Positions 1 through 64,000 of a stretch of 64,000 bases of DNA are shown here, piece after piece. A model generated the notes under the pieces. It did no database searches. It was not told the origin of the DNA and saw nothing but the letters and a program-made list of their open reading frames with translations. Both the position numbers and the translations under genes were made by a program. The stretch is from Minisyncoccota bacterium (GTDB lineage: Bacteria > Patescibacteriota > Microgenomatia > UBA1400 > PJMF01), in NCBI GenBank assembly GCA_029881675.1, contig JAOUMD010000001.1, positions 2,930 to 66,929 on the forward strand. Reading direction: 5' to 3'. How positions within the stretch are numbered: position 1 is the stretch's first letter; each line of letters begins with the position of its first letter.

Positions 1-988
1 AACTATGATGCAGATTGCTGCCCATAGAGCTAATCTAATTGTTGATTGGGATAAAATTATTGTTGTCACAAACAAGCGTTATTCTGATGACATCAAAGAA
101 CAACTACCTAAAATACCTGCCCAAAATATCATCGCAGAACCCGAAAGAAGAGACACTGCCATGGCTATGCTAGCAGGAACACTTTTAGCACAATCTATGG
201 ACCCTAATGCTAATATCTTTAACCTAGCATCAGACCATGTCGTCACAGATGAAGCTGAGTTTGTCAAAGTAATGAATACAGCCCTAGAAGTATCTAGTGC
301 AAAAAAAGATTTAGTTACTGTCGGTATTACAGCTACAACACCAAGTAGTGCCTTTGGCTATATAAAAATTGGTGACCTTATTGAAACCAAAGAAAATAAA
401 CTTTCTGTTTATAAGGTATCTAACTTTACTGAGAAACCAACTAAAGAAGTTGCTCAAGAATTTATTAATACAGGTAAATACTATTGGAATGCTAATATGT
501 ATGTCTGGTCAGCCCATGCACTAATAGAAGCATTTAGAAAGTATCAGCCCAATATTCTAGCCGAGTCAGAAGAACTAGCTTCAATGACTCCAGAAGATTT
601 TCACAAGAACCTTCCTGATGTTTATGGCAAGGTAGAAAAGATTTCTATTGACTATGCAATCAGTGAAAAAGCAGACAACTTAGTCCTAATTCCAGGTAAC
701 TTTGGTTGGGATGACGTTGGTGACTGGAAAGTCATGCATGATCTCTCTCATAAAGACAGCAAAGGTAATGCTGTCATCAAAACAGAAGAAAGCGTAGAAC
801 CAGTTGTAATTGATTCAGCAAATAATTTAATTTATTCAGGAGAAAGATTAATTGCTCTTGTAGGTGTAGAAGATCTAGTTATTGTTGATAGCAAAGATAT
901 CACTTTGATCGTACCTCGTTCAAAAAGTCAGGATGTCAAAAAGATTGTCACCCAACTTAAAGAGGAAAAGAAGAATCAATACTTGTAG
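1..988 (+). CDS. Mannose-1-phosphate guanylyltransferase (GDP-mannose pyrophosphorylase), 5'-truncated by the window edge; ORF is open to position 1
   Basis: Nucleotidyltransferase C-terminal half with 'GYIKIGD...FTEKP...YYWNANMYVW' (like the YLWNSGMF region of ManC/CpsB). The N-terminal G-x-G-T-R-L motif is missing, so the start lies upstream of the window. Confidence 0.7.
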   Translation, partial: TMMQIAAHRANLIVDWDKIIVVTNKRYSDDIKEQLPKIPAQNIIAEPERRDTAMAMLAGTLLAQSMDPNANIFNLASDHVVTDEAEFVKVMNTALEVSSAKKDLVTVGITATTPSSAFGYIKIGDLIETKENKLSVYKVSNFTEKPTKEVAQEFINTGKYYWNANMYVWSAHALIEAFRKYQPNILAESEELASMTPEDFHKNLPDVYGKVEKISIDYAISEKADNLVLIPGNFGWDDVGDWKVMHDLSHKDSKGNAVIKTEESVEPVVIDSANNLIYSGERLIALVGVEDLVIVDSKDITLIVPRSKSQDVKKIVTQLKEEKKNQYL

Positions 989-999
989 AATATAAATAT

Positions 1000-1626
1000 A
1001 TGTCGTCTTACGAATTTCAAAAAAGAATTCTTGATTTAACAATTGCAACTGCACTAATCGTAGCCTTCCTACCATTCTGGATTATCATCCCACTTCTTAT
1101 CTATCTAGAATCAGGAGATCCAATAATCTTTAAACATAAAAGAATTGGTAAGGATGGAAAAGAATTTGAGATATATAAGTTCAGAAGCATGATTCCTAAT
1201 GCAGATGAATATCTCCACTCTGGTAAAGATAAAGAACTATTAAAGAAATTTAAACAAGGTGACTGGAAACTTGAGCATGATCCTAGAATTACCAAATTAG
1301 GCAAAGTCCTTAGATCTCTTACAATTGATGAATTCCCTCAGCTATTCAATGTTCTAAAGGGTGAGATGAGTATGGTTGGTCCACGCGCATACGTCAAAAA
1401 AGAACTTAATGAACAAACAAAGAAATATCCAGCTACCAGAGAATTGGTCAAAGATATCCTCTCGATTAAGCCTGGTATTACCGGTCCATGGCAAACAAGT
1501 GGCCGCAATGAAGTTCCATTCAAACAAAGAGCCAAGATGGATGCTTTATATGCAAGAAAAAAATCTATCCTAAATGATCTCTTAATTGTTCTAAGAACCC
1601 CAAGAGCAATGATTTCCAAGTGGTAA
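1000..1626 (+). CDS. Bacterial sugar transferase (polyprenyl-phosphate hexose-1-phosphate transferase, WbaP/EpsL-like C-terminal domain)
   Basis: One N-terminal TM helix then the Bac_transf signature 'FRSMIPNADE...PRITKLGKVLRSLTIDEFPQLFNVLKGEMSMVGPRA...KPGITGPWQTSGRNEVPF'. Confidence 0.85.
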   Translation: MSSYEFQKRILDLTIATALIVAFLPFWIIIPLLIYLESGDPIIFKHKRIGKDGKEFEIYKFRSMIPNADEYLHSGKDKELLKKFKQGDWKLEHDPRITKLGKVLRSLTIDEFPQLFNVLKGEMSMVGPRAYVKKELNEQTKKYPATRELVKDILSIKPGITGPWQTSGRNEVPFKQRAKMDALYARKKSILNDLLIVLRTPRAMISKW

Positions 1627-1659
1627 TCTAAGACTTATATTTAGTATACTTGTTAAGTA

Positions 1660-3738
1660 ATGCCAAAAGATATTCAGTTACAAGATATTTCAAACACTAT
1701 GTCAGATGAAAAACTAGACTCTCAAGTAGAAAATTTATTTGTCAAAGCAGCAAAAAAAGTTCAAGACGAGCCAGAGGATAACGTGGTTAAAACCACAAAA
1801 GACTCCACAGAAATGTCATCAAAGAGTAATGACTCTAAATCTAAAAAGAAATTTAGTCTCTCAAACCTTTTTAACTCAAAAGGGAAGAAAATTGGATGGG
1901 CTGTTTTCTCTATTTTTTTAATTCTGTTTTCAATTATAGCTGGAGTAGGTTTTTATACTTACCAAGTGGCTATGGAACTAAAGACACAAGGTCTTGAAGC
2001 AAAAACTACTGGTATGGCTACTTATACAAACTTTAAGAACCAAAATTTACCTGGAGCAGAAGCAGAGCTAAATAAACTCAAAGAACAACTCGCTACAATT
2101 AGATCAACTTATTCTAAGCTTAATTTTTATAGAAATGTTCCAATCATTAATAATTATTACTTAGACGGAGAGCATTCTTTTAATGCTGCTGAGGCTGGTC
2201 TTAATGCTGGTGGTAAAACTATTGAAGCAATCGCTCCTTATGCTGATGTACTTGGATTTTCCGGTGAAGGAACTTTTGAAGGAGGATCTGCAGAAAATAG
2301 AATTAAACTTATTCTAGACACCTTAGAAAAAGTAACTCCTATCCTAGATGAAATCCAAGCAAACTTAGACACTGTCAGCACAGAACTAGCTCAAATTGAC
2401 GACAACCGATATCCAGAAGATTTTCAAGGAGTAGCTGTTAGAGAACTAATCGCTCAAGCAAAACAAGGAGCTGGTCAAGCAAACCTATTATTATCTGACT
2501 ACCGACCTATCATTGAATTAATTCCTGACATAGCAGGTTCCAAAGGGGAAAGAAGAAAATACTTAGTCTTATTTCAAAATGATAATGAACTGAGACCAAC
2601 TGGAGGCTTCTTAACTGCCTACTCTGTAATCTATATTGAAGATGGTAAGGTTACTCCAGAGAAATCAGATGATATTTATGAATTGGATAAGAAATTTAAC
2701 AAAAGAATTCCTATTCCAGAAGAACTTGGTCGTTATCTTACATCTGAAAGATACTGGAACCTTAGAGACATGAATACTTCTCCAGATTTCAAGACTTCAA
2801 TGGATCAATTCTTTGAATACTATAAAAATATCCCAGGAGAACCAGATAATATTGATGGAATTATTGCTGTTGATACTCAACTTCTTACAGATCTAATAGA
2901 AGTAGTGGGACCAATTAATATCCCTGGGTATGGAACTTTTAGTGCTGAGATTGATCCTAAATGTGATTGTCCACAAATCATTCTTGCTCTATCTGAAATC
3001 ATCACTAGACCTACTCCATATCTTAGAGAAGATCGTAAAGGGATCTTAGGCCCACTAATGTCTACTATTCTGACAAAGCTTTATTCTTCTCCAAGAACAT
3101 ATATGGCGGACCTATCTAATATTGCACTTAAAGACATCGAAGGTAGACATATCCAAATGTATTTCCTTAATGAAGAATTCCAAAAGTCCGTAGAAGCTAT
3201 TAATGCAGCTGGAAGGTTAGAGGTAAATGATAATGCTCAAGATTCACTTGCGATTGTTAATGCAAATTTGGGTGGGGCAAAATCTAACCTTTTTGTTGAT
3301 TACAATGTTACTCAGACTGTTTCAGATGTAGTAGATGGAAGAATTACTAAAACAGTTGAAATTACCTATAAGAATGACCATAAAGCAGATAACTGTAACT
3401 TAGAAGCTGGATTACTTTGTCTCAATAGTACTCTTAGAGATTGGACCAGACTCTATGTTCCACAAGGTAGTGAACTTGTTGAGGCACAAGGCTTTACAGA
3501 AGAAGCTAAAGTATATGATGAAGCAGGATTTACAGTTTTTGATGGCTTCTTTACCCTTGAACCAATGGCTCAAGCAAAACTAAAGGTTACCTACACAGTT
3601 CCATATACAGATGAAACATATAAGATTAACCTCTGGAAACAAGGTGGTATTAACCCTATCCCTATGATCATGGATGTTACAGGTGGACAAGAAGAAGTCT
3701 TGGTTAATAAAGACTTAATCTATGAGACTGAGTTCTAA
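1660..3738 (+). CDS. Membrane-anchored protein, DUF4012-like, commonly found next to sugar transferases
   Basis: 692 aa. Lys/Ser-rich N-terminus, a single TM segment ('WAVFSIFLILFSIIAGVGFYTY'), then a large extracytoplasmic domain. Sits directly downstream of the sugar transferase. The DUF4012 assignment is from memory of family architecture and is not verified. Confidence 0.5.
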   Translation: MPKDIQLQDISNTMSDEKLDSQVENLFVKAAKKVQDEPEDNVVKTTKDSTEMSSKSNDSKSKKKFSLSNLFNSKGKKIGWAVFSIFLILFSIIAGVGFYTYQVAMELKTQGLEAKTTGMATYTNFKNQNLPGAEAELNKLKEQLATIRSTYSKLNFYRNVPIINNYYLDGEHSFNAAEAGLNAGGKTIEAIAPYADVLGFSGEGTFEGGSAENRIKLILDTLEKVTPILDEIQANLDTVSTELAQIDDNRYPEDFQGVAVRELIAQAKQGAGQANLLLSDYRPIIELIPDIAGSKGERRKYLVLFQNDNELRPTGGFLTAYSVIYIEDGKVTPEKSDDIYELDKKFNKRIPIPEELGRYLTSERYWNLRDMNTSPDFKTSMDQFFEYYKNIPGEPDNIDGIIAVDTQLLTDLIEVVGPINIPGYGTFSAEIDPKCDCPQIILALSEIITRPTPYLREDRKGILGPLMSTILTKLYSSPRTYMADLSNIALKDIEGRHIQMYFLNEEFQKSVEAINAAGRLEVNDNAQDSLAIVNANLGGAKSNLFVDYNVTQTVSDVVDGRITKTVEITYKNDHKADNCNLEAGLLCLNSTLRDWTRLYVPQGSELVEAQGFTEEAKVYDEAGFTVFDGFFTLEPMAQAKLKVTYTVPYTDETYKINLWKQGGINPIPMIMDVTGGQEEVLVNKDLIYETEF

Positions 3739-4267
3739 ATCTAGTCTCTCTGCTGCCCTTATTCTCAAACGCTCTAATACTGGTGAAGCTGATCGAGTGG
3801 TTACTCTTTTTACCAAAGAGAGTGGTCGGATGGTTGTTATTGCCAAAGGTGTTAGAAAACTAAAGTCAACTAAGAGTGCATATCTAGAACCAGGTAACTT
3901 AACTAAAATTCTCCTTATTAAAACCAAATCCATGCCTATCCTTACCCAAGCTTCAATCATAGAAGATACTTCTGACATTAGAACTGATCTAGCTAAAATA
4001 AGACAGATGACCCAGCTACTAGAGATCATAGATAAGTTATTTGTTGAAGAAGAAGTAGAAGAACATGTCTACCAAATGGTAATGAGAATTAGAACAAAGA
4101 TTCTTGATGGTAGTAAGATTAATCTCAAAAAAGATCTTATTACCTTAGTTGAATGGTTGGGATACCAAAACCTCAAAGAAACACAGCATGATAGTATTCT
4201 TGACTATGTAGCAGAGATTACAGGCAAGAAGATGAAGAGCTTTGATTTTCTTAAGCCTAATTCATAG
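3722..4267 (+). CDS. recO: DNA repair protein RecO (short form)
   Basis: N-terminal OB-fold region 'AALILKRSNTGEADRVVTLFTKESGRMVVIAKGVRKLKS' matches the RecO N-domain pattern (G..L..r.ygEsdriv.llT...G...a.aKG.r). Overlaps the upstream gene by 17 nt. Confidence 0.65.
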   Translation: MRLSSKSSLSAALILKRSNTGEADRVVTLFTKESGRMVVIAKGVRKLKSTKSAYLEPGNLTKILLIKTKSMPILTQASIIEDTSDIRTDLAKIRQMTQLLEIIDKLFVEEEVEEHVYQMVMRIRTKILDGSKINLKKDLITLVEWLGYQNLKETQHDSILDYVAEITGKKMKSFDFLKPNS

Positions 4268-4358
4268 AACCCATATTTATTGATATCTCCAGTTATAGTG
4301 ATATAATCATTTAGCAATTTCAATCTATCCGTTTCAATAGCGAAAGCGAGTAATATCA

Positions 4359-4595
4359 ATGGGTATGAAGGTTGAAGTTTTGGATCGTTCTGGTCGCCCT
4401 AAAAGTAACGTTAGCGTTAAAGTGTTATATCAGGGCGGTGGACAAGATAATGGTCAAACAAATGGCAATGGGATATTTGATACAGGTGGAAGTGGAGGCA
4501 GAATCTCTGAAATCTATGTATCGGGTTCAAGCGCCATGACCTCAGGAGGACGTGCAGCCGGTTACAACGACACAGTAACAGTCGAAGTAAACTAA
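4359..4595 (+). CDS. Hypothetical small Gly/Ser-rich protein (78 aa)
   Basis: ORF followed by a clean intrinsic terminator. Gly-rich low-complexity core 'GGGQDNGQTNGNGIFDTGGSGGRISEIYVSGSSAMTSGGRAAG'. No convincing Shine-Dalgarno, so it may instead be non-coding. Confidence 0.3.
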   Translation: MGMKVEVLDRSGRPKSNVSVKVLYQGGGQDNGQTNGNGIFDTGGSGGRISEIYVSGSSAMTSGGRAAGYNDTVTVEVN

Positions 4596-4620
4596 ACTGC
4601 TCTATCCTCTCACCACAAGA

Positions 4621-4649
4621 CAGCGTCTTAACTTAGGCGCTGTTTTTAT
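4621..4649 (+). terminator. Rho-independent terminator
   Basis: Hairpin cagcgtc-ttaactta-ggcgctg followed by TTTTTAT. Confidence 0.6.
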
Positions 4650-4672
4650 ATTAAATGGTATAATAAACCTTA

Positions 4673-4879
4673 ATGTCAGACAAATATAAACCACCGTATC
4701 AAACAAAATTTAAACCAGGAGATAGTGTCAAATATGATAATAAACTCTGGAAAATTGACGGGTGGTGTTTACTATCAGGTAGTGAACATGCTTATGATAT
4801 TAGTACCCCTAGTGGTAAAGGTTTATACATTAAGGGTGTAAAAATTAGTGAAGGCGACAAATACTTCTCCAAAGCCTAA
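4673..4879 (+). CDS. Hypothetical small protein (68 aa)
   Basis: ORF only; 'FKPGDSVKYDNKLWKIDGW' resembles small DUF2158/YodC-like proteins (weak). Ends 4 nt inside the convergent metK. Confidence 0.4.
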   Translation: MSDKYKPPYQTKFKPGDSVKYDNKLWKIDGWCLLSGSEHAYDISTPSGKGLYIKGVKISEGDKYFSKA

Positions 4880-5994
4880 ACCTTCTTCACCACCTTCTCC
4901 CAACTAAACCCATTCCTACCAAAGTGCCCATAAGCAGCTGTTTCTAAAAACTGTGGTCTTTGTAGCTTAAGTTTCTTTATTATTCCACTTACAGATGTAT
5001 CAATTAGTTTCTGGGCAAAGTCGTTAATCTTCTTTGCGGAGACTTTATTTGTCCCAAAGGTCTCAACTTCTTGCATTAATGGTTTCTTAATTCCAATAGA
5101 GTAGGCCAACCTAACTTCTGCTTTCTTAGCTAAACCATGAGCAACAATATTCTTAGCAATATATCTTGCTGCATATGCTCCTGATCTATCTACTTTAGTA
5201 GAATCCTTTCCTGAAAAAGCTCCACCACCCACTCTGGCATAACCACCATAAGTATCTACAATTATCTTTCTACCGGTAAGTCCAGCATCAGAAGTAGGAC
5301 CACCGATATGCCAGACTCCAGTCCCATTCACAATTAAATCTTTAGGACCAATTGAGAATCCGTATTTATCTAAAACAAAGTTAACTACCTGTGAGAGGAT
5401 ATCGACTTTGACATCAGATAATTTAATTTCTTCATCATGAGGGACAGCAATGACTACCTTGGTTACCTCTGATGGTTTATCATTAATATACTTAACACTA
5501 ACCTGTGTTTTTCCATCTGGTCTCAAGTAGGGAAGAATATTCTTTTCTCTAACTTCATCTAGTCTCATTGCTAATTGTTGAGCCAGTTCAATTGGAAGAG
5601 GCATGAAATTCTTTGTCTCATCACAAGCAAAACCAAACATCATCCCTTGGTCTCCAGCCCCTTGATCATCTACTCCTGTGGCTATTTCACTTGATTGCTG
5701 GTGAATATTTACAATGATGGGGGACTTAGTAGTAAACTTAAATCTAGGATCATCAAAGCCTAGCCTTTTGATCTCTCTTCTTGCTATCTTCTTATAATCA
5801 ACTTTCTTTCCTTGGTAGTTAACTTCACCAGCTAGAACTATTTGATCACTACTAACTAATGTCTCTACAGCTACTCTTCCTTTAGGGTCACGTTTAAGAA
5901 TCTCATCTAAAATAGCGTCAGAAATTTGATCTGCAATCTTATCTGGATGACCTGCACAAACAGATTCTGAAGTGAATATATATTCATTTGGCAT
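4876..5994 (-). CDS. metK: S-adenosylmethionine synthetase
   Basis: 'FTSESVCAGHPDKIADQISDAILDEIL', 'GAGDQGMMFGFA', 'GGGAFSGKDSTKVDRSGAYAARYIAKNIVA' are canonical MetK motifs. 372 aa. Confidence 0.95.
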   Translation of the reverse strand: MPNEYIFTSESVCAGHPDKIADQISDAILDEILKRDPKGRVAVETLVSSDQIVLAGEVNYQGKKVDYKKIARREIKRLGFDDPRFKFTTKSPIIVNIHQQSSEIATGVDDQGAGDQGMMFGFACDETKNFMPLPIELAQQLAMRLDEVREKNILPYLRPDGKTQVSVKYINDKPSEVTKVVIAVPHDEEIKLSDVKVDILSQVVNFVLDKYGFSIGPKDLIVNGTGVWHIGGPTSDAGLTGRKIIVDTYGGYARVGGGAFSGKDSTKVDRSGAYAARYIAKNIVAHGLAKKAEVRLAYSIGIKKPLMQEVETFGTNKVSAKKINDFAQKLIDTSVSGIIKKLKLQRPQFLETAAYGHFGRNGFSWEKVVKKV

Positions 5995-6044
5995 AAAAAA
6001 ACCTCCTATGTACTTAAGAGGAGGTAACTATTATTTATTTTGTC

Positions 6045-6142
6045 TTACGACCACATCTTTCCCTCTTAAGTGAATTGGGCACCGTGTCCTTGCCAGAGGC
6101 TCGGTTGCCGGGTGAATTGCTTCACCACTCTTGATGTATATA
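6045..6142 (-). promoter_or_regulatory. SAM-I-family (S-box) riboswitch aptamer in the metK 5' leader. The expression platform continues to about 5995, a CCUCCU...AGGAGG hairpin plus U7 that sequesters the SD immediately before the AUG.
   Basis: Minus-strand RNA reads 'UACAUCAAGAGUGGUGAAGCAAUUCACCCGGCAACCGAGCCUCUGGCAAGGACACGGUGCCCAAUUCACUUAAGAGGGAAAGAUGUGG'. It matches the SAM-I core 'AUCAAGAG.GGUG...CCCGGCAACC...GGUGCCAAUUCC...GAAAGAUG' with P1 closing CAUC/GAUG. P2 is shortened (GGUGAA-GCAA-UUCACC), reminiscent of SAM-I/IV variants. Confidence 0.7.
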
Positions 6143-6224
6143 GATATACTAACAGGAAAATGGCTTGATTTCAATTACCTTAATGATTGTTGACAGTTTC
6201 GGGTTTTATTTGTTCAAATAAAGT

Positions 6225-6470
6225 ATGTACCAAAAAATAGGAGAAAAAATTAAAGTGGCAGGTGTATACAAAGACTATACCTTTCAACCATTTAAATTTC
6301 AGTGGAATGGGCGGCAATTAAAGATTGATAAGATCACTTTGGTTTCTAATATAAAAAATGGTCTTATAAAAAAACGTCTTTATAGCGTCATGATTGGCAA
6401 CGATATCTTTCGCCTACTCTTTGATAGAGAATCAGAGTCTTGGACCATAGATGAAGTCTGGGTTGATTAA
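6225..6470 (+). CDS. Hypothetical small protein translationally coupled to the Y-family polymerase gene (possible polymerase accessory factor)
   Basis: 81-aa ORF ending 2 nt before dinB. An AGGAG at 6240-6244 suggests the true start may be the GTG at about 6256. No recognisable domain. Confidence 0.45.
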   Translation: MYQKIGEKIKVAGVYKDYTFQPFKFQWNGRQLKIDKITLVSNIKNGLIKKRLYSVMIGNDIFRLLFDRESESWTIDEVWVD

Positions 6471-6472
6471 AT

Positions 6473-7717
6473 ATGCCCGACATTAATTGGCAAAACAAAA
6501 TCCTACACATTGATATTAATTCCTATTTTGCCGCCCTCTTACAACAAGAAAATCCCAAGTTAAGAAATAAACCAGTTGGAATAGTCAAAGATGTGGGGAG
6601 AACTTGTATCATTGCTGCTAGTAAAGAAGCTAAGAAACTTGGGGTTAGTACTGGAAGTAATGCTTATGAAGCAAAGCTAAAAGCACCTGACATAGTCTTA
6701 GTACCAGCTCAATTTGATCGCTATCTAGATGCAACCAAAAGACTTAAGAAAATCTTTATGAATGTTAGCCCTAATATTTATATTTATTCCTTAGATGAAG
6801 CCTTTGTTAATATTTCTCACTGTCAGAAATATCTTTATCCAGATGTAGAACAATTAGCAAAAAATATCCAACAACAAATTCAACTAGAACTAGGGGAGTG
6901 GGTAACAAGTAATGTTGGTATTAGTGCTAATTACTTTCTAGCCAAAATTGCCTCAAATATTGCTCCCAAAGGAACTGTCTTAACCATTGATGAAAACAAT
7001 CTTGATGGAATCTTAGCTGAAGTACCTTTTGCAGAAGTTTGTGGAGTTGGCTTAAGATTAGAAAAGAAATTAAAAAAACTTGGTGTCACTAATCCATACC
7101 AGATTAGATTCTACTCTCAAGCAGAACTAGAACTATTCTTTGGACCATTCTGGTCTAGAGAGTTATTAAAAATTGCCTACGGAGAAGAAACTAATCATCT
7201 AGCTTTATTAGAGAAACCGCTTAGTCAAATGAAAAGTGTCAGTCGCTCTATCACTGGCTATCATCTCTACGATGATGAGAAAGAAATTAAAGCCATTATT
7301 TATAATCTAATTAGTGAGGTGATACATAAAGTGAGAAAAATGAACTTGGCAGGTAGGCAAGTCAGTATTTTCTTAAACGGCCAAGATCAATTTTGGGCAG
7401 ATCATCTTACCGTTAAACACTTTATTAATCATGAACAAGAAATGTTTGAAATAATTTATAACAAACTATATAAGAACTGGAAGAGACATTTTAAAATTAT
7501 TAAATTTGGAGTGAGGATGTCACTACTAGAAAAGATGGGCCAAAATTCATTATTACCAAATTGGCAAAAGACAGAAAAGATTCATCAAGCTATGGATGAT
7601 GTGAATGATAAGTATGGCTTATTTACCCTAAGAACTGGAGCGCTACTTAATCAACCAATCATTAAACCAGAAGTAACTGGTTTCTTAGGGGATAGGATAT
7701 ATCAGTTAGGAGAATAA
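6473..7717 (+). CDS. dinB: DNA polymerase IV (Y-family translesion polymerase)
   Basis: 'ILHIDINSYFAALLQ...NKPVGIV' (the catalytic D-x-D/Y-F region), 'SLDEAFVNIS', 'GISANYFLAKIAS'. 414 aa. Confidence 0.85.
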   Translation: MPDINWQNKILHIDINSYFAALLQQENPKLRNKPVGIVKDVGRTCIIAASKEAKKLGVSTGSNAYEAKLKAPDIVLVPAQFDRYLDATKRLKKIFMNVSPNIYIYSLDEAFVNISHCQKYLYPDVEQLAKNIQQQIQLELGEWVTSNVGISANYFLAKIASNIAPKGTVLTIDENNLDGILAEVPFAEVCGVGLRLEKKLKKLGVTNPYQIRFYSQAELELFFGPFWSRELLKIAYGEETNHLALLEKPLSQMKSVSRSITGYHLYDDEKEIKAIIYNLISEVIHKVRKMNLAGRQVSIFLNGQDQFWADHLTVKHFINHEQEMFEIIYNKLYKNWKRHFKIIKFGVRMSLLEKMGQNSLLPNWQKTEKIHQAMDDVNDKYGLFTLRTGALLNQPIIKPEVTGFLGDRIYQLGE

Positions 7718-7728
7718 ATTAAATAAAG

Positions 7729-9831
7729 TTATTCAATTACCACCCGAGCATCAAGAACAATAGACTTGTCAGGTAATGCTAATAAAGGATTAATATCTAA
7801 CTCAATAATCTCAGGGAAATCAGTAACAAGCTGAGATAATCTTCCAATACATTCAACTAACTTCTCTTTATCCACTGCTTGCTGTCCTCTAACACCTTCA
7901 AATATCTTGGATGACTTTAAGCCATTAATCATTCTCATGGCATCAACTCTAGTCAATGGAGCATAGGCAAAATCAACATCTTTAAGTACTTCAACGTATA
8001 TACCACCAAGACCAAACATAATCATTGTCCCAAGACCTGGAGCTTTACTTACTCCCAAGATAATCTCTGTTCCACCTTCTGGAGCCATCTCCATTAAAAG
8101 CACACCATCTAGCTTTGCTTCAGGTTTCTTTTCTGAAACTGTCATAAGCATCTGATCATACTTCTGAGCTGCATCCTTGGTAGTGACATTAAGCATCACA
8201 CCACCAACATCACTCTTATGTAAAATATCATTTGAGACAATCTTCATCGCAAACTTACCTTCATCACCACCTAGTTCAAAACATTTCTGAGCTGCTTCAT
8301 GAGATGAATATGCTTGGACAGATTTCAAAAGAGGGAAATTATATGCTTCCATAATCTCCATCGCTAGTGCTTCAGGGAAAGAGGTTCTACCTTCTGCTTT
8401 TGCTTTAGAAAATATCTGAGTTACTTTGTCATAATCAACATCATCAAAATGGAGTGCCTCTCCAGCTGGTCTCTTACTCCACTTAGAGAAGTTAGATAAT
8501 GCAGCTAAACTAGCAGCCGCTGGTTCTGGGAAAGTAGTTGTCATAATATCAGCTGCTTGAAGCATTTCTACACCTGTATGAACACTTTTTTGTCCCATGA
8601 AACTAACTACAATTGGCTTTTGACTATCCTTGGTGACGTCGATAATAGCCTGAGCTGTTTCTTCTATCTCTGTCATTGATTGAGGAGTAAGAAGGACGAT
8701 AATTCCTTCTGCAGCAGGGTCTTTAATAATGGCTTCTAGTGCCATTTTATATCTATCAGCTCTAGCATCACCCAGAACATCAACCGGGTTATGAGTACTA
8801 GCAGCTTCTGGAAGAGCTTCTTTCATTACTCTAACTGTTTCTTCACTAAGTTCTGCCATTTCAAAACCATGCTTGACCACTTCATCGGTAGTGAGAACAC
8901 CTGGACCACCGGCATTAGTTAAAACAACTATCTTATTTATTTGGGTTTGAGGATTTACACAAAATATTTGAGCAAAGTTAAAAAGGTCTTCGATAGTATT
9001 AGCTCTGATAATACCGGCTTGAGCAAAAAGAGCTTCATAAGCACTATCTCCACCACTGAGTGAACCTGTGTGTGAAGCAATTGCTCCTGCGCCAGCTTCT
9101 GTTCTACCTGATTTTAAAATCACAACTGGCTTAGGATTATCTCCTTTATTTAGTTCAATCAGAGTATCAATAATCTCCCGAGCATTACTTAGTTGTTCTA
9201 CATATAAAGCCACAACTTTAGTTTGAGGATCAGTGTGTAAATACCTAATCATATCTACTTCATCAACATCAGCCTTATTTCCAATACTGACAAATTTAGA
9301 AAAACCAATGGCCATTTTGTCTGCATAATCAAGGACAGCAGTACAAAGAGCTCCAGATTGTGACATAAAGGCAATGTTACCTACCTCTGGCATTAGTGAA
9401 GCAAAAGAAGCATTCATCTTGTTCTGTGCATTTATCACACCCAGACAATTAGGACCAATCAAAGCAATATCATTCTTACGACAGACATCTTTAAGCTGTT
9501 CTTCTAGCTCCACATTACCAATTTCCTTAAAGCCTGCAGAAATAACAACGGCTGCTTTTGCACCCTTAGTTGCAGCAACTTTAATCACATCAGGAACAAA
9601 CTTAGCAGGAATGGCAATCACCACAACATCAATACTCTGATCTACATCAGCAATATCATGATAGACCTTATGGCCATACAACTCATCTATCTTGGGATTA
9701 ATTGGGATAATTTTACCTTGGTAACCTTGAGTACTAAGATTTTTTACAACATCATTACCGACAGTTTTCTCACGGGATGAAGCTCCTACAATAGCTATTG
9801 ATTGGGCGTTAAAAAGTGCATCAAGATTCAT
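7729..9831 (-). CDS. Acetate--CoA ligase (ADP-forming), fused alpha/beta subunits (NDP-forming acyl-CoA synthetase)
   Basis: N-terminal CoA-binding 'SIAIVGASSREKTVGNDVVKNL', succinyl-CoA-synthetase-like ligase domain, and a C-terminal ATP-grasp half. 700 aa. Confidence 0.8.
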   Translation of the reverse strand: MNLDALFNAQSIAIVGASSREKTVGNDVVKNLSTQGYQGKIIPINPKIDELYGHKVYHDIADVDQSIDVVVIAIPAKFVPDVIKVAATKGAKAAVVISAGFKEIGNVELEEQLKDVCRKNDIALIGPNCLGVINAQNKMNASFASLMPEVGNIAFMSQSGALCTAVLDYADKMAIGFSKFVSIGNKADVDEVDMIRYLHTDPQTKVVALYVEQLSNAREIIDTLIELNKGDNPKPVVILKSGRTEAGAGAIASHTGSLSGGDSAYEALFAQAGIIRANTIEDLFNFAQIFCVNPQTQINKIVVLTNAGGPGVLTTDEVVKHGFEMAELSEETVRVMKEALPEAASTHNPVDVLGDARADRYKMALEAIIKDPAAEGIIVLLTPQSMTEIEETAQAIIDVTKDSQKPIVVSFMGQKSVHTGVEMLQAADIMTTTFPEPAAASLAALSNFSKWSKRPAGEALHFDDVDYDKVTQIFSKAKAEGRTSFPEALAMEIMEAYNFPLLKSVQAYSSHEAAQKCFELGGDEGKFAMKIVSNDILHKSDVGGVMLNVTTKDAAQKYDQMLMTVSEKKPEAKLDGVLLMEMAPEGGTEIILGVSKAPGLGTMIMFGLGGIYVEVLKDVDFAYAPLTRVDAMRMINGLKSSKIFEGVRGQQAVDKEKLVECIGRLSQLVTDFPEIIELDINPLLALPDKSIVLDARVVIE

Positions 9832-9891
9832 AATTACATTCTAGCGTAATTTAATGAATATTTCTTGGGTGTGATCTTAAACTAAGTTTAA

Positions 9892-10533
9892 TTATTTAAA
9901 AAACTCTTGCAATGCATCTAAAGTTTTTCTCATGTCATCTTGAGTGACAATTAAAGAAATCTCTGTATAAGTTGATACTATCTCTAAAATATTAACTCTC
10001 TTTACAGCAAGTGATCTTATTATCGTATAAATTACATTTGGAATTGGGATATAAATATCAGAAAAACGAGCACTGACTCCCACTAAATTATCTAAAACAA
10101 CTTTAGGTTTTACTCCAAAGTGGGTTAAGACATCTTCTCTTAAACTTTCTGGGATAATTAAAGTAATTTCATTAGTACTCTGCGTAATAGTAAGGAAATC
10201 TTTATCTGATACTAATGTCTCTCTTAACTCTTGAGCTTTTCTAATCGTCAGCTGATTTTTCTCAAACGTAATATCAGAAAGGGGAGATCTGACAACAATG
10301 TCATCTAATTTTATTTTTTGAACTAAAGGAGCTGTTTTTTTTATCTCAGGAGCCATTCTAGATAGAGCAGTTACTATAGATGTTTTCTTTACAGGTTTAA
10401 ATGTTTTTTCTTCTACTTTATCTAAAATCTGCTCTGCATAAGCGCTATAGTTAAGCAAACCTTCACGCATTGCTTCAAAGGCGGTTTCATCATTAGCTAG
10501 TATTTCTGACACTACAGTCGATATTTTTATCAT
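9892..10533 (-). CDS. Hypothetical protein (213 aa)
   Basis: ORF in operon position just upstream of the ADP-forming ACS. No confident domain; possibly a small regulatory or ACT-like fold. Confidence 0.45.
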   Translation of the reverse strand: MIKISTVVSEILANDETAFEAMREGLLNYSAYAEQILDKVEEKTFKPVKKTSIVTALSRMAPEIKKTAPLVQKIKLDDIVVRSPLSDITFEKNQLTIRKAQELRETLVSDKDFLTITQSTNEITLIIPESLREDVLTHFGVKPKVVLDNLVGVSARFSDIYIPIPNVIYTIIRSLAVKRVNILEIVSTYTEISLIVTQDDMRKTLDALQEFFK

Positions 10534-10654
10534 ATTTCATTCTTATTTTGTAACGTATATTACAAAATGTATTATATATGAATTATATCATGGTTTTTTG
10601 TACAGATTAGAAACTTACTGATAAGCTACTTCAAGTTAATTTTAGATAAAATAT

Positions 10655-12040
10655 ATGCCAAACAATGAAATTTTAATACATGGGACCGGAAGTTTATCTC
10701 AATATGAGGGTGATGGTGATGATTATGATCGTTATTATCTTCCTGCAAGAGCTATCATAAGAGCATTAGCAGATAGAAGACAAGGTTTGGAATCTCATAT
10801 TATACTTCCTGGGACTCAGTTAGATGAGACTGTCAATTTTTTAAATGATACTCTCAGCCCAAATGATACAAATTTACCTTCACTCGGAGAGAGTGCTTAC
10901 AGAACGCCAGATGAGCAGTATTTAATGTGGCAAGAAGTTGAAGAAAATATAGAACAATTTATCCTCTGGTTAGTTGAAAATAATCTGCAACATGCACTTT
11001 TAGGATTGCTTCCCTATGCATCTTCTGAGGACTATTGGTCAGTCTATGAAACACTAGTAGAACGTGGTTTTAATATAAGAACAAATATGGACAGATTAGA
11101 TGATGCCGCTTGGCTTGAGAATAGTTGCTTTGCACACAAAGGAGCTTACTTTGAATGGATTAATAACTCTATTAGACAAGAGGACCTTACTAATTATGAA
11201 GATATTAATAGACCTACTGGATATGTTGCCTGCTCTCCAAGTGAAGCAACACTAGCTCTTAATAGACTTAGAGCTAAATTAGGAGATGGACCAGTTTTAT
11301 TCAAACCAATTTATGGTGGAGGAGGCTATGGAATTAAATACTTTAATTCTATTCTAGAAGCACAAGAAGCATTAGATAACTCTACATACCAATTTGAATA
11401 TAACACTTATGATGAGTCTCAACTCCATCCAATTTTAATTCAAGAAGCTATTAACATCCAATATGATGACATGGGTGAAGTGGGAATTTCCGTTCAATTT
11501 AATGGCAAAAATATCATTGGGCTCACAAGGACGTTAGGAGATGGGTCAGGGCATTGGAGTGGGAATTTATTAATTAATTCAGAAAACTCTCAAGCAGCTG
11601 GTATTAGTCATAATATGTTTTCTTTGGCAGAAACTATGACTAGGCAATTGCTAAGTGAAATATCTCCTGATGGGAGAGGTGGCATAGACTTTCTAGTTTC
11701 AAATAACAATGGTTCTAGTGAGTTACACTTTATAGAGTTGAACGGTGGTCGAACAACTGGAGCTGAAGAAGCTGTTCAATTTGAAAGAATAGTACAAAGT
11801 AATAATGGCGTAACTGGCCTTCATAAATATTCAATTGATCCTAACAGTGATCTTACCATTCATGATATTGCAGAATTACTAAGAACAAATGGGAACCTCT
11901 TTAGTTTTGATGAAAATGACAATCCTGTATTTGGGTTATTGCCAATAATTTGTATTGGAGATCATCTTACTGTAGTAGGATATGCAAGAAACCATCAGGA
12001 ACTTCACCAAGCATTTCAATTATTATCAGAAAGACTTTAG
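10655..12040 (+). CDS. Hypothetical protein with an ATP-grasp-like segment
   Basis: 461 aa. 'GPVLFKPIYGGGGYGIKYF' resembles the ATP-grasp phosphate-binding loop. The rest is unassigned. Confidence 0.4.
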   Translation: MPNNEILIHGTGSLSQYEGDGDDYDRYYLPARAIIRALADRRQGLESHIILPGTQLDETVNFLNDTLSPNDTNLPSLGESAYRTPDEQYLMWQEVEENIEQFILWLVENNLQHALLGLLPYASSEDYWSVYETLVERGFNIRTNMDRLDDAAWLENSCFAHKGAYFEWINNSIRQEDLTNYEDINRPTGYVACSPSEATLALNRLRAKLGDGPVLFKPIYGGGGYGIKYFNSILEAQEALDNSTYQFEYNTYDESQLHPILIQEAINIQYDDMGEVGISVQFNGKNIIGLTRTLGDGSGHWSGNLLINSENSQAAGISHNMFSLAETMTRQLLSEISPDGRGGIDFLVSNNNGSSELHFIELNGGRTTGAEEAVQFERIVQSNNGVTGLHKYSIDPNSDLTIHDIAELLRTNGNLFSFDENDNPVFGLLPIICIGDHLTVVGYARNHQELHQAFQLLSERL

Positions 12041-12041
12041 A

Positions 12042-13104
12042 TATGAATCTAATAGACTTATTTCAGCAACTAGTACAAATTGACTCTCCAACGGGAAAAG
12101 AAGAAAATATTTCTAACTTTGTTTCTAATTTTATCAAAGAAGAATGTAACCTTACTCCTCTTACTGACACACATAACAATGTTTTTGTAAAAGTAAAAGG
12201 AGTAGGGGAACCTATTTTTTTTAATGCTCACCTAGACACTGTTCAACCAGGGGAAAATATTGTTCCAATAATAGAAAATGGCATTATAAAAAGTCAAGGA
12301 AATACTATCTTGGGAGCAGATAATAAAGCTAGTGTTGCTGCAATCTTATCTTCCCTTAAAGATTTAAATACAAATAATTTAGAACATCGTCCTTTAGAAA
12401 TCCTTTTTACAATATCTGAAGAATCAGAGAACCTCGGTGCAATTAATTTTGATAAATCTATGATCAAATCAAAAATAGGTTACATCTTTGATCTAAATCG
12501 ACCTGTGGGAACGATTGTAAAATCAGCTCCATTCTATGCTAGGTTCTCAATAAAAATTAATGGTAAATCAGCCCACGCTTCAAGAAGAGATTTATCTATT
12601 CCAGCTATGGATTCATTAGTAGAAATAATTAATCTTATTGAGAAAGTTAGAAAAAAGGAATTAATAATAAATATTGGAGAAATTAACGGAGGAACTGCCA
12701 GAAATACTGTTATTGGAACTATTAGTATAGAAGGAGAATTTAGAAGTGTTAATAAAATCATCTTTTATAAAACAAAAGAACTTTTGGAAAAAAAACTTTC
12801 AGACATCAATGATAAAACAAAAAGTCAAATTTCATTTGAAATAATAGTAGAAAATCCTGGTTATTTACACACTGATGCAGAGATTAATTATGTTAAAACT
12901 ACTATTGAAAAAATACTTAATAAAAAAATTGACGTGATTGAAACAATGGGTTGTTCTGATGGGAATATTTTTAATAATGAAATAGGTCTCACTACCTTTG
13001 ATTTAGGAGATGGAGGTGAGGGAGCACACACTACAGATGAATCGATTAGTATAAGTAATTTATCTTTATTAAAAAAACTGGTTACAAACTTAATGATAAC
13101 TTAA
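12042..13104 (+). CDS. M20-family metallopeptidase (peptidase T / ArgE-DapE-like)
   Basis: N-terminus 'LIDLFQQLVQIDSPTGKEE' is typical of M20/M42 peptidases, with 'HLDTV' and 'GADNKASVAA' metal-ligand regions. The ORF-track start at 11950 overlaps the upstream gene, so the ATG at 12042 is preferred. Confidence 0.65.
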
Positions 13105-13634
13105 ATATTCTCTTCCAAATCCATATTTCTATCAATTAACTCTCTAATAATAGCTGCTTTAGTCTTATTGTATTTCTTGCTTACTGATTCTAAGTAATCA
13201 TCAATTCTTTGGCTAAGTGGTAAGTTCAATCTTACCTTCAGCTGATATTCCTCTAGTTTTTGTAAATCAAAGTTTTTACTAACCTCTGATTCAATAGATA
13301 GGGGAGTGTGGAGTAGTAGATAAGAAATTTCTGATTCTGTCAGGTAACCTCTACCAGCAATATCGAGTAGAGAATTAGCTTCTTCAATATATCTAATCCC
13401 ACGGTGATTAATTAATATCTCAATTAAAACTAAAATTGTTTTTCTATCTTTAGGAGTTCTTTTATCATTTTGCCAACGAGAAAGCTCACTATTACTAATA
13501 GTGATACCTGATTTGTAGAATTGATTGGAAAGCGCGTTTAGAGTCCTGAAGCCGGACTTCATTCTAAATAATTTAAATAGTTGACCAAAAGTATGTTTAT
13601 TATTAATTTGCGTCATAAGTATAAAACTACCCAC
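13101..13634 (-). CDS. Putative HTH transcriptional regulator (paralog of 26657..27148)
   Basis: 'FGQLFKLFRMKSGFRTLNALSNQF...SNSELSRWQNDKRTPKDRKTILVLIEIL' aligns with 'FGTLLKRYRKRAGFKTLASFADAL...SESILSRWQKGSRLPSDRKVYIIILRVF' of the other copy. The pattern looks like an XRE-like HTH. Confidence 0.5.
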   Translation of the reverse strand: MGSFILMTQINNKHTFGQLFKLFRMKSGFRTLNALSNQFYKSGITISNSELSRWQNDKRTPKDRKTILVLIEILINHRGIRYIEEANSLLDIAGRGYLTESEISYLLLHTPLSIESEVSKNFDLQKLEEYQLKVRLNLPLSQRIDDYLESVSKKYNKTKAAIIRELIDRNMDLEENI

Positions 13635-13964
13635 TCAATACACACATTATATCATTCATGAGTAAGATTTAATAAATGGGAGTACCAGACTAGAGAACAA
13701 TCTATCTATGCTTTTCTTTTGCAATACATGCAATTTTATTACTCAATATTTAATTGTTTGAAATAATGCCATCACTGCTATTTAATTATAATTTTAAATA
13801 GGGACAATACTTTCATGGTAAGAAAAATCTCTATCCTTCTACTCACTTGTCAGACAGCCGTAATTGTTATCCTGTCTCTTTTTCTTCTTACACCCAAAAA
13901 AGCACTATATACTCTAAGTGATATCTTAAATTTAAAATATAAAATTGTTCTGGTTGAGAGATAA

Positions 13965-14690
13965 TTATTTATCTATTGCTTCATTCAGATTGCCAATTAC
14001 TTCAGGGATAAAAACGTCATACATAAGGTTTGGTTCCATATCGACAGGAGGTACTCCATCACCATTGTGAATTACTCCTTCACGAGCCACGGTCACTACT
14101 TCAATAAGATTAGGATCATAGCTTCTTCCTAAAATATCTTTGAGGCCACCTAGAATAGCCTTAATAGTAGCTCCTGTACTATAGACATTATCAATAATAA
14201 CAATCTTTTCTCCCGCTTTAATTGCTGATTTAATATGCTTTTCTATTTGTCTACCAAAAGCCATATATTTTGGCTTATCTGGAGAAGTAATCGGATTATA
14301 TACGTAAATACGATCTTCTAAATGTGTCTGAGCTTTTATCTCATCAAAATCACGACTACCTAATAAATCAAGAAGAGGTAGCTCTACTTCATCACAAGCT
14401 TCTGTAATCATTGGCATTGATTTAGAAGAAAATGGGGTAATAGCTAAAGCAACATTATCTAACTTCCCAAGCATCTCAATTAAGGCACTGGTCCCAGCAT
14501 TTTTAACTTCTTCCTCTCTTGGATCAAACCAAGCAATCCAAACTGGCTCTTCATCACTGCCAACGTTCTTTAAAGCTAGTTCTAAGACCATTTGACCAAG
14601 AATTATTTCTAAGTATGGCTGATCATCTCTAAATTGAATATCTTCTGGTCTATAGATAGTGGCTTGATGCTCTAATGATTGTTTTGACAT
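13965..14690 (-). CDS. Type I phosphoribosyltransferase-domain protein
   Basis: PRPP-binding motif 'KIVIIDNVYSTGATIKA' (hydrophobic run, D, then S/T-G-x-T). 241 aa with an N-terminal extension. Substrate unknown. Confidence 0.6.
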   Translation of the reverse strand: MSKQSLEHQATIYRPEDIQFRDDQPYLEIILGQMVLELALKNVGSDEEPVWIAWFDPREEEVKNAGTSALIEMLGKLDNVALAITPFSSKSMPMITEACDEVELPLLDLLGSRDFDEIKAQTHLEDRIYVYNPITSPDKPKYMAFGRQIEKHIKSAIKAGEKIVIIDNVYSTGATIKAILGGLKDILGRSYDPNLIEVVTVAREGVIHNGDGVPPVDMEPNLMYDVFIPEVIGNLNEAIDK

Positions 14691-14755
14691 ATTAACTTAA
14701 TATAGCACTTTGCTATTAATTCAAAAACCCATAGCAATCAAGAATATTAAAAATA

Positions 14756-14784
14756 TTGACAGAATATTATTTGTAACTTAAAAT
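14756..14784 (+). promoter_or_regulatory. Sigma70-like promoter for the HAD gene (TTGACA-17-TAAAAT)
   Basis: TTGACA at 14756-14761, 17-nt spacer, TAAAAT at 14779-14784. Confidence 0.4.
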
Positions 14785-14874
14785 ACTCTAACAAAGTTAA
14801 CTTAGTCAAGAGATCCCCCCGCCTCCCCGCAAATAACTTAACTAACTGTTTCATATAAATAACAGAAAGTCATT

Positions 14875-15516
14875 ATGTTCACAGAAAAAAAATTAATCGC
14901 CCAAGATGTAGATGAGTGTATCTTTAATAGTGTTGATAAACATTATCTTCACTATAAAAAAGAAGCTGAGACTAGAGAAGGAATTGTTGTTCCTTCCCTA
15001 GAAGAAGTAATTAGACTTGGTGGAACCCATGCCTTCTTTGGTCAATTTGAGTGGTATGCACAGATGAATAAAGATAATAGAAATGATGAAAAGTTCAATA
15101 GGGGACAAGAAAGAATAGATGGTTCCCTAGAAGCACTCACATTATTAGAATCCCAACTAGCTGTATATCTTACTACCAGACCAGAGTCATTACTCAGAGT
15201 TACCCAAGAAGAACTTGATAAATATGGCTACCCAGATAGACAAGTAATTTGTAGACCAAAGGAAGTTAACTTCAAAAAGACTACAGAGTGGAAAACATGG
15301 ATGTTAGCTCAGTTAGCTATGCAATTCCAAGCACAAATGTTGATGGTAGATGACTCAATAAACTTACATCAACATCTAAACCATGCCAAACTAAATGGTA
15401 GTAAAGGCTTACTTGATACCATTCTATATGCTGGGCCTATGACACCTAAAGGCAATGGTGAAATGACATGGGAAGAGATTGTCTCATTGATGATGGGTAA
15501 AGAGTTTGCTGCTTAA
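14875..15516 (+). CDS. HAD-superfamily phosphatase, NT5C-like 5'(3')-deoxyribonucleotidase candidate (paralog of 30504..31103)
   Basis: 'LIAQDVDECIFNSV' (motif I D-x-D), 'GSLEALTLLESQLAVYLTTRPE' and 'MVDDS' align closely with the paralog ('IIAQDIDECLFNSV...GSLEALTLLQSMLGIYLTTRPE...MIDDS'). Confidence 0.5.
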   Translation: MFTEKKLIAQDVDECIFNSVDKHYLHYKKEAETREGIVVPSLEEVIRLGGTHAFFGQFEWYAQMNKDNRNDEKFNRGQERIDGSLEALTLLESQLAVYLTTRPESLLRVTQEELDKYGYPDRQVICRPKEVNFKKTTEWKTWMLAQLAMQFQAQMLMVDDSINLHQHLNHAKLNGSKGLLDTILYAGPMTPKGNGEMTWEEIVSLMMGKEFAA

Positions 15517-15552
15517 TATCAGCACTAATTACCTTAAATAATATTACAAATA

Positions 15553-15581
15553 TTTGACTTATAATAATTAAGTGATTATAA
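15553..15581 (+). promoter_or_regulatory. Sigma70 consensus promoter (TTGACT-17-TATAAT) upstream of the argH leader
   Basis: TTGACT at 15553-15558, 17-nt spacer, TATAAT at 15576-15581. Would give a leader of about 240 nt. Confidence 0.5.
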
Positions 15582-15756
15582 TTCCTATTACAAATTAAAA
15601 TTAAATCCGTTCACAGCAGGAGTCGCGCCTTGCAAAACTTGTCTAACAAGTACGGAGCTTCACAAAATTGAAGCCGAGAGAATCTCGTTAAAATTCAAAC
15701 TCTTAATCGCTAAATAGTAGAGAGAGTCATAAAGTAAATAGCAGTGATGTTATTTT

Positions 15757-15828
15757 AAATCAGAGTGGTACCACGAAGTTACTTCGTCTCTGTTCTTATA
15801 AATATTAAGAATAGAACGGAGTTTTTTT
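15757..15828 (+). promoter_or_regulatory. T-box-like leader (antiterminator/terminator) preceding argH-argG. Stem I should lie between about 15590 and 15750 but was not resolved.
   Basis: 'AAAUCAGAGUGGUACCACG' matches the T-box sequence AAUUAGGGUGGUACCGCG at 15/18 positions. An antiterminator is drawable: CAGAG, a 7-nt UGGUACC bulge, ACGAAG-UUA-CUUCGU, CUCUG. A competing helix CUCUGUUCU...AGAACGGAG plus U7 runs straight into the AUG and would act as a terminator or SD sequester. Confidence 0.5.
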
Positions 15829-17247
15829 ATGTCAAAAACAGTAAAACTGTGGGACAAAGGTACCAAATCAAATTCCATAATTGAAAACTACTTAGCAGGA
15901 GATGATATCTTCTTGGACCAACAGTTAGTTCAATTTGATGTTTACGGATCTTTGGCTCACTGCAAAATGTTATATCAAAATAATTTAATTGAGAAAATTG
16001 ACTTTGACCACTTAACTAAAGGTCTTAAACAAATCTTAAAGTTAAATAAAGATGGTCAATTTAACCTTTCACTTTCAGATGAAGATATTCATACCAAAGT
16101 AGAGAACTACTTAACAGAAATATACCCAGAATCTGGAGGTAAACTTCATACTGGAAGATCAAGAAATGATCAGGTATTAGTGGATATTAGACTTTACTCT
16201 AAGGATCAATTAACTGATGTTATTAAATTAGTAATAAATCTAATAAGTGATTTCCAAATCTTTTCAAAAAAACATGAGTTCTTGCCCATGGCTGGTTACA
16301 CTCATATGCAACAAGCAATGCTTTCATCAGTGGGTCTTTGGGCAGATTCTTTCACTCAAAGCTTACTTGACGACCTGACAGTTGTTCAAACTGCCTATGA
16401 CTTAAATGATCAGTCTCCACTTGGCTCTGGGGCAGCGTATGGAGTGTCTCTACCTATAGATAGAGAACTAACTGCTAAACTTCTAGGTTTTAAAAAAGTA
16501 CAAACCAATGCTTTATATTGTCAGAACTCAAAAGGAAAAATTGAATCAACTATAATCCATAGTTTAAGTTCAATCATGAACACCTTGAGTAAGTTTGCTC
16601 AAGACATCTTACTTTTTACTACCAGTGAATTTAATTATTTCTCCGTTCCTAAAAGCTTAACCACTGGAAGTAGTATCATGCCTCAAAAAAATAATCATGA
16701 TGCAATGGAACTGCTGAGAGGAAAAACAAAAGTTATTCAAAGCTATTACTCACTAGTCAGTTCAATCAACAGTGATTTACCGTCAGGATATAACAGAGAT
16801 ACACAGTTAATTAAACAACCTCTCTTTGAGAGCTTCAAAATAACTAAAGAATCTCTTCAAGTGGTGAGTTTATATGTTAATTCTTTGATACCAAATAAGG
16901 AAAATATTAAAAAGAATATATCCAAAGAACTATTTGCAGCTCATCATGCCTATCAGTTAATGAAAAAGAATAATTGGTCATTTAGAAAAGCCTATTCTTA
17001 TGTTGGTAAAAACTTAGATAAGATCCCTAACTATGACCCAATTAAAGTTCTCAAAGAAACTACTACATTGGGTGGACCAGGGAATTTGCAATTAGATTCT
17101 TTAGACAAAAACTTACTCCGTCAGTCCTTAACTTTGTCCCAAAGAAAACAAAACACTCATCAAACAATGAGTAAAATAAACATAAATAATTTAAGAAATA
17201 AAAATAATGAAAAAAATCACACAATATATAAAAGTTGCTTCACATGA
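15829..17247 (+). CDS. argH: Argininosuccinate lyase
   Basis: 'GGKLHTGRSRNDQVLVDIRLY', 'GYTHMQQAM', 'GSGAAYGVSLPIDRELTAKLLGF' are the fumarase/ASL family signatures. Confidence 0.9.
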   Translation: MSKTVKLWDKGTKSNSIIENYLAGDDIFLDQQLVQFDVYGSLAHCKMLYQNNLIEKIDFDHLTKGLKQILKLNKDGQFNLSLSDEDIHTKVENYLTEIYPESGGKLHTGRSRNDQVLVDIRLYSKDQLTDVIKLVINLISDFQIFSKKHEFLPMAGYTHMQQAMLSSVGLWADSFTQSLLDDLTVVQTAYDLNDQSPLGSGAAYGVSLPIDRELTAKLLGFKKVQTNALYCQNSKGKIESTIIHSLSSIMNTLSKFAQDILLFTTSEFNYFSVPKSLTTGSSIMPQKNNHDAMELLRGKTKVIQSYYSLVSSINSDLPSGYNRDTQLIKQPLFESFKITKESLQVVSLYVNSLIPNKENIKKNISKELFAAHHAYQLMKKNNWSFRKAYSYVGKNLDKIPNYDPIKVLKETTTLGGPGNLQLDSLDKNLLRQSLTLSQRKQNTHQTMSKININNLRNKNNEKNHTIYKSCFT

Positions 17248-18457
17248 AGTAAAAGAAAAAAAAGTAGACAAAGTAGTCCTACTGTATTCAGGAGGACTGG
17301 ATACTTCAGTGATGCTCAAATGGCTACAAGACTCATATCAGGCCAAAGTAATTGCACTCACAATAGACATTGGCCAACAAGCTGATGATCTTGAAGAGAT
17401 CAAACAAAAAGCTCTAAATCTAGGTGCCCACAAAGCATATACGCTAGATTGTAAGGATGAGTTTGCTAATGAATATATTGCCAAAGGGATTAAAGCTAAC
17501 GCTTCATACCAAGGTCAGTATCACTTAAGCACTCCAATCGGCAGACCTTTACTTGCAAAAAAAGCAGTAGAAATTGCAAAGAAAGAAGGAGCTCTAGTTA
17601 TTGCCCATGGCTGTACTGGAAAGGGAAATGACCAGGTCAGAATTGAGTCATCAATTCTTTGTTATGACTCTTCCATGAAGATCATTGCCCCTGTAAGAGA
17701 GTGGGCGATGGGTAGAGATGAGGAGTTAAAGTATGCAAAGAAACATAATATTCCAACTCCTCAAGCTCAACAAGGAGTCTCATATTCCTGGGATGACAAC
17801 ATGTGGGGAGTCACTGGAGAAGGTGGGGAAATAGAAGATCCTAAACTTGAACCAAATTATGAAAAAATTCTTCAGGTATGCAAGATTCCAGAAAAGGCAT
17901 CAAGTAAAGCAGAGTACCTTGAGATTACTTTTGATAAAGGGGTTCCTACTCATTTAAACAATAAAAAGGAAAAACTATCTAATTTAATTATTAAGTTAAA
18001 TAAAATAGGTGGTAAACATGGAGTAGGAATTACAACCTTAATTGAAGATAGATTGGTTGGTCTTAAAGTCAGAGGAGTTTATGAAGCCCCTGGTGCTGCC
18101 ATTATTACCAAAGCACATTATGACTTAGAAAAAATTGTCTGTACTCAAACAGAGAATGAGTTCAAAGAAATAATAGATAAAAAATGGGCTTACCTTTGTT
18201 ACTCAGCTAAATGGTTAGAACCAACCATGAGCCATCTCAATAGCTATATTGAGTCAGTTAGTAAAAAGGTAACTGGGGTAGTAAAACTGAAGTTATTCAA
18301 AGGAAACATTACCATTGTTTCAGTAAGTTCACCAAACTCTCTCTTTGATGCTGATTTAGCTACCTTTGATAAGAATAGTAAGTTCAATCAAAACTCTAGT
18401 GCAGGGTTTATTGAGATCTATTCATTAGCGATGAAGACGGCTAATTTGAAGAAGTAG
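17207..18457 (+). CDS. argG: Argininosuccinate synthase
   Basis: 'KVVLLYSGGLDTSVMLKWL' PP-loop and 'VIAHGCTGKGNDQVR' signature. Overlaps the argH 3' end by 41 nt. Confidence 0.9.
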   Translation: MKKITQYIKVASHEVKEKKVDKVVLLYSGGLDTSVMLKWLQDSYQAKVIALTIDIGQQADDLEEIKQKALNLGAHKAYTLDCKDEFANEYIAKGIKANASYQGQYHLSTPIGRPLLAKKAVEIAKKEGALVIAHGCTGKGNDQVRIESSILCYDSSMKIIAPVREWAMGRDEELKYAKKHNIPTPQAQQGVSYSWDDNMWGVTGEGGEIEDPKLEPNYEKILQVCKIPEKASSKAEYLEITFDKGVPTHLNNKKEKLSNLIIKLNKIGGKHGVGITTLIEDRLVGLKVRGVYEAPGAAIITKAHYDLEKIVCTQTENEFKEIIDKKWAYLCYSAKWLEPTMSHLNSYIESVSKKVTGVVKLKLFKGNITIVSVSSPNSLFDADLATFDKNSKFNQNSSAGFIEIYSLAMKTANLKK

Positions 18458-18472
18458 TTAAAAATAGTTACT

Positions 18473-18502
18473 AAAAAGCCCCTATTTAATAGGGGCTTTT
18501 TG
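18473..18502 (+). terminator. Rho-independent terminator after argG
   Basis: AGCCCCUAUUUAAUAGGGGCU hairpin followed by UUUUUG. Confidence 0.7.
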
Positions 18503-18637
18503 TAATGCACATTGATTAAATATCTACTTGATAATAAAATATCAATTAGAATGAACAAATATTTATTAACTACTGGTAATTCAATTATTATCCGCCTAAG
18601 GTGGAGTATTTGATTTAGTTAAAATAATTTAAGATCA

Positions 18638-18662
18638 GAGCCCCGCCTTAGGCGGGTTTTTT
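18638..18662 (+). terminator. Second intrinsic terminator (CCCGCC-UUA-GGCGGG + U6), possibly bidirectional
   Basis: GC-rich palindromic hairpin followed by TTTTTT. A partner hairpin CCGCCUAAGGUGG lies at 18592-18604. Confidence 0.55.
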
Positions 18663-18707
18663 AATTCCCAAAAATTATAAAAAATATAAATCTAATATCT
18701 AATTACT

Positions 18708-20336
18708 ATGGCAAAAAAATTATCAAAACAAACACAGCAAGAAAAAGAATTTCTTGAAAAACTATTTAATGAATCTACAAAAAAAGTAACCTCACAATAC
18801 CTGAAGTTTAGTAAAACTACAGTATCAGAAGCTAAAGACTTTGAGCTTCTAGAACCTCTTTTTCTATTACAAAAAGAAAACTTCTTTAATGGGCTTAGTG
18901 ATTCACTAAACCTTGCAAAAAATGCTCAATCTAAAACACGATTGGAAACTAAAAGAATCTCATACCATAACAAAGAAATGAAAAAGTTTTTAGTTATGTT
19001 GGAAAACACATTTCCTCAAGCTGGAAATATTTGGGTTCTAAATGGTTTAGTTTTCAAAAGACAAGTGGCAGGGCTAAAAGATCTAACTGGCTTTAATAAT
19101 AAAGAAGGACTAATCATAGATGTACTTAACTCAGCAGCATCATTGTCATTAGGAGCTCAAAACCCATGGCTGACAAAAATGGATTATTTAGAAGACCTAT
19201 TGGAAGTTAGGGATAATATTTGTGCTGCCTATCATCCAGGAGTTAGACAAGTTTTTACGCTAAAAAAATTAGCAAACCTCTACCCAAATAAAAATGTTAA
19301 AGATGTTGTTGTGCATACAGAATCATCGGGGAGTGTTGTTGATTCAATTGCGATTGAGTCAGCTTCAGCCTTTGCAGAAAAACAATTAGGAAATGTTAAC
19401 AACAAAGTACTTGCAGTAAATGGAACTTGGGCTGGTGGCTATGGATCAGCCAGAGAAGGATCAGGCTTTGGAGTAGACAATCAGCAAGTTAAGAAAGCTG
19501 GAAAGAATACCTGGGTTGACCGTTGCTTACCTGCTCCTATTAAGAAAAATAGAAAGATATTCCTGGACCTACTAAAAGAAAAACTTTCTAATCAAAAAGT
19601 AGCTGGTATTTATTTAGAACCAGATGTTGTGGGTGATTTAGGTCTCTTCTCAGTTGACAAACAACTATTAGAAGCTGTTAAAAAACTAATGCTCAAACAC
19701 AATCTACCAATCATTTTAGATTGTGTGCAACAACTTGGCAGATCTGGTAGTTACTGGGGAGAGAACGTTGATCAAGTATTTAATGATTACCCACTATTGA
19801 TCTTAACTACTGCAAAATCAGCTTCAAATGGACAACCATTTGGCTTTGTCTTAATGCCAAAAGAAATCGGAGATTGTGCATATCCAGTCAGTCAAATTAC
19901 TACTAACCAGATGAATGGACCGTTATTAAGATCATTAGTCGTTGCTGAAATCTTATCTAACAAACTATTTCAAAAATGGCTACAAAAAAAATCTAAAGAT
20001 ATAGAAAAAGTAGCTCTTAAGTATGGTTTTCAAAAGAATAATTTAGGTCTTAGAGGCAAATACTTAAACAGGGGTATTTACGTTGGGAATAACGATCTAG
20101 TTAAGCTAGTTCAATTAACTCTTTTTATAGAAGATGGCATTCTTGTTGGGGCAACCCCCAATAGCATTAGATATCAACCAATGCTATTGGAATATAGTGA
20201 AACTAATCTTTATGTAGCAGAAACAATCTTTAGAAAAGTAAAACTAGTTAAAGAAGGTAAAGTATCATCAGAAGTAGAAAGTATTTATAAAAAGATGAAT
20301 AATACTGTTTCTGGATTGGCTAGGGATAATATCTAA
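18708..20336 (+). CDS. Class-III (PLP) aminotransferase-like protein with about 150-aa N-terminal extension (ArgD/GabT-like?)
   Basis: 'ILDCVQQLGRSGSYWGE' resembles the class-III motif D-E-V-Q-x-G-f-G-R-T-G, and 'LTTAKSASNGQPFG' sits where the PLP-Lys lies. Placed in an arginine-gene context. Confidence 0.45.
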   Translation: MAKKLSKQTQQEKEFLEKLFNESTKKVTSQYLKFSKTTVSEAKDFELLEPLFLLQKENFFNGLSDSLNLAKNAQSKTRLETKRISYHNKEMKKFLVMLENTFPQAGNIWVLNGLVFKRQVAGLKDLTGFNNKEGLIIDVLNSAASLSLGAQNPWLTKMDYLEDLLEVRDNICAAYHPGVRQVFTLKKLANLYPNKNVKDVVVHTESSGSVVDSIAIESASAFAEKQLGNVNNKVLAVNGTWAGGYGSAREGSGFGVDNQQVKKAGKNTWVDRCLPAPIKKNRKIFLDLLKEKLSNQKVAGIYLEPDVVGDLGLFSVDKQLLEAVKKLMLKHNLPIILDCVQQLGRSGSYWGENVDQVFNDYPLLILTTAKSASNGQPFGFVLMPKEIGDCAYPVSQITTNQMNGPLLRSLVVAEILSNKLFQKWLQKKSKDIEKVALKYGFQKNNLGLRGKYLNRGIYVGNNDLVKLVQLTLFIEDGILVGATPNSIRYQPMLLEYSETNLYVAETIFRKVKLVKEGKVSSEVESIYKKMNNTVSGLARDNI

Positions 20337-20346
20337 ATGAACTTAT

Positions 20347-21864
20347 TTACCCAATACTTCTTCTTAAAACAGATGCTAACTTTACTTCATAAGTAACATC
20401 AATTTTGTTTTCTAACTTAGTACCAACTAAGCTTGATAGCTTTAAATGTTCTAATTGATATGATGTGGTTGGTTGGAGAGTCTTACCCAAATACTCTTCA
20501 ACCAGCTGAACATCTCCCATTACTTGAGACCATCCTAAATTCTTCTGAGCCAGTTGAGATAAGTTTTTCTTATTTAAATACTTACCAGCAAATGATAAAT
20601 CATCTTTAAAATATAAGTAATATTTTTCAAGAATAGGTAATAATCCTTTTTCTCCAATTTCACGAATCCCTCTTCCAGTTCCTATAAACTCAGGAGGTAT
20701 CCCTAATGAATAAAGAGAACCAGTAAAACCAATTGCTCTTGGAAGAGATTTCTCTCCCATTGTTCTTGAATATCCTAGTAAACCAGTTTGATTAAACCTT
20801 TCTCTTCTTTTAGGAATTGAACTAGCAACTATGTTAATTTCATCAGCTAGATAAGTTAAGCTTTCTTGATAATATTTTTTAAATATTTCAATAATTTGAA
20901 TCATTTTCTTCTCATCCTTAGCTGGAATTTTAACCGCCTTTCTTTTAGGAAGTGTTCTTTCAAGATAACTAACGGCTTTCTTAACTTTGTTTTCACTGAA
21001 ATCATACCTAAAAGCACTCTGAAGAAGAACAGTTCTAACTCCAGAGTATTCTTTTGAAAATTCTTCAACTCTATCTGGACTAAGACCTCCTCTGAATGGT
21101 AGTAAGCCTGGCCCTAGAATAGGATAGATATCAATGCCCATCTTTTTCTCAAGGGAAGAATAGCGAGATAATGCAATCTTTGTAGCCAAAACAGAACTTA
21201 CTAGCCCGGCAGTTAAAGCAGGGTCAGAACGAGCAATTAGAGGTCTTATATAAGTAGGTTTAGATCCAAACTTTTCTGATAACAAATTAAAATATTCTTC
21301 TATCATTTGATCAGAATTAATAATAATATCAACATCTTCAATTAAAGGGATAAGCTCGATGTTTTTCAAAGTATCTTTTGTATGTAATAACTTATGCTGC
21401 AAAGAACTTAACTCATGAAACGCGTCATGAACACTAATCATTTCCTGAGCTGATTGAACCATAGGAAGGATTAACTCAAATAATGGTTTTGAATGTAAGC
21501 CTGCTTTTTTAGTAATGTTTGCAGCACTAAATAGAGCCATTAATGATCGCCCTAATCTAAATTCATTCTCTGATTTGATATCAGGTATTCTGAAAGTTAA
21601 AAATAAATCCTTTCCTAGCTGATTCTTTCTAAAGAACTCAGGGTACTCTCCAAGTAACTTCTCAATCACAGCTTCGTCTACAAGCTTCCCCTCCCAATCC
21701 CACATACATTCTGAAATACCTATTTGAGAATATGCTAGATATGATTCTTTAATTTCATCAGCCGTACTAATAAATTCATTCTTTTGAAAAAATGGCGACT
21801 TAGAATGGTCTGGATGTTGTGTTGCCATTGTGGCTGGTATTTTACGTTTATACATATTGAACAA
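20347..21864 (-). CDS. Phosphoenolpyruvate carboxylase, archaeal-type (PpcA-like)
   Basis: About 505 aa. N-terminal 'KIPATMATQHPDH' matches the conserved TQHPD start of archaeal-type PEPC, and the size fits atPEPC. No other family fits as well. Confidence 0.5.
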   Translation of the reverse strand: MFNMYKRKIPATMATQHPDHSKSPFFQKNEFISTADEIKESYLAYSQIGISECMWDWEGKLVDEAVIEKLLGEYPEFFRKNQLGKDLFLTFRIPDIKSENEFRLGRSLMALFSAANITKKAGLHSKPLFELILPMVQSAQEMISVHDAFHELSSLQHKLLHTKDTLKNIELIPLIEDVDIIINSDQMIEEYFNLLSEKFGSKPTYIRPLIARSDPALTAGLVSSVLATKIALSRYSSLEKKMGIDIYPILGPGLLPFRGGLSPDRVEEFSKEYSGVRTVLLQSAFRYDFSENKVKKAVSYLERTLPKRKAVKIPAKDEKKMIQIIEIFKKYYQESLTYLADEINIVASSIPKRRERFNQTGLLGYSRTMGEKSLPRAIGFTGSLYSLGIPPEFIGTGRGIREIGEKGLLPILEKYYLYFKDDLSFAGKYLNKKNLSQLAQKNLGWSQVMGDVQLVEEYLGKTLQPTTSYQLEHLKLSSLVGTKLENKIDVTYEVKLASVLRRSIG

Positions 21865-23014
21865 ACCTCCTTATCCTTTTCATTGCTTCTTCTAATTCTG
21901 GCAATGAAGCTGCAAAACTTAATCTAAAGTAACCAGGGGCCATGAAAGCTTCTCCTGGTACAACCGCAACATTTTCTTTTGATAAAAGCTCCTGGCACCA
22001 ATCTTGAGAAGTTTTATATCTATCTCCCAACAGATTTGAAATATTTACAAAGAAATAGAAAGCACCTTGTGGTTCTACAAACGAAACTTCAGTAATTTTA
22101 TTTAATTCATTAATCAAATATGATCTTCTCTTAGCCAAAGATTGGACTGTTTTGATCACAGATTCTTGTTTTCCATTCAAAGCCTCAAGAGCTGCATATT
22201 GAGATATAGATGAAGTGTTAGAAGTGGTTTGACTTTGTAATGAAACCATCTTCTTAATCACTTCTCTTGGACCAGTAGCATAACCAACTCTCCAGCCGGT
22301 CATAGAATATGACTTAGAAACTCCATTGATGGTAATTGTTTGTTTTGCAACCTTTGCACTTAAAGAAGCAATAGAATGATGTTTTTTACCAAACAAAATG
22401 CTTTCATATATTTCATCAGAAATAATATAAATCTCATGTTTTATAACTAACTCTGCAATTCTAGTCAATTCACTTTTACCAATTACTGCTCCAGTAGGAT
22501 TTGCAGGACTATTTAAAATAATTGCTTTCGTTCTTAGAGTAATTTTCTTTTCAATATCGCTAGAAGTTAAAACAAATGGAGAAGATAAAGAAACTAAGAC
22601 TGGTTTAGCTCCTGACAGTTTAATTTGCTCAACGTAAGTACTCCAGGTAGGAGTACCAAGTATTACTTCATCTTTAGGGTTACAAATGACTTGTAGTGCG
22701 TTAAAAATTAATTGTTTTGCACCAACTCCAACAACAACTTGCTCAGGAGTAGTAATAATTTTGTTTTGCATAGAAAATTTCTTTGCAATAACCTCTCTTA
22801 ATTCACTTATTCCTTCGGTAGCTGTGTATCTTGTTTTGTTATCTTTAATTGCTTTGATTGCAGCATTTTTAATATTTTCAGGAGTTGGAGTATCTAACTG
22901 CCCTGAAGTTAAATTAATTACAGACTGTCCATTCGCAATTAATTTTGTTACCAACGCATTTAATAATAGGGTTGGGGATGGCTCAATTTGTTGAGCACGA
23001 TATGATGTTTTCAT
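21848..23014 (-). CDS. Aspartate/aromatic aminotransferase (class I PLP aminotransferase)
   Basis: 'INLTSGQLDTPTPENIKNAA', 'YIISDEIYESILF' and 'GVSKSYSMTGWRVGYA' (the PLP-Lys region). Overlaps the PEPC start by 17 nt. Confidence 0.8.
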   Translation of the reverse strand: MKTSYRAQQIEPSPTLLLNALVTKLIANGQSVINLTSGQLDTPTPENIKNAAIKAIKDNKTRYTATEGISELREVIAKKFSMQNKIITTPEQVVVGVGAKQLIFNALQVICNPKDEVILGTPTWSTYVEQIKLSGAKPVLVSLSSPFVLTSSDIEKKITLRTKAIILNSPANPTGAVIGKSELTRIAELVIKHEIYIISDEIYESILFGKKHHSIASLSAKVAKQTITINGVSKSYSMTGWRVGYATGPREVIKKMVSLQSQTTSNTSSISQYAALEALNGKQESVIKTVQSLAKRRSYLINELNKITEVSFVEPQGAFYFFVNISNLLGDRYKTSQDWCQELLSKENVAVVPGEAFMAPGYFRLSFAASLPELEEAMKRIRRFVQYV

Positions 23015-23371
23015 ATGTTTTTGGACAAGAAAAAAATCCTGCCGCTAACCTGAATACTTTATATTCTTGGTTAGGGACAAGATTCAAAAATCTCGTGATA
23101 CCACCCTCCTTCATTTTGATGTCACCATCAAAATCTTTGTAACTACGACACAAAAGTGCTTATAGTTTTGCATATGATTACGGATGCTTCCGGCGAGGGT
23201 CTAGTTTCTTATAAATAAGATTTCTTCCTGCAGCTAAAGGGTGTTAACCCTCTCAACGCTTTTACAATGTAATATTAACTTAGTGTTAAATGAATTGCAA
23301 TATCCACATTTGTCAATTTAGATGTACATTAATATTAAACTAATCGTGAGTTTTAAGGTTAGATATTATTA

Positions 23372-24808
23372 TTAATACCTATTCCACAACACCTGATTAG
23401 TCACTTCATGATGATAAATAACCTCTGAAGTTTTAACTATAGTTCCTAAGCTCTTTGGTGATCTATCTGCTACTACCTGCTTATGACTTATATACTTACC
23501 ATGAGTGTCATCACCTAATATTTTTTTCATTAAATCACTAGACTTAAAGATTCTAATTGCATCATAAATAGTACTAGGTAAGAACCTTAGTCTATCTCTT
23601 TTGCCAGCTTCTTTCTTTAACTTAGTACCTTCTAGACCAGTCCTTAAGATTGTATAGAATGCCAAATATGGATTAATATCTGGAGCAACTGACCTAATCT
23701 CTATTCTTGCTGACTTAGCATTACCTGCAGGAATACGTATCATTGCCCCTCTATCACTTGCAGAAACTTTAATCTGGTTAGGTGCCTCAAAATTAGGATC
23801 TAATCTTCTATATGCATTTACACTAGGGTTAAGAACTAAACAAAGCTCAGGAGCATGATTTAATATTCTGTCAATAAATCCCCATGCTAATTTAGAAATC
23901 TTTTCTTTTCCTTTATCATCAAAGAATAAATTCTTCTTACCCTTAATTAAGGATATGTTAAGGTGCATACCAGAACCATTGACTCCTGCAATTGGTTTAG
24001 GTAAGAAAGTGGCTGTCATGCCCATGGTATTAGCAACCTGACGGCAAACTAATTTGTATAACAGGATATTATCCGCAGCTAATAAAGCATTACTATATGA
24101 AAAGTTTAATTCAAACTGAGAGGGAGCCACTTCTGGATGATCTTTTTCATTCATAAAACCCATTGCTCTTTGTACTTCTGCTGACCTATCTATAAACTGT
24201 CTTAATTCATCTAAAGGTAAAGAATGATAGTAACCTCCCTGTGAAGCCAATGTAAATCCAACAGCTCGATTAAAGTTCTGTTCTACATCAGTGCCTTTCA
24301 TCAAAAAGCCTTCTACTTCTGCAGAGAAATGGGGAACTACACCATCTTTTTTTGCCATCTTTACCATGAGTTCAGCAAGACTACTTCTGAAGTCAGCTGG
24401 ATGAAACTTACGATCAGGGGTAAGAATATTTGCAAACATGATAACTTTACCCGGTCCAAAAATATCTGATGGTAAATACCTAATACTGGACCAATCAACT
24501 CCCAAGCGTAGATCTGATTCATTTAAATCACTAAAGCCTTTAATTGAGGAACCATCAAAGGTCAAGTTATCTGCCCCGCCAAGAAAAAACTTTTTATCAT
24601 AATCAAGCATGTGTAAACGACCTTCTAGATCAGAGAAACACAAGGTAATGGCTTTTAGTTTAGTTTCTTTTTTAAAATACTCTCGATATTCTTTTTCTAA
24701 TAAAGCAGGGTCTATAGTTTCAGATCTTTTAATAGCGGTTAGATTTAATTCCTCTAACTTTTCATAAGATATTTCAAGAAATGGGGTTATCGTTTTATTA
24801 TTTAGCAT
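23372..24808 (-). CDS. glnA: Glutamine synthetase family protein
   Basis: Catalytic-domain motifs 'NGSGMHLNISL' and 'PKPIAGVNGSGMH', plus 'SARIEIRSVAPDINPYLAF'. 478 aa. Confidence 0.8.
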   Translation of the reverse strand: MLNNKTITPFLEISYEKLEELNLTAIKRSETIDPALLEKEYREYFKKETKLKAITLCFSDLEGRLHMLDYDKKFFLGGADNLTFDGSSIKGFSDLNESDLRLGVDWSSIRYLPSDIFGPGKVIMFANILTPDRKFHPADFRSSLAELMVKMAKKDGVVPHFSAEVEGFLMKGTDVEQNFNRAVGFTLASQGGYYHSLPLDELRQFIDRSAEVQRAMGFMNEKDHPEVAPSQFELNFSYSNALLAADNILLYKLVCRQVANTMGMTATFLPKPIAGVNGSGMHLNISLIKGKKNLFFDDKGKEKISKLAWGFIDRILNHAPELCLVLNPSVNAYRRLDPNFEAPNQIKVSASDRGAMIRIPAGNAKSARIEIRSVAPDINPYLAFYTILRTGLEGTKLKKEAGKRDRLRFLPSTIYDAIRIFKSSDLMKKILGDDTHGKYISHKQVVADRSPKSLGTIVKTSEVIYHHEVTNQVLWNRY

Positions 24809-24951
24809 AATTATTTACATATTTATTATTAATTTAGTATTAATTAATATATAAGTTAATATGATTAATGTAAATATGTTAAATTAAGTTATTGTGTCGT
24901 AATTGACTCCATTATCATTTTTTGGATATTAAAGACGTATATAATATTGTC

Positions 24952-25515
24952 ATGAAACACCTTCTACTAACATCTCCCCTCAACACTTACTACCACGTTA
25001 GACATGGCCAAACAGACCTTAATTTAGAAAAAAAGTACCAAGGAACAAGTGATTATCCTCTTAATGAAAATGGTATTAATCAAGCTGCTAGAGTTAAGTT
25101 AGATCAAGCTCCTGATCTTGTCTTTTCCTCACCATTTAAGAGATCTACAAGGACAGCTGAGATTATCACAGGTATTACACCCAACCATGATTCTAGAATT
25201 AATGAAAAAGATGGAGGAGAAATAGAAGGTTGGAGTTATGACAAAATATTTAAGAATTACCCAGAAATTAAACCAGATTTCAATAACCCTTTGGAAGATC
25301 TTCTTTCAATACACCTTCCAAGTGGTGAATCTGACTTAGATGTAATAAAAAGACTCCATCAATTTATTTATGAACTAGAAGAAACACACAAAGGTAAATG
25401 TATTTACATCTTTGGTCATTATGGGACTGGAGTAGCAATGAGATATATCTTTGGTAAAACAAAAGAAGAGATATTCAAACATGTTGAGAATTGTAATGTA
25501 GAAAAATTAAGTTAA
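24952..25515 (+). CDS. Histidine phosphatase superfamily protein (phosphoglycerate-mutase-like)
   Basis: 'YYHVRHGQTDLN' is the R-H-G catalytic motif. The ORF-track start at 24922 is a TTG, so the ATG at 24952 is preferred. Confidence 0.65.
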   Translation: MKHLLLTSPLNTYYHVRHGQTDLNLEKKYQGTSDYPLNENGINQAARVKLDQAPDLVFSSPFKRSTRTAEIITGITPNHDSRINEKDGGEIEGWSYDKIFKNYPEIKPDFNNPLEDLLSIHLPSGESDLDVIKRLHQFIYELEETHKGKCIYIFGHYGTGVAMRYIFGKTKEEIFKHVENCNVEKLS

Positions 25516-25518
25516 ATA

Positions 25519-25869
25519 ATGAAAAAATATACAAAAATAAACATTCACGATCAGAAACCAGAAACTACACACAATGGCAGTGTCAATTTAATTCGCCTTA
25601 TTCACAATGGAGAAACTAATGCAAATATAGCGACCATGAATAAAGCTTGGTTAGATAAGGGTCAACAGTTTACTCCTCATAAACACCCAGATAGTATTGA
25701 ATATTTTCTTATTACAAATGGCAGTGGAACAATGCTCATTGATGATAATTGGTTTGAGGTAAAAATAGGAGACTTTATTACTATCCCAGTTGATTCTTTA
25801 CACAGTTTAAAAAACACAAGTGACACACCACTAGAATTTATTTCTCTCAGAGGATTAATTAACAAGTAA
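25519..25869 (+). CDS. Cupin-domain protein
   Basis: 'FTPHKHPDSIEYFLITNGSGTMLIDDNWFEVKIGDFITIP' shows the cupin two-motif pattern (H-x-H...E...H). Confidence 0.6.
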   Translation: MKKYTKINIHDQKPETTHNGSVNLIRLIHNGETNANIATMNKAWLDKGQQFTPHKHPDSIEYFLITNGSGTMLIDDNWFEVKIGDFITIPVDSLHSLKNTSDTPLEFISLRGLINK

Positions 25870-25972
25870 TTATGATAAAATCAATCTAATGATCAAAACA
25901 AAGCTTCACTTTAAACTAGCTTTCTCTACCACCTCATCATTATGATGGGGTAAATAATTGTAATTAAAATAT

Positions 25973-26010
25973 AAGCCCCTATCTAAATAAATACAGATAG
26001 GGGCTTTTTA
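25973..26010 (+). terminator. Rho-independent terminator after the cupin gene
   Basis: GCCCCUAUC...GAUAGGGGC hairpin followed by UUUUU. Confidence 0.65.
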
Positions 26011-26021
26011 GTGGAATAAAT

Positions 26022-26660
26022 ATGAATAAACAAATAAATATAATCTTTGACTTTGATTCAACCTTAGTAACTATAGAAGGTATTGATGAGCTAGCTAAAT
26101 TAAAAAACAAAGAGCAAGAAGTAATAAAACTAACTAATTATGCTATGAGTGGAAAGGTTAACTTAGAAGAAGCCTTTATTAAAAGATTAGAAATAATAAA
26201 ACCAAATAAAAATGACCTTAATGTAATCTCTCAACTATATAGAGACAACATTACCAATGGAGCAAAAGAGGTAATTGATAATTTACATGACAAAGCTAAT
26301 CTCTTTATTGTTAGTGGGGGATACAAATGCTCTATGCTTCAAACCACTGATTACTTAAATATAAAAAAAGAAAATGTTTTTGCCAATCAGTTATTGTTTG
26401 ATAAAGAAGATAACTATCAATGCTTAAACGAAGAGATTCCATTATGGAAAAATAATGGTAAAGAAATAATAGTTAAACAAATACAAAAAGAAAATCCATA
26501 CAAAACTATTTTTATCGGTGATGGATACAGTGACTATGAAACTTCTAAGTGTGTTAACCAATTTATTTGCTTTGCAGGCGTAGCAAAGAGAGAAGATGTA
26601 ATGAGAAAATCAAAGAGAGTAATATATAAGTTAAGTGAGCTAAGAAAATTTTTAGATTAA
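26022..26660 (+). CDS. HAD-superfamily hydrolase, phosphoserine-phosphatase-like (subfamily IB)
   Basis: Motif I 'IIFDFDSTLV' (classic SerB-type DFDSTL) and motif IV 'GDGYSD'. Confidence 0.6.
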   Translation: MNKQINIIFDFDSTLVTIEGIDELAKLKNKEQEVIKLTNYAMSGKVNLEEAFIKRLEIIKPNKNDLNVISQLYRDNITNGAKEVIDNLHDKANLFIVSGGYKCSMLQTTDYLNIKKENVFANQLLFDKEDNYQCLNEEIPLWKNNGKEIIVKQIQKENPYKTIFIGDGYSDYETSKCVNQFICFAGVAKREDVMRKSKRVIYKLSELRKFLD

Positions 26661-27148
26661 TTAGAATTAATATCGTTATCAATTAACCCTCTAAATACCT
26701 CTGCTTTACTTGTCTCATACTGTCCCGATACCCAGTCTAAGTATTTACTCATATTTTTTGGTAAAACTAAAGATATCTTAACTAGTTTCTCTTCTATCTC
26801 ATCATTGTCATGATCTTCTTCATATAAGTTCATGTCTAATTCGAGATCACCTTCTCCTAATAATTCCTTAAGTTCTATAGAAGATAAGAAACCTTTATTT
26901 GCTAAAGATAATAATTGGTTTGCTTGATAAATATTCTTAATTACTCCATAAGCAATGAATACTCTTAAGATTATAATATATACTTTTCTGTCACTAGGTA
27001 ATCTAGATCCTTTTTGCCAACGGGATAATATACTCTCACTATAAACAAGTCCTTCATCAGCAAGTGCATCAGCAAAGCTTGCTAAGGTTTTAAAACCTGC
27101 TCTTTTTCTATACCTTTTTAATAAAGTGCCAAAAGTGATTTGTTGCAT
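26657..27148 (-). CDS. Putative HTH transcriptional regulator (paralog of 13101..13634)
   Basis: See the paralog alignment under 13101..13634. The C-terminal acidic tail differs. Confidence 0.5.
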   Translation of the reverse strand: MQQITFGTLLKRYRKRAGFKTLASFADALADEGLVYSESILSRWQKGSRLPSDRKVYIIILRVFIAYGVIKNIYQANQLLSLANKGFLSSIELKELLGEGDLELDMNLYEEDHDNDEIEEKLVKISLVLPKNMSKYLDWVSGQYETSKAEVFRGLIDNDINSN

Positions 27149-27299
27149 TTTTTTTTACAGTACCTTCATTATCTCAAAGGCTGCAATGTATAAGGCTTAT
27201 ACAATAAATTCACATTTAGTAAAGATAAATGTTCAAATATATTTAATAGTCATAGTTCTTGACTATTAGTATCTATTTATACGGTTATAATTGAAAAAG

Positions 27300-27852
27300 A
27301 TGAACAATATTAATTTTATTAAATACCACTTCAAAAACGATACAGACAAATCAAAGGTCCTAAGATGGCAACATGGATTATTAGTTAGTAAAACTCTTAA
27401 AAAATTATCTAGAAAATAATAAAGAAACACCAAAGAATATTACAAATCTTCTTAATGCTGCACTAGGGCATGATCTTATTGAAGATACCAATTGCTCAGA
27501 AGAAGAAATAATTAAGCAGTGGAATAATGAAGTCTTAATATTGATAAAAAGCCTAACAAACACTAAGGGCGATGAGAACTTTGATGATTACCTTAATAAT
27601 CTAAAACAAGCTTCTGATGAAGTAATTATCATCAAACTAGCTGATATAAAAACAAATACTCAAAGTTCAATAAAAAATTACCAAATTTTAAAAAAAGAAT
27701 GGTTTATTTCATTTTGGATTCCACTTCTCAAAGACTATTTAGAAATATTTAAAGAAACTACTTCTAATAAATATCCGTTAACAGTTAAAAATCTTATTAA
27801 AGATATTAAGGCTGATTTTAATAAAATAATAGAAATAACTGATAATAACTAA
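27300..27852 (+). pseudogene. Frameshifted or truncated HD-domain phosphohydrolase, paralog of the gene at 35169..35678
   Basis: Frame 0 reads 'MNNINFIKYHFKNDTDKSKVLRWQHGLLVSKTLKKLSRK' then stops at 27417. Frame +1 continues '...NITNLLNAALGHDLIEDTNCSEEEI...IIIKLADIKTN', which aligns to 'ALSLLYHDVLEDT...LLFKLYDKTSN' of the intact paralog. One frameshift separates the two parts. Confidence 0.45.
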
Positions 27853-27853
27853 C

Positions 27854-29725
27854 CTACTCCCACTCAGTGGTCCCGGGTGGCTTAGCAGTTAAATCATAAA
27901 CAACTCTGCTAATACCTTTTACTTCTTTAAGTATTCTAGAAACCATTGTATTTAGGTACTTCTCTGGAAAATCTACATTAGGAACTGCTGGTACTCCAGT
28001 CATAAAATCATTAGTAATAATGGTTCTAATAGCAATAGATCTATTTCCTTTTTTGGAGAAGGGTAGGGGAAGAGAAATAACAGGAACCTGACTTACCACT
28101 TTCATTAAATCATTTTCAAATAACTCCTCATTAACAATCTTATCTGCCTGACGTAATTGTTCAATTGTTTCTTTATTTAACTTTGTAGGAGTAATTTCAG
28201 TTACTGGGCCTGACTCTTTCTCTCCAAATAGATACACAACTCTATTTATTTTATGAAAAAGTTTAGGAATACTCTTTGCCATCTCAAATAATACAGGCCA
28301 ATCCATCTCACCACTAATGGCAACAACATAACTATATGTACGACCATCACCTTGAACACCAACTGATTGGATAGGAAGTAATGTTACTTGATGTTTATCT
28401 GTACAATATTTTTTCAGTCTTTTATTAATCTCTTCAAAATCATCTTCTATATATGGCTTCTTGGTACACAGAATACGAATAGCTAGACCAGGACCAGGGA
28501 ATGGATGTCTCCAAACCAAGTGTTTAGATAAACCTAGTTTTTCTCCTAACTGACGGACTTCATCTTTATGATAATCAGCTAATGGTTCAATCACTCTGCC
28601 TTGATTACGTAACTTTCTAACAAGCTCAGTATCATTATGATGAGTCTTAATTACATTGGCATTTTTGGATATGTTATCTGAAGCACTTTCAATTAGATCT
28701 GGTCTTAAAGTACCTTGAACTAGGTAGATATCTTCATCAGGTATATCTAATTCTCTTAATTCTTTTTCTGAAACTTTGATAAAGGTATCTCCAATTATTT
28801 TTCTCTTTTTCTCAGGTTCAATTGTCTCATTTAATGGGAGTGTTTCTTCTCCTTTTATCATAGTTTTGGCTGATAAAAATTCCCTAGAGACATCTACCAC
28901 TTTTAGTTTAAGACCGACTTTTCTTAAGGCTTTTTCAACTTGCTCACTCTCCTTATATCTCATAAAGCCATGATCAATATGAAGTGCAAATACTTTCTCA
29001 CTTCCTAATGCTTTTGTCACCAAAGCTGCAACTACAGTTGAGTCAACTCCACCACTAACTAAGACCAAAGCATAACCATCACCGACATGATTCTTAATTA
29101 ACTCAATGGCTTTTTCTTCACGATCTTTCATCTTATATATTGGCTTTAACTTAGCTACTTTAAATAAGAAATTAGCTAAGATATCTTTACCATTTACTGA
29201 TAGATCAACTTCTGGGTGAAACTGGACACCAAACCATGGTTTATTTTTATGTTCAATTCCGGCAATTAATTTTCCAGATTTAGCTATTACTCTAAACTCC
29301 TTACCAACCTGATCTACTGTGTCTCCGTGAGTTAACAATACAGTTTGTGTTGAGTCTAATGAATCAAAAAGTAAACTATCTGTTTCTACAGAGATATCAA
29401 AAACACCATCTTCTCTAACCGCTTTTTTTTCTACAGTGCCCCCATGGACATAATTAAGCAGTTGCATGCCATAACAAATACCAAAAATTGGGACAGAGAC
29501 TGAGAAAAGATCTGGATTATATTTTGGAGCATTCTCACCATAAACACTTTCAGGTCCACCTGAAATAATAATTGCTCCATATTGTGCTAACTCTGATGAA
29601 GGTGTTTCTAAAGGAAGGATAATTGACTCAACAGCTAGTTCACGAATTCTTCTATCGATAACTTTTGCATATTGTGCACCAGCATCTAGAATAGCTACTT
29701 GCTGTTTTTTATTAGGTTCAGTCAT
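27854..29725 (-). CDS. guaA: GMP synthase (glutamine-hydrolysing), long form
   Basis: N-terminal class-I glutamine amidotransferase ('GICYGMQLL', and the catalytic His in 'VQFHPEV') plus PP-loop 'ALVLVSGGVDSTVVAAL'. At 623 aa it is longer than the typical bacterial GuaA. Confidence 0.8.
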   Translation of the reverse strand: MTEPNKKQQVAILDAGAQYAKVIDRRIRELAVESIILPLETPSSELAQYGAIIISGGPESVYGENAPKYNPDLFSVSVPIFGICYGMQLLNYVHGGTVEKKAVREDGVFDISVETDSLLFDSLDSTQTVLLTHGDTVDQVGKEFRVIAKSGKLIAGIEHKNKPWFGVQFHPEVDLSVNGKDILANFLFKVAKLKPIYKMKDREEKAIELIKNHVGDGYALVLVSGGVDSTVVAALVTKALGSEKVFALHIDHGFMRYKESEQVEKALRKVGLKLKVVDVSREFLSAKTMIKGEETLPLNETIEPEKKRKIIGDTFIKVSEKELRELDIPDEDIYLVQGTLRPDLIESASDNISKNANVIKTHHNDTELVRKLRNQGRVIEPLADYHKDEVRQLGEKLGLSKHLVWRHPFPGPGLAIRILCTKKPYIEDDFEEINKRLKKYCTDKHQVTLLPIQSVGVQGDGRTYSYVVAISGEMDWPVLFEMAKSIPKLFHKINRVVYLFGEKESGPVTEITPTKLNKETIEQLRQADKIVNEELFENDLMKVVSQVPVISLPLPFSKKGNRSIAIRTIITNDFMTGVPAVPNVDFPEKYLNTMVSRILKEVKGISRVVYDLTAKPPGTTEWE

Positions 29726-29754
29726 ATTTATTAAATTTTAAATATATTAAATAA

Positions 29755-30360
29755 CTAATTATCAAGAATAATCTTGCCTTCTTCTGAAATAGATTCTATT
29801 GAAATAAGAGAGAAGACGGGTACTCCTGTTTCTTTTTCTATCTTTTCAACTCCACCTTGCCACTTCTTATCAAAGATTACCGCCAAACCAACAATCTCTA
29901 CACCATAATCTTGTAAGGCCTTTATTGCAGCAACAGCAGTACTACCATGAGCTACAACATCATCTACTATCAGCAATCTCATGCCAGGTTGTAAAAAGCC
30001 TATCTGACTAACAATATCATCTTGCCCTGTAGTAAAAGACTTATTACTAAACTTTACTACTGACTCCCAAGAGCTAGGTGCTATCTTAGTTCTTTTTGAA
30101 GGAAGAATTTTTCTAATTCGAAGCATATCTGCAACAATAGATACTAAGCGAGAACCTGCATCAGGTAATCCCACAATTGCATCTATTCTCGGATAATCAA
30201 CATAATGCTCAGCCCAAGATCTAGAAACAAGAGACAGTAAATCAGGATCTAAAGAAATATTAAACGGAACAGCTGTAATATAGCCCTTTTGAGCGTCTTT
30301 AACTTTTGCTATTGAAAGAAAACTATTACGAAGTATGGAGAGGGAGTCTGTGTTGTGCAT
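29755..30360 (-). CDS. Type I phosphoribosyltransferase, purine (adenine/xanthine) PRTase-like
   Basis: 'IDAIVGLPDAGSRLVSIVADML' and 'LLIVDDVVAHGSTAVAAIKALQDYGVEIVGLAVIFD' closely resemble the APRT/XPRT core. Lies 30 nt upstream of guaA on the same strand. Confidence 0.65.
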   Translation of the reverse strand: MHNTDSLSILRNSFLSIAKVKDAQKGYITAVPFNISLDPDLLSLVSRSWAEHYVDYPRIDAIVGLPDAGSRLVSIVADMLRIRKILPSKRTKIAPSSWESVVKFSNKSFTTGQDDIVSQIGFLQPGMRLLIVDDVVAHGSTAVAAIKALQDYGVEIVGLAVIFDKKWQGGVEKIEKETGVPVFSLISIESISEEGKIILDN

Positions 30361-30503
30361 AAAAGTATGCTACTTATCATAACACTAAGTAGATAATTAA
30401 TTCTTTCCTTATTTGACAATTATTAGGTGAATTAATAATTAATCCTACACCTCATAGACTCTTTAGATATTTTTTTTCATAAGTTAAGAGTGACAATCCC
30501 TAT

Positions 30504-31103
30504 ATGAAAAAAGAAATTATCATTGCTCAAGATATAGATGAATGTCTATTCAATTCTGTAAAAAAACATTATCAGGAATTAACAAAGATAGGAAAAAAAC
30601 TAGGTTGGACTAATTTGCCAACTTATGAAGAAGTTTGCTTACTGGGTGGAACACATGGTGCATATGGTAAACAGACTGGATACTGGGAAATAAATGAAGA
30701 AATGAGAAATAGCTCTGAATTTAACCAAGGATTAGAACCAATTGAAGGGTCACTTGAAGCTCTTACTCTCTTACAATCAATGCTTGGGATATATCTAACT
30801 ACTAGGCCAGAAAATTTAACTTTAATAACAGAGGAAGAACTTGATGAAGCTGGTTTTCCCAAAAGAGAAGTTGTCTGTAGACCTAAATCAATCCCATTAG
30901 AACACACTACTGAGTGGAAACTAGATGTCCTTAGGTATTTAGCACAAGAGAAGACGGCTACTATGATTGATGACTCTATGAGTTTGCATAATGCCATCTT
31001 AAAAGCAAATGATCCTAGAATAGAAACTGTTCTTTTTCAAGGTCCTATGACTCCAAAGGGTAAAGGTAAAACATGGAAAAAAATTAGAGAAGAATTAAAG
31101 TAG
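30504..31103 (+). CDS. HAD-superfamily phosphatase, NT5C-like (paralog of 14875..15516)
   Basis: See the paralog alignment under 14875..15516. Divergently paired with a PRTase, as the first copy is. Confidence 0.5.
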   Translation: MKKEIIIAQDIDECLFNSVKKHYQELTKIGKKLGWTNLPTYEEVCLLGGTHGAYGKQTGYWEINEEMRNSSEFNQGLEPIEGSLEALTLLQSMLGIYLTTRPENLTLITEEELDEAGFPKREVVCRPKSIPLEHTTEWKLDVLRYLAQEKTATMIDDSMSLHNAILKANDPRIETVLFQGPMTPKGKGKTWKKIREELK

Positions 31104-31238
31104 TAATTATTAATATCTTTTAGCATGAATAGTTATTAATTTTAAAATATTTTGACAATCATTCTTCCAAAGTATAAAATTATTTTTCAGAGCTTAGATA
31201 AAAAAGAAAATTTCTTTGTATCTAAACTCTGATTTTTT

Positions 31239-31862
31239 ATGACAAACAAAAATAATGGAATAATAATAGCAATCGTTGGACCACACTATAGTGGAAAATC
31301 TACTTTATCTCAGAAATTATTTCATGAGAGTAACTTCTCAACAGTAGAAGAAAAATGGCTTGAAGATCCATTTACACAATTTCGCAAAAAAGGTGACTAC
31401 TTAAAATCACAAATATGGTTTCTTACAGAAACTATGAAAACAATGCTTGAAGCCATTAACATGAAAAATAATGGTTCTAAAATTGTCTTAGATACTTTTG
31501 TAAATACTACCCGAGCATTTTGTAGATCTAAACTTTCTACGCAAGATTTTAAAATATTTAACATTGTTTTTGACAATATTGTCAAGGATTTTCCTTTACC
31601 TGATCTAATAATCTATCTCACAGGATCAGTAGATGCTCTTAAACAAAGAAGTATTATTAGAGCCAAATCGGGAACTGGTCCAGATAGTGATAAAAACGTT
31701 TCTCTTGAATGGATAAAAAAATCTATTGATGCAAATGAAGAAGAATTTGGAAACTGGACCAAAACACCGATAATTAAGATTGATGTTTCAAATAAAGATG
31801 TAATAAATAACAAATTAGATTACAACGAACTTTTACAAAAGGTCATTAACACCCAGAACTAA
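31239..31862 (+). CDS. P-loop nucleoside/nucleotide kinase, deoxynucleoside-kinase-like
   Basis: Walker A 'IIAIVGPHYSGKSTLSQKL' at the N-terminus. About 207 aa with dNK/dNMP-kinase-like spacing. Specificity unknown. Confidence 0.45.
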   Translation: MTNKNNGIIIAIVGPHYSGKSTLSQKLFHESNFSTVEEKWLEDPFTQFRKKGDYLKSQIWFLTETMKTMLEAINMKNNGSKIVLDTFVNTTRAFCRSKLSTQDFKIFNIVFDNIVKDFPLPDLIIYLTGSVDALKQRSIIRAKSGTGPDSDKNVSLEWIKKSIDANEEEFGNWTKTPIIKIDVSNKDVINNKLDYNELLQKVINTQN

Positions 31863-31996
31863 TTTATATCTCAATATATTCTATTTAATAAATTAATTTC
31901 TATAATATGAAATTTTTCTTCTTTATATTCTTTTCTATGTTTTTTTCTTAAAAAATTACGATAATAATTAGATTTCCTCACATAATTCTTGACTCC

Positions 31997-34312
31997 ATGG
32001 TCAAAAATAATTCATTACCAGATGAAATAATCTACAACATTAGATTATTAAATTCTATTAGAATCATTATGGTAAAAGAAATACAATCCTTTGCCCCTCA
32101 GGCAGAACAACTAAGACAAAGACGAGACAGTTGGTTAAGAATGTTTGATAAAGACTTAAGATCTAAAATGTCTGAGCGACAAGGTTTTAAATCAGAATTA
32201 CCCTTAACTGCTCATTTCTTAATTGACGGATCAGTAAAAATTCCCTTTGCAGAGTTTTCTCAACTGCCTGACTGGATGAAAAAATTCTTCCTTGACGATA
32301 GAGTTTCTCGTCCACCATCAGTCTCAGTTTTTTCAGATTACAATGATAGTTTAGAACATCCAGAAGTTTTAGCGTCAGTTCAAAATAACACTAAAGATAT
32401 AGTTCTAAGAGGGGGTCGTTTTTGGGATTTTGATGGAAGTAAAGCAAACTATGGACCAGACGGGGCAGAAGCAGTTGAACTACTCTTTGAAAACATTAAC
32501 GGAAATATGTCAATAATAAATCAATTAATTAATTTTGAACCTCAAAATGAATTTGAATGGTTGGCAAGAATTGCAGCATGGGAATATATTAGAAATGATT
32601 TTTGTGCTGTCTATTATTCTTTAAAATGTAGAATTGCGAAAGTTGATGATGCTTCTGCACATGAATTGGGTGTTATTGATCACGCACTTGAATATATTTC
32701 AAATAGATACTTTGACAGTATCCTCATGTTTCAAACAGATCCCCATAGAGGTTCTAGAGAATTAAGTGAGATAGTGAATAATGCAGAAGAAATAAAATCT
32801 ACTTTAAGTGAGTTTGTTTCTGATCCTCAATTTGAAGGGCGAGATCTACTCAGATCTCATAGAGAAGTTAACAACCCACTATCATTAATGAATGCTTTTA
32901 GATTAATTTATAAATCTGACAGTGATTCTAATGAACTTAGTTATACTGATGAAATTAAAAATAATGATGCCATTTTAGCTCCTCTTTATGGGGGAATTGA
33001 TTTGGCCTATGCTTTCAGATATGCTCTCGGTGATGGGCAAAGATATATTGAACAACTTCTAGATACTAAGCTATGTGATGATAAAAAATTTGTTAAAGTT
33101 TTACCTGTACTCTCAAAACTAGGAAGTAAGGGTGTTGTTAGATCCCAATTATCTAAGATTGATTCAGTAATTCCAAATTTAAATTCAGATGAGTCTGTTA
33201 ATGGTAGAGAGAAGGGCTGGTTGGCTAAAGAAATTCCAGATGCCAGAAGTATTCTAGTTATTGATGACTCTCTAGCGACAGGTGGATCAGCGGTAGTATT
33301 CAAAGATTGGGTCTCTGAAGCACTTGGACATGATGTTGAAATGGAACTTAGAGTAATTTATGCCAACCTAAGATGGTCAAAACACCAATGTCCAATAGAA
33401 GATTTAATGGCAGCAGATCCTATTACTCAAACTCCAATTACTAGAAGCATGAAAAAGGCTCTATATCCACTTGGTAGTAGATTTATGCCAGATGCAGTAA
33501 GCAATCATCTACAACAAAAAACAAAACGGACTTTTTCAAGTTTAACTGATGCAATGCCAGAGATAACTAAAATGCATCAGAAAAAAACTATTGAAGCTGT
33601 TGGCTTTGATCTTGATGACACACTAATACTACGTACTGTTGATGCTAAAGCAAGAAGAATCATGATTAACCATTCTATACTTAGACTTCTAAATCAGAAC
33701 GGGATTACTATAGATCCCGATCTATATGCAGAACGTAGTTATAAAATTCTTAATAGGGAGAGGGGATTATCTCAAACTAATCCCAACCATCCTATTGATA
33801 TGGATTCTTGTAATAAAGAAATTTTAATTGACCTAGGTATAACAGATAAAGCTCAATTAAAAATCTTAGCCCCACTAATGACTCTTGAAGAACTTAAAGT
33901 AGATCAAAAAATTGTGATTCCAGCTCCTGGAGCAAGAGAGATATTAGAAGAACTAATTAGCTTAGGAATAGACTTTGGAATATTTTCAAATTCTCACTAT
34001 CTTGTCCAACACATTGAACAAATTCTTATTGCTGCTGGGATTGATGATCTACTAATAGATAGAACTCTTCTAACCTCAGCTAATCCAGGTACCCCTCAAA
34101 AACCTGATGGACAAGCAATAAAAAATCTTGCTAAAGAAATGGGTACCATAGTTCAAGACCTTGCATATGTTGGTAATTCATTCCAAACAGATGTGGTTGG
34201 TTCGACAAAGAGTGGCGGAGTTTCAATATATATACCCCAACCAGTAGATGCTATAAGTAGAGCAGAAATAACTAAAATAAAAAATTGGAAAGAACAATTA
34301 GCCAATGTCTAA
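31997..34312 (+). CDS. Multidomain protein: unknown N-terminal domain (about 400 aa), then a type I PRTase domain, then a C-terminal HAD phosphatase domain
   Basis: PRTase motif 'ILVIDDSLATGGSAVVF' near aa 420. HAD motif I 'AVGFDLDDTLI', motif II 'GIFSNS', and a motif III/IV region 'K...VGNSFQTDVVG'. Confidence 0.55.
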   Translation: MVKNNSLPDEIIYNIRLLNSIRIIMVKEIQSFAPQAEQLRQRRDSWLRMFDKDLRSKMSERQGFKSELPLTAHFLIDGSVKIPFAEFSQLPDWMKKFFLDDRVSRPPSVSVFSDYNDSLEHPEVLASVQNNTKDIVLRGGRFWDFDGSKANYGPDGAEAVELLFENINGNMSIINQLINFEPQNEFEWLARIAAWEYIRNDFCAVYYSLKCRIAKVDDASAHELGVIDHALEYISNRYFDSILMFQTDPHRGSRELSEIVNNAEEIKSTLSEFVSDPQFEGRDLLRSHREVNNPLSLMNAFRLIYKSDSDSNELSYTDEIKNNDAILAPLYGGIDLAYAFRYALGDGQRYIEQLLDTKLCDDKKFVKVLPVLSKLGSKGVVRSQLSKIDSVIPNLNSDESVNGREKGWLAKEIPDARSILVIDDSLATGGSAVVFKDWVSEALGHDVEMELRVIYANLRWSKHQCPIEDLMAADPITQTPITRSMKKALYPLGSRFMPDAVSNHLQQKTKRTFSSLTDAMPEITKMHQKKTIEAVGFDLDDTLILRTVDAKARRIMINHSILRLLNQNGITIDPDLYAERSYKILNRERGLSQTNPNHPIDMDSCNKEILIDLGITDKAQLKILAPLMTLEELKVDQKIVIPAPGAREILEELISLGIDFGIFSNSHYLVQHIEQILIAAGIDDLLIDRTLLTSANPGTPQKPDGQAIKNLAKEMGTIVQDLAYVGNSFQTDVVGSTKSGGVSIYIPQPVDAISRAEITKIKNWKEQLANV

Positions 34313-35153
34313 AATACCTATTATTATCGATACTGATGTCTTTGGTGACCCAGATGACATACTAGCCATTACCTACTTACTTGCAAACCAAGACAAGATA
34401 GAAATTAAACTTATCGTAACTGCTGATGAACATAAAGGGATGAGAGCAGCTTGGTTACAAAAAATATTCTCAAAAGCAGGGCTTGATGTTCCTATAGTGG
34501 CTGGCGTTGACCTCGGTAACACCAGACTTTTTCTTTTTGATGAAATTAACACTAGCAATGTAAATTTCAATTATCTTGAAGCAATCAAAGAAGTTATAGA
34601 ATCTAATGATTCAACTACATATCTTTGTATGGCTCCTCAATCTAACTTAGCTGCCTTTATTTCTAAATATCCTCACCTTAAAAATAAAATAGTTGTAAAA
34701 GGTATGGGTGCAGTTTTAGATATAGACTTAGGCAGAATAGAACACAATGTGAAATATGACATTGAAGCATTTAAAACAGTAGCTAGTCAGATGAAACCAC
34801 AACTCTTATTAGCTGATCATACTTGGCATGACAGTATGCAATTCCACAAAGAAACTGAGATGTATAAGATGATAGATAAAAGCACTAATCCTCTTGCTCT
34901 TGCAATAATAAAAAATGCCAATGCTTTTTACGATACCCTTTATCCTCAATCAAGATTTCATGATCCAATCTTAGCTAGTATTCTTCTTGATGACTTTCTA
35001 GAATTTACTCCTGACAAACTAATTGTTGAACCAAATGGATTTACAAGAAGACCTAAAAAAGGTGAAAAGGGGTGTGAAGTTACGGTAAGTAAAAGTGTTG
35101 ATTATGATAACTTATACACTCATTTCTTTAATAGTCTAAAACAATATCTCTAG
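34305..35153 (+). CDS. Inosine-uridine-preferring nucleoside hydrolase family protein
   Basis: N-terminal 'KIPIIIDTDVFGDPDDILAITYLL' is the IU-nucleoside-hydrolase aspartate cluster (D-x-D-x-x-x-D-D). 8-nt overlap with the upstream gene. Confidence 0.75.
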   Translation: MSKIPIIIDTDVFGDPDDILAITYLLANQDKIEIKLIVTADEHKGMRAAWLQKIFSKAGLDVPIVAGVDLGNTRLFLFDEINTSNVNFNYLEAIKEVIESNDSTTYLCMAPQSNLAAFISKYPHLKNKIVVKGMGAVLDIDLGRIEHNVKYDIEAFKTVASQMKPQLLLADHTWHDSMQFHKETEMYKMIDKSTNPLALAIIKNANAFYDTLYPQSRFHDPILASILLDDFLEFTPDKLIVEPNGFTRRPKKGEKGCEVTVSKSVDYDNLYTHFFNSLKQYL

Positions 35154-35168
35154 CTACAAAATATATTT

Positions 35169-35678
35169 ATGAAAATTAACCTATCAAAACACATAGAAAC
35201 TGTAATTAAAGCTCATGTAGATCACCCCAAAGAAGAAATCAATAAATATCGTTTCTTTGATAAAAAGACACCGTATGTTGTCCATCCAATATGGTGTGCT
35301 ACTACTATATTAACAGAGCCAAAACTTGATTTTGACCTAAGACAAAAAGGAGCATTATCACTTCTATACCACGATGTTTTAGAAGATACTTTAGCTCCAT
35401 TACCAGAAGATTTGCCAAGTGAAATTAAAGAATGGATTAGAGACATGACCTTTGATGGGGGCTTTGAAGAAGAACAGGTTAAACTATTCACAAAGCCAAA
35501 AGAAGTTTTACTCTTTAAGCTTTATGATAAAACCTCAAACTTACTGGATGCCACTTGGATGGATAAAGAGTTATATAAAACATATTTTGACTTTACTCAA
35601 AAGTTATCAAAGAAAGTAACCAAACATTACGGAGAGTTAAATATTACTAAGATACTTGGTACCTTAAAATATAGATAG
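35169..35678 (+). CDS. HD-domain phosphohydrolase (YfbR-like 5'-deoxynucleotidase candidate)
   Basis: 'VHPIWCA' (the His) and 'LLYHDVLEDT' (the HD motif). 169 aa. Confidence 0.55.
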   Translation: MKINLSKHIETVIKAHVDHPKEEINKYRFFDKKTPYVVHPIWCATTILTEPKLDFDLRQKGALSLLYHDVLEDTLAPLPEDLPSEIKEWIRDMTFDGGFEEEQVKLFTKPKEVLLFKLYDKTSNLLDATWMDKELYKTYFDFTQKLSKKVTKHYGELNITKILGTLKYR

Positions 35679-35681
35679 TAT

Positions 35682-36248
35682 TTAATAATACTTATCTTCC
35701 TTAGCCATCTCTTCTACAAGTAATGATCTAATAATATCTGCCTTTGATTTGTTCATCTTTTGAGACTTCTCGTTAAGAAAGTTAACTAAGTCTGAAGAAA
35801 GCATCATATTAAACCTTTGGTCCTTTTCTTTTGAAATAAAGTTAATTGCATTGCTAATAATCTCTCTTAAGTTACTTTGGTTATAACCTAAGACAATTAA
35901 CTTATCTGATTTAATATCTTTGAGGATATGAGGTGTAGCTGAGTCTTTATGCAAGGCAATTACAAACTTATTATGTAATAGAGCCATACTTATTTCTTGA
36001 CCTATTCCTATTGAAGAATGAGTAACTTCAACAACAATCACATCTGCATCTTTCTTTTGTTTAGAGATCATTTCTTGTTCTAATAGATTTTCCTTCTCAC
36101 TCTTATTAAAATACTGATCTTTATTATTAAATCTTCTTTCAAAAAGGTTTACATAACCTAATTCCTCAAAGTAGTCACAAATTAAATTACAATCTTTTTT
36201 TAACTCACTGGTCATCTTGCTGATGGAGACAGAGAAGTAGATTTTCAT
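35682..36248 (-). CDS. DNPH1(Rcl)/nucleoside-2-deoxyribosyltransferase-like domain fused to a C-terminal ribbon-helix-helix domain (paralog A; catalytic Glu retained)
   Basis: 'MKIYFSVS' N-terminus. 'DVIVVEVTHSSIGIGQEISMALLHNKFVIAL' aligns to Rcl 'VVVAEVTQPSLGVGYELGRAVALGKPILCLF', with Glu at the nucleophile position. C-terminal 'QRFNMMLSSDLVNFLNEKSQKMNKSKADIIRSLLVEEM' is a beta-strand / helix / turn / helix RHH pattern. Confidence 0.6.
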   Translation of the reverse strand: MKIYFSVSISKMTSELKKDCNLICDYFEELGYVNLFERRFNNKDQYFNKSEKENLLEQEMISKQKKDADVIVVEVTHSSIGIGQEISMALLHNKFVIALHKDSATPHILKDIKSDKLIVLGYNQSNLREIISNAINFISKEKDQRFNMMLSSDLVNFLNEKSQKMNKSKADIIRSLLVEEMAKEDKYY

Positions 36249-36811
36249 TAGTTATTCTGCTTTTTCATATCCATTCTAATTAACTCTCTTATGTGCGAAG
36301 ACTTAGGCTTTCTATTTTTCTTCGATAGTTTATTTAAATAATTAATCAACTCAGGTTCTAACATTAAATTAAATCTCTTTAACTGCCTCCCTTTGGCATA
36401 TTCAAGTCCTTCTTCAACGACATCCTCCAAATTTGATCCATCATATTCTAAATATATAAAGTTCTCATCATCCATACCTTTTAAAAACACTGATTCATAT
36501 CCTATTTCATGAAATGCAAGAATAGTCTTATTTTGTTCTAAAGCCATAGTTACCTCATGACCAATATTAATTGTTGATGGAAATGACATTTCTGCTATTA
36601 CTAGATCACATTTCCCAATCCACTTAACAACTTTTTTATAATACTTTGTTGAAGTATCCAGAGTTTTGTTTCTAATATCATCCATTGAGACATCTAAAAT
36701 ATGGTCTGCTTTAATAGTATGACCTAGATCTTCAGCTCGTTTTACAATCCTCTCAAAGAAGTCTTTATGGTCTTTTCTGAAATAAATAGAACCAGTGAAA
36801 TATATATTCAT
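36248..36811 (-). CDS. DNPH1/NDT-like + RHH fusion (paralog B; catalytic Glu retained)
   Basis: 'MNIYFTGSIY', 'DLVIAEMSFPSTINIGHEVTMAL', and C-terminal 'KRFNLMLEPELINYLNKLSKKNRKPKSSHIRELIRMDM'. 4-nt overlaps with both neighbours. Confidence 0.6.
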   Translation of the reverse strand: MNIYFTGSIYFRKDHKDFFERIVKRAEDLGHTIKADHILDVSMDDIRNKTLDTSTKYYKKVVKWIGKCDLVIAEMSFPSTINIGHEVTMALEQNKTILAFHEIGYESVFLKGMDDENFIYLEYDGSNLEDVVEEGLEYAKGRQLKRFNLMLEPELINYLNKLSKKNRKPKSSHIRELIRMDMKKQNN

Positions 36812-37374
36812 TTATTTAACTCAACTTTCATCAACTCATTAATAGCTTTTCGAATTATTTGAGCTTTAGACATTTTATTCTTTTTTGAGTAATCGTTAAG
36901 GAAATTTATCATTTGAGGAGAAAGCATTAAGTTAAAACGCTTATCTTGATTTCCAGAAAAATAATCAAATGCATCTGAAATAACATCATCAATACTTTCA
37001 TATGTATATTCTGATACGACTAGATTAGGGTCATGAATTCCTGAGAGAAAAAATGGAGCATTTCCTTTTGAATATAAACACAAAGTTGGTTTTGATAACT
37101 CAATACCTTTATTAATTAGGTAGCCCATTGATAAACTATGAATAGATACTTCTACAACTATTACATAAGCTTTTTTCAAGTTAGTAAGTGTATTCTGATA
37201 GTGCTGATCAATCTCTTCTAATGAATATTCGTAAAAACTATCTGGATCATTATTTATAACTAAATCTGAAGTATGTTTACCATAGGCAGATAGTGACTTA
37301 TATATCTTATTTAAGTTATCAGATTGTTCTTTTATTCTTAAGGAACGAGGGGAGCCGGTGAAGAATATTTTCAC
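36808..37374 (-). CDS. DNPH1/NDT-like + RHH fusion (paralog C; nucleophile Glu replaced by Leu, N-terminal Tyr replaced by Phe)
   Basis: 'MKIFFTGSP', 'YVIVVEVSIHSLSMGYLINKGIELSKPTLCLY', and C-terminal 'KRFNLMLSPQMINFLNDYSKKNKMSKAQIIRKAINELM'. Confidence 0.55.
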   Translation of the reverse strand: MKIFFTGSPRSLRIKEQSDNLNKIYKSLSAYGKHTSDLVINNDPDSFYEYSLEEIDQHYQNTLTNLKKAYVIVVEVSIHSLSMGYLINKGIELSKPTLCLYSKGNAPFFLSGIHDPNLVVSEYTYESIDDVISDAFDYFSGNQDKRFNLMLSPQMINFLNDYSKKNKMSKAQIIRKAINELMKVELNK

Positions 37375-37931
37375 AAATCTTTCCCCTTCATATCTTCTTT
37401 AATCAAACCTCTTATATAAACAGCTTTTGGAGTTTTTGTTTTCTTTGATAACTTATTCAAATACAGATTCATCTTCTTACTAAGCATCATGTTATATCTA
37501 ACATCATTCTCAAAAAACAAATTATCTAATGCTAAATCAATTACTTTCTTATAATTTTTTTCTGAATACTCCCACAATTGAAACCTCTCATCATCTATAC
37601 CTTCAATAAAGAGTTGCCTATTTCCTTTTGTATATAGACAGATTACATTCTTCTCATGCTTTAAAGCATGTAATATCTGAAAACCAATAGTAATACTAGG
37701 AGTAGAGGTCTCTAAAATAACGACATCACTCTTCTTCATTAACGAATCAGCTTGATCATAAACATGCTTAATGTGAAAGGAAGTAGGTTTATAAAAATCT
37801 TCAAAGTTTTCTTTAGAAAGGTAATCTAAAACAATTTTATGTCCTATGTCTTGAAGGTAAGACTGGACTTTTGTTACCAAGTTGATCTGTTTCTTATCTG
37901 ATCTTCCAGATAAGTTTAGATATATATTCAT
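37371..37931 (-). CDS. DNPH1/NDT-like + RHH fusion (paralog D; Glu replaced by Gln)
   Basis: 'MNIYLNLSG', 'DVVILETSTPSITIGFQILHALKHEKNVICLY', and C-terminal 'VRYNMMLSKKMNLYLNKLSKKTKTPKAVYIRGLIKEDM'. First gene of the four-gene minus-strand operon. Confidence 0.55.
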   Translation of the reverse strand: MNIYLNLSGRSDKKQINLVTKVQSYLQDIGHKIVLDYLSKENFEDFYKPTSFHIKHVYDQADSLMKKSDVVILETSTPSITIGFQILHALKHEKNVICLYTKGNRQLFIEGIDDERFQLWEYSEKNYKKVIDLALDNLFFENDVRYNMMLSKKMNLYLNKLSKKTKTPKAVYIRGLIKEDMKGKDL

Positions 37932-38073
37932 ACTTGGTATTAGATTCTATCATACAAAAGTGTAATAGATACGTCTTTTAAATATTCCATTCTCAAGAAT
38001 AGATGATAAAATTTATAGAATTTGGTGTAAAATATACACAGCCAATAAATATCAGTTATTTAGAAAGACGGCA

Positions 38074-38643
38074 ATGAAAATTTTCTTGAGCGCTTCAATC
38101 TACGGTAAACAACATCTTGAGGATAGTTGTAAGAAGATTGTTGAACTAACTAAGAAAAGTGGTAATACTATTGTTGCTGATCATATTTTAAGCACTACAA
38201 GTGAAGACATGCTTAAATGGCAAAAAGATAAAGATATTGAATTTCATAACTTTGTTATGAATGGTGTAAAGAACTCTGATGCAGTTTTTGCAGAAATTTC
38301 ACACCCAAGTACTTCAGTAGGTTACTTAATTGCTATTGCAGCCCAAACAGGTAAGCCAGTAGTTTGTTTTTATAATGGGGATAAAAAACCTCACCTCTTT
38401 AATACTCTAGAACAACAAAATGATAAGTTTGTAGTGGTTGAATATCATAAGCCTGAAGATTTAGACAAACTTGTCCCAGAAATGATTGAGTTTATTCATG
38501 AAGGACAAGATACTAGATTTAACTTCTTTGTTACTCCAAAACATATTAACTATATGAACTGGATTGCTAAAAATAAACGAATTCCTAGGTCTGTTTTCTT
38601 GAGGAGATTGATTGAAGAGGAGATGAAGAAGAATGAATTTTGA
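38074..38643 (+). CDS. DNPH1/NDT-like + RHH fusion (paralog E; Glu replaced by Leu, Tyr replaced by Phe)
   Basis: 'MKIFLSASIYGKQHLEDSCKKIVELTKKSGNTIVADHIL' aligns to the Rcl N-terminus 'LYFCGSIRGGRED..LY.RIV..L...G.VLTEHV'. Also 'AVFAEISHPSTSVGYLIAIAAQTGKPVVCFY' and C-terminal 'TRFNFFVTPKHINYMNWIAKNKRIPRSVFLRRLIEEEM'. Confidence 0.6.
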   Translation: MKIFLSASIYGKQHLEDSCKKIVELTKKSGNTIVADHILSTTSEDMLKWQKDKDIEFHNFVMNGVKNSDAVFAEISHPSTSVGYLIAIAAQTGKPVVCFYNGDKKPHLFNTLEQQNDKFVVVEYHKPEDLDKLVPEMIEFIHEGQDTRFNFFVTPKHINYMNWIAKNKRIPRSVFLRRLIEEEMKKNEF

Positions 38644-39067
38644 AAATAAAAATTTTAATAGAATAAATGTAGCTGCACTTATAGTTGATGAAAATAGTCG
38701 TTTTTTAATTTGTAAAAGAAGTAAAAATAAAAAATTTCTTCCAGGAATTTGGCACTTCCCAGGAGGAAAGGTAGAAAAAGGTGAATCTAATATTCAAGCT
38801 TTACAAAGAGAACTAATTGAAGAAATTAATATTAAGAATATATCAGAATTTATAGATCTTAAGATATCACATGAATATATTGTAAAAGAAGAGAAACATA
38901 AAACAGAATTTTACTTTTGTAAAACTACAGATACGCCAAATATAAATAATGAAGAAAATGAAGCCTTAAAATTTATTTTACCAGTTGAAGTAAAAGATTA
39001 TATTAATGATAGAAGTACAACAATTCTAATTAATGCTGTTCAGAAAGTCTTAAATGAAAACCAATAA
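38633..39067 (+). CDS. Nudix hydrolase
   Basis: Nudix box 'GGKVEKGESNIQALQRELIEEINI' (G-x5-E-x7-R-E-U-x-E-E-x-(G to N)-U). 144 aa. Overlaps paralog E by 11 nt. Confidence 0.75.
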   Translation: MNFENKNFNRINVAALIVDENSRFLICKRSKNKKFLPGIWHFPGGKVEKGESNIQALQRELIEEINIKNISEFIDLKISHEYIVKEEKHKTEFYFCKTTDTPNINNEENEALKFILPVEVKDYINDRSTTILINAVQKVLNENQ

Positions 39068-39956
39068 TGTTCAGTACCATAAACAGCTATCAAATGCTTT
39101 TTTTGATAAAAACGGGAAATCATCAGCGCTCCCTACAATAATTAAGACTATAGAAGAACAACTCAAAATAAAAAAAACTATCAACTTTTTAGATATAGGA
39201 TGTAATAGAGGCACTCTTTATTCTATTTTAAAAATTATAATATATGAAAATAAATGGGAGGATAGGATAAATTTTTATGGTATAGATTATGACAAAAAAT
39301 CAATAGAATTGTGTTCAAAAAGACATAATGATGTTATTTTTTACAATATTAACCTAAATAAAATTAATATAAAAATCAAAGATCATTTTGACATAATTAC
39401 ATCTATTAACACTCTCCATGAAGTCTTTTCTGGATACATATTAAAACAAAGTGGTAAAAACGATCTATCATTCAAAAATGCAAAGACTCATACCGAAGCA
39501 GTTTTAACAGAATTAATAAAATTACTTAATAAAAATTCTTCATTTATTATTTATGATGGATTGGATGTTGAAACTTTTCAATATGAAAATATTGTTAGGT
39601 TTTCTTTTGTAAATGCTAAAGATAAAGACTTATTTAATATATTTGTTAAAGAATACGAACCTATTCCAATTAACGTTAAAGAGATAAATTTAAATCTTTT
39701 TGAGACTTCTAAAAGTAATCTACTAAGATTAATCAGTACATTCAAATATATTAACACTGATATTTGGGACATTGAACGAAAACAAACATATCATTTTTTT
39801 TCTATAACTGACTTTAAAAATACCGCTTATAATAATAATCTTAAAATAGAAACTATTAAAAGTTTTTCTAATGACATAGAACTTTGGAAATCAAAATTCA
39901 TATTAGAAGACTCTGATTGGCCTGAAAAATCAGTATTAATAAAGTATAATAATTAA
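39054..39956 (+). CDS. Class I SAM-dependent methyltransferase-like protein
   Basis: Motif I-like 'INFLDIGCNRGTL', 'FYGIDYDKKSIELC', and a post-II 'FDIITSINTLHEV'. 300 aa. Overlaps the Nudix gene by 14 nt. Substrate unknown. Confidence 0.45.
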   Translation: MKTNNVQYHKQLSNAFFDKNGKSSALPTIIKTIEEQLKIKKTINFLDIGCNRGTLYSILKIIIYENKWEDRINFYGIDYDKKSIELCSKRHNDVIFYNINLNKINIKIKDHFDIITSINTLHEVFSGYILKQSGKNDLSFKNAKTHTEAVLTELIKLLNKNSSFIIYDGLDVETFQYENIVRFSFVNAKDKDLFNIFVKEYEPIPINVKEINLNLFETSKSNLLRLISTFKYINTDIWDIERKQTYHFFSITDFKNTAYNNNLKIETIKSFSNDIELWKSKFILEDSDWPEKSVLIKYNN

Positions 39957-39958
39957 AT

Positions 39959-40528
39959 ATGAAAATTCACTTTATCGGAGATCTTAATGGAGACATTGCA
40001 CAATACGAAAGTATTATAAACCTAATTGAAAAATTAGGTCATAGAATCGTCACAAAACATTTTATTAAAAGAAGTTTCGAAGAACTTAAAAATGAAACCG
40101 ATAAAGATGCCGCTGATTATTCAAAAAAAATGAAAAAGTGGATTAATGGATCTGATGCTGTGATAGTAGAAATTACAAAACCAGGGCTAGGCTCGGGTTA
40201 TGAAATATCAACTGCACTAGCGTTAAGTAAACCAGTTATTGTTTTATTTAAAGAAAATCAAAAAAATAGCCCTCATGTGTTAAAAGGTATTGAATCTGAT
40301 AAGTTACAAGTAATGAATTACAACATGGATAACCTTTCTGATTTACTAAACGACGCACTAGACTACGCCTCATCCCAACAAGACACCCGCTTCAACTTCT
40401 TTGTAGCCCCTAAGCACATTAACTTCTTAGATTGGGTAGCAAAGAATAAGAAGATACCTAGATCTGTTTTCCTTAGAAGACTTATCGAAAGAGAAATAGC
40501 TAATGATGAACAGTATTCTAATCAGTAA
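39959..40528 (+). CDS. DNPH1/NDT-like + RHH fusion (paralog F; Glu retained, N-terminal Tyr replaced by His)
   Basis: 'MKIHFIGDL', 'AVIVEITKPGLGSGYEISTALALSKPVIVLF' (closest of the six to the Rcl core), and a C-terminal 'TRFNFFVAPKHINFLDWVAKNKKIPRSVFLRRLIEREI' that is nearly identical to paralog E's C-terminus. Confidence 0.6.
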   Translation: MKIHFIGDLNGDIAQYESIINLIEKLGHRIVTKHFIKRSFEELKNETDKDAADYSKKMKKWINGSDAVIVEITKPGLGSGYEISTALALSKPVIVLFKENQKNSPHVLKGIESDKLQVMNYNMDNLSDLLNDALDYASSQQDTRFNFFVAPKHINFLDWVAKNKKIPRSVFLRRLIEREIANDEQYSNQ

Positions 40529-40548
40529 ATAAATTAAATATAAATATA

Positions 40549-40577
40549 TAACCCCTCTTATTAGAGGGGTTTTTTAA
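40549..40577 (+). terminator. Rho-independent terminator
   Basis: AACCCCUCU-UAUU-AGAGGGGUU hairpin followed by UUUUUU. Confidence 0.7.
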
Positions 40578-40826
40578 TACTCAAAATACTTACAGGACCC
40601 AAATTTTACCCCTATATTTATTATATCTAGTTCATATATAATGATTAATTCCCCTCAATAAATCCAAAAAGGATCCATATACGCACCCGTTACGCATGGA
40701 CATAACAAGGTACTTGGTTTTATAATATAGGACGATACAAAATATAAATTAAATTATAAGCAATGAGGGGTAAACCCTCAAAAAATTTTGTCAATTTTTA
40801 CAAGCCTATAATTAAAGAATATAAAT

Positions 40827-42488
40827 ATGCCTATTAAAGAAACCCTTCGCTTAGCGGAAGTAAGAACTTATACAAACTTAGTTTTAATTCTAGCTATGCT
40901 CGCAATATTCATTATTAGCATCAACCCTGTTGAAGCTGATGATACTGAAAGTATTTGGCAATCTCTTAGTGAAAGAGGTCAAATCGAACTTACTTTAGAT
41001 GATTCCTACTTAGAATCAAACAATATGTTTGGTGATGTAGAACAACAAGTAAACCCAGAACAAGTTACTACTACTCTTAATATAAACATTCCAAATACTG
41101 CAGTAGTCAGAAGACTCTCAGATGGTCAAGAAAATGAATTCTTCCGTAGTGGAGAATTTGATGTCATTGGATGGTTTAACTCAGATGGTACAAGTTTTGA
41201 AGGATTTGGTGATGGAATTGTATTAGTCATAGATGGTGTAGCTGGTGGCTATGGTGTATTTGCATCAGAAGTTACTGAAACTGATGGCAGTGGTGTCACA
41301 GATGCAGAAGCTGCTACTACTCAACCATATGGGGAAGATGATGAAGGAGATATAGTTCCAATTGAACCTGATCCTGATACTATTACAACTCCTGAAGCAA
41401 TTGTTAACAATCCAACTATTAATATTACAGATAATATTAACGTAAGAAACACTAGTGGTCTTAACACTGGTAGAACTAATAACAACTTCCCAAGAGGTGA
41501 AGCTACTGTTATTGGTATATTTGAAGCTGATGCAGATGACATTTTTGGCCGTACTGCAATAGGTACTTGGTACGTTGTGGTTGCAGAAAGTGGTACTGAA
41601 GGTGCTGTCTTTGCTAATTCATTTAACAATGTAACTGACGTTCAAGAAGCTGCTTTACCTGTCTACACAATTACCAACAGCAATTTATCTGCCCCTGTTG
41701 AGGTAGAACCTACTGATGTACCTGAAGTAGAACCAGAAGCCGCTCCAGAACCAGATGATGAGACAGTTGTGACTCCAGAGCCTATTGTTACACCAGAAAG
41801 TAATTTAGGGTTTCCTGAGTTACCTAGTAGTATGGAGGTTTCATATTATGCATACGGTGATAGAAATGATGATGTAGTTACCACAGAAACATTAAATATT
41901 AACTCTGAAAGTTTCTTACCATTCCCATTAGGAATGATTGAGCAAGGAGCTTCAGAGCAAACTGATAGAGTAGGTTGGTGGGGAGAGCCTAATCCAGAAC
42001 GAAATAGATGGCAAAAAATTCCTTTAGCTGGAATTGTTGTAAATGTTGAAACTATCACAGAAGGATCTCGTCAATTTAATTTCATACACCTATTAACTCA
42101 AACTCCAGATGGTCAAAATGTAATTATTCAAATCAGATTACATGATCACACAAGGTTTTCACCAGTGAACGATGAATTACAAAACATGGCCTCTGATGAT
42201 GTGATGGCTATGCTTTGGGAAAGTAATGGAGTTATTTATGATGATTTGATTCAAGCTCCAACAAGAAACATAACCCCAGGTGACTATATAATTATTGATA
42301 TTGAAAATGTCGGAGAACAATCAAATACTCCAAATGGAACAAATTGGATGGTTAATCAAAGCAATAACAATATTCCCGATGGTACTCCTACAGCAGTTTT
42401 TGAATCAATTGATGATGGAGAGGTTGATAGAGAAATTCCTGTTATACAAGTCTTTGGAGGAAATAGAATTCTTTTTAATCAAGACTAA
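40827..42488 (+). CDS. Secreted or membrane-anchored acidic surface protein (hypothetical)
   Basis: N-terminal hydrophobic segment 'LVLILAMLAIFIISINPVEADD', then a highly acidic low-complexity protein rich in E, D, T and P ('EPTDVPEVEPEAAPEPDDETVVTPEPIVTPE'). Confidence 0.55.
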   Translation: MPIKETLRLAEVRTYTNLVLILAMLAIFIISINPVEADDTESIWQSLSERGQIELTLDDSYLESNNMFGDVEQQVNPEQVTTTLNINIPNTAVVRRLSDGQENEFFRSGEFDVIGWFNSDGTSFEGFGDGIVLVIDGVAGGYGVFASEVTETDGSGVTDAEAATTQPYGEDDEGDIVPIEPDPDTITTPEAIVNNPTINITDNINVRNTSGLNTGRTNNNFPRGEATVIGIFEADADDIFGRTAIGTWYVVVAESGTEGAVFANSFNNVTDVQEAALPVYTITNSNLSAPVEVEPTDVPEVEPEAAPEPDDETVVTPEPIVTPESNLGFPELPSSMEVSYYAYGDRNDDVVTTETLNINSESFLPFPLGMIEQGASEQTDRVGWWGEPNPERNRWQKIPLAGIVVNVETITEGSRQFNFIHLLTQTPDGQNVIIQIRLHDHTRFSPVNDELQNMASDDVMAMLWESNGVIYDDLIQAPTRNITPGDYIIIDIENVGEQSNTPNGTNWMVNQSNNNIPDGTPTAVFESIDDGEVDREIPVIQVFGGNRILFNQD

Positions 42489-42508
42489 TTAATTAAGTTT
42501 TAAATATA

Positions 42509-42536
42509 AAAACCCCTCTTTTGAGGGGTTTTTTAA
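42509..42536 (+). terminator. Rho-independent terminator (near-identical in flanks to the one at 40549)
   Basis: AACCCCUC-UUUU-GAGGGGUU hairpin followed by UUUUUU. Confidence 0.7.
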
Positions 42537-42559
42537 TACAATAAATTACTATCTTCACA

Positions 42560-43210
42560 TTGATTAAAAAACTGTCTACAATGAAATATATGAATTGGAA
42601 AATATTAGTTGGAGGTAGCTTTTTTATAATCATTATCTTTTCTGTGTTCCTTGGATTTCAATTTATCCAAAACAGAGGTAATTTATTAAATATACCTGAA
42701 GGTAATCAAGTTTCTACATTCAAACCTCTCCTTACTAAAACTCCAGAAGAACGTCGCTTAGCTGCTAAGAGTGAGGCAAACACTAGCAGACAGCTTGTTC
42801 GAGGGTATGTTTTTAGATATAGCCAAGAGAACAATACTTTTGGAATAGCTGTTGAAGCTAAGCAGCCTAATGGAATTATGGGAGTTATAGGGGTAGTAGA
42901 TATAGTGATAGATCCAGACAGGATTAATGAATTTTTATGTTGGCCAGAATTTAATAAAACTCCTGCAGGCATAGATGTAGACATGAAAAAAACATTTATT
43001 TCTATGGGTGCTGATAATACACTATACCTAAAAGGAGAATCAAAGAAACAAATTGAAGCAGTTGGAACTCAACTTAATAATTCTCCCTATGTTTTTGCTT
43101 TCTTAGCTACAGCAGTAGAAGATTTAATCCCTTCTATAGAAAACTCAAAAGACCTTGATGCTCAATATGTTGATCAATTATCTATCTTAGGATGCAATGA
43201 AACTAACTAA
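42560..43210 (+). CDS. N-terminally membrane-anchored hypothetical protein
   Basis: TM helix 'ILVGGSFFIIIIFSVFLGFQFI', then a 180-aa soluble domain. Overlaps the next gene by 14 nt. Confidence 0.55.
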   Translation: MIKKLSTMKYMNWKILVGGSFFIIIIFSVFLGFQFIQNRGNLLNIPEGNQVSTFKPLLTKTPEERRLAAKSEANTSRQLVRGYVFRYSQENNTFGIAVEAKQPNGIMGVIGVVDIVIDPDRINEFLCWPEFNKTPAGIDVDMKKTFISMGADNTLYLKGESKKQIEAVGTQLNNSPYVFAFLATAVEDLIPSIENSKDLDAQYVDQLSILGCNETN

Positions 43211-44984
43211 AATATTTAAAACACTATTCACTTTAATATTAATAGCTTCTGCTTTTTTTATTTTTAAAGGTGATACCTTAGCTGCCTGTGGTGATGCTGC
43301 TTTTTGTGATGCTGCTCCAGGAGAGTGTTCAACTACTTCTAACGGTGGCCAAACAATTGTTATTGGATCATTTCAAACTGTGACAAGAGAATGTAGTGAG
43401 CTACAAAATTGTGATTACTGTACTTCTCAAGATTTACAAGATAACCCCTACTGTCAACCGGTCTGTACAACAGTGACAGAATGTCAAGATTCAGAAGGAA
43501 ATGATTTGCCAAGTGATACCGTTGTTACTACCACTTGTACCGACACCATCTGGGAAACTTGCTGTACTCCTGGGACACCTGCCGGAACTTGTGGAGACAA
43601 CATCTGTGAAGGAACTGAAACTTGTAGCTCTTGTGAATCTGATTGTGGAGCCTGTCTAGTACAGTGGTGTGGAGATGGCTCATGTAATGCTGGAGAAACT
43701 TGTGACAGTTGCGCTGCTGACTGTGGATCATGTAATTTCTGTGGAAATAATTCATGTGATGGTGGTGAAGATTGTAATAATTGTGCTGCTGACTGTGGTG
43801 CCTGTGCAGGTGGAAGTTGTGGAGATGGTTCATGTAACAATGGAGAATGGTGTGGAGACTGTCCAGGTGACTGTGGAACCTGTACCTCTTGTGGTGATGG
43901 TTCATGTAATGGTGGTGAAACTTGTGGAACATGCTCTACCGACTGTGGAGCTTGTGTAAGCTGTGGTGACGGTTCATGTAATGGTAGTGAGAACTGTGGT
44001 ACTTGTGCTACAGACTGTGGTAGCTGTGCTGACCCATCGTTCTGTGGAGATACAACCTGTGATGCCTTTGAGACTTGTGATACCTGTGAATCTGACTGTG
44101 GTGCCTGTGCGGAAAATGCAGCATGGTTCCAAATTAGTGCTGGACATGTCGGTAGTGCAAATGCAGGAGATGCTTCAGTAGCTATTCAAAGTGATATTAC
44201 CGATACAGCAGATTGTGTTGCTCCTGCTTGTGTTAGATCTTTATCTAGAACTGACTTAAATAATACTGCTTTAACTGACGGCTTTGCTGTTGTAGGTAGC
44301 GGAACAATTGATGCTAATGGTGGAATCAGTGAGCGTGATCAGAACACATATTCATCAAATACAACTAAGTCTAGATACCAAGAAAACTACGAATTCTTTT
44401 ATAGAAATTCTGGTTTAGCTGCAAATCCAACTGGTGACTTTACTGGATCAGAAACTGATGCTCAAAAACCAACATATAATGCTAATGATATTGTTTACTT
44501 CCAAAGTGGAGATCTCACTATTCAATCACCATGGAGTGTTGCTTCAGGTGAAACTTATGTAGTCTTTGTTGATGGTAATTTAACACTCACTGACGGAGAT
44601 GGTGCAAGTGACCAATTAATTGATGTAGCAGATGGTGGTTTCTTAGCCTTTATCGTCAGCGGAAATATAATAGTTAATGAACAACTTGGTAACTCAACCC
44701 TAGCCAGTACAACTTCAAATGTAGAAGGTGTCTATATTGCTGATGGTACGCTAACTATTGAGTCTAGAGGTACTGCAGGTGGAGGAGATGATCGCTTTGT
44801 CGGAGAAGGTGTATTTGTCGGCTGGACTGGAGTTAACTTAAATCGTGACTTTAGTGATGGTAGTACTAGATCTTTAGAAAATAATGATAAAGCTGTAGAA
44901 CTATTTGTCTACCGCCCAGATCTACTGGTTAATATGCCAGACATCATGCTTGTCCCAATTAGGATCTGGCAAGAAACTAACTAG
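43197..44984 (+). CDS. Secreted cysteine-rich-repeat protein with a C-terminal beta-helix/adhesin-like region
   Basis: Signal/TM 'LFTLILIASAFFIF', then about eight tandem copies of a roughly 22-aa unit 'CGDGSCN.GE.C..C..DCG.C' (for example CGDGSCNAGETCDSCAADCGSC; CGDGSCNGGETCGTCSTDCGAC). The C-terminus has repetitive beta-strand-like 'GDLTIQS...GNLTLTDGDG...VSGNIIVN' segments. Confidence 0.75.
   Translation: MKLTKIFKTLFTLILIASAFFIFKGDTLAACGDAAFCDAAPGECSTTSNGGQTIVIGSFQTVTRECSELQNCDYCTSQDLQDNPYCQPVCTTVTECQDSEGNDLPSDTVVTTTCTDTIWETCCTPGTPAGTCGDNICEGTETCSSCESDCGACLVQWCGDGSCNAGETCDSCAADCGSCNFCGNNSCDGGEDCNNCAADCGACAGGSCGDGSCNNGEWCGDCPGDCGTCTSCGDGSCNGGETCGTCSTDCGACVSCGDGSCNGSENCGTCATDCGSCADPSFCGDTTCDAFETCDTCESDCGACAENAAWFQISAGHVGSANAGDASVAIQSDITDTADCVAPACVRSLSRTDLNNTALTDGFAVVGSGTIDANGGISERDQNTYSSNTTKSRYQENYEFFYRNSGLAANPTGDFTGSETDAQKPTYNANDIVYFQSGDLTIQSPWSVASGETYVVFVDGNLTLTDGDGASDQLIDVADGGFLAFIVSGNIIVNEQLGNSTLASTTSNVEGVYIADGTLTIESRGTAGGGDDRFVGEGVFVGWTGVNLNRDFSDGSTRSLENNDKAVELFVYRPDLLVNMPDIMLVPIRIWQETN
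43560..44110 (+). repeat. Coding tandem repeat, period about 66 bp (22 codons), about eight copies, inside the Cys-rich protein gene
   Basis: Repeating 'tgtgg(a/t)ga(t/c)gg(c/t)tcatgtaa...gactgtgg...tgt' units. The His-rich overlapping ORFs on both strands in this interval are alternate-frame artefacts of the repeat. Confidence 0.8.
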
Positions 44985-45026
44985 AACCTGTTATAATAAA
45001 ATTATCAAAAGTATCTAAAGGAACAT

Positions 45027-45611
45027 ATGGAATTCTTATTCCCAATCATTGTAGTAGCCGGACTTCTATTTTATGTCGTCTCAATCTATAACACACTTCA
45101 ACAATTAAAAACTCAAATAGTTGCTTCAATCCAAGAGATTGGAAATCAATTAAAGAGACAAGCATCATTAATCCCTAATTTAGAGTCAGCAACAAAAGGT
45201 CATCTCAAACATGAAAAAGAAATCTTTAAAATGTTAACTGATGCCAGAAAGAAAATTGCTAAAGCTGAGAAATCAGGCTCTAGTGAAGACATTGAAAGTG
45301 CAATTGAATCAGTTCAATCAATGGTGCCAAGTTTCAACATTGCAGTTGAATCTAACCCTGAGTTAAAAGCAGATAAGACCATCTCAAAATTTATGAATGA
45401 ACTAACTGATACTGCTGATAAGTTAATGTATGCCCGTAGAAGTGTGATTGATCTTTCTCAAGCTTACAATGTTAAGTTGGTTACATTCCCAACTAATGTA
45501 ATTGCAAATACCTTTGGCTTTACCAAAGAAAAAGGTTTAGAAACAGCAATGACAGGCAGTCACGTTGAAGTCTCATCAGATGAGATGAAAGATGTTAAAG
45601 TAGACCTTTAA
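45027..45611 (+). CDS. LemA family protein
   Basis: N-terminal TM, then 'YNTLQQLKTQIVASIQEIGNQLKRQASLIPNLESATKGHLKHEKEI', the canonical LemA core. Confidence 0.8.
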   Translation: MEFLFPIIVVAGLLFYVVSIYNTLQQLKTQIVASIQEIGNQLKRQASLIPNLESATKGHLKHEKEIFKMLTDARKKIAKAEKSGSSEDIESAIESVQSMVPSFNIAVESNPELKADKTISKFMNELTDTADKLMYARRSVIDLSQAYNVKLVTFPTNVIANTFGFTKEKGLETAMTGSHVEVSSDEMKDVKVDL

Positions 45612-45620
45612 AGTTACTTT

Positions 45621-46535
45621 ATGACCCATTACCAAACGATTCAATCTAACAAGAATAAGTCATTGTTAATAATGACTTTGTTTATCACCTTCATTGTCGG
45701 AGCTAGCTATATTATGGCTAAAGGACTTGGCTATGGACTTGATATTGTCGGTATCGCTTTGATCGTCTCTGGAGTTACTTCATTCTTCTCTTACTACTAC
45801 TCAGACAAAATCATCCTCACTATTAGTGGAGCTAGAGAAGCCAAAAGAAAAGAGTTTTTTGACTTCTATACAGTCACAGAAAACCTCTGTCTATCTAGCA
45901 GATTACCAAAACCAAAACTGTATGTCATTGATGACACTGCTATGAATGCTTTTGCCACAGGTAGAGATCCTGAGCATGCCGTGGTCTGTTGTACAACTGG
46001 ACTTCTCAAAAGACTCAATCGTTCTGAAATTGAAGCTGTGGTAGCTCATGAACTTTCTCATGTAAAAAATTATGATATTAGACTGATGTCTATTGTCACG
46101 ATCTTAGTTGGACTAATTGCACTTCTTTCAGATTGGATGTTAAGAATGACGTTTTATGGCAGAGGCAGAAAAAGAAGTAGTGATAGAAATGATGGTCAAA
46201 TACAAATGATTATGTTTGTTATTGGTATTATTTTAGCCATTCTTTCACCAATCATTGCCCAGCTTATCCAATTAGCTATCTCACGCAGAAGAGAATACTT
46301 TGCTGATGCTAGTGCAGTTGGCATGACCAAGAATCCACAGGGGTTAATTAAAGCTTTAGAAAAGATTAGTCATGATAAGGAACCTCTGGAAGCTGCAAAT
46401 AAAGCAACTGCTCATCTATACATCTCAAACCCACTCAAGAATACTCATAATGCCATTGGCTTCTTCTCTGGAATGTTCCAAACACATCCCCCCGTAAAAG
46501 AAAGAATTTCTGCCCTTAGGAAACTAACTTCATAA
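45621..46535 (+). CDS. htpX: HtpX-like M48 zinc metalloprotease
   Basis: 'AVVAHELSHVKNYD' (H-E-x-x-H) between TM segments, plus 'EYFADASAVGMT'. Classic LemA-HtpX pairing. Confidence 0.8.
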   Translation: MTHYQTIQSNKNKSLLIMTLFITFIVGASYIMAKGLGYGLDIVGIALIVSGVTSFFSYYYSDKIILTISGAREAKRKEFFDFYTVTENLCLSSRLPKPKLYVIDDTAMNAFATGRDPEHAVVCCTTGLLKRLNRSEIEAVVAHELSHVKNYDIRLMSIVTILVGLIALLSDWMLRMTFYGRGRKRSSDRNDGQIQMIMFVIGIILAILSPIIAQLIQLAISRRREYFADASAVGMTKNPQGLIKALEKISHDKEPLEAANKATAHLYISNPLKNTHNAIGFFSGMFQTHPPVKERISALRKLTS

Positions 46536-46647
46536 TTAACTTTATCTTGTGATATCATATAAGAACTGTGAAACTCACTCTATTAATTAACCAGCAAAAT
46601 CAACAAGCCAACTAAACTAGGGGCTTTGATTTTCTGTAAAGTTACAA

Positions 46648-46672
46648 GCCCCCTTTAAAGGGGTCTTTTTAT
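46648..46672 (+). terminator. Rho-independent terminator
   Basis: GCCCCCUUUAAAGGGGUC hairpin followed by UUUUUAUU. Confidence 0.6.
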
Positions 46673-46679
46673 TAAAACT

Positions 46680-46982
46680 ATGTTAAACAAAATTACCAAA
46701 CAACAAGTACATCACGTAGCCAAATTAGCTAATATTCCTATCGATGATAGTGAAGCAGAAAAGCTAGCGACTGGCTTTAGAGAAACACTAGAAACAATTA
46801 CTGATCTTCAGTCAGTTGATGTTAGTGGAGTTGAGCCAACTCATCAGGTCACTGGGATGGAGAATATCCTCAGAGAAGATAAAGTAGATGACTCTCGCAC
46901 TTTCACTCAAGAACAAGCTCTTGCCAATGCAAAGCAAACCCATCAAGGATTCTTTGTAGTACCAAGACTTATCAAAAAATAA
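46680..46982 (+). CDS. gatC: Glutamyl/aspartyl-tRNA amidotransferase subunit C
   Basis: 100-aa protein 'ITKQQVHHVAKLANIPIDDSEAEKLATGF...LQSVDVSGVEPT', immediately upstream of gatA/gatB. Confidence 0.8.
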   Translation: MLNKITKQQVHHVAKLANIPIDDSEAEKLATGFRETLETITDLQSVDVSGVEPTHQVTGMENILREDKVDDSRTFTQEQALANAKQTHQGFFVVPRLIKK

Positions 46983-46993
46983 TAAAGATAATT

Positions 46994-48367
46994 ATGCTTA
47001 ACACACTTACCCTCAAACAGGCCTTAGATAAACTAGATAAAAAGGAAGTTACTCTCAGTGAGATTAACTCCGATATAAATAAAGCCATTAAAGAAAAAAA
47101 TGAAGAACTAAATGTCTATCTAACTCTCAATGATATAGCGGTCACAAACACTGAAGAAAAAAGTTCATTAGCTGGTCTTCCTATAGCTGTCAAAGATAAC
47201 TATTGTACAAGAGACTTAAGAACAACTGCTTCTTCTACAGTCCTTGATAACTTTGTCCCTCAATATGATTCTACTGTAATCAAAAATCTCAGAAAAGCTG
47301 GAGGCCATATAATTGGTAAAACAAATCTTGATGCTTGGGCACATGGTTCTTCTACAGAAACTTCACAGTATGGTAGAACTCTAAACCCAAGAAATACTGG
47401 TCATTTGCCAGGAGGTTCTTCTGGTGGAAGTGCTGCCGCTGTAGCTGCTGATCTTTGTATAGCCTCACTTGGTACAGAAACTGCTGGTTCCATTAGACAG
47501 CCTTCTAGCTGGTGTGGAGTTGTTGGTCTTAAACCTACTTATGGTCGTTGTTCTCGTTATGGTGTAATTGCGATGGCTTCATCCACTGATAGCCCTGGAC
47601 CAATTACAAAAACTGTCGAAGATGCTGCAATCATGCTTAATCATATTGCTGGTCATGATCAATATGACGGTACTACTACTACAAAAGAAGTTCCTGACTT
47701 TACAAGCTTTTTAGATCAAGATCTTAAAGGAATGAAAATTGGTGTTGTTTATACAAACATTGAAGGACTAGAAGAAATAAAAGATACATTCTTAGAACAG
47801 ATTAAAGTCTTTGAAAAATTAGGTGCAACTGTCGAGATAGTAGAAGCAATGGACCCTCATCATGCAATTGGTGTTTATACCATCATTCAGCGTGGTGAAG
47901 TCTCAAGTAATCTTGGCCGTTTTGATGGCATTAGATATGGAAACGACCGTTCTTTCTTTGGTCATGAAGCAAAAAATAGAATCATGCTGGGTACCTACAC
48001 TTTATCTAAAGGTTATGCCGACCAATACTATAATACAGCCCAGAAAGTCAGAACACTTTTTATCAAAGACTATAAAAAATTATTCAAAGAGTATGATGTC
48101 CTCATCAGCCCAACTTCACCAGGATTTGCTAAAAAAATTGGTGTCTCAGAAAGCTCTGCCATGTTTGGAGAACTTGAAGACATGCTGTTAGAGCCTAGCT
48201 CAATTGCAGGTCTACCGGGTATCTCTGTCCCATGTTACCGTGATCAGGAAACAAATCTATATTTAGGTTTAAACATTGTTGCCCCAATGTTTAGAGAAGA
48301 TTTGGTAATTAAAGCTGGTGATGCTTTTGAAAAAAATACTAAGTGGAATAGTTGGAGGAATAAATAA
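46994..48367 (+). CDS. gatA: Glutamyl/aspartyl-tRNA amidotransferase subunit A (amidase)
   Basis: Amidase signature 'GGSSGGSAAAVAADLCIASLGTETAGSIRQPSSWCGVVGLKPTYGRCSRYG'. Confidence 0.9.
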   Translation: MLNTLTLKQALDKLDKKEVTLSEINSDINKAIKEKNEELNVYLTLNDIAVTNTEEKSSLAGLPIAVKDNYCTRDLRTTASSTVLDNFVPQYDSTVIKNLRKAGGHIIGKTNLDAWAHGSSTETSQYGRTLNPRNTGHLPGGSSGGSAAAVAADLCIASLGTETAGSIRQPSSWCGVVGLKPTYGRCSRYGVIAMASSTDSPGPITKTVEDAAIMLNHIAGHDQYDGTTTTKEVPDFTSFLDQDLKGMKIGVVYTNIEGLEEIKDTFLEQIKVFEKLGATVEIVEAMDPHHAIGVYTIIQRGEVSSNLGRFDGIRYGNDRSFFGHEAKNRIMLGTYTLSKGYADQYYNTAQKVRTLFIKDYKKLFKEYDVLISPTSPGFAKKIGVSESSAMFGELEDMLLEPSSIAGLPGISVPCYRDQETNLYLGLNIVAPMFREDLVIKAGDAFEKNTKWNSWRNK

Positions 48368-49704
48368 TGTCAGAATCATGTAAATACCACCTAGTTTGTG
48401 GCATGGAAGTTCATGCAGAGCTTAAAACTAATTCTAAAATGTTCTGTGGTTGTAAAAACGACCCATTTGGAGCAGAAAAACCAAATTCTCATACCTGCCC
48501 TGTCTGTCTTGGAATGCCTGGAGCATTACCTGTAGCAAATAAAAAAGCAATTGAATGGACAATCAAATTAGGATTAGCTTTAAATTGTAAAATAAACTTA
48601 TTCTCAAAATTTGATCGTAAAAACTACTTCTATCCTGATCTTCCTAAAGCATATCAGATTAGTCAGTATGACATTCCCTTCTGTTATGAAGGGGTCATTG
48701 AAACTTCTCATGGACCAATTAGAATCACTCGTATTCACTTAGAAGAAGATACTGGTAAATTGTTACACAAAGAAATTAAGGGAGAAGATGTTAGTTTAAT
48801 TGACTATAACCGTTCTAGTGTGCCTTTAATTGAAATTGTAACTGAGCCAGATATTAAATCACCAGAACAAGCTGAAGAATACGGACGTGCACTACGTGAC
48901 ATCATTCGCTATTTAGACATTGGTAACTGTGATATGGAACAAGGTGGAATGCGTCTTGAAGCTAATATCTCTCTACAAGAGAACGGTAAAGAAGGTCTAC
49001 CAAACTATAAAACGGAAGTTAAAAATATTAACTCATTTAAATTTGCTAAACAAGCTATTGAATTTGAAATGGAAAGACAGGAAGAGATTCTTGAGGAAGG
49101 GAATATCCCAAAGCAAGAAACTCGTGGCTGGGATGCAAAAAAATCAGTGACATTCTCACAGAGAACAAAAGAAGATGCAGAAGATTACAGATACTTCCCA
49201 GATCCTGACTTACCACCAATTAGATTCACTACTGAACAAATTGAAAAAATTAGAAAAGATATTCCTAAGCTTCCACATGTCTTGGTCAAAGAATGGAAAG
49301 AAAACTATGGCGTTGAGGAAAGATACTCATCTATATTATTTAACTCACCATCAGAAGCAAAGTGGCTTGAAGAGTTATTTGTTCTTTCTAAAAAAGAAGG
49401 GTTAAAAGCAAATAAGCTAGTAGGTGCAATGGTCAACAAAAATGTAAAATATAATTTTACAGACAAAGTAGAATCAGTAATCAATGAATTTAAGAAATTA
49501 AATAAAACTGATGATGTTTCTGATGATGATTTAATAAAAATCATTGATAATGTCATTAAAGCAAATGCTGATACTGTTGCAAGATATAAAGCTGGAGAAA
49601 AACAACTAATCAATTTCTTCTTTGGTCAAACCATGAAAGCTCTTGGTAAAAAGGTTGATGGTGGTCTCTTAAGAAAACTTCTTACCCAGCAGCTAGATAA
49701 ATAA
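48367..49704 (+). CDS. gatB: Glutamyl/aspartyl-tRNA amidotransferase subunit B
   Basis: 'YHLVCGMEVHAELKTNSKMFCGC...PVCLGMPGALPVAN' GatB N-terminus. Start overlaps the gatA stop. Confidence 0.9.
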   Translation: MSESCKYHLVCGMEVHAELKTNSKMFCGCKNDPFGAEKPNSHTCPVCLGMPGALPVANKKAIEWTIKLGLALNCKINLFSKFDRKNYFYPDLPKAYQISQYDIPFCYEGVIETSHGPIRITRIHLEEDTGKLLHKEIKGEDVSLIDYNRSSVPLIEIVTEPDIKSPEQAEEYGRALRDIIRYLDIGNCDMEQGGMRLEANISLQENGKEGLPNYKTEVKNINSFKFAKQAIEFEMERQEEILEEGNIPKQETRGWDAKKSVTFSQRTKEDAEDYRYFPDPDLPPIRFTTEQIEKIRKDIPKLPHVLVKEWKENYGVEERYSSILFNSPSEAKWLEELFVLSKKEGLKANKLVGAMVNKNVKYNFTDKVESVINEFKKLNKTDDVSDDDLIKIIDNVIKANADTVARYKAGEKQLINFFFGQTMKALGKKVDGGLLRKLLTQQLDK

Positions 49705-49741
49705 ATATATCTTAAATTAAATAATTTTATTTATAGTTGTT

Positions 49742-50779
49742 TTACTCAAAGACTTCTTGTGCTGGAAAGAACATTGTTTCTTGAATTGATTTTGTATTGG
49801 CAAATAACATTACCAACCTATCAACTCCAACAGCAATACCACCTGATGGAGGAAGTCCTTCTTTTAGTGCATCGAGATAGTCCTCATCCATACCGTAATC
49901 AGTCTTGCCTAATTCTTTTCTGAGTTGTAAATCTTCTCTAAATTTTTCTTCCTGAACCTTTGGATCATTTTCTTCACTAAATGCATTACCTAATTCATAT
50001 CCACCTAAGTAAAACTCAAACCTCTGGGCAAATCTTGGATCAGATTGTTTCTTTTTTGAATATGCAGCCTGACTAGCAGGGTAGTCATATAAAATAACAG
50101 GAACATCATAATTTACTAACTGTGATTCAATTAAATTAAGAAACAGCTGGTTATATACTTCTTCCCAGGTAGTCTTATCATCTACTTGATATCCTTCTTG
50201 CTTAGCTCTCTCAATCATCTTATTTCTATCTAACAACCCATCAATATCAACCCCTACCCACTTCTCAAAAGCCTCAGCCACACTGATCTTTACCCAATCT
50301 TTACTTAAATCATACTTCTTACCTTGGTACTCTAAAATATCACTTCCATTTACTCTCTTAGAAAGGGACAGCATTAGATCCTGGCAATCCTGCATAATCT
50401 CTTCATAACTTGCATTACTTCGATACCATTCTAGAATTGTAAATTCAGGATTATGTCTTGAGCTAATTCCCTCACCATTTCTAAAACTTTTACAAACTTG
50501 AAATATATTTTCAAAACCAGCTACAAGTAACTTCTTCATAGCAAACTCAGGGCTAGTTAACATGAAGGCTTGCTGTCTTTTACCATTAGCCCATTTAAGT
50601 TCTGTTTCAAATACTTCAAGGAATGGTTCAGTACCTGGGTACTTAACCATCATTGGAGTTTCTACTTCATGAAAATCATTTGACTTAAAAAAGTCACGGA
50701 TACCATCAATTACTTTTTCACGGATGAGAAATTGTTCTTTTAAATCAGGGTTTTGCTTAATCTTTTTCCAGTTTTTCAT
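49742..50779 (-). CDS. epmA: EF-P--(R)-beta-lysine ligase EpmA (PoxA/GenX)-like, a truncated class II lysyl-tRNA-synthetase paralog without an anticodon-binding domain
   Basis: 'HEVETPMMV', 'MLTSPEFAMKKLLVAGFENIFQVCKSFRNGEGISSRHNPEFTILEWYR', 'RFEFYLGGYELGNAFSE' and 'GIAVGVDRLVMLF' are class II LysRS/EpmA motifs 1-3. Only 345 aa. Confidence 0.65.
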   Translation of the reverse strand: MKNWKKIKQNPDLKEQFLIREKVIDGIRDFFKSNDFHEVETPMMVKYPGTEPFLEVFETELKWANGKRQQAFMLTSPEFAMKKLLVAGFENIFQVCKSFRNGEGISSRHNPEFTILEWYRSNASYEEIMQDCQDLMLSLSKRVNGSDILEYQGKKYDLSKDWVKISVAEAFEKWVGVDIDGLLDRNKMIERAKQEGYQVDDKTTWEEVYNQLFLNLIESQLVNYDVPVILYDYPASQAAYSKKKQSDPRFAQRFEFYLGGYELGNAFSEENDPKVQEEKFREDLQLRKELGKTDYGMDEDYLDALKEGLPPSGGIAVGVDRLVMLFANTKSIQETMFFPAQEVFE

Positions 50780-50851
50780 TAGATGTATTATATGCTATGT
50801 TTTGATTTAGACAAAATACCTTAAAACATATTATATTAATTATTTTTATAC

Positions 50852-52066
50852 ATGAAAGATAAACCAAAAATTCTTGAGATTACATTGGGTAAATCTAAAA
50901 TTAAGGATAATAATATTCTTCACTTAAAAAATAATTATATTCTCAAACAATATAATCTTAGACTGAATGAAAACATTCAAACCCAAGCAGATCAACTTAT
51001 TGAAAATCTTAATTATAAGCCTGATGGGATTATTGCCTTTAATGAAAATACCACTTTGTTTGCCAGCTTCATTATAAAAAAATTAAATCTATTTGGTCCA
51101 AAACATTCCTCCCTGATTGAAATTCAAAATAAGGAAAGTTTCGCAAATAAATTAAAGGACAAAGTATATTTACCTCAAACAAATATTGTCAGCAAAGAAA
51201 ATATAGATGAACTAAAAAAACTAAATTATCCAATTTTTATTAAACCAACCAAAGGTGCATTCTCACATGGAGCGTTAAAAATTAATAAAAAAAGTAACTC
51301 TAAAAAAATTATTCTAGATGCAATAGATGCTATTAAAATTAACAATTTTGATAAATCATCAAATTCACTTTCTTTAAAAAAATTCATTGTACAACCATTT
51401 ATTAACCAAAGACAATTTACACTAGATGGCTTTATTTTCAAAAGTAAAATATTCATTTTGGGCATTACAGAATCTATCTATGATGAGAAGCGACAAAGCT
51501 TCATTAGATTTGACTTTCCAATTATTTTCAAAAGTGAAATTAACTTAAAATTAAAAAATATCATGGAGGATATTTTTCAACAATTCTCATTTGATAATAG
51601 TTTTTTTAATTTAGAATTTTTTCTAACTAACACGGATGAAATAAAAGTCATTGAGGTTAATACAAGGCCTTCGATTAGTTTTAAAAACTTTTTTGACTCA
51701 AAGTATAAACAAGGAATTATAGAAATGATGATTTTGCTCTCACTTGGACTAAAACCTTCTTTAGAACTAAAAGACAATAAGGTTATTGGTAAAAGTTTTA
51801 TCTTAAGAAAATATCAGGACTGTCTAATTAAAAGGAAACCAAAAAATAACGAAATCAATAATATAAATAGTTTAAATCCATTTACTAAAGTAAGAATTTT
51901 TGTCAAAGAAAATGAAAGATTATCTCAACTAAAACAAGATTCATATTCATTCAGATATGGACTAATCGATATATGTGGAGAAACTGACAATGAAATATTT
52001 TCAAGATTTAAAAAAATAAAAAATGAACTAGATAAACTAATTAATTTTTCCCCAGTTTCTGATTAA
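50852..52066 (+). CDS. ATP-grasp-fold protein (hypothetical ligase)
   Basis: 'YPIFIKPTKGAFSHGALKINKK' ATP-grasp-like loop and a C-terminal 'IEVNTRPS'. 404 aa. Overlaps pgi by 26 nt (convergent). Confidence 0.4.
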   Translation: MKDKPKILEITLGKSKIKDNNILHLKNNYILKQYNLRLNENIQTQADQLIENLNYKPDGIIAFNENTTLFASFIIKKLNLFGPKHSSLIEIQNKESFANKLKDKVYLPQTNIVSKENIDELKKLNYPIFIKPTKGAFSHGALKINKKSNSKKIILDAIDAIKINNFDKSSNSLSLKKFIVQPFINQRQFTLDGFIFKSKIFILGITESIYDEKRQSFIRFDFPIIFKSEINLKLKNIMEDIFQQFSFDNSFFNLEFFLTNTDEIKVIEVNTRPSISFKNFFDSKYKQGIIEMMILLSLGLKPSLELKDNKVIGKSFILRKYQDCLIKRKPKNNEINNINSLNPFTKVRIFVKENERLSQLKQDSYSFRYGLIDICGETDNEIFSRFKKIKNELDKLINFSPVSD

Positions 52067-53306
52067 TCAAAATCTTACCACTCTCTACACCAGGTTGATC
52101 AAATGCATTAACTTCTAACATTTCAGCAAGATAAACTACAGCTAGTTCAAAAAGCATAAATAATTCACCTAAAGCGTATGGAGTTAACTCTTCAACACTA
52201 AGCATTGCCGTAGGACGACCTTCATCATAAATAGACTGAGCAGTTGCATCAGCTTCAATATTTACAATAGTATTAAAGTCATTACCTTCTAAATACTCTG
52301 CTTCAGGGACATCAATTCCCTTGAGAGTAAAGTTAGTCTTTCGATTCTTTATCTTCACAAACAGTATTGACTGGAGAGGAGAGCCTTGGTTATAAAACTG
52401 AACTTGTGAATGTTGGTCTGCAGGACCCCAAGCTTTTATAGGAAGAATACCTTTACCATCTTTTCCTAAAGACTCTGCCCAAAGTTGTCTAAACCAGCGA
52501 GCAAACTCTTGCAGTTGTACAGAATAGGTCATCATTACAGAGACTTTGACTCCTTGTTGATATAGCTCATATTGGCTACGAGCTAACTTTTGTGCAACCT
52601 TTCTAGTTTCTACATTAGTGGCAAAGTTTAATGCCCCAGTGACTAAGTCTTTAATATCTACACCAGCTGCAAGGGCAGGCAATAGTCCAACAGGAGTTAA
52701 AACACTAAATCTTCCACCGACACCTTCAGGAACGGGGAGTGTAATAACATTATGTCTCCCTGCTTCATCCTTTAAAATACCTTTGACACTACTGGTTGTA
52801 AAGACAAAGTGCTTTGCCCAGTTACTAGCTACTTTCTTTGCTTGTGATTTATAAAAGACATAAGTGGAAAGTGGTTCTAGTGTTCCACCTGATTTTGAAA
52901 CAACATTAAAAACAGTTTTCTTGATATCTATTTGATCTAATATTCTTTGAAAGGCAACTGGGTCTGTTGAGTCTCCAGCAAAGAGTACCTTCATTTGATT
53001 ACTCTTCTTATAAAAAGCTTCAACAATAGTTCTACCACCTAGGTCAGAACCACCGATACCAATTACAACCATGTATTCAGCCCACTTTAAATTTTCATAG
53101 ACATTTTGGACTGACTTAATATATGAATCTTCCTTAAGTACTTCGATAAAGTCATACTGAGCAACAGCGATATTTTCTTCAATCTTGTCGATGCTTTTTC
53201 TGAGATGATTAGATTCAACCTTAACTATTTCATTAGCAATTAAATGACCTAAGTTCTTATTTTCATATAAATACTTAGTATCAAGAGAAAGTAAAGTGTT
53301 TTTCAT
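52041..53306 (-). CDS. pgi: Glucose-6-phosphate isomerase (short form)
   Basis: 'VVIGIGGSDLGGRTIVEAF' PGI signature 1, plus 'GGRFSVLTPVGLLP'. 421 aa. Confidence 0.8.
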   Translation of the reverse strand: MKNTLLSLDTKYLYENKNLGHLIANEIVKVESNHLRKSIDKIEENIAVAQYDFIEVLKEDSYIKSVQNVYENLKWAEYMVVIGIGGSDLGGRTIVEAFYKKSNQMKVLFAGDSTDPVAFQRILDQIDIKKTVFNVVSKSGGTLEPLSTYVFYKSQAKKVASNWAKHFVFTTSSVKGILKDEAGRHNVITLPVPEGVGGRFSVLTPVGLLPALAAGVDIKDLVTGALNFATNVETRKVAQKLARSQYELYQQGVKVSVMMTYSVQLQEFARWFRQLWAESLGKDGKGILPIKAWGPADQHSQVQFYNQGSPLQSILFVKIKNRKTNFTLKGIDVPEAEYLEGNDFNTIVNIEADATAQSIYDEGRPTAMLSVEELTPYALGELFMLFELAVVYLAEMLEVNAFDQPGVESGKILINQKLGKN

Positions 53307-53413
53307 ACGTTTTTATCCTAGCCTAAAGAAGGTGGGCTGTCCACTCATATAAGCAGAACTAAACAGATCATTACTCCCTAGTCACCAGATGATTTTTTAG
53401 ATAAAATGAAGAA

Positions 53414-55111
53414 GTGAAAAAACATCTCAATAAATGGATTCCTTTTCTTATCATTATCTTTGTAGCTACTGCATTACGTTTTTACCAATTAGGTAATGTT
53501 CCAATAGAACTTAACAGGGATGAAGCTTCACTTGGCTATACAGCCTATTCTTTATTACAAACAGGTAAAGAAGAACACGGTCAGTCCTGGCCAATTAATA
53601 TAGAGTCATTTGGCGACTGGAAACTTCCAGCCTATGTCTATACTCTTATCCCTTTTATCAAAATATTTGGTCTTAAAGCTTGGGTTGTAAAACTACCAAG
53701 TGCTTTAGCCGGTATAGGAATAGTTATCCTAAGTGCTGTAATTACTTGGTTACTAACAAGTAGTTGGAAAGATCAGAATAAAAGAATTACTTTAAGCACA
53801 CTTGTCGCTTTCATGATCACTATCTCTCCTTGGAATATTCATATGTCCCATATGGCTTATGAGGCAAACTTAGGAATGTTATTCTTAATGACTGGGGTAG
53901 CTCTTTTACTGACTGCTTTGCAAAACAAATCCAAGAGAGTCTTGTTAATTCCTAGTGCTTTTTTCTTTGGTCTTACCTTCTTTAGTTACCATTCCTACCA
54001 GGTCTTCATGCCACTCTTAGTCTTATCTTTTCTATCTATCTACTGGAAAAAAGCCAAAAATATTTTTGAAACAGAAAAGAAAATTAGTTATATCTCTATA
54101 GCAATTGGAGCCTTATTTACTATTGCATTAATTGCTACTTCTCTTAGTGCTAATCAAACAAAACTATCTGGCCTTTCTATCTTCGATAAGAGCTCTTACT
54201 CAGTAGTAATGGAAGAAAATAGGGGATACTTTGAGAATAGAAATAGTTTACTAGCAAAGCTTCACTCCAATAACTTCTACTTTATCTTCAATCAAGCTCA
54301 AAGAAACATAGCTGATATATTTTCTAGTAAGTTCCTTTTCTTTGAAGGTGGCTCACATGGTTCTCACGATATTCCTGGGACAGGTAAGATGCATCCTGTT
54401 GCTTTTATTTTCTTAATCATTGCAGGATATAAATTCCTAACTATTTGGCAAGAAAAGAAATTGGAGAAGTGGCACAAAGTTATTATGGCTTGGCTTCTTG
54501 TTTCTATAGTTGCACCTTTCATTACCTTTGAAGCTGCTCATACCATTAGATTCTCACCAGCTTTATTCTCTTTAGAATTCCTTAGTGCTTATGGTTTATT
54601 TATCTTATTAGAAAAAGCCTTGAAAGATAATAAATATAAAATAATAGCAGGACTAACTATATTTATTCTTCTTTATTCTTTTGTTTATTTCTTTGCTACC
54701 TATTTCTTTGTTGCTCCAAAAAGAGACATAGATAAACATAATTGGCAGATAGAAAGGTTAGTAGAACTGGTAAATGATAGGGGAGATAGATATGATCTTA
54801 TCTCAATGCCAGGTACTGAGTGGTCACCATACATTTACTTCTTACTTTTTAATCAGACTGATCCAAATAGCCTAAGTAAAGATTTAGAATTTTATGATCC
54901 AGACCATGAAGGCTTCAGGCACGTAAAAAGACTCGGTAACATTCACTTTAGTTTAATTGACTGGAATGATCAGTCAGGCAAGAGTGTACTATATGTCATA
55001 AAGAGTAAAGAAGTTCCTGGAGATAAACTGGAATCAGAGAAATATCGATTAGAATATTCTTTAACTAATCCATATGCAAAGCATGAATGGTTATTACTTG
55101 GTAGAAAATAA
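53414..55111 (+). CDS. GT-C family membrane glycosyltransferase (GT39/PMT_2, ArnT-like), paralog 1
   Basis: About 10 TM helices. N-terminal loop 'RDEASLGYTAYSLLQTGKEEHGQSWPINIESFGDWKLPAYVYTLIPFIKIFGL...KLPSALAGIG' carries the D-E motif. Large C-terminal soluble domain. Confidence 0.7.
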   Translation: MKKHLNKWIPFLIIIFVATALRFYQLGNVPIELNRDEASLGYTAYSLLQTGKEEHGQSWPINIESFGDWKLPAYVYTLIPFIKIFGLKAWVVKLPSALAGIGIVILSAVITWLLTSSWKDQNKRITLSTLVAFMITISPWNIHMSHMAYEANLGMLFLMTGVALLLTALQNKSKRVLLIPSAFFFGLTFFSYHSYQVFMPLLVLSFLSIYWKKAKNIFETEKKISYISIAIGALFTIALIATSLSANQTKLSGLSIFDKSSYSVVMEENRGYFENRNSLLAKLHSNNFYFIFNQAQRNIADIFSSKFLFFEGGSHGSHDIPGTGKMHPVAFIFLIIAGYKFLTIWQEKKLEKWHKVIMAWLLVSIVAPFITFEAAHTIRFSPALFSLEFLSAYGLFILLEKALKDNKYKIIAGLTIFILLYSFVYFFATYFFVAPKRDIDKHNWQIERLVELVNDRGDRYDLISMPGTEWSPYIYFLLFNQTDPNSLSKDLEFYDPDHEGFRHVKRLGNIHFSLIDWNDQSGKSVLYVIKSKEVPGDKLESEKYRLEYSLTNPYAKHEWLLLGRK

Positions 55112-55130
55112 TAAATAAGTTTAAATATAA

Positions 55131-56903
55131 ATGAAAAAACATATCGGAAAAATAATCTTTAGCTTAATTATTATTCTTGCTGTTTTTCTTAGAGTTTATA
55201 AAGTCGATACATTATTATCACCGTACTGGGAAGAAGTTGCTCTTGGATATGATGCATACTCCATTAGTGAAACCATGCGTGATCATCATGGTAACTTCAT
55301 GCCTCTTGTGGCCTTTGAATCATTTGGTGACTGGAAACCTTCCTTTTACTTCTACACCATTGTGCCATTTATAAAATTGATTGGTCTTAATGTATTAGCA
55401 GTTAGACTGCCAAGTATTCTAACAGGGTTAGGCATAGTTCTTGGTGTTTATGTTTTACTAAGACAAATCTTACCTAATAATTTATTGAGTAAAAAACCTT
55501 ATCTCCCATTACTAGGAATGTTTGTCACAGCTATATCTCCATGGGCAATTATGTTCTCACGGGCTGGTTGGGAAGTTAACTTAGCTACAGAACTTATTTT
55601 ATGGGGAATAATTTGTTTTATTAGTTTTATTAAGCAAACAAAAAACATAAGAATAAAAAATACCTCATTATTCTTTTCTGTTCTCTTCCTATCTCTGTCT
55701 ATGTACACATACCATGCTACTAGAGTGATTGCACCACTACTGGGAGTAATTTTAATTTGTCTTTGGTATGCACAAACAGATCATTCAAAAAGACTTGCTC
55801 AAAGTATAAGAAAGTTTGTAGTAAACAATGTTTATACTATTATTGCCGCTGTCTTATTAACAATACTTTTAACTGGACCATTGATAATCAGTCTCAATGA
55901 TAAATCTACCTCACAAAGATTTGCAGAAACTAGTATCTTCTCTGAACTTAGTATCATTGAAGAGAGCAATTCTGCTTTATTAACTCAGCCGAATATTATT
56001 GGTAAAGTTTTCTACCATCGTTATCTACTTTTTGGTAGAGAAATGTTAACCAATTATTTAGATCACTTTACATTAGATTTCCTCTTCCTGAGTGGTGACG
56101 CCAATCCTAGGCACTCTGTCCAATATTTTGGACAACTCTATCATATTGAATTGGTCTTTTTATTATTGGGTTTTTATTTTGTTTTTTCATCTCTTAGAAA
56201 AATTAAAAATGATCCATATGGTGATAAATTTAAAAACTATCTTTGGTTACTGATTGCCTGGCTTGCTATCACTATCATTCCCGCTAGTATGACAAAGACT
56301 ACACCACATGCTTTACGTATTCTGCCCGCATTACCCGTTTTTATTGTTTTTATCACATTAGGAATAGGTCAATTTATTGATGAAGTCATCAATTTATTAA
56401 ATAAAATAAATATAAAACACAAGTATTTACCAAAGCTTATTCTTAAACTTGTAATTGTATTTTATATTTTAGAACTCTCTGTATTCTGGAGATTCTATAC
56501 CCTAATTTATCCAGTCCAATATGCTAGTGAATGGCAAGCTGGTTATGCTCAGATGGTAGCTGGAATTAACGATAAGATTGGTTTAGAAACTCCAATTTAT
56601 ATAACTAGACAACAGGGAAGACCAGCCATGTATGTTTGGTTTTTTAGCAAAACAGACCCAAATCTAGTTCAAGAATGGGACAGTATAGCAAAACAAGACC
56701 AAGGTGAATATTTAGAGTTTCAAAACATCAAATTTGTTAACTCATTAAATGAAATTACAAATACTCCTGCCACTATAATTGGATCGCAAGCAGAAATTGA
56801 AATCATTTCTAACACAGAGGATGGAAAGAATAATCTAACTATTACTCATAGTATTAATAATATTGATAATAAAAATGTCTGGCAAATTGGAGAACTCCAA
56901 TGA
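55131..56903 (+). CDS. GT-C (GT39/PMT-like) glycosyltransferase, paralog 2
   Basis: 'WEEVALGYDAYSISETMRDHHGNFMPLVAFESFGDWKPSFYFYTIVPFIKLIGL...RLPSILTGLG' has the same architecture as paralog 1. Confidence 0.7.
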   Translation: MKKHIGKIIFSLIIILAVFLRVYKVDTLLSPYWEEVALGYDAYSISETMRDHHGNFMPLVAFESFGDWKPSFYFYTIVPFIKLIGLNVLAVRLPSILTGLGIVLGVYVLLRQILPNNLLSKKPYLPLLGMFVTAISPWAIMFSRAGWEVNLATELILWGIICFISFIKQTKNIRIKNTSLFFSVLFLSLSMYTYHATRVIAPLLGVILICLWYAQTDHSKRLAQSIRKFVVNNVYTIIAAVLLTILLTGPLIISLNDKSTSQRFAETSIFSELSIIEESNSALLTQPNIIGKVFYHRYLLFGREMLTNYLDHFTLDFLFLSGDANPRHSVQYFGQLYHIELVFLLLGFYFVFSSLRKIKNDPYGDKFKNYLWLLIAWLAITIIPASMTKTTPHALRILPALPVFIVFITLGIGQFIDEVINLLNKINIKHKYLPKLILKLVIVFYILELSVFWRFYTLIYPVQYASEWQAGYAQMVAGINDKIGLETPIYITRQQGRPAMYVWFFSKTDPNLVQEWDSIAKQDQGEYLEFQNIKFVNSLNEITNTPATIIGSQAEIEIISNTEDGKNNLTITHSINNIDNKNVWQIGELQ

Positions 56904-58699
56904 GAAAATTCCTACCATTAATTTTCATTATCTTAATTGGGCTACTTGTTAGAACTTTCAGAATAGAACACGCCCCCAGCAGATTAACTCATGATGAAAT
57001 GAGCATTGGCTATAATGCTTATTCTATTGCCCAAACTGGGTTAGATGAATGGGGTAGGAAACTCCCCTTAAGTTTTGAAGCTTTTGGCGATTATAAGCTA
57101 CCTGGATATATTTATAGCGTTGTACCTTTTATATCTTTAATTGGCTTAAATACAATATCTCTAAAGCTTCCCTCGATCATTGCTGGAATATTTATCATAA
57201 TATTTTCTTACTTTATTACATTAAAGATAACAAATAACCAACAAACTAGTTTGTTTACGGCTGCTTTAATTGCACTTAGTCCTTGGCCAATTCACATCTC
57301 TAGAATGGCTTTAGAATCAAACCTGGCATTAGCTTTTTATAGTGGGGGATTATTTTTTTCATTAAGTATTTTTGATAAAGACTTAAAAAATGAAACTAAG
57401 ACAAAAAAAGAAATAATCAATAAAAAGAGTCTTACAATTAAATTACTGCTATCGGGATTATTATTTGCTCTCTCTTCATATACTTATGTTGCCTTTAGAT
57501 TAATTACTGTCTTAACGCTATTCTCTTTATCTATAATAAATATTAAGAAGAAAAAGCAACTAAAAAAATCATTTTTAATTTGGCTGTCATTCCTAGTTAT
57601 ATTAATTCCTCTTGTACCACAGCTTTTAGGAAGATCTGGTTCTGCCCGTTTTTCTCAAGTCTCTATTTTTTCTGATCAGGGTATTGAAGCCAAGGTAACA
57701 GAGCAAAGAAACTTTTGTTTCTTACAGCAACAATCAGGATTACCAAAATTATGCAAAGTTTTATATAACAAATACTTTTATATTGGAGAAAAGATAAGTA
57801 AAAACTATTTAAGTTTCATTCTACCGACATTCATATTTTTAGATGGAGATAAATTAGAATATTTAAATAACCCAGACTTTGGACAGTTTTCAATTATCCT
57901 TATTCCTTTTTACTTGATTGGTTTATACCAATTAGTTCAAAATAATAAGGAAAAATATGGCGATAAAACTAAAATTATCTATCTTTTGCTTGCATTCTTA
58001 TTTACCCCATTATCTTCAGCTTTAGTCGGAGATCCTCAGATAGTCAGAGGTAGTGGCTTGCTCCTCTTCATAGCCATATTTAGTGCGATTGGATTAACTT
58101 ATATATCAAGCTTAATTAAAAATAAAAATCTACAAAAAATTTCTTTGGCAGTAATTTCTCTTATTTTCTTATTCAACTTCAGCCAATACTTTATTAGCTA
58201 TAACTACATTTATGCGGCACAGTATGAAAATTATATCTACCAATTAGATCAAAGAACAGTTTCTCATTTAAATGAAGTAGAAAATAATTTTGACAAAATT
58301 TATATCTCAAATCATTTTCCCGATGCTCATATTTTATTAGCTTTTTATAACAAAATTGACCCAGCGTATTATCAAGCAAACATTATTAGACCAATAGCTG
58401 ATGGATTTGGTTTTGCCCATCCTAGTAACTTAGGAAAGTATCATTTCGGTGATCAAAAGTTAATTGAACAACTTTGCTTAACTGATAATTCTCTTTATCT
58501 TTCATTCAATGATGAGTTACCTGCAGGGTGGAAAATTGAAGAGAATGAAGCTAATAATTATGTATATGAAATAAAAGGTTTTTCAGGAGTTCATACCCAA
58601 GTTAAGTTCTTCGATTTAAAAAGGATTAAAGAATACTTAATAGTAAATAATTTATTAGAAAATACTTGTAAAAACTATACCAAATTATTAATAATTTAA
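56900..58699 (+). CDS. GT-C (GT39/PMT-like) glycosyltransferase, paralog 3
   Basis: 'HDEMSIGYNAYSIAQTGLDEWGRKLPLSFEAFGDYKLPGYIYSVVPFISLIGL...KLPSIIAGIF'. 4-nt overlap with paralog 2. Confidence 0.7.
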   Translation: MRKFLPLIFIILIGLLVRTFRIEHAPSRLTHDEMSIGYNAYSIAQTGLDEWGRKLPLSFEAFGDYKLPGYIYSVVPFISLIGLNTISLKLPSIIAGIFIIIFSYFITLKITNNQQTSLFTAALIALSPWPIHISRMALESNLALAFYSGGLFFSLSIFDKDLKNETKTKKEIINKKSLTIKLLLSGLLFALSSYTYVAFRLITVLTLFSLSIINIKKKKQLKKSFLIWLSFLVILIPLVPQLLGRSGSARFSQVSIFSDQGIEAKVTEQRNFCFLQQQSGLPKLCKVLYNKYFYIGEKISKNYLSFILPTFIFLDGDKLEYLNNPDFGQFSIILIPFYLIGLYQLVQNNKEKYGDKTKIIYLLLAFLFTPLSSALVGDPQIVRGSGLLLFIAIFSAIGLTYISSLIKNKNLQKISLAVISLIFLFNFSQYFISYNYIYAAQYENYIYQLDQRTVSHLNEVENNFDKIYISNHFPDAHILLAFYNKIDPAYYQANIIRPIADGFGFAHPSNLGKYHFGDQKLIEQLCLTDNSLYLSFNDELPAGWKIEENEANNYVYEIKGFSGVHTQVKFFDLKRIKEYLIVNNLLENTCKNYTKLLII

Positions 58700-58704
58700 T
58701 CAAA

Positions 58705-60108
58705 TCAAATCAAATCAGCACACCACTGATTCCTAAACCCTGCATCCATTTCCCAATATCGAGTGAAATCAAAAACAATAATCACGTAGATATTAACCAA
58801 TATTAATAAAAACAGAAGTGACCACATTAATATTTTAAGCTGTTTATCTTTTATCTTAAATCCAATCAACTTAAGACCATATGGAACAAACCCTAGTCCC
58901 ATCACACCTCTCATAACCAATGAAGGGACTTCGTGATACCAATGCCCATGAACTCCAGCAACTCTAAATAAAGGAAGCGTAACAAGCCAAAAAATACCAA
59001 ACATTAAATAATTATATTTCTTGAAAATTCTTTTTATATTATCTACAATTGCGACAACAAAAAGAGGATAAAGCATATAGTCATACCAACCGTGATAAGT
59101 ATTTTCTCCACTAGTGGCAAGGATAAAAAGCAGATTAAAAATTACAAAAATATTTAAGGCCAAAAATGTTTTCTTATTCTTATATAGAGAAATAACACTA
59201 GCAACCAGACCTAGTAGAATCCATCCATCAAAAAATATCTTTTCAATTACACCAGGATGTAAAAAGAACCTATTATGTAGTGTTGCCCAACCAATTGGTC
59301 GATTTGATTGTCCTAAAAATACATCAAGAAATAATCCCCAATTAAAATATGCTCCCCATAAAGAAAATAAAATTAAGCCACCAATTAAACCCCATAAACC
59401 TGCCATACTAATTTTCTTATCTTTGATAGACATGCCATATACAAAAATTGAAATAGGGATAATAAGGCCTGAGACTTTTGTCAAAACAGCTAATACACCT
59501 ACCAATAACAAGGCGACATATTTGAACCTCCATTTATCAGGTCTAAGTAAAATTAATGCCAATAAGGTCCAAGTAACTAATAAATTTTCTGCCACAACTA
59601 AACGACTTGCAAAAACAAAAGAAGGAACGGTAGCATAGATTAAACTTGTTAAATAAACCCATTTCTTTTTCTTAAAATATTTACTTGAAAGAATAAATAT
59701 CAAAACTACATTTAAAGTTCCAATTAATATCATCGGAAAACGAATCAATTTTATAGATGGAGTACTTTGCCAGTTGTTTTTTAAGGTATGAGCAAATCCT
59801 GGAATTAAAGCAAAGAGGGGAGGATGATCCAAAGCAGGTCTTACAAATGGAGCTTCATCACCACGTTGTTGAAATATATAGTTATCTAAGTATGGTCTAA
59901 AATACGACCAGCTAGTAGGCTGTCCTTCTTGGATAAGACTAGAACCAAGATACGTCCAGGCACTCTCATCAGCTGTCTCTCCACCAATTGGAAAACTAGT
60001 ATAGTTATAAAACCTCAAAAAAAGTGCGAGGACAATAATCGCACTAAAAATAAATAGGTTCTTATTTAAAAACTTCACATTCTTAGTATAACGCACATTT
60101 CGTAACAA
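58705..60108 (-). CDS. GT-C (GT39/PMT_2, ArnT-like) glycosyltransferase, inverted member of the array. Start uncertain: the ORF-track start is a TTG, and GTG candidates lie at 60096 and 60078.
   Basis: 'GGETADESAWTYLGSSLIQEG' and 'ALDHPPLFALI' (PMT_2 H-P-P-L motif), multi-TM. The N-terminus 'KFLNKNLFIFSAIIVLALFLRFYNY' resembles the other paralogs' starts. Confidence 0.65.
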   Translation of the reverse strand: MLRNVRYTKNVKFLNKNLFIFSAIIVLALFLRFYNYTSFPIGGETADESAWTYLGSSLIQEGQPTSWSYFRPYLDNYIFQQRGDEAPFVRPALDHPPLFALIPGFAHTLKNNWQSTPSIKLIRFPMILIGTLNVVLIFILSSKYFKKKKWVYLTSLIYATVPSFVFASRLVVAENLLVTWTLLALILLRPDKWRFKYVALLLVGVLAVLTKVSGLIIPISIFVYGMSIKDKKISMAGLWGLIGGLILFSLWGAYFNWGLFLDVFLGQSNRPIGWATLHNRFFLHPGVIEKIFFDGWILLGLVASVISLYKNKKTFLALNIFVIFNLLFILATSGENTYHGWYDYMLYPLFVVAIVDNIKRIFKKYNYLMFGIFWLVTLPLFRVAGVHGHWYHEVPSLVMRGVMGLGFVPYGLKLIGFKIKDKQLKILMWSLLFLLILVNIYVIIVFDFTRYWEMDAGFRNQWCADLI

Positions 60109-60135
60109 GTCAGATTGTTATATGATAAAGCAAGT

Positions 60136-61869
60136 ATGACCGAGAAACTTTTTATTAAATTTTTCCTTCTAATTGTAATAGTGGCTGCATTTATTAGGTT
60201 TACTGGCTTAGGTCAGATCCCTGTCTCCCTTTATTGGGATGAAGCAGCCATGCTTGTTGATGCTAAGACTGTAGCTGCTACTGGACAGGATATGCACGGT
60301 AACCCTTGGTATCAGCTCATGTACCCTTCATATGGAGACTACAAACTACCAATCTATATCTGGCTTGCTAGTTTCTCTGTCAAGTTATTTGGATTGAGTG
60401 AATGGTCTCTCAGACTTCCGAGTGCAATTGCTGGAATTGGAACAGTCATCACTTCAGGATTAATTGCCAGATTCCTATTCAAAAATTCAAAAAGAACTGA
60501 TCCAAAATTAATTCAATTAATGACCATGGCTGTAGTTACCTTTTCACCCTGGAGTATTATGTTTTCCAGGACTGCCTTCGAAGGACACTTAGCCCAATTC
60601 TTAGTTAGTTTAAGTATTCTTATATTAATGTGGATTCACTCCACAGTAACTCCATCACTCTTATTTGGGAAGGAGACTCCACAAACTATAATAAAACTAT
60701 CAATAGCTGCTTTATTTGGAGTAGTAGCAACTTATACATATTTTTCTGTAAGATTTGTTTGGCCAGTAGTATTCATAGCAATTCAACTATTCTATGCATT
60801 AAAATTTTTTACAAGCAAAACTAAAACTTTTGCCGTAGTTAAAAATATTATCCTCAGCTCTGCAATTCCCTTAATACTCTTCTTCTTGCTTTTAATTCCC
60901 ATGGTAAAGTCACCGCTTTATCAAGAAAGTAATACATTTAGATACTCAACCTCTTCTGTACTTAATAGCTTTGACTATCCTGTTATCTCCAATGGACTGA
61001 GAGAGTTAGCAGGAAATAATACTATTGATCGTTTTTTCTTTCATAGACATTTACTCTTAATTAAAGAGCTTGCCATTAACTACTCTGACCATCTCAGCTT
61101 AAATTACTTATTTATTAATGGCGACTCTAACTTAAGACATGGCACTACTACTCATGGTCTTTTCTTAGTTATCCTTCTGCCAATCTTTATTTATGGATTA
61201 TTTAAATTATTTTTAAATAATAAGAGAGTTTTAACCGTCTTAATTATTTGGTGGATAATTGCTTTGTTACCTGCCTCTGCACCAGAGACTACCCCGCATG
61301 CACTTAGATCACTAAATGGACTTATTCCATTAAGCATTATTATTGGTTTTGGTTTAACCCAATTTATTAACTTTAGTTTAATCAGATCAAAAAAAATAAA
61401 ATTCAAAGTAATATTATTTAGTTTTACACTTTTAACTATCTTTAATATCGGACACTTCCTTAACCACTACTTTTACCACTATCCTAGCCAATCTGCTCAT
61501 GACTGGCAGGATGGTTACAAAGAATTAGCTCTAACAATTGATCAAGTCAAAGATGATGTTACCACTGTCTGGGTGGAGCCATTTGAAGGTAGATTTTACT
61601 TGTGGCTATTAGCCTTTGGTGATTACTCAGCGACTCAAATTCAAGAAATGGATAAGCCAAACTACCAAATCAGTGAAATAGAAAACATAAAAATAGCTCC
61701 TTATGATTGGACTAGATTAAAAACAAATAGCTACAAGATTATTATTGTTGGCGAGACAACTAATATAAATAACAAGCTATCAGAAATAGAAACAAAGCCA
61801 AACTGGATTAAAGAAATTTACAGTCATGATGGAATATCTAGATTTAGCGTAGTGGAATTTGGAGAATGA
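60136..61869 (+). CDS. GT-C (GT39/PMT-like) glycosyltransferase, paralog 5. Start moved to the ATG at 60136, since the ORF-track start at 60115 is a TTG only 6 nt from the divergent gene.
   Basis: 'WDEAAMLVDAKTVAATGQDMHGNPWYQLMYPSYGDYKLPIYIWLASFSVKLFGL...RLPSAIAGIG'. Confidence 0.65.
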   Translation: MTEKLFIKFFLLIVIVAAFIRFTGLGQIPVSLYWDEAAMLVDAKTVAATGQDMHGNPWYQLMYPSYGDYKLPIYIWLASFSVKLFGLSEWSLRLPSAIAGIGTVITSGLIARFLFKNSKRTDPKLIQLMTMAVVTFSPWSIMFSRTAFEGHLAQFLVSLSILILMWIHSTVTPSLLFGKETPQTIIKLSIAALFGVVATYTYFSVRFVWPVVFIAIQLFYALKFFTSKTKTFAVVKNIILSSAIPLILFFLLLIPMVKSPLYQESNTFRYSTSSVLNSFDYPVISNGLRELAGNNTIDRFFFHRHLLLIKELAINYSDHLSLNYLFINGDSNLRHGTTTHGLFLVILLPIFIYGLFKLFLNNKRVLTVLIIWWIIALLPASAPETTPHALRSLNGLIPLSIIIGFGLTQFINFSLIRSKKIKFKVILFSFTLLTIFNIGHFLNHYFYHYPSQSAHDWQDGYKELALTIDQVKDDVTTVWVEPFEGRFYLWLLAFGDYSATQIQEMDKPNYQISEIENIKIAPYDWTRLKTNSYKIIIVGETTNINNKLSEIETKPNWIKEIYSHDGISRFSVVEFGE

Positions 61870-63389
61870 AAAAAAATCATAAATTAATACTAGCATTCAT
61901 TATCTTTATTGGTTTTTTGATTCGCATTTTTAATCTTTCTTCATTACCACTAATCCTAAATAGGGATGAGGCCGCTCTTGCTTATAATGGCCTGTTAATT
62001 AGTCAAAGCGCCAAAGATGAATTTGCAAAAAGTTGGCCTTTAACACTAGAGTCATTTGGTGACTATAAACTTCCGGGATATCCCTATACTTTAGCGATAC
62101 TATTTAAAATTTTGCCTATCAATGATTTTACGGTCAGACTACCATCTGTCTTAGCTGGAACATTATTAATCTTTATCAGTTATTTCTTAGCTCGAAACTT
62201 TAAATTTTCAATAAAGCAATCTTTATTCTTCTCCTTTTTGATTGCCCTTGGCCCAATTTTTATCTTTTACTCTCGGATAGCTTTTGAAGCTAATGTTGCT
62301 CTAACTCTATTTGTAATATCAATAACATTATTAACTTTACCTAAAAGTAATTTAAAAACTGATCTATGGGCTGGAGTGATTACTTTTATTGCCATTCTCT
62401 TTTACAACACACCATTATTGTTGTTACCTTTTATTATCCTTGCCTTAATAATATCCAGAGGAATTAAAAAACCTCAGAATTGGTTGCCTGTAGCAAGTTT
62501 ACTAACTTTTATTTTTATTATTATGTTTATGGGTCTGGCTGGGATCTCTTCACAAAAAAGTGGCATTACAATTTTTAGTGATGAAACTATTTGGACAGAG
62601 TCAGTTACTCATTACAATAGCTACACAGGAATATCACAAAAGATTCTGGGAAATAAAATTGTCTTTTATATTACAAAGATATGGCCTAGATTCTTTGAAA
62701 GTTTTTCCATGCATTTTTTAGTTACTGGGGGAGGAACTCATCCCTGGCACAACTTACCAACTCATGCCCATCTTTATTACACTACTTATTTCCTTGGGCT
62801 AGTTGGATTACTCTTACTAATTTTCAAGTCAATGAGAGATAAGAAACATCTCTTTATCTTGTTAATCTTAATTAGTTCTCTTGCTCCAAGTGTTATCACA
62901 GTAGATTCTCCACATGCGACTAGAAGTTTATTATTCATCTACCTGCTCACTTTTACAGGTCTGTATTCTTTGACAATAATCAGAAAAAAATATTTCAAAA
63001 AAATACTTTCACTATTAGTGTTATTGGTAATTCTAGAATCAAGTCGGTACATGTATCTATATTTTGGAAAGTATCCAGCCACACAACCTTCCTCACTAAA
63101 AATTGGTTATCCAGAATTAATAAATGAAGTTAACAAAAACCATTCTGATAAAAATATTGCTGTTATTGATGAAGCTGGCTTTCAATATATTTTAACTGCC
63201 TGGTACTTAAAAATACCATCAGATGAATTCTTCTCAACAATAATCAAACAATTACCAGATAGAATTGGATTTAAATATGGTCAGCAATTATCTAACTACC
63301 ACTTTATCGCACATCCTGATGATAGGGACGAAGCTGAGACTGTTCTGGTAGAATGGATAGATAACAGATGGCAAGTACGCCAATTCTAA
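61866..63389 (+). CDS. GT-C (GT39/PMT-like) glycosyltransferase, paralog 6
   Basis: 'RDEAALAYNGLLISQSAKDEFAKSWPLTLESFGDYKLPGYPYTLAILFKIL...RLPSVLAGTL'. 4-nt overlap with paralog 5. Confidence 0.7.
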   Translation: MKKNHKLILAFIIFIGFLIRIFNLSSLPLILNRDEAALAYNGLLISQSAKDEFAKSWPLTLESFGDYKLPGYPYTLAILFKILPINDFTVRLPSVLAGTLLIFISYFLARNFKFSIKQSLFFSFLIALGPIFIFYSRIAFEANVALTLFVISITLLTLPKSNLKTDLWAGVITFIAILFYNTPLLLLPFIILALIISRGIKKPQNWLPVASLLTFIFIIMFMGLAGISSQKSGITIFSDETIWTESVTHYNSYTGISQKILGNKIVFYITKIWPRFFESFSMHFLVTGGGTHPWHNLPTHAHLYYTTYFLGLVGLLLLIFKSMRDKKHLFILLILISSLAPSVITVDSPHATRSLLFIYLLTFTGLYSLTIIRKKYFKKILSLLVLLVILESSRYMYLYFGKYPATQPSSLKIGYPELINEVNKNHSDKNIAVIDEAGFQYILTAWYLKIPSDEFFSTIIKQLPDRIGFKYGQQLSNYHFIAHPDDRDEAETVLVEWIDNRWQVRQF

Positions 63390-63391
63390 TT

Positions 63392-64000
63392 ATGTCAAAA
63401 CCACTTATCAGTGTTGCACTAGCTACTCACAATGAAGAAAAAAACCTTTCTATGTGCTTGGATAGCGTCAAAGATTGGGTAGATGAAATCATTATTGCAG
63501 ATGGAGAATCTACAGATCAGACCATTTCAATTGCAAAAAAATATGATGCAAAAGTAATTAAGACAACCAATAAAGCAAACTTTCATATTAACAAACAAAT
63601 TGCCATGGACGAAGCAAAGGGTCTCATTGTTTTACAACTTGATGCAGATGAAGTAGTAGATAAAAAGATGGCCAAGTTTATCAAAGAAAAAGCAAAAGAA
63701 ATCAGTACCATTGAAAAAAAGGATTCTAGAGATATAAAAAACTACCAGCCAAAGGCTTGGAACTTAAGAAGGAGGAATTTCTTTCTTGGTAGATTTCTAA
63801 CAAAGGGTGGGCAATACCCTGACCCTGTCATCAGATTATATATTAATGGATTTGCTAGGTTACCTCAAAAGGATGTTCATGAACAAATGGATGTAAATGG
63901 GAATATAGAATTTGCTAAAGGACACCTCCTTCACTATTCAAATCCAAGCTTTACTGATTATTTACGAAAATTTAATACTTACACATCATTCAAAGCTATG
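63392..64000 (+). CDS. GT2-family (GT-A fold) glycosyltransferase, 3'-truncated by the window edge
   Basis: 'ISVALATHNEEKNLSMCLDSVKDWVDEIIIADGESTDQT...LQLDADE' shows the GT2 D-x-D / D-G-S-T-D-like signatures. No stop before the window end. Starts 3 nt after paralog 6. Confidence 0.7.
   Translation, partial: MSKPLISVALATHNEEKNLSMCLDSVKDWVDEIIIADGESTDQTISIAKKYDAKVIKTTNKANFHINKQIAMDEAKGLIVLQLDADEVVDKKMAKFIKEKAKEISTIEKKDSRDIKNYQPKAWNLRRRNFFLGRFLTKGGQYPDPVIRLYINGFARLPQKDVHEQMDVNGNIEFAKGHLLHYSNPSFTDYLRKFNTYTSFKAM

Follow-up and report, generated by a model that had tools for sequence, protein, structure and literature searches.

DNPH1-like proteins with a C-terminal ribbon-helix-helix domain form a Microgenomates family of possible nucleotide-responsive regulators

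DNPH1 (Rcl) is a 2'-deoxynucleoside 5'-phosphate N-hydrolase of the NDT/'DrHyd' superfamily (Pfam PF05014). In a 64,000-nt stretch of the genome of a Minisyncoccota bacterium (hereafter the window), six neighboring paralogs, A to F, combine a DNPH1-like domain with a predicted ribbon-helix-helix (RHH) DNA-binding domain, and half of them have no catalytic glutamate. What might a bacterium do with six such proteins: cleave nucleotides, sense them, or use them against phages? An earlier reading of the sequence alone (the sequence-only reading) had offered a nucleotide-scavenging or an anti-phage role as alternatives, and we followed it up computationally.

Gene arrangement of the six paralogs

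All six ORFs (186-189 aa) are present in the window, and the ORF map bears out the two divergent operons proposed earlier. On the minus strand, D (37371-37931; identical to deposited protein P0001) opens an operon that continues with C (36808-37374, with a GTG start), B (36248-36811), and A (35682-36248). The 4-nt ATGA overlaps thought to couple these genes occur only at the C-B junction; D and C overlap by GTGA, while B and A overlap by 1 nt (TAATG). On the plus strand, E (38074-38643) is followed by a Nudix hydrolase gene (38633-39067; MutT/pyrimidine dNTP pyrophosphatase-like; PF00293, 5e-18), a gene for a class-I SAM methyltransferase of a divergent, small-molecule type family (39054-39956), and F (39959-40528; identical to deposited protein P0003). 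E and the Nudix gene overlap by 11 nt, the Nudix and methyltransferase genes overlap by 14 nt, and a 2-nt gap precedes F. A strong bidirectional intrinsic-terminator hairpin (40550-40571; 9-bp stem with five GC pairs and a T-run) marks the end of this operon.

The six proteins align end to end at only 23-31% pairwise identity and are therefore a diverged paralog family; assembly collapse of a single gene, already considered unlikely, is ruled out. Three of the six are byte-identical to deposited proteins, all encoded by a single 'Candidatus Pacebacteria' contig of 211,241 bp, and paralog A has an ortholog with 61% identity in a relative, L069.

The control region between D and E (37932-38073) contains two extended -10 boxes: TGATAGAAT on the minus strand (37944-37952), about 12 nt ahead of the ATG of D, and TGATAAAAT on the plus strand (38004-38012). 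Just past the latter is a perfect palindrome, GTGTA-N5-TACAC (38025-38039). A 62-nt non-coding block ahead of E (37994-38059) is ~94% identical to that of a close relative, L001, despite a dS of ~1.05 between the two genomes. For the control region, an Rfam search gave no match and the RNA fold was not significant.

The N-terminal domain and its active site

Against PDB sequences, the family profile matched Rcl/DNPH1 with E=3e-23 over positions 3-136, whereas classical NDTs gave 0.03-0.4. Paralog B alone matched DNPH1 at 1.4e-8 (phmmer), and the 50 best Foldseek matches of its AF2 model (pLDDT 87.7) were all DNPH1 (target TM 0.75-0.87). In Pfam, the NDT and RHH scores of the paralogs and the family are mostly under the gathering cutoffs; that of PF05014 (GA 28.8) was passed only by paralog B (33.4 bits), with paralog F at 27.8 bits. 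Paralog A scored 192 bits with the family HMM. The profiles and models, with the same fold and clear sequence homology across ~135 residues, indicate that the N-terminal domain is a true DNPH1/Rcl homolog, nearer to DNPH1 than to classical NDTs, much as the sequence-only reading had supposed.

Glu-type members share with DNPH1 the equivalents of Tyr24, Ser28, Glu55/His56 (as Asp-His), Glu93, Ser98, Gly102, and the nucleophile Glu104. Of these, the residues matching Ser98 (128/134), Glu93 (132/134), and Gly102 (133/134) are kept family-wide, Glu-less members included. The differences from DNPH1 lie elsewhere in the pocket. Where DNPH1 has its general acid, Asp80, the six paralogs and the rest of the family have a hydrophobic residue, and Ser128' is mostly replaced by Pro (residue roles from PMC10603095). 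Glu-type members have a His beside the nucleophile (G-H-E), and ~30% of family members lack the nucleophile Glu. Moreover, every family member has a C-terminal RHH, which is absent from DNPH1, MilB/BcmB, and NDTs, and the family is bacterial while DNPH1 is animal.

Among the six paralogs, the nucleophile is Glu in A (Tyr, G-Q-E), B (Tyr, G-H-E, the canonical family motif), and F (G-Y-E), Leu in C and E (both G-Y-L), and Gln in D (G-F-Q). The Tyr is kept in D and replaced by Phe in C and E; C also has a Tyr at the position of DNPH1 Asp88. In F the Tyr is a His and the phosphate-binding Ser is a Gly. The alignment agrees with the nucleophile and Tyr states read earlier, but the view that A, B, and F are catalytic stands only in part: the Glu is kept, but the Asp80 equivalent is missing everywhere and F also lacks the Tyr and the phosphate Ser. 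Because Asp80 is missing, the Y-D-E triad of DNPH1 is incomplete throughout the family, and with a hydrophobic residue there and mostly Pro at Ser128', catalysis is doubtful even in the Glu-type copies.

The division into Glu-bearing and degenerate copies that had been noted among the six recurs family-wide. In the family alignment, the Tyr and the family-specific His next to the Glu disappear along with the Glu. Single-copy members are nearly always Glu-type, with Tyr, Glu, and phosphate Ser conserved together in 46 of 53 single-copy loci, and the degenerate copies are extra paralogs. Compared with the L001 orthologs, dN/dS was 0.05 for E, 0.09 for D, and 0.17 for C. The low values of E and D at a dS of ~1.05 show that the degenerate copies are kept by strong purifying selection, and indicate that they are functional.

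The C-terminal domain

The Pfam model RHH_3 matches 21 of 50 members (best 9e-5) and RHH_1 matches eight of 50, and the C-domain profile matches the CopG-family protein 7by2 with E=0.007. The isolated C-domain was modeled (pLDDT 91) as an extended segment and then two helices, and its 50 best structural matches are all RHH DNA-binders (Arc first, and ParD, CopG, NikR, AmrZ, and PutA). In the full-length monomer model of paralog B the RHH strand is not formed, as would be expected of a putative obligate dimer. These matches and models indicate that the C-terminal domain is an RHH, in line with the original assignment. It has the same strand-helix-helix topology and sizes as Arc, CopG, and MetJ (best matches TM 0.76-0.84, 22-24% identity).

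The RHH is the best-conserved part of the proteins (mean pairwise identity 58% vs. 32%). Its strand, R-F/Y-N-x-x (RFNMML in paralog A), with Arg146 in 134/134 and Asn148 in 126/134 members, corresponds to the base-reading strand of Arc. In the alignment the F-N pair falls on Arc Phe10-Asn11, which would put the Arg and the Asn at base-reading positions, and the N-terminus of helix B is basic. Unlike in Arc, CopG, and MetJ, the RHH sits C-terminal to a 140-residue nucleotide domain, and its strand is almost invariant over paralogs and lineages. The operator search also sets the family apart from these repressors: upstream of 95 family operons no common operator was found, and k-mers were not enriched beyond the -10 boxes. 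The window palindrome recurs only in the closest relative, and orthologous viperin cassettes have no palindrome in common.

Family distribution and gene neighborhoods

Searches for the DNPH1-like and RHH fusion gave 377 protein-database matches and 188 stretches of species genomes. It is a sizeable, so far unnamed family restricted to Microgenomates. The sequence-only reading knew of no such fusion, and no paper describing one was found in the searchable literature. Since 33 of 86 loci have two to four full copies, the six-copy array is not unique in kind and lies at the far end of a widespread pattern.

The nucleotide-scavenging island proposed earlier fits the salvage genes of the window. 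Ahead of the paralogs, on the plus strand, are genes for a deoxynucleoside kinase (31239-31862), a PRT-like/HAD fusion (31997-34312), an inosine-uridine nucleoside hydrolase (34305-35153), and an HD-like protein (35169-35678); the Nudix, GuaA, and PRTase genes are also near. Family genes are usually last in their operons, directly downstream of genes for varying nucleotide enzymes, among them kinases, SAM methyltransferases, Nudix, dCMP deaminase, and viperins. The median gap to the upstream gene is 2-6 nt for P-loop kinases, PfkB, and methyltransferases, and 16 nt for thymidine kinase (TK). The divergent methyltransferase family of the window accompanies paralogs in ~25 of 86 loci, and E opens a conserved module of a degenerate copy, a methyltransferase, and a Glu copy. 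The adjoining genes vary among close relatives (the window has Nudix and methyltransferase, L001 has dCMP deaminase, and L069 has another methyltransferase) and at the syntenic recR...cysS position. Loci occupy conserved positions amid housekeeping genes (dnaX-ybaB-recR, cysS, rplJ), ~29 of them within 3.5 kb of recR and often with dnaX-ybaB.

Possible functions of the family

The most likely explanation, to which we give about an even chance, is that the six paralogs act as 'trigger enzymes', binding DNA in response to nucleotides and controlling nucleotide-processing genes, and that some are perhaps also enzymes. Residues 1 to ~140 form a DNPH1/Rcl-type Rossmannoid nucleotide pocket and residues ~145-187 an RHH module. 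In the mechanism that we infer, the RHH strands of a dimer would pair and bind DNA close to the promoters of nucleotide-processing genes, and a (deoxy)nucleoside monophosphate, plain or modified, in the pocket would alter this binding. The copies that keep the Glu, A, B, and F (ancestral type Y...G-H-E), may in addition cleave the ligand or trap it covalently, and the Glu-less C, D, and E may be sensor-only pseudoenzymes, possibly in heterodimers with other paralogs. The DNPH1 N-domain, the best-conserved RHH, the nucleotide-enzyme context, the selection on degenerate copies, and the conserved 62-nt block with its palindrome argue for such regulators. Against them stand the missing shared operator, a palindrome confined to the closest relative, and a near-invariant RHH strand, which is unusual if the targets of six paralogs and many lineages diverged. 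The last-in-operon position is atypical of an autoregulator, and the sub-cutoff Pfam scores, the strandless monomer model, and the doubtful catalysis also count against this reading.

Known trigger enzymes and one-component regulators include PutA (RHH and proline dehydrogenase), NikR (RHH and a ligand domain), NadR, BirA, PyrR, and B. subtilis PurR; in PyrR and PurR, which regulate nucleotide pathways, the enzyme fold occurs in active and inactive form. In these systems the ligand is sensed by a metabolic enzyme fold, or an inactive derivative of one, that is part of a regulator binding DNA or RNA and controlling that pathway. PutA and NikR likewise use an RHH, but theirs is N-terminal. We know of no trigger enzyme or one-component regulator that uses the DNPH1/NDT fold, and the family is compared with them as possibly working alike, not as a member.

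It is rather unlikely that enzymatic activity comes first, with the Glu-type proteins as (deoxy)nucleotide N-glycosidases that sanitize or recycle the nucleotide pool in a bacterium dependent on salvage. Aberrant dNMPs/NMPs made by promiscuous salvage kinases would be their targets, or they would free bases or deoxyribose 5-phosphate, and the RHH would mainly oligomerize or stabilize them, or serve simple autoregulation only. DNPH1 is itself a dNMP pool sanitizer (PMC10603095). The joint conservation of Tyr, Glu, and phosphate Ser in single-copy loci fits such a role, as does the loss of the neighboring His with the Glu, as expected of a catalytic dyad. The immediate upstream kinases (TK, PfkB, and two P-loop families; 25 cases) produce (d)NMPs, and Nudix, dCMP deaminase, and HAD phosphatases are classically associated with pool sanitation. 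However, Asp80 and mostly Ser128' are missing, and the members without a nucleophile are under strong purifying selection. The C-domain is also better conserved than the enzyme domain, and its Arc-like base contacts and basic helix-B N-terminus would be needless in a mere oligomerization tag.

A role in conflict with phages, which we also consider unlikely, would mean that antiviral enzymes vary from locus to locus while the family stays as their partner, either as an infection sensor/regulator or as a self-immunity enzyme. The products of the adjoining genes (methyltransferases, Nudix, deaminase, and viperin with its kinase) would make or destroy nucleotide analogues under attack. Some phages make 5-hydroxymethyl pyrimidine nucleotides. 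Such nucleotides are favored by DNPH1-family enzymes (PMC10603095). Within the window this proposal of the sequence-only reading finds no support: PADLOC models match none of the six paralogs and there is no viperin. The family was also not found in 2.9 M viral contigs or 50,697 phage genomes. It gains unexpected support outside the window, since in at least eight related loci a PfkB kinase gene and a bona fide prokaryotic viperin (pVip) gene are directly followed by a family gene. With the PADLOC model pVip these viperins score 184-189 bits over their full length, and with NCBIfam NF038283 they score 172 bits; radical-SAM genes distantly resembling viperin occur in further loci, in some cases after a Nudix gene. 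Described viperins are linked to NMP kinases (CMPK2-like), and the paper on this linkage mentions no DNPH1-RHH partner (bioRxiv 10.1101/2023.09.13.557418); the kinase of the present loci is of the PfkB type. The swapping of adjoining genes resembles hotspot-style turnover, but the loci lie amid housekeeping genes, most partners are ordinary salvage enzymes (TK, dNK, PfkB, HAD, nucleoside hydrolase), and the family gene in viperin loci has its own promoter-like box and is not tightly coupled.

Very improbable, finally, is a DNA-directed enzyme, in which the RHH would tether the DNPH1-like domain to DNA as its substrate (e.g., a terminal nucleotide with a 5'-phosphate, or a base that is damaged or modified), or a nucleoid-associated protein near replication and repair machinery. 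The near-invariant RHH strand is easier to reconcile with one shared DNA feature than with a variety of operators, and many loci are close to recR, but this linkage may be plain synteny inside one lineage. The pocket is of the mononucleotide-binding type with a 5'-phosphate Ser, the sequence gives no hint of base flipping, and comparative signals toward DNA as substrate are absent.

In the PADLOC scan of the window, the Nudix hydrolase matched the candidate system PDC-S07, and paralog E had a 13.7-bit TIR-like match. Outside the family, the partner of its RHH subtype is nearly always an XRE-type HTH. Two proteins with this RHH subtype and an XRE-like HTH are encoded on the minus strand of the window, in addition to the six paralogs: one of 177 aa (13101-13634; hhalign probability 91%) adjoins a PRTase-like gene, and the other, of 163 aa (26657-27148; 96%), has orthologs in L001 and L069 that come after the arrays of paralogs there.

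Two divergent operons of six paralogs

The six ORFs encoding DNPH1-like domains with a C-terminal ribbon-helix-helix (RHH) domain were found at the coordinates and on the strands given by the sequence-only reading, and they are 186–189 aa long. The minus-strand operon consists of paralog D (37371–37931; motif Y, F-Q), paralog C (36808–37374; motif F, Y-L), paralog B (36248–36811; motif Y, H-E), and paralog A (35682–36248; motif Y, Q-E), and the divergent plus-strand operon contains paralog E (38074–38643; motif F, Y-L) and paralog F (39959–40528; motif H, Y-E, with Gly at the phosphate-Ser position). The minus-strand genes had been described as joined by 4-nt ATGA overlaps, but this holds only for C and B; D and C are joined by GTGA, and B and A overlap by 1 nt (TAATG). 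On the plus strand, E overlaps the Nudix gene by 11 nt, the Nudix gene overlaps the methyltransferase gene by 14 nt, F starts 2 nt after the methyltransferase gene, and a strong hairpin terminator (40550–40571) ends the operon.

The six proteins align over their full length at 23–31% identity, and deposited proteins identical to, or containing, A, D, and F come from one 211,241-bp 'Candidatus Pacebacteria bacterium' contig. Therefore, the six ORFs are evidently a genuine and old family of paralogs rather than an assembly artifact. Chance ORFs and the collapse of a single gene during assembly, which the sequence-only reading had thought unlikely, were ruled out by the level of identity, by the three matches identical to deposited proteins, and by the orthologs in other genomes. 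Over the array (36000–40000), the G+C content drops to 26–29%, compared with about 33% for the whole window.

The N-terminal domain is related to DNPH1

Profile and structure comparisons both place the N-terminal domain close to DNPH1/Rcl, as had been proposed. A family profile of this domain, built from 123 sequences, matched Rcl (E = 3.2e-23) and DNPH1 (E = 1e-20) in the PDB over positions 3–136, and B alone matched DNPH1 at E = 1.4e-8. The AlphaFold (AF2) model of B (pLDDT 87.7) has a Rossmannoid alpha/beta fold superimposable on DNPH1, and the top 50 Foldseek matches of this model in the PDB were all DNPH1/Rcl, with E-values down to 7.5e-9 and target TM-scores of 0.75–0.87. Classical nucleoside 2-deoxyribosyltransferases were rejected as the closest family, with profile E-values of 0.03–0.4 compared with 3e-23 for Rcl/DNPH1. 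The search against Pfam PF05014 (gathering cutoff 28.8 bits) agreed in part: B was the sole paralog above the cutoff (33.4 bits), but F (27.8 bits) and E (22.2 bits) were below it, and A, C, and D had no match to this model.

In human DNPH1, Glu104 is the nucleophile, Tyr24 is catalytic, Asp80 is the general acid of the Y-D-E triad, and the 5'-phosphate is bound by Ser98 and by Ser128' of the partner subunit (PMC10603095). Mapped through the B–DNPH1 alignment, the equivalents of Tyr24, Ser28, Glu55-His56 (as Asp-His), Glu93, Ser98, Gly102, and the nucleophile Glu104 are kept in the family. Family-wide, the Glu104 position holds Glu in 92 of 134 members, and in the window the alignment has the split that had been noticed, with Glu kept in A, B, and F and replaced by Leu in C and E and by Gln in D. 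Tyr24 is kept in A, B, and D and in 73 of the 92 Glu-class members. Its loss from C and E, also noticed earlier, is a change to Phe, but the residue is replaced, by His, in F as well, which had been counted among the catalytic copies. A His stands beside the Glu (G-H-E) in 64 of the 92 Glu-bearing members and is lost along with the Glu. Of the 134 members, 128 have the Ser98 equivalent (Gly in F), and 105 have Pro in place of Ser128. At the position of the general acid Asp80, essentially every one of the 134 has L/V/M/I/A/T, flanked by Lys/Arg; conserved Trp83 and Asp88 equivalents anchor the alignment there. Since the Asp80 position is hydrophobic, Ser128' is mostly Pro, and Glu is absent from C, D, and E, the family is, as judged from the alignment, homologous to DNPH1 yet short of the full DNPH1 catalytic definition.

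The C-terminal domain is a predicted ribbon-helix-helix

Modeled in isolation by AF2 (pLDDT 91), the C-terminal domain has a strand-helix-turn-helix topology of about 45 residues, with an extended segment (1–14) followed by helices of 14 (15–28) and 17 residues (32–48). The top 50 Foldseek matches of this model were all RHH DNA-binding proteins, which supports the earlier assignment; Arc came first (TM 0.76–0.84, 22–24% identity), followed by ParD, YiiF, CopA, CopG, NikR, AmrZ, and PutA. The HMM evidence was less uniform. Single sequences scored below gathering (best 19.6 bits vs. the RHH_1 cutoff of 20.5), but RHH_3 matched 21 of 50 isolated C-domains (E ≤ 1, best 8.9e-5) and RHH_1 matched 8 (best 2e-4). 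The C-domain profile matched the CopG-family regulator 7by2 at E = 0.0066, and then YiiF. The strand reads R-F-N-F-F-[IV]-S, and because its F-N aligns with Phe10-Asn11 of Arc, we infer that the invariant Arg and the near-invariant Asn are at base-reading positions. The mean pairwise identity is 58% for the C-domain vs. 32% for the N-domain.

Distribution and domain architectures

The profile found 377 proteins in a 5.8-billion-sequence collection. Among the matches listed (120 of 377), nearly all are 183–201 aa long and most are annotated as 'hypothetical protein', and the named sources are Pacebacteria, Microgenomates, Beckwithbacteria, and related groups. When one genome was scanned for each species, 188 stretches were confirmed, most of them in Shapiro-, Collier-, Woese-, Chisholm-, and Beckwithbacteria, and no relatives were found in IMG/VR viral contigs or INPHARED phage genomes. 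The claim that the fusion had not been described stood, as no paper on it was found in the literature searched; a 2015 Aravind-lab survey of nucleotide-centric systems might mention it. We place DNPH1-RHH, as a putative regulator, among the enzyme-derived one-component regulators, where its domain architecture is new.

The RHH subtype alone matched 855 representative clusters. A DNPH1-like domain is present in 134 of the best 149, the rest of which are mostly fragments, and fusion of this subtype to many other domains was thus not seen. The single clear second architecture is an XRE-like HTH joined to the same RHH subtype. Two such proteins, 35% identical and mutually paralogous, are encoded on the minus strand of the window (13101–13634 and 26657–27148), and in the close relatives L001 and L069 an HTH-RHH gene comes immediately after the paralog array. 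It is odd for so small a protein to combine two DNA-binding modules, which makes RHH-mediated heterodimers of HTH-RHH with DNPH1-like proteins a possibility.

Degenerate copies are conserved

Two or more copies within 7 kb occur in 33 of 86 loci, and the six of the window are the maximum. Of the 53 single-copy loci, 46 are Glu-type, and the Glu-less forms are mainly extra tandem or divergent copies in which Tyr→Phe accompanies Glu→Leu. The degenerate copies show no decay. Relative to the L001 orthologs, E has a dN/dS of 0.05, D of 0.09, and C of 0.17 (dS ~1.05–1.7), and the copies keep the equivalents of the phosphate Ser, Glu93, and Gly102. A module of a degenerate F-Y-L copy, a SAM methyltransferase, and a Glu-type copy, in this order, is found in eight loci (L002, L006, L013, L017, L020, L021, L025, and L069), and its counterpart in the window is E-(Nudix)-MTase-F.

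Gene neighborhood

The family gene typically follows directly after a variable enzyme gene on the same strand. This upstream partner is a SAM methyltransferase in 22 cases, a radical-SAM enzyme in 15 (plus 7 divergent), a P-loop kinase of one of two families in 15, a PfkB kinase in 6, a thymidine kinase in 4, and a dCMP deaminase in 1. The median gap at the junction is 2–6 nt for P-loop kinases, PfkB, and methyltransferases, and 16 nt for thymidine kinase. Cassettes also include Nudix genes, which follow E in the window and precede the radical-SAM gene in L018 and L034, and HAD phosphatases are often encoded downstream. The partner methyltransferases belong to one divergent small-molecule class-I family; they are generic, with phosphoethanolamine N-methyltransferases as the nearest solved relatives, and an attempt to assign their substrate gave no result.

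Many family loci are beside dnaX-ybaB-recR, cysS, or rplJ, a stable chromosomal context. Between the orthologs of E and F, the window has Nudix and methyltransferase genes (38633–39956), L001 a dCMP deaminase gene (1996–2499), and L069 a gene for a different, unrelated methyltransferase (243–1073). Variation in the gene immediately preceding the family member is likewise seen at the syntenic recR...cysS locus. The pattern resembles cassette-style turnover beside a constant family gene.

The 24.9–40.5 kb region of the window encodes a His-phosphatase, a HAD protein, GMP synthase, a purine-type phosphoribosyltransferase (PRTase), a deoxynucleoside kinase, a PRT/HAD fusion, a nucleoside hydrolase, and an HD-like protein. 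By its gene content it is a nucleotide-salvage setting, and the scavenging island proposed earlier is borne out. The PRT-like/HAD fusion inside this cluster (31997–34312, plus strand) is unusual: its 771 aa comprise a long N-terminal part, a weak phosphoribosyltransferase-like stretch (residues ~320–445), and a C-terminal HAD phosphatase.

Viperin-containing cassettes

The radical-SAM partners in two loci, L004 and L064, gave full-length matches of 189 and 184 bits to the PADLOC model 'viperins associated with kinases'. The L004 protein scored 172 bits against NCBIfam NF038283 (cutoff 180), and its next-best models were the viperin exception TIGR04278 (97 bits) and the best non-viperin family (96 bits). 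By these scores, both partners are bona fide prokaryotic viperins (pVips). The order PfkB, pVip, family gene is found in at least eight loci (pVip genes at L004 7113–7955, L064 6098–6979, and in six further loci), and the family gene in the viperin loci has its own extended −10 box upstream. Additional loci encode more distant viperin-like enzymes, some with a Nudix gene in front. The kinase partners of viperins have been described as NMP-kinase type (bioRxiv 10.1101/2023.09.13.557418), whereas the kinase of the Microgenomates cassette is PfkB-type. An AbiEii/DUF6922 pair of the abortive-infection toxin-antitoxin type is encoded at 982–1879 of L004, about 5 kb upstream of the cassette.

Search for a DNA target

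No k-mers were enriched upstream of 95 family operons beyond the effect of the −10 box, and the mild 'ATTTTATC' enrichment is due to extended −10 boxes. The window, L001, and L069 share inverted repeats in their divergent regions, which were rejected as operators: each is an extended −10 box (TGATAAAAT / TGATAGAAT) oriented toward its operon. A 13-nt direct repeat, GTGTAAnAnATAC, was not supported as a regulon motif: with one mismatch allowed at most, the window has three matches where 1.7 are expected, and 83 of 85 loci lack the repeat. Upstream of the orthologous PfkB-pVip cassettes no shared palindrome was seen, and a riboswitch or structured leader before E was not supported (no Rfam match; fold z-score −1.4, not significant). 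These family-wide searches found no operator common to the family. In the intergenic region of the window, a 62-nt E-proximal non-coding block (37994–38059) is about 94% identical to L001 despite a synonymous dS of ~1.05, which is near saturation. It contains a perfect palindrome, GTGTA-N5-TACAC (38025–38039), just after the −10 box. The palindrome is a reasonable candidate for a local operator; it was rejected as an operator of the family, being found only in the window, in L001, and at one unrelated site.

Possible functions of the family

The best-supported mechanism, which we consider about evenly balanced between right and wrong, is that these proteins are nucleotide-responsive RHH regulators of the trigger-enzyme kind, and that the Glu-less paralogs are sensor-only derivatives. 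DNPH1 is the human sanitizer of the dNMP pool and a current drug target, and the family might likewise be primarily an enzymatic pool sanitizer or recycler with the RHH as an accessory; we regard this as unlikely, though deserving of attention. The same two domains might also make a DNA-directed enzyme, which seems very improbable. These readings and the antiviral one discussed below are not mutually exclusive, since a protein of the PutA kind could act as an enzyme and also as a repressor, and could control salvage or antiviral genes.

The sequence-only reading held up for the two domains, for the fusion being novel, and for the salvage setting, but its anti-phage alternative is without support in the window. 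No viperin was found there, the six paralogs matched no PADLOC model except for a 13.7-bit TIR-like match of E (E = 0.01), and the family is absent from the IMG/VR and INPHARED collections. The Nudix of the window matches the PADLOC candidate PDC-S07. For the family as a whole, defense is not baseless: established defense genes adjoin it in at least eight loci, where it comes directly after a kinase-pVip pair, but most other partners are salvage enzymes. That the family is a constant partner of antiviral nucleotide-modifying cassettes is, in our view, rather unlikely. A fuller version, in which DNPH1-RHH serves modular, fast-exchanging nucleotide-modifying cassettes in Microgenomates as their constant sensor/regulator (or self-immunity enzyme), is more doubtful still. 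The DNPH1-like pocket would then detect infection-specific nucleotides (hydroxymethylated or other phage-made dNMPs, or dNMPs from genome degradation), this detection would switch the cassette on, and the eight window proteins with the RHH subtype could make up a combinatorial network of heterodimers. Among the slot occupants, only viperin with its kinase is already known to be antiviral. If this version were true, the divergent SAM methyltransferases, P-loop kinases, Nudix proteins, and deaminase would be candidates for new antiviral nucleotide-modifying enzymes.

As a regulator or sanitizer, the family would be lineage-wide, combine the DNPH1 fold with a DNA-binding module, and make nucleotide sensing in Microgenomates accessible in a simple system that can be tested. 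With catalytic-type and pseudoenzyme paralogs side by side, both under selection, it would illustrate cleanly, in nature, the conversion of an enzyme into a sensor. In some genomes the family is directly linked to viperin, which suggests that it possibly controls or complements an antiviral nucleotide-analogue pathway, and the other variable partners may be pointers to unknown nucleotide-modifying activities.

Other features of the window

A SAM-I/IV riboswitch (6026–6142, minus strand; Rfam RF01725, 57 bits vs. a gathering cutoff of 41.1) is directly upstream of the S-adenosylmethionine synthetase gene (4876–5994, minus strand). Just downstream of the array, the plus strand encodes a 553-aa acidic protein (40827–42488), which had no match in the Pfam scan, and a 595-aa protein (43197–44984) with many Cys-rich CGDGSC-type repeats behind a hydrophobic N-terminus. 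From their sequences, both are probably surface or secreted proteins.

Follow-up and report, generated by a model that had tools for sequence, protein, structure and literature searches.

An array of PMT/ArnT-like GT-C glycosyltransferase genes at the start of a probable cell-envelope glycosylation cluster in Microgenomates bacteria

Near the end of a 64-kb stretch of DNA (the window) from a Candidatus Pacebacteria MAG (Microgenomates, CPR/Patescibacteria), five same-strand paralogs and one inverted, more distant homologue lie side by side at positions 53414-63389 and are followed by a GT2 gene; the evidence supports all six as GT-C-fold, PMT/ArnT-like membrane glycosyltransferases. The region is best read as the first 10 kb of a cell-envelope glycosylation gene cluster of about 15 kb. 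The array is real and typical of the whole Microgenomates lineage, and the enzyme class is already known. A preliminary description of this DNA had reported six GT-C genes over about 10 kb and then a GT2 gene, and the ORFs were indeed found where it had placed them. All array ORFs are intact, the GT-C genes span 9,976 bp, the five paralogs measure 507-599 aa and the inverted homologue 467 aa, while the GT2 gene is truncated by the window edge.

53414..55111, plus strand: P1, family-A GT-C glycosyltransferase, 565 aa ORF; DE at residues 36-37 (53519-53524), GDWKLP 53612-53629, KLPSALAG 53690-53713, C-terminal soluble domain from about 54689.
55131..56903, plus strand: P2, family-A GT-C glycosyltransferase, 590 aa ORF; acidic motif EE (55230-55235), GDWKPS 55326-55343; its last 4 nt, stop included, are shared with the start of P3.
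56900..58699, plus strand: P3, family-A GT-C glycosyltransferase, 599 aa ORF, the structural reference; D32-E33 56993-56998, GDYKLP (K66) 57086-57103, SRMALESN 57299-57322, R383 58046-58048, C-terminal alpha/beta domain 58232-58696.
58705..60108, minus strand: P4, inverted, distantly related GT-C, 467 aa ORF (463 aa from the alternative start 60096, the length called in the public contig); D47-E48 59965-59970, DHPPL (residues 94-98) 59815-59829, RFPMILIG 59719-59742.
60115..61869, plus strand: P5, family-A GT-C glycosyltransferase, 584 aa ORF (577 aa from the alternative start 60136); D42-E43 60238-60243, GDYKLP 60334-60351; its last 4 nt, stop included, are shared with the start of P6.
61866..63389, plus strand: P6, family-A GT-C glycosyltransferase, 507 aa ORF, with the shortest C-terminal domain; DE 61965-61970, GDYKLP 62058-62075.
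63368..64000, plus strand, window-truncated: GT2 (GT-A fold) glycosyltransferase (Pfam Glycos_transf_2, 5.5e-18), overlapping the P6 stop by 22 nt; 279 aa at full length in the parent contig, where it ends at the window-equivalent position 64207.

The plus-strand paralogs P1, P2, P3, P5 and P6 (family A) align over their full length at 21-29% identity, and they are best explained as belonging to a single large family, spread across CPR, of integral-membrane glycosyltransferases with the GT-C(A) fold. An HMM built from the five gives its own members 615-788 bits (P1 at 788) and has no other match in the window. P4 is too remote for this model, but deeper family profiles connect the two sides in both directions (1.6e-11 and 3e-13); about 110 CPR proteins make up a separate ortholog family around P4. 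The acidic DE/EE motif after TM1 is kept in 6/6 proteins, and the five paralogs share GD(Y/W)K(L/P)(P/S), (R/K)LPSxxxG, S(R/H)xxxE and (P/A)(H/Q)xxR, the last as PHxxR in three of five, AHTIR in P1 and PQIVR in P3. The N-terminal loop first quoted for them is common to all five, except that its 'DE...Y' spacing was off by one residue and that 'GDYKLPGY' is slightly altered in P1 and P2. The H-P-P-L ascribed to the inverted gene is present in P4 and is presumably a PMT-type loop-1 motif. In a 50-sequence family alignment (P3 numbering) five residues never vary (E33, K66, S134, E139, R383) and D32 hardly does; all five window paralogs retain these residues, P2 with EE in place of DE. HMMER aligned K66 with the ArnT lysine of the 'KPP' stretch, which we take to be K85. 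K85 is the carrier-phosphate-binding residue of ArnT (PMC7801869).

The specific label GT39 given at first is not established. P3 matches Pfam PMT above threshold (30 bits) and P6 matches PMT_2 (40.6 bits, threshold 26.1), but P4 stays below the PMT threshold (20 bits against 22.7), P1, P2 and P5 match no Pfam or NCBIfam model, and the family-A fold is equidistant from STT3, PMT, ArnT and ALG12. None of the six proteins matched YfhO or any non-glycosyltransferase family in Pfam and NCBIfam, either of which had been named beforehand as evidence against the assignment.

High-confidence structure models were obtained for P3 and P4. That of P3 has 11 TM helices by our own count, and Foldseek matches of P4 are GT-C proteins only (AglB, Pmt4, ArnT). 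From homology and helix counting, the invariant residues and the C-terminal domain would lie on one side of the membrane, opposite the N-terminus. A family-A protein would then comprise about 11 TM helices, a first extracytoplasmic loop with the predicted catalytic DE/EE and carrier-phosphate-binding lysine, and a family-specific, presumably extracytoplasmic alpha/beta domain of about 150 aa, for which no recognised fold or family match was found. The C-terminal domains of the five diverge more than the membrane core (11-27% against 24-32% identity), as had been proposed; the proposal fails for P4, which is entirely membrane and has no such domain (AlphaFold model, pLDDT 93.8). With its DE and HPPL motifs, P4 is a GT-C that is shorter than the five and closer to PMT.

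It could be argued that such an array is an artefact or a relic, produced by recent tandem amplification or by duplication during assembly, or made up of pseudo-enzymes without catalytic function, since three of the five paralogs match no Pfam or NCBIfam model and copy number is five versus six in close relatives. This is hardly credible. Paralog identity of 24-32% rules out recent duplication, the same contig was recovered with a single SNP over the shared stretch, and each paralog has a 1:1 ortholog in the related locus L002 at 76-88% (P1 88%, P2 80%, P5 81%, P6 82%), those of P1, P2 and P3 being found also in L003 or L004 at 42-52% (P2 49% in L003). The dN/dS values are 0.06-0.10 (P1, P5 and P6 0.06, P4 0.09, P2 0.10), like that of PGI (0.07), and are approximate because dS is saturated (>1). 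Orthology, dN/dS and the putative catalytic and phosphate-binding residues kept in every copy effectively refute this explanation. With their own 1:1 orthologs and such dN/dS values the paralogs are therefore, as far as sequence comparison tells, old and non-redundant.

The family is widespread. At least 586 relatives occur in GTDB species representatives, every relative with a lineage-labelled record belongs to Microgenomates/Patescibacteria, and 8,540 50%-identity clusters match the family at E<=1e-30. Across 45 Microgenomates species-representative loci, a 21-kb locus holds a median of 5 complete family-A genes (range 1-7). Beyond the window the cluster goes on with a GT4, a canonical bacterial PMT (PMT + PMT_4TMC; 90 bits against the NCBIfam Pmt model, cutoff 800) and a YfhO/PTPS_related GT-C, so that it is larger than the preliminary description had it and the GT-C count rises from six to eight. 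The GT2, GT4, PMT and YfhO-like ORFs overlap or nearly abut directly downstream of the array, and the gene order is identical in L002. In 80 related array loci a GT2 of the array type (>100 bits) is present in 64, a GT4 in 54 and a YfhO-like gene in 26. The array of L004 adjoins genes for LCP ligase, Wzx-type flippase and nucleotide-sugar epimerase/reductase. In the 80 GTDB loci LCP, Wzx and PGT genes each occur rarely or not at all, and the hint of a wall polymer therefore comes from this single relative. The sugar-transferase/DUF4012 pair at 1000-3738, once suggested as a functional partner, is a genuine Bac_transf and DUF4012 pair by Pfam, but it lies 50 kb off and stands beside such arrays in 0/80 related loci, so the suggestion has no support from linkage.

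It is reasonably probable that the cluster constitutes an extracytoplasmic, polyprenyl-phosphate-sugar-dependent line of glycan assembly or decoration. To our knowledge, every characterised GT-C enzyme uses a polyprenyl-phosphate sugar flipped outward. By analogy each GT-C of the array would take a sugar from polyprenyl phosphate flipped to the outer membrane face and pass it to an acceptor outside the cytoplasm. The cytoplasmic GT2 and GT4, the array GT-Cs and the downstream PMT and YfhO-like GT-Cs may together form a multi-step extracytoplasmic line which builds or decorates a surface glycoconjugate. Ancient paralogs with separate ortholog lineages under purifying selection imply non-redundant enzymes, whose specificities for acceptor or linkage are most likely different. 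As the product, a glycan or lipoglycan anchored in the wall or membrane is more likely than glycosylated proteins only.

More than 100 Patescibacteria clusters contain this GT2, at 58-65% identity. Against the PDB its profile reaches GmaR (3e-18 over 170 residues), SunS (4e-10), DPMS (1e-6) and GtrB (4.5e-4), so that GmaR and SunS, which are protein/peptide glycosyltransferases, resemble it far more than GtrB or DPMS do. These data bear on a simpler scheme in which the GT2 makes one polyprenyl-phosphate monosaccharide and the GT-Cs add the same sugar as branches, every GT-C serving its own pre-formed polymer or its own position, with no assembly line, as in Gtr, CsbB/YfhO and lactococcal CsdAB/CD/EF. 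The paradigm is established (PMC8035078), and the conserved GT2/GT-C adjacency, the YfhO-like gene, the weak DPMS and GtrB matches and the hydrophobic or amphipathic C-terminal helices of the GT2 are in keeping with it. It is nevertheless doubtful: the GT2 has no two clear C-terminal TM helices, neither a GtrA-type flippase nor a GtrB-like gene was found by Pfam among about 55 longer window ORFs or in the predicted genes immediately beyond the window, one GT-A serves 5-8 GT-Cs against 1:1 in known systems (PMC8035078), and the co-conserved GT4 would be superfluous. No donor-forming enzyme was identified for the array.

The GmaR/SunS likeness of the GT2 would suit a second scheme, according to which the paralogs are PMT-like protein O-glycosyltransferase isoenzymes, each moving sugar from polyprenyl phosphate to Ser/Thr of its own group of proteins, secreted or at the surface (S-layer, pilins, adhesins), after the manner of yeast Pmt1-7 and Caldicellulosiruptor GT39. 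The only family matches are PMT and PMT_2, many homologs carry PF02366 or PF13231, and secreted T/P/E-rich and Cys-repeat proteins encoded in the window are possible acceptors. In C. bescii all glycosylation of extracellular proteins requires a GT39 (PMC6151902), and in streptococci GT-C enzymes O-glycosylate Ser/Thr-rich regions of membrane proteins (PMC12041528). Notwithstanding this, the scheme is rather unlikely, as the cluster already has a separate canonical PMT, the five paralogs have no PMT_4TMC, their EL1 motif has the ArnT-type lysine (GDYKLP) and not the PMT-type HPP, the fold is no closer to PMT than to its other relatives, and constant GT2 and GT4 linkage suits stepwise glycan building better than single-sugar modification of proteins.

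Among known systems, ArnT (GT83, undecaprenyl-phosphate-L-Ara4N:lipid A transferase, PDB 5EZM/5F15) is the nearest solved structure by profile and the only one reached, weakly, by family A (E=1e-3). Common to both are the aligned EL1 lysine, a similar 'RLPS...G' TM2 motif, a C-terminal extracytoplasmic domain and, as expected here, a polyprenyl-monophosphate monosaccharide donor. However, identity is about 10%, the NCBIfam ArnT model matches none of the six proteins, ArnT has 13 TM helices against 11, and the C-terminal domains do not match. CPR bacteria are expected to lack lipid A, and the acceptor must therefore differ from that of ArnT.

The GT39 protein O-mannosyltransferases (yeast Pmt1/2/4, actinobacterial Pmt, C. 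bescii Cbes_1864) share the DE at the start of loop 1 and the 11-TM architecture, but the array has no MIR domain, and NCBIfam Pmt matches are 0/6 at E<=0.01.

Teichoic acids and wall polysaccharides of Gram-positive bacteria are decorated by multi-component GT-A/flippase/GT-C systems (CsbB/GtcA/YfhO, GtlA/GtlB, CsdAB/CD/EF; PMC8035078). There too a GT-A adjoins a PMT_2- or YfhO-type GT-C, C55-P-sugars are transferred extracytoplasmically to wall or membrane polymers, and the GT-Cs are of low mutual similarity and recognised mainly by fold; the array differs in having one GT2 and one GT4 for 5-8 GT-Cs, no GtrA-type flippase gene in the cluster, and a GT2 more like GmaR/SunS than like CsbB/GtrB.

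The serial lines of mycobacterial PimE, MptA-C, EmbA-C and AftA-D (LM/LAM, arabinogalactan) and of ER-lumen ALG3/9/12/6/8/10 are alike in logic only, as the array has no sequence-level membership in them and its GT2 is not demonstrably of Ppm1/DPM1 type. In these lines a glycan anchored to a lipid or to the wall is worked on extracytoplasmically by several non-redundant GT-Cs, one after another; cytoplasmic GT4 enzymes do the priming, and a GT2 polyprenyl-phosphate-sugar synthase feeds the line. The same three enzyme classes are co-conserved with the array, and ALG12, ALG9, AftA, AftD, Emb and PimE are structural matches of its proteins.

The last part of the window is occupied by a tandem array of six genes, five of them (P1, P2, P3, P5 and P6, together family A) on the plus strand and one (P4) inverted, and the positions in the preliminary description, from 53414 onward, match the ORF list exactly. 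A further ORF starts at 63368 and extends off the window end. It can be followed in the public contig L001 (ena:ERZ27296367:k141_535227, 211 kb), which equals the window sequence except for one SNP, a single T/A difference at window 61951 (L001 15052) that changes residue 29 of P6 from L to Q. The downstream cluster occupies L001 16469-21636, corresponding to window 63368 to ~68535 and lying mostly past the window end.

Genes of the array (P1-P6, from the ORF list) and of the downstream cluster
53414-55111, plus strand: P1, 565 aa
55131-56903, plus strand: P2, 590 aa
56900-58699, plus strand: P3, 599 aa
58705-60108, minus strand: P4, 467 aa
60115-61869, plus strand: P5, 584 aa
61866-63389, plus strand: P6, 507 aa
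63368-64000 (inside part; L001 16469-17308): GT2, 279 aa, 22-nt overlap with P6
downstream of GT2 and overlapping it, on the parent contig: GT4, 350 aa
after GT4: canonical bacterial PMT, 504 aa, with Pfam PMT, PMT_2 and PMT_4TMC
after PMT: PTPS_related/YfhO-like GT-C (Pfam), 583 aa

With the GT2, GT4, PMT and YfhO-like genes found on the parent contig, the whole unit therefore consists of eight GT-C genes, a GT-A-fold GT2 and a GT-B-fold GT4 in ~15 kb. An F420_ligase-like gene comes next after the YfhO-like gene. Upstream of the array lie PGI, an ATP-grasp gene, a tRNA-synt_2-like gene and gatCAB, and the remaining window genes represent housekeeping metabolism according to a Pfam scan of the window ORFs. 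P4 is wedged tightly between its neighbours: 5 nt separate the convergent P3/P4 stops (window 58699-58705) and at most 39 nt the divergent P4/P5 starts (window 60096-60136). Since there is almost no intergenic DNA around P4, the P4 and P5 promoters must sit within adjacent coding sequence; a promoter/terminator consensus scan was without signal (52 sites versus 51 expected).

The five plus-strand proteins, aligned end to end, share 21-29% identity. An acidic pair, DE in P1, P3, P5 and P6 and EE in P2, directly follows the first hydrophobic helix, and DE is also present in P4. The motifs GD(Y/W)K(L/P)(P/S), (R/K)LPSxxxG and S(R/H)xxxE are common to the five plus-strand paralogs, all of which also carry (P/A)(H/Q)xxR, as PHxxR in three, AHTIR in P1 and PQIVR in P3; the motif string of the preliminary description is thus present, although its quoted spacing was inaccurate, a cosmetic matter only. 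An HMM of the five paralogs scores 615-788 bits per member and matched no other window ORF. A 50-sequence family alignment (P3 numbering) shows no variation at E33, K66, S134, E139 or R383 and at least 90% conservation of D32; this set is kept in each of the five window paralogs except for D32E in P2, and P1 shows R135H in addition. The inverted gene had been singled out for an H-P-P-L motif, and D-H-P-P-L is indeed found at residues 94-98 of P4, following D47-E48, both invariant across 43 members of the P4 family. DHPPL occupies the place of GDYKLP in the five, so that P4 is without the lysine and has HPP instead. P4 is beyond the reach of the five-sequence HMM, whereas deeper family profiles link the two groups reciprocally (1.6e-11 and 3e-13). 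ORF positions, motifs, HMM and cross-profile links, together with the fold described below, therefore confirm the observation of a tandem GT-C array with a GT2.

Family models capture these proteins poorly. Pfam PMT exceeds its gathering threshold in P3 only (30 bits versus 22.7), P4 reaches 20 bits, under the same threshold, P6 matches only PMT_2 (40.6 bits), and neither Pfam nor NCBIfam finds anything for P1, P2 and P5; the NCBIfam matches of the remaining paralogs (Agl23, AZOBR_p60025) are far below cutoff. Neither PMT_4TMC nor MIR was detected by Pfam in any of the six, and the NCBIfam ArnT model PRK13279 matches none of them. The YfhO family, considered as a possible home for the six, was rejected, with zero Pfam YfhO matches and DE or EE in all. 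Sequence profile searches of the PDB with the six-sequence alignment and with the P4 family gave no match, while the 50-sequence family profile found only ArnT 5EZM (E=1e-3 over 160 residues). AlphaFold2 models were built from homolog alignments of 50 sequences for P3 (pLDDT 94.2, pTM 0.93) and 43 sequences for P4 (pLDDT 93.8, pTM 0.92), and the significant Foldseek matches of both models in the PDB were all GT-C enzymes.

Fold comparison values
STT3B: 24.1
Pmt4: 23.7
AglB: 23.4
ArnT (418 residues aligned): 23.1
ALG12: 22.5
Pmt2: 20.7
PglB: 19.4

The multi-spanning membrane fold of STT3, PglB, ArnT, PMT and ALG enzymes is thus found in the models, and all six proteins carry the acidic loop-1 motif of the GT-C superfamily. 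Because Foldseek returns only GT-C enzymes for high-confidence models, the model-based assignment to the GT-C class A fold is secure. The original designation, GT-C of the GT39/PMT-ArnT-like kind, holds as regards the fold; the label GT39 is not secure for the array, because the family is equidistant from the GT66, GT39, GT83 and ALG families. Judged from its motif, P4 is the more PMT-like member, since DHPPL replaces GDYKLP and HPPL is the PMT-type loop-1 motif. In public databases P3 has a 100% identical protein in a 'Candidatus Pacebacteria bacterium' MAG, named 'phospholipid carrier-dependent glycosyltransferase' by NCBI, and relatives are labelled automatically either as 'glycosyltransferase family 39 protein' or as 'phospholipid carrier-dependent glycosyltransferase'.

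Hydropathy-based TM counts disagreed between paralogs, so the helix order of the P3 model was used instead, and it gives 11 TM helices.

Segments of the P3 model
residues 2-19: TM1
~30-85: first loop, with a helix, a beta-hairpin and an interfacial helix
after the first loop: TM2-TM7
~245-330: long helical loop
after the long loop: TM8-TM11
~445-599: C-terminal alpha/beta domain

The P4 model is entirely membrane and has no C-terminal domain. In all solved GT-Cs the N-terminus is cytoplasmic, and this orientation together with the model helix order would place DE, K66, S134/R135/E139, the long loop, R383 and the C-terminal domain on the extracytoplasmic side. HMMER aligned K66 to the lysine at chain position 88 of ArnT 5ezm, in a 'KPP' stretch, which is presumably ArnT K85 if a 3-residue tag offset is assumed. 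ArnT K85 in EL1 touches the lipid-carrier phosphate, as a conserved arginine does in STT3, AglB and PglB (PMC7801869). R383 may be the counterpart of that arginine. By analogy, each enzyme would bind a polyprenyl-phosphate sugar at the outer leaflet and then pass the sugar to an extracytoplasmic acceptor.

The copies are old. In the close relative L002 (~80% identity) the cluster is present in identical order, and a neighbour-joining tree with an identity table gives each window paralog a 1:1 ortholog there (76-88%); orthologs of P1, P2 and P3 occur at 42-52% in the more distant relatives L003 and L004. Between paralogs of one genome, identity amounts to only 24-32% for the membrane core and 11-27% for the C-terminal domain, which bears out the divergent C-terminal soluble domains of the preliminary description for all but P4, where such a domain is missing. 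Nei-Gojobori dN/dS between L001 and L002, approximate because dS is saturated, is 0.06-0.10 for P1-P6, 0.05-0.09 for GT2, GT4, PMT and YfhO, and 0.07 for PGI. It follows from the 1:1 orthologs, the low paralog identity and these ratios that the copies are old and individually maintained, presumably with distinct functions; recent amplification, an assembly artefact and pseudogenes are ruled out. L002 holds an extra, very divergent family-A copy (8223-10001, 592 aa) between its P2 and P3 orthologs, in which DE and RLPS are kept and the GDYKLP lysine motif is missing. At this very spot P2 and P3 of the window overlap by 4 nt, and copy number therefore changes cleanly between relatives.

Beyond these contigs, at least 586 confirmed relatives emerged when the GTDB species representatives were scanned with a pattern. 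An HMM run exhaustively against 1.84 billion representative proteins matched 8,540 clusters (at 50% identity) at E<=1e-30, a number that rises to 21,490 at E<=1e-10; the best matches span the whole profile with the C-terminal domain included. Where record titles name a lineage, all are of Microgenomates type (Woese-, Davies-, Shapiro-, Collier-, Levy-, Gottesman-, Ames-, Roizman- and Beckwithbacteria). Many array-carrying 'binchicken' TPA MAG records (L007, L012, L016, L017 and others) are titled 'uncultured Gammaproteobacteria' or 'uncultured Pseudomonadales'; the remaining array records are Microgenomates, and the 'binchicken' contigs reach only up to ~0.76 Mb. These titles are probably placeholder or erroneous taxonomy. 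Complete family-A ORFs (>=420 aa) number 1-7 per locus, with a median of 5, in 45 loci with the full 21 kb. Linkage was counted in 80 loci, a homologue being accepted at >100 bits.

Genes linked to family-A arrays (80 loci)
279-aa GT2: 64/80
350-aa GT4: 54/80
YfhO-like: 26/80
P4-type: 10/80
Wzx: 3/80
Bac_transf, DUF4012, ManC, PGI, LCP: 0/80 each

The window array is thus a typical case of a conserved Microgenomates module of three to seven family-A GT-Cs with GT2 and GT4, to which YfhO-like and P4-type genes may be added. The Bac_transf/DUF4012 pair at 1000-3738, once proposed as a functional partner, gains no backing from linkage, being found in none of the 80 loci. A full-text search of the open literature found no paper describing these arrays in CPR.

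Across Patescibacteria the linked GT2 shows much stronger conservation than any GT-C gene does, with 58-65% identity across >100 Patescibacteria clusters, 4,417 matches at E<=1e-10 and dozens of invariant residues, the DADE motif among them. All its NCBIfam matches are far under the cutoffs. In a profile comparison the match to GmaR, the O-GlcNAc transferase of Listeria flagellin, stands at 3e-18 and covers 170 residues, and that to the S-glycosyltransferase SunS stands at 4e-10, compared with 1e-6 for P. furiosus DPMS and 4.5e-4 for GtrB, both over the N-terminal ~90 residues only; a single-sequence PDB search likewise favours GmaR and SunS over GtrB/DPM1. On this comparison the GT2 is closest to protein/peptide glycosyltransferases and not to polyprenyl-phosphate-sugar synthases, and the evidence speaks less for a maker of polyprenyl-phosphate sugar of GtrB/DPM1 type. 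For another type of GT2, encoded in L003, no relative was found in the PDB, and neither GtrA nor GtrB homologues were found among the window ORFs scanned with Pfam or the genes called directly after the window. Of all steps in the model, that of the donor is the least accounted for.

The favoured reading, taken as a composite statement, is that of a glycan assembly or decoration line, and we consider it somewhat more probable than its negation; the part of it which says that these are GT-C glycosyltransferases is close to certain. As to the class of acceptor, glycan or lipoglycan and protein are about evenly balanced. For a glycan or lipoglycan one may count the co-conservation of cytoplasmic GT2 and GT4 with multiple GT-Cs, the separate canonical PMT in the same cluster, and one relative with an adjoining LCP ligase, Wzx and nucleotide-sugar genes. 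That proteins are the acceptors agrees with the family matches of the six, all PMT-type, with the likeness of GT2 to GmaR and SunS, and with the secreted T/P/E-rich and Cys-repeat proteins encoded in the window; precedents exist for bacterial GT39 protein O-glycosylation (PMC6151902) and for protein O-glycosylation by GT-C enzymes in bacteria (PMC12041528). The two secreted proteins are as follows.

40827-42488, plus strand: acidic protein of 553 aa in which an N-terminal signal-anchor and a T/P/E-rich linker (PEVEPEAAPEPDDETVVTPEPIVTPES) are present
43197-44984, plus strand: 595-aa secreted protein with ~nine tandem Cys-rich repeats (CGDGSCNGGExCGxCxxDCGxC) and a beta-rich C-terminal region after the repeats

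The first has no family match and is a candidate O-glycosylation acceptor; the second, for which neither Pfam nor NCBIfam gave a match, may act at the surface or in adhesion.

A more specific form of the assembly-line reading can be put forward only tentatively, and we hold it to be rather unlikely: that an extracytoplasmic glycan assembly line, not described before, is common to the whole lineage of Microgenomates (OP11-type CPR). In it, the conserved GT4 and the unusually conserved GT2 would work at the cytoplasmic face, priming or feeding an intermediate linked to lipid, and four to seven dedicated, non-redundant GT-Cs with a novel acceptor-binding C-terminal domain would extend it stepwise outside the membrane.

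Several other features of the window were recorded.

5-988: ManC-type nucleotidyltransferase
4876-5994: S-adenosylmethionine synthetase gene
6026-6142, minus strand: SAM-I/IV riboswitch (Rfam RF01725, 57 bits), directly upstream of that gene
25519-25869: 116-aa cupin with a weak mannose-6-phosphate isomerase C-terminal match
35682-40528: run of ~six small paralogs (186-189 aa), with a NUDIX gene and a methyltransferase gene interspersed
49742-50779, minus strand: 345-aa class II tRNA-synthetase core (tRNA-synt_2) with no Pfam anticodon-binding domain
52041-53306: PGI, directly upstream of the array

The ManC-type, cupin and PGI genes are possibly scattered pieces of a GDP-mannose route; ManC and PGI are among the genes never linked to arrays in the 80 loci, and no piece of the route is array-linked in other genomes. 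Several of the small paralogs have weak to moderate nucleoside 2-deoxyribosyltransferase (PF05014) matches, and the run looks like an expanded nucleoside-salvage cluster. By size and sequence the 345-aa protein may resemble EpmA/GenX-type EF-P lysyl transferases more than a true aminoacyl-tRNA synthetase. The metK riboswitch is the only Rfam match in the window, and a tRNA scan of it found none.

CPR/Patescibacteria have genomes of ~1 Mb from which many biosynthetic pathways are absent. Despite this small size, ~15 kb are devoted here, and in relatives too, to eight GT-Cs and two cytoplasmic glycosyltransferases, and this outlay suggests that some surface glycoconjugate matters to these largely uncultivated, probably host-attached bacteria. 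The family is large, poorly captured by Pfam and NCBIfam, and has an unclassified C-terminal domain. Better models would improve the annotation of thousands of CPR genomes. The arrays extend known biology and introduce no new principle, because the enzyme class and likely chemistry are already known and public databases already name these proteins automatically; the main interest lies in the tightly conserved, lineage-wide multi-GT-C, GT2 and GT4 module.

Among known systems, ArnT, PMT and the PMT_2-type GT-Cs of Gram-positive multi-component systems offer an analogy, and the array proteins would work likewise (PMC8035078). Measured by the Pfam PMT threshold and PMT_4TMC, the array as a whole falls short of the defining features of GT39, and the equivalog match that defines ArnT/GT83 is shown by none of the six. 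In contrast to the three-component paradigm, with its GtrB-type GT2 and GtrA, GtrA is missing at the cluster and the linked GT2 is only weakly related to GtrB (4.5e-4). The mycobacterial PIM/LM/LAM and ER ALG pathways, which combine GT2, GT4 and multiple GT-Cs, employ the same enzyme classes as the array; if the specific assembly line proposed here were true, it would correspond, in these bacteria, to the ALG series of the ER lumen or to the mycobacterial LM/LAM pathway, and would yield a major surface glycan or lipoglycan by which these episymbionts could attach to their hosts.
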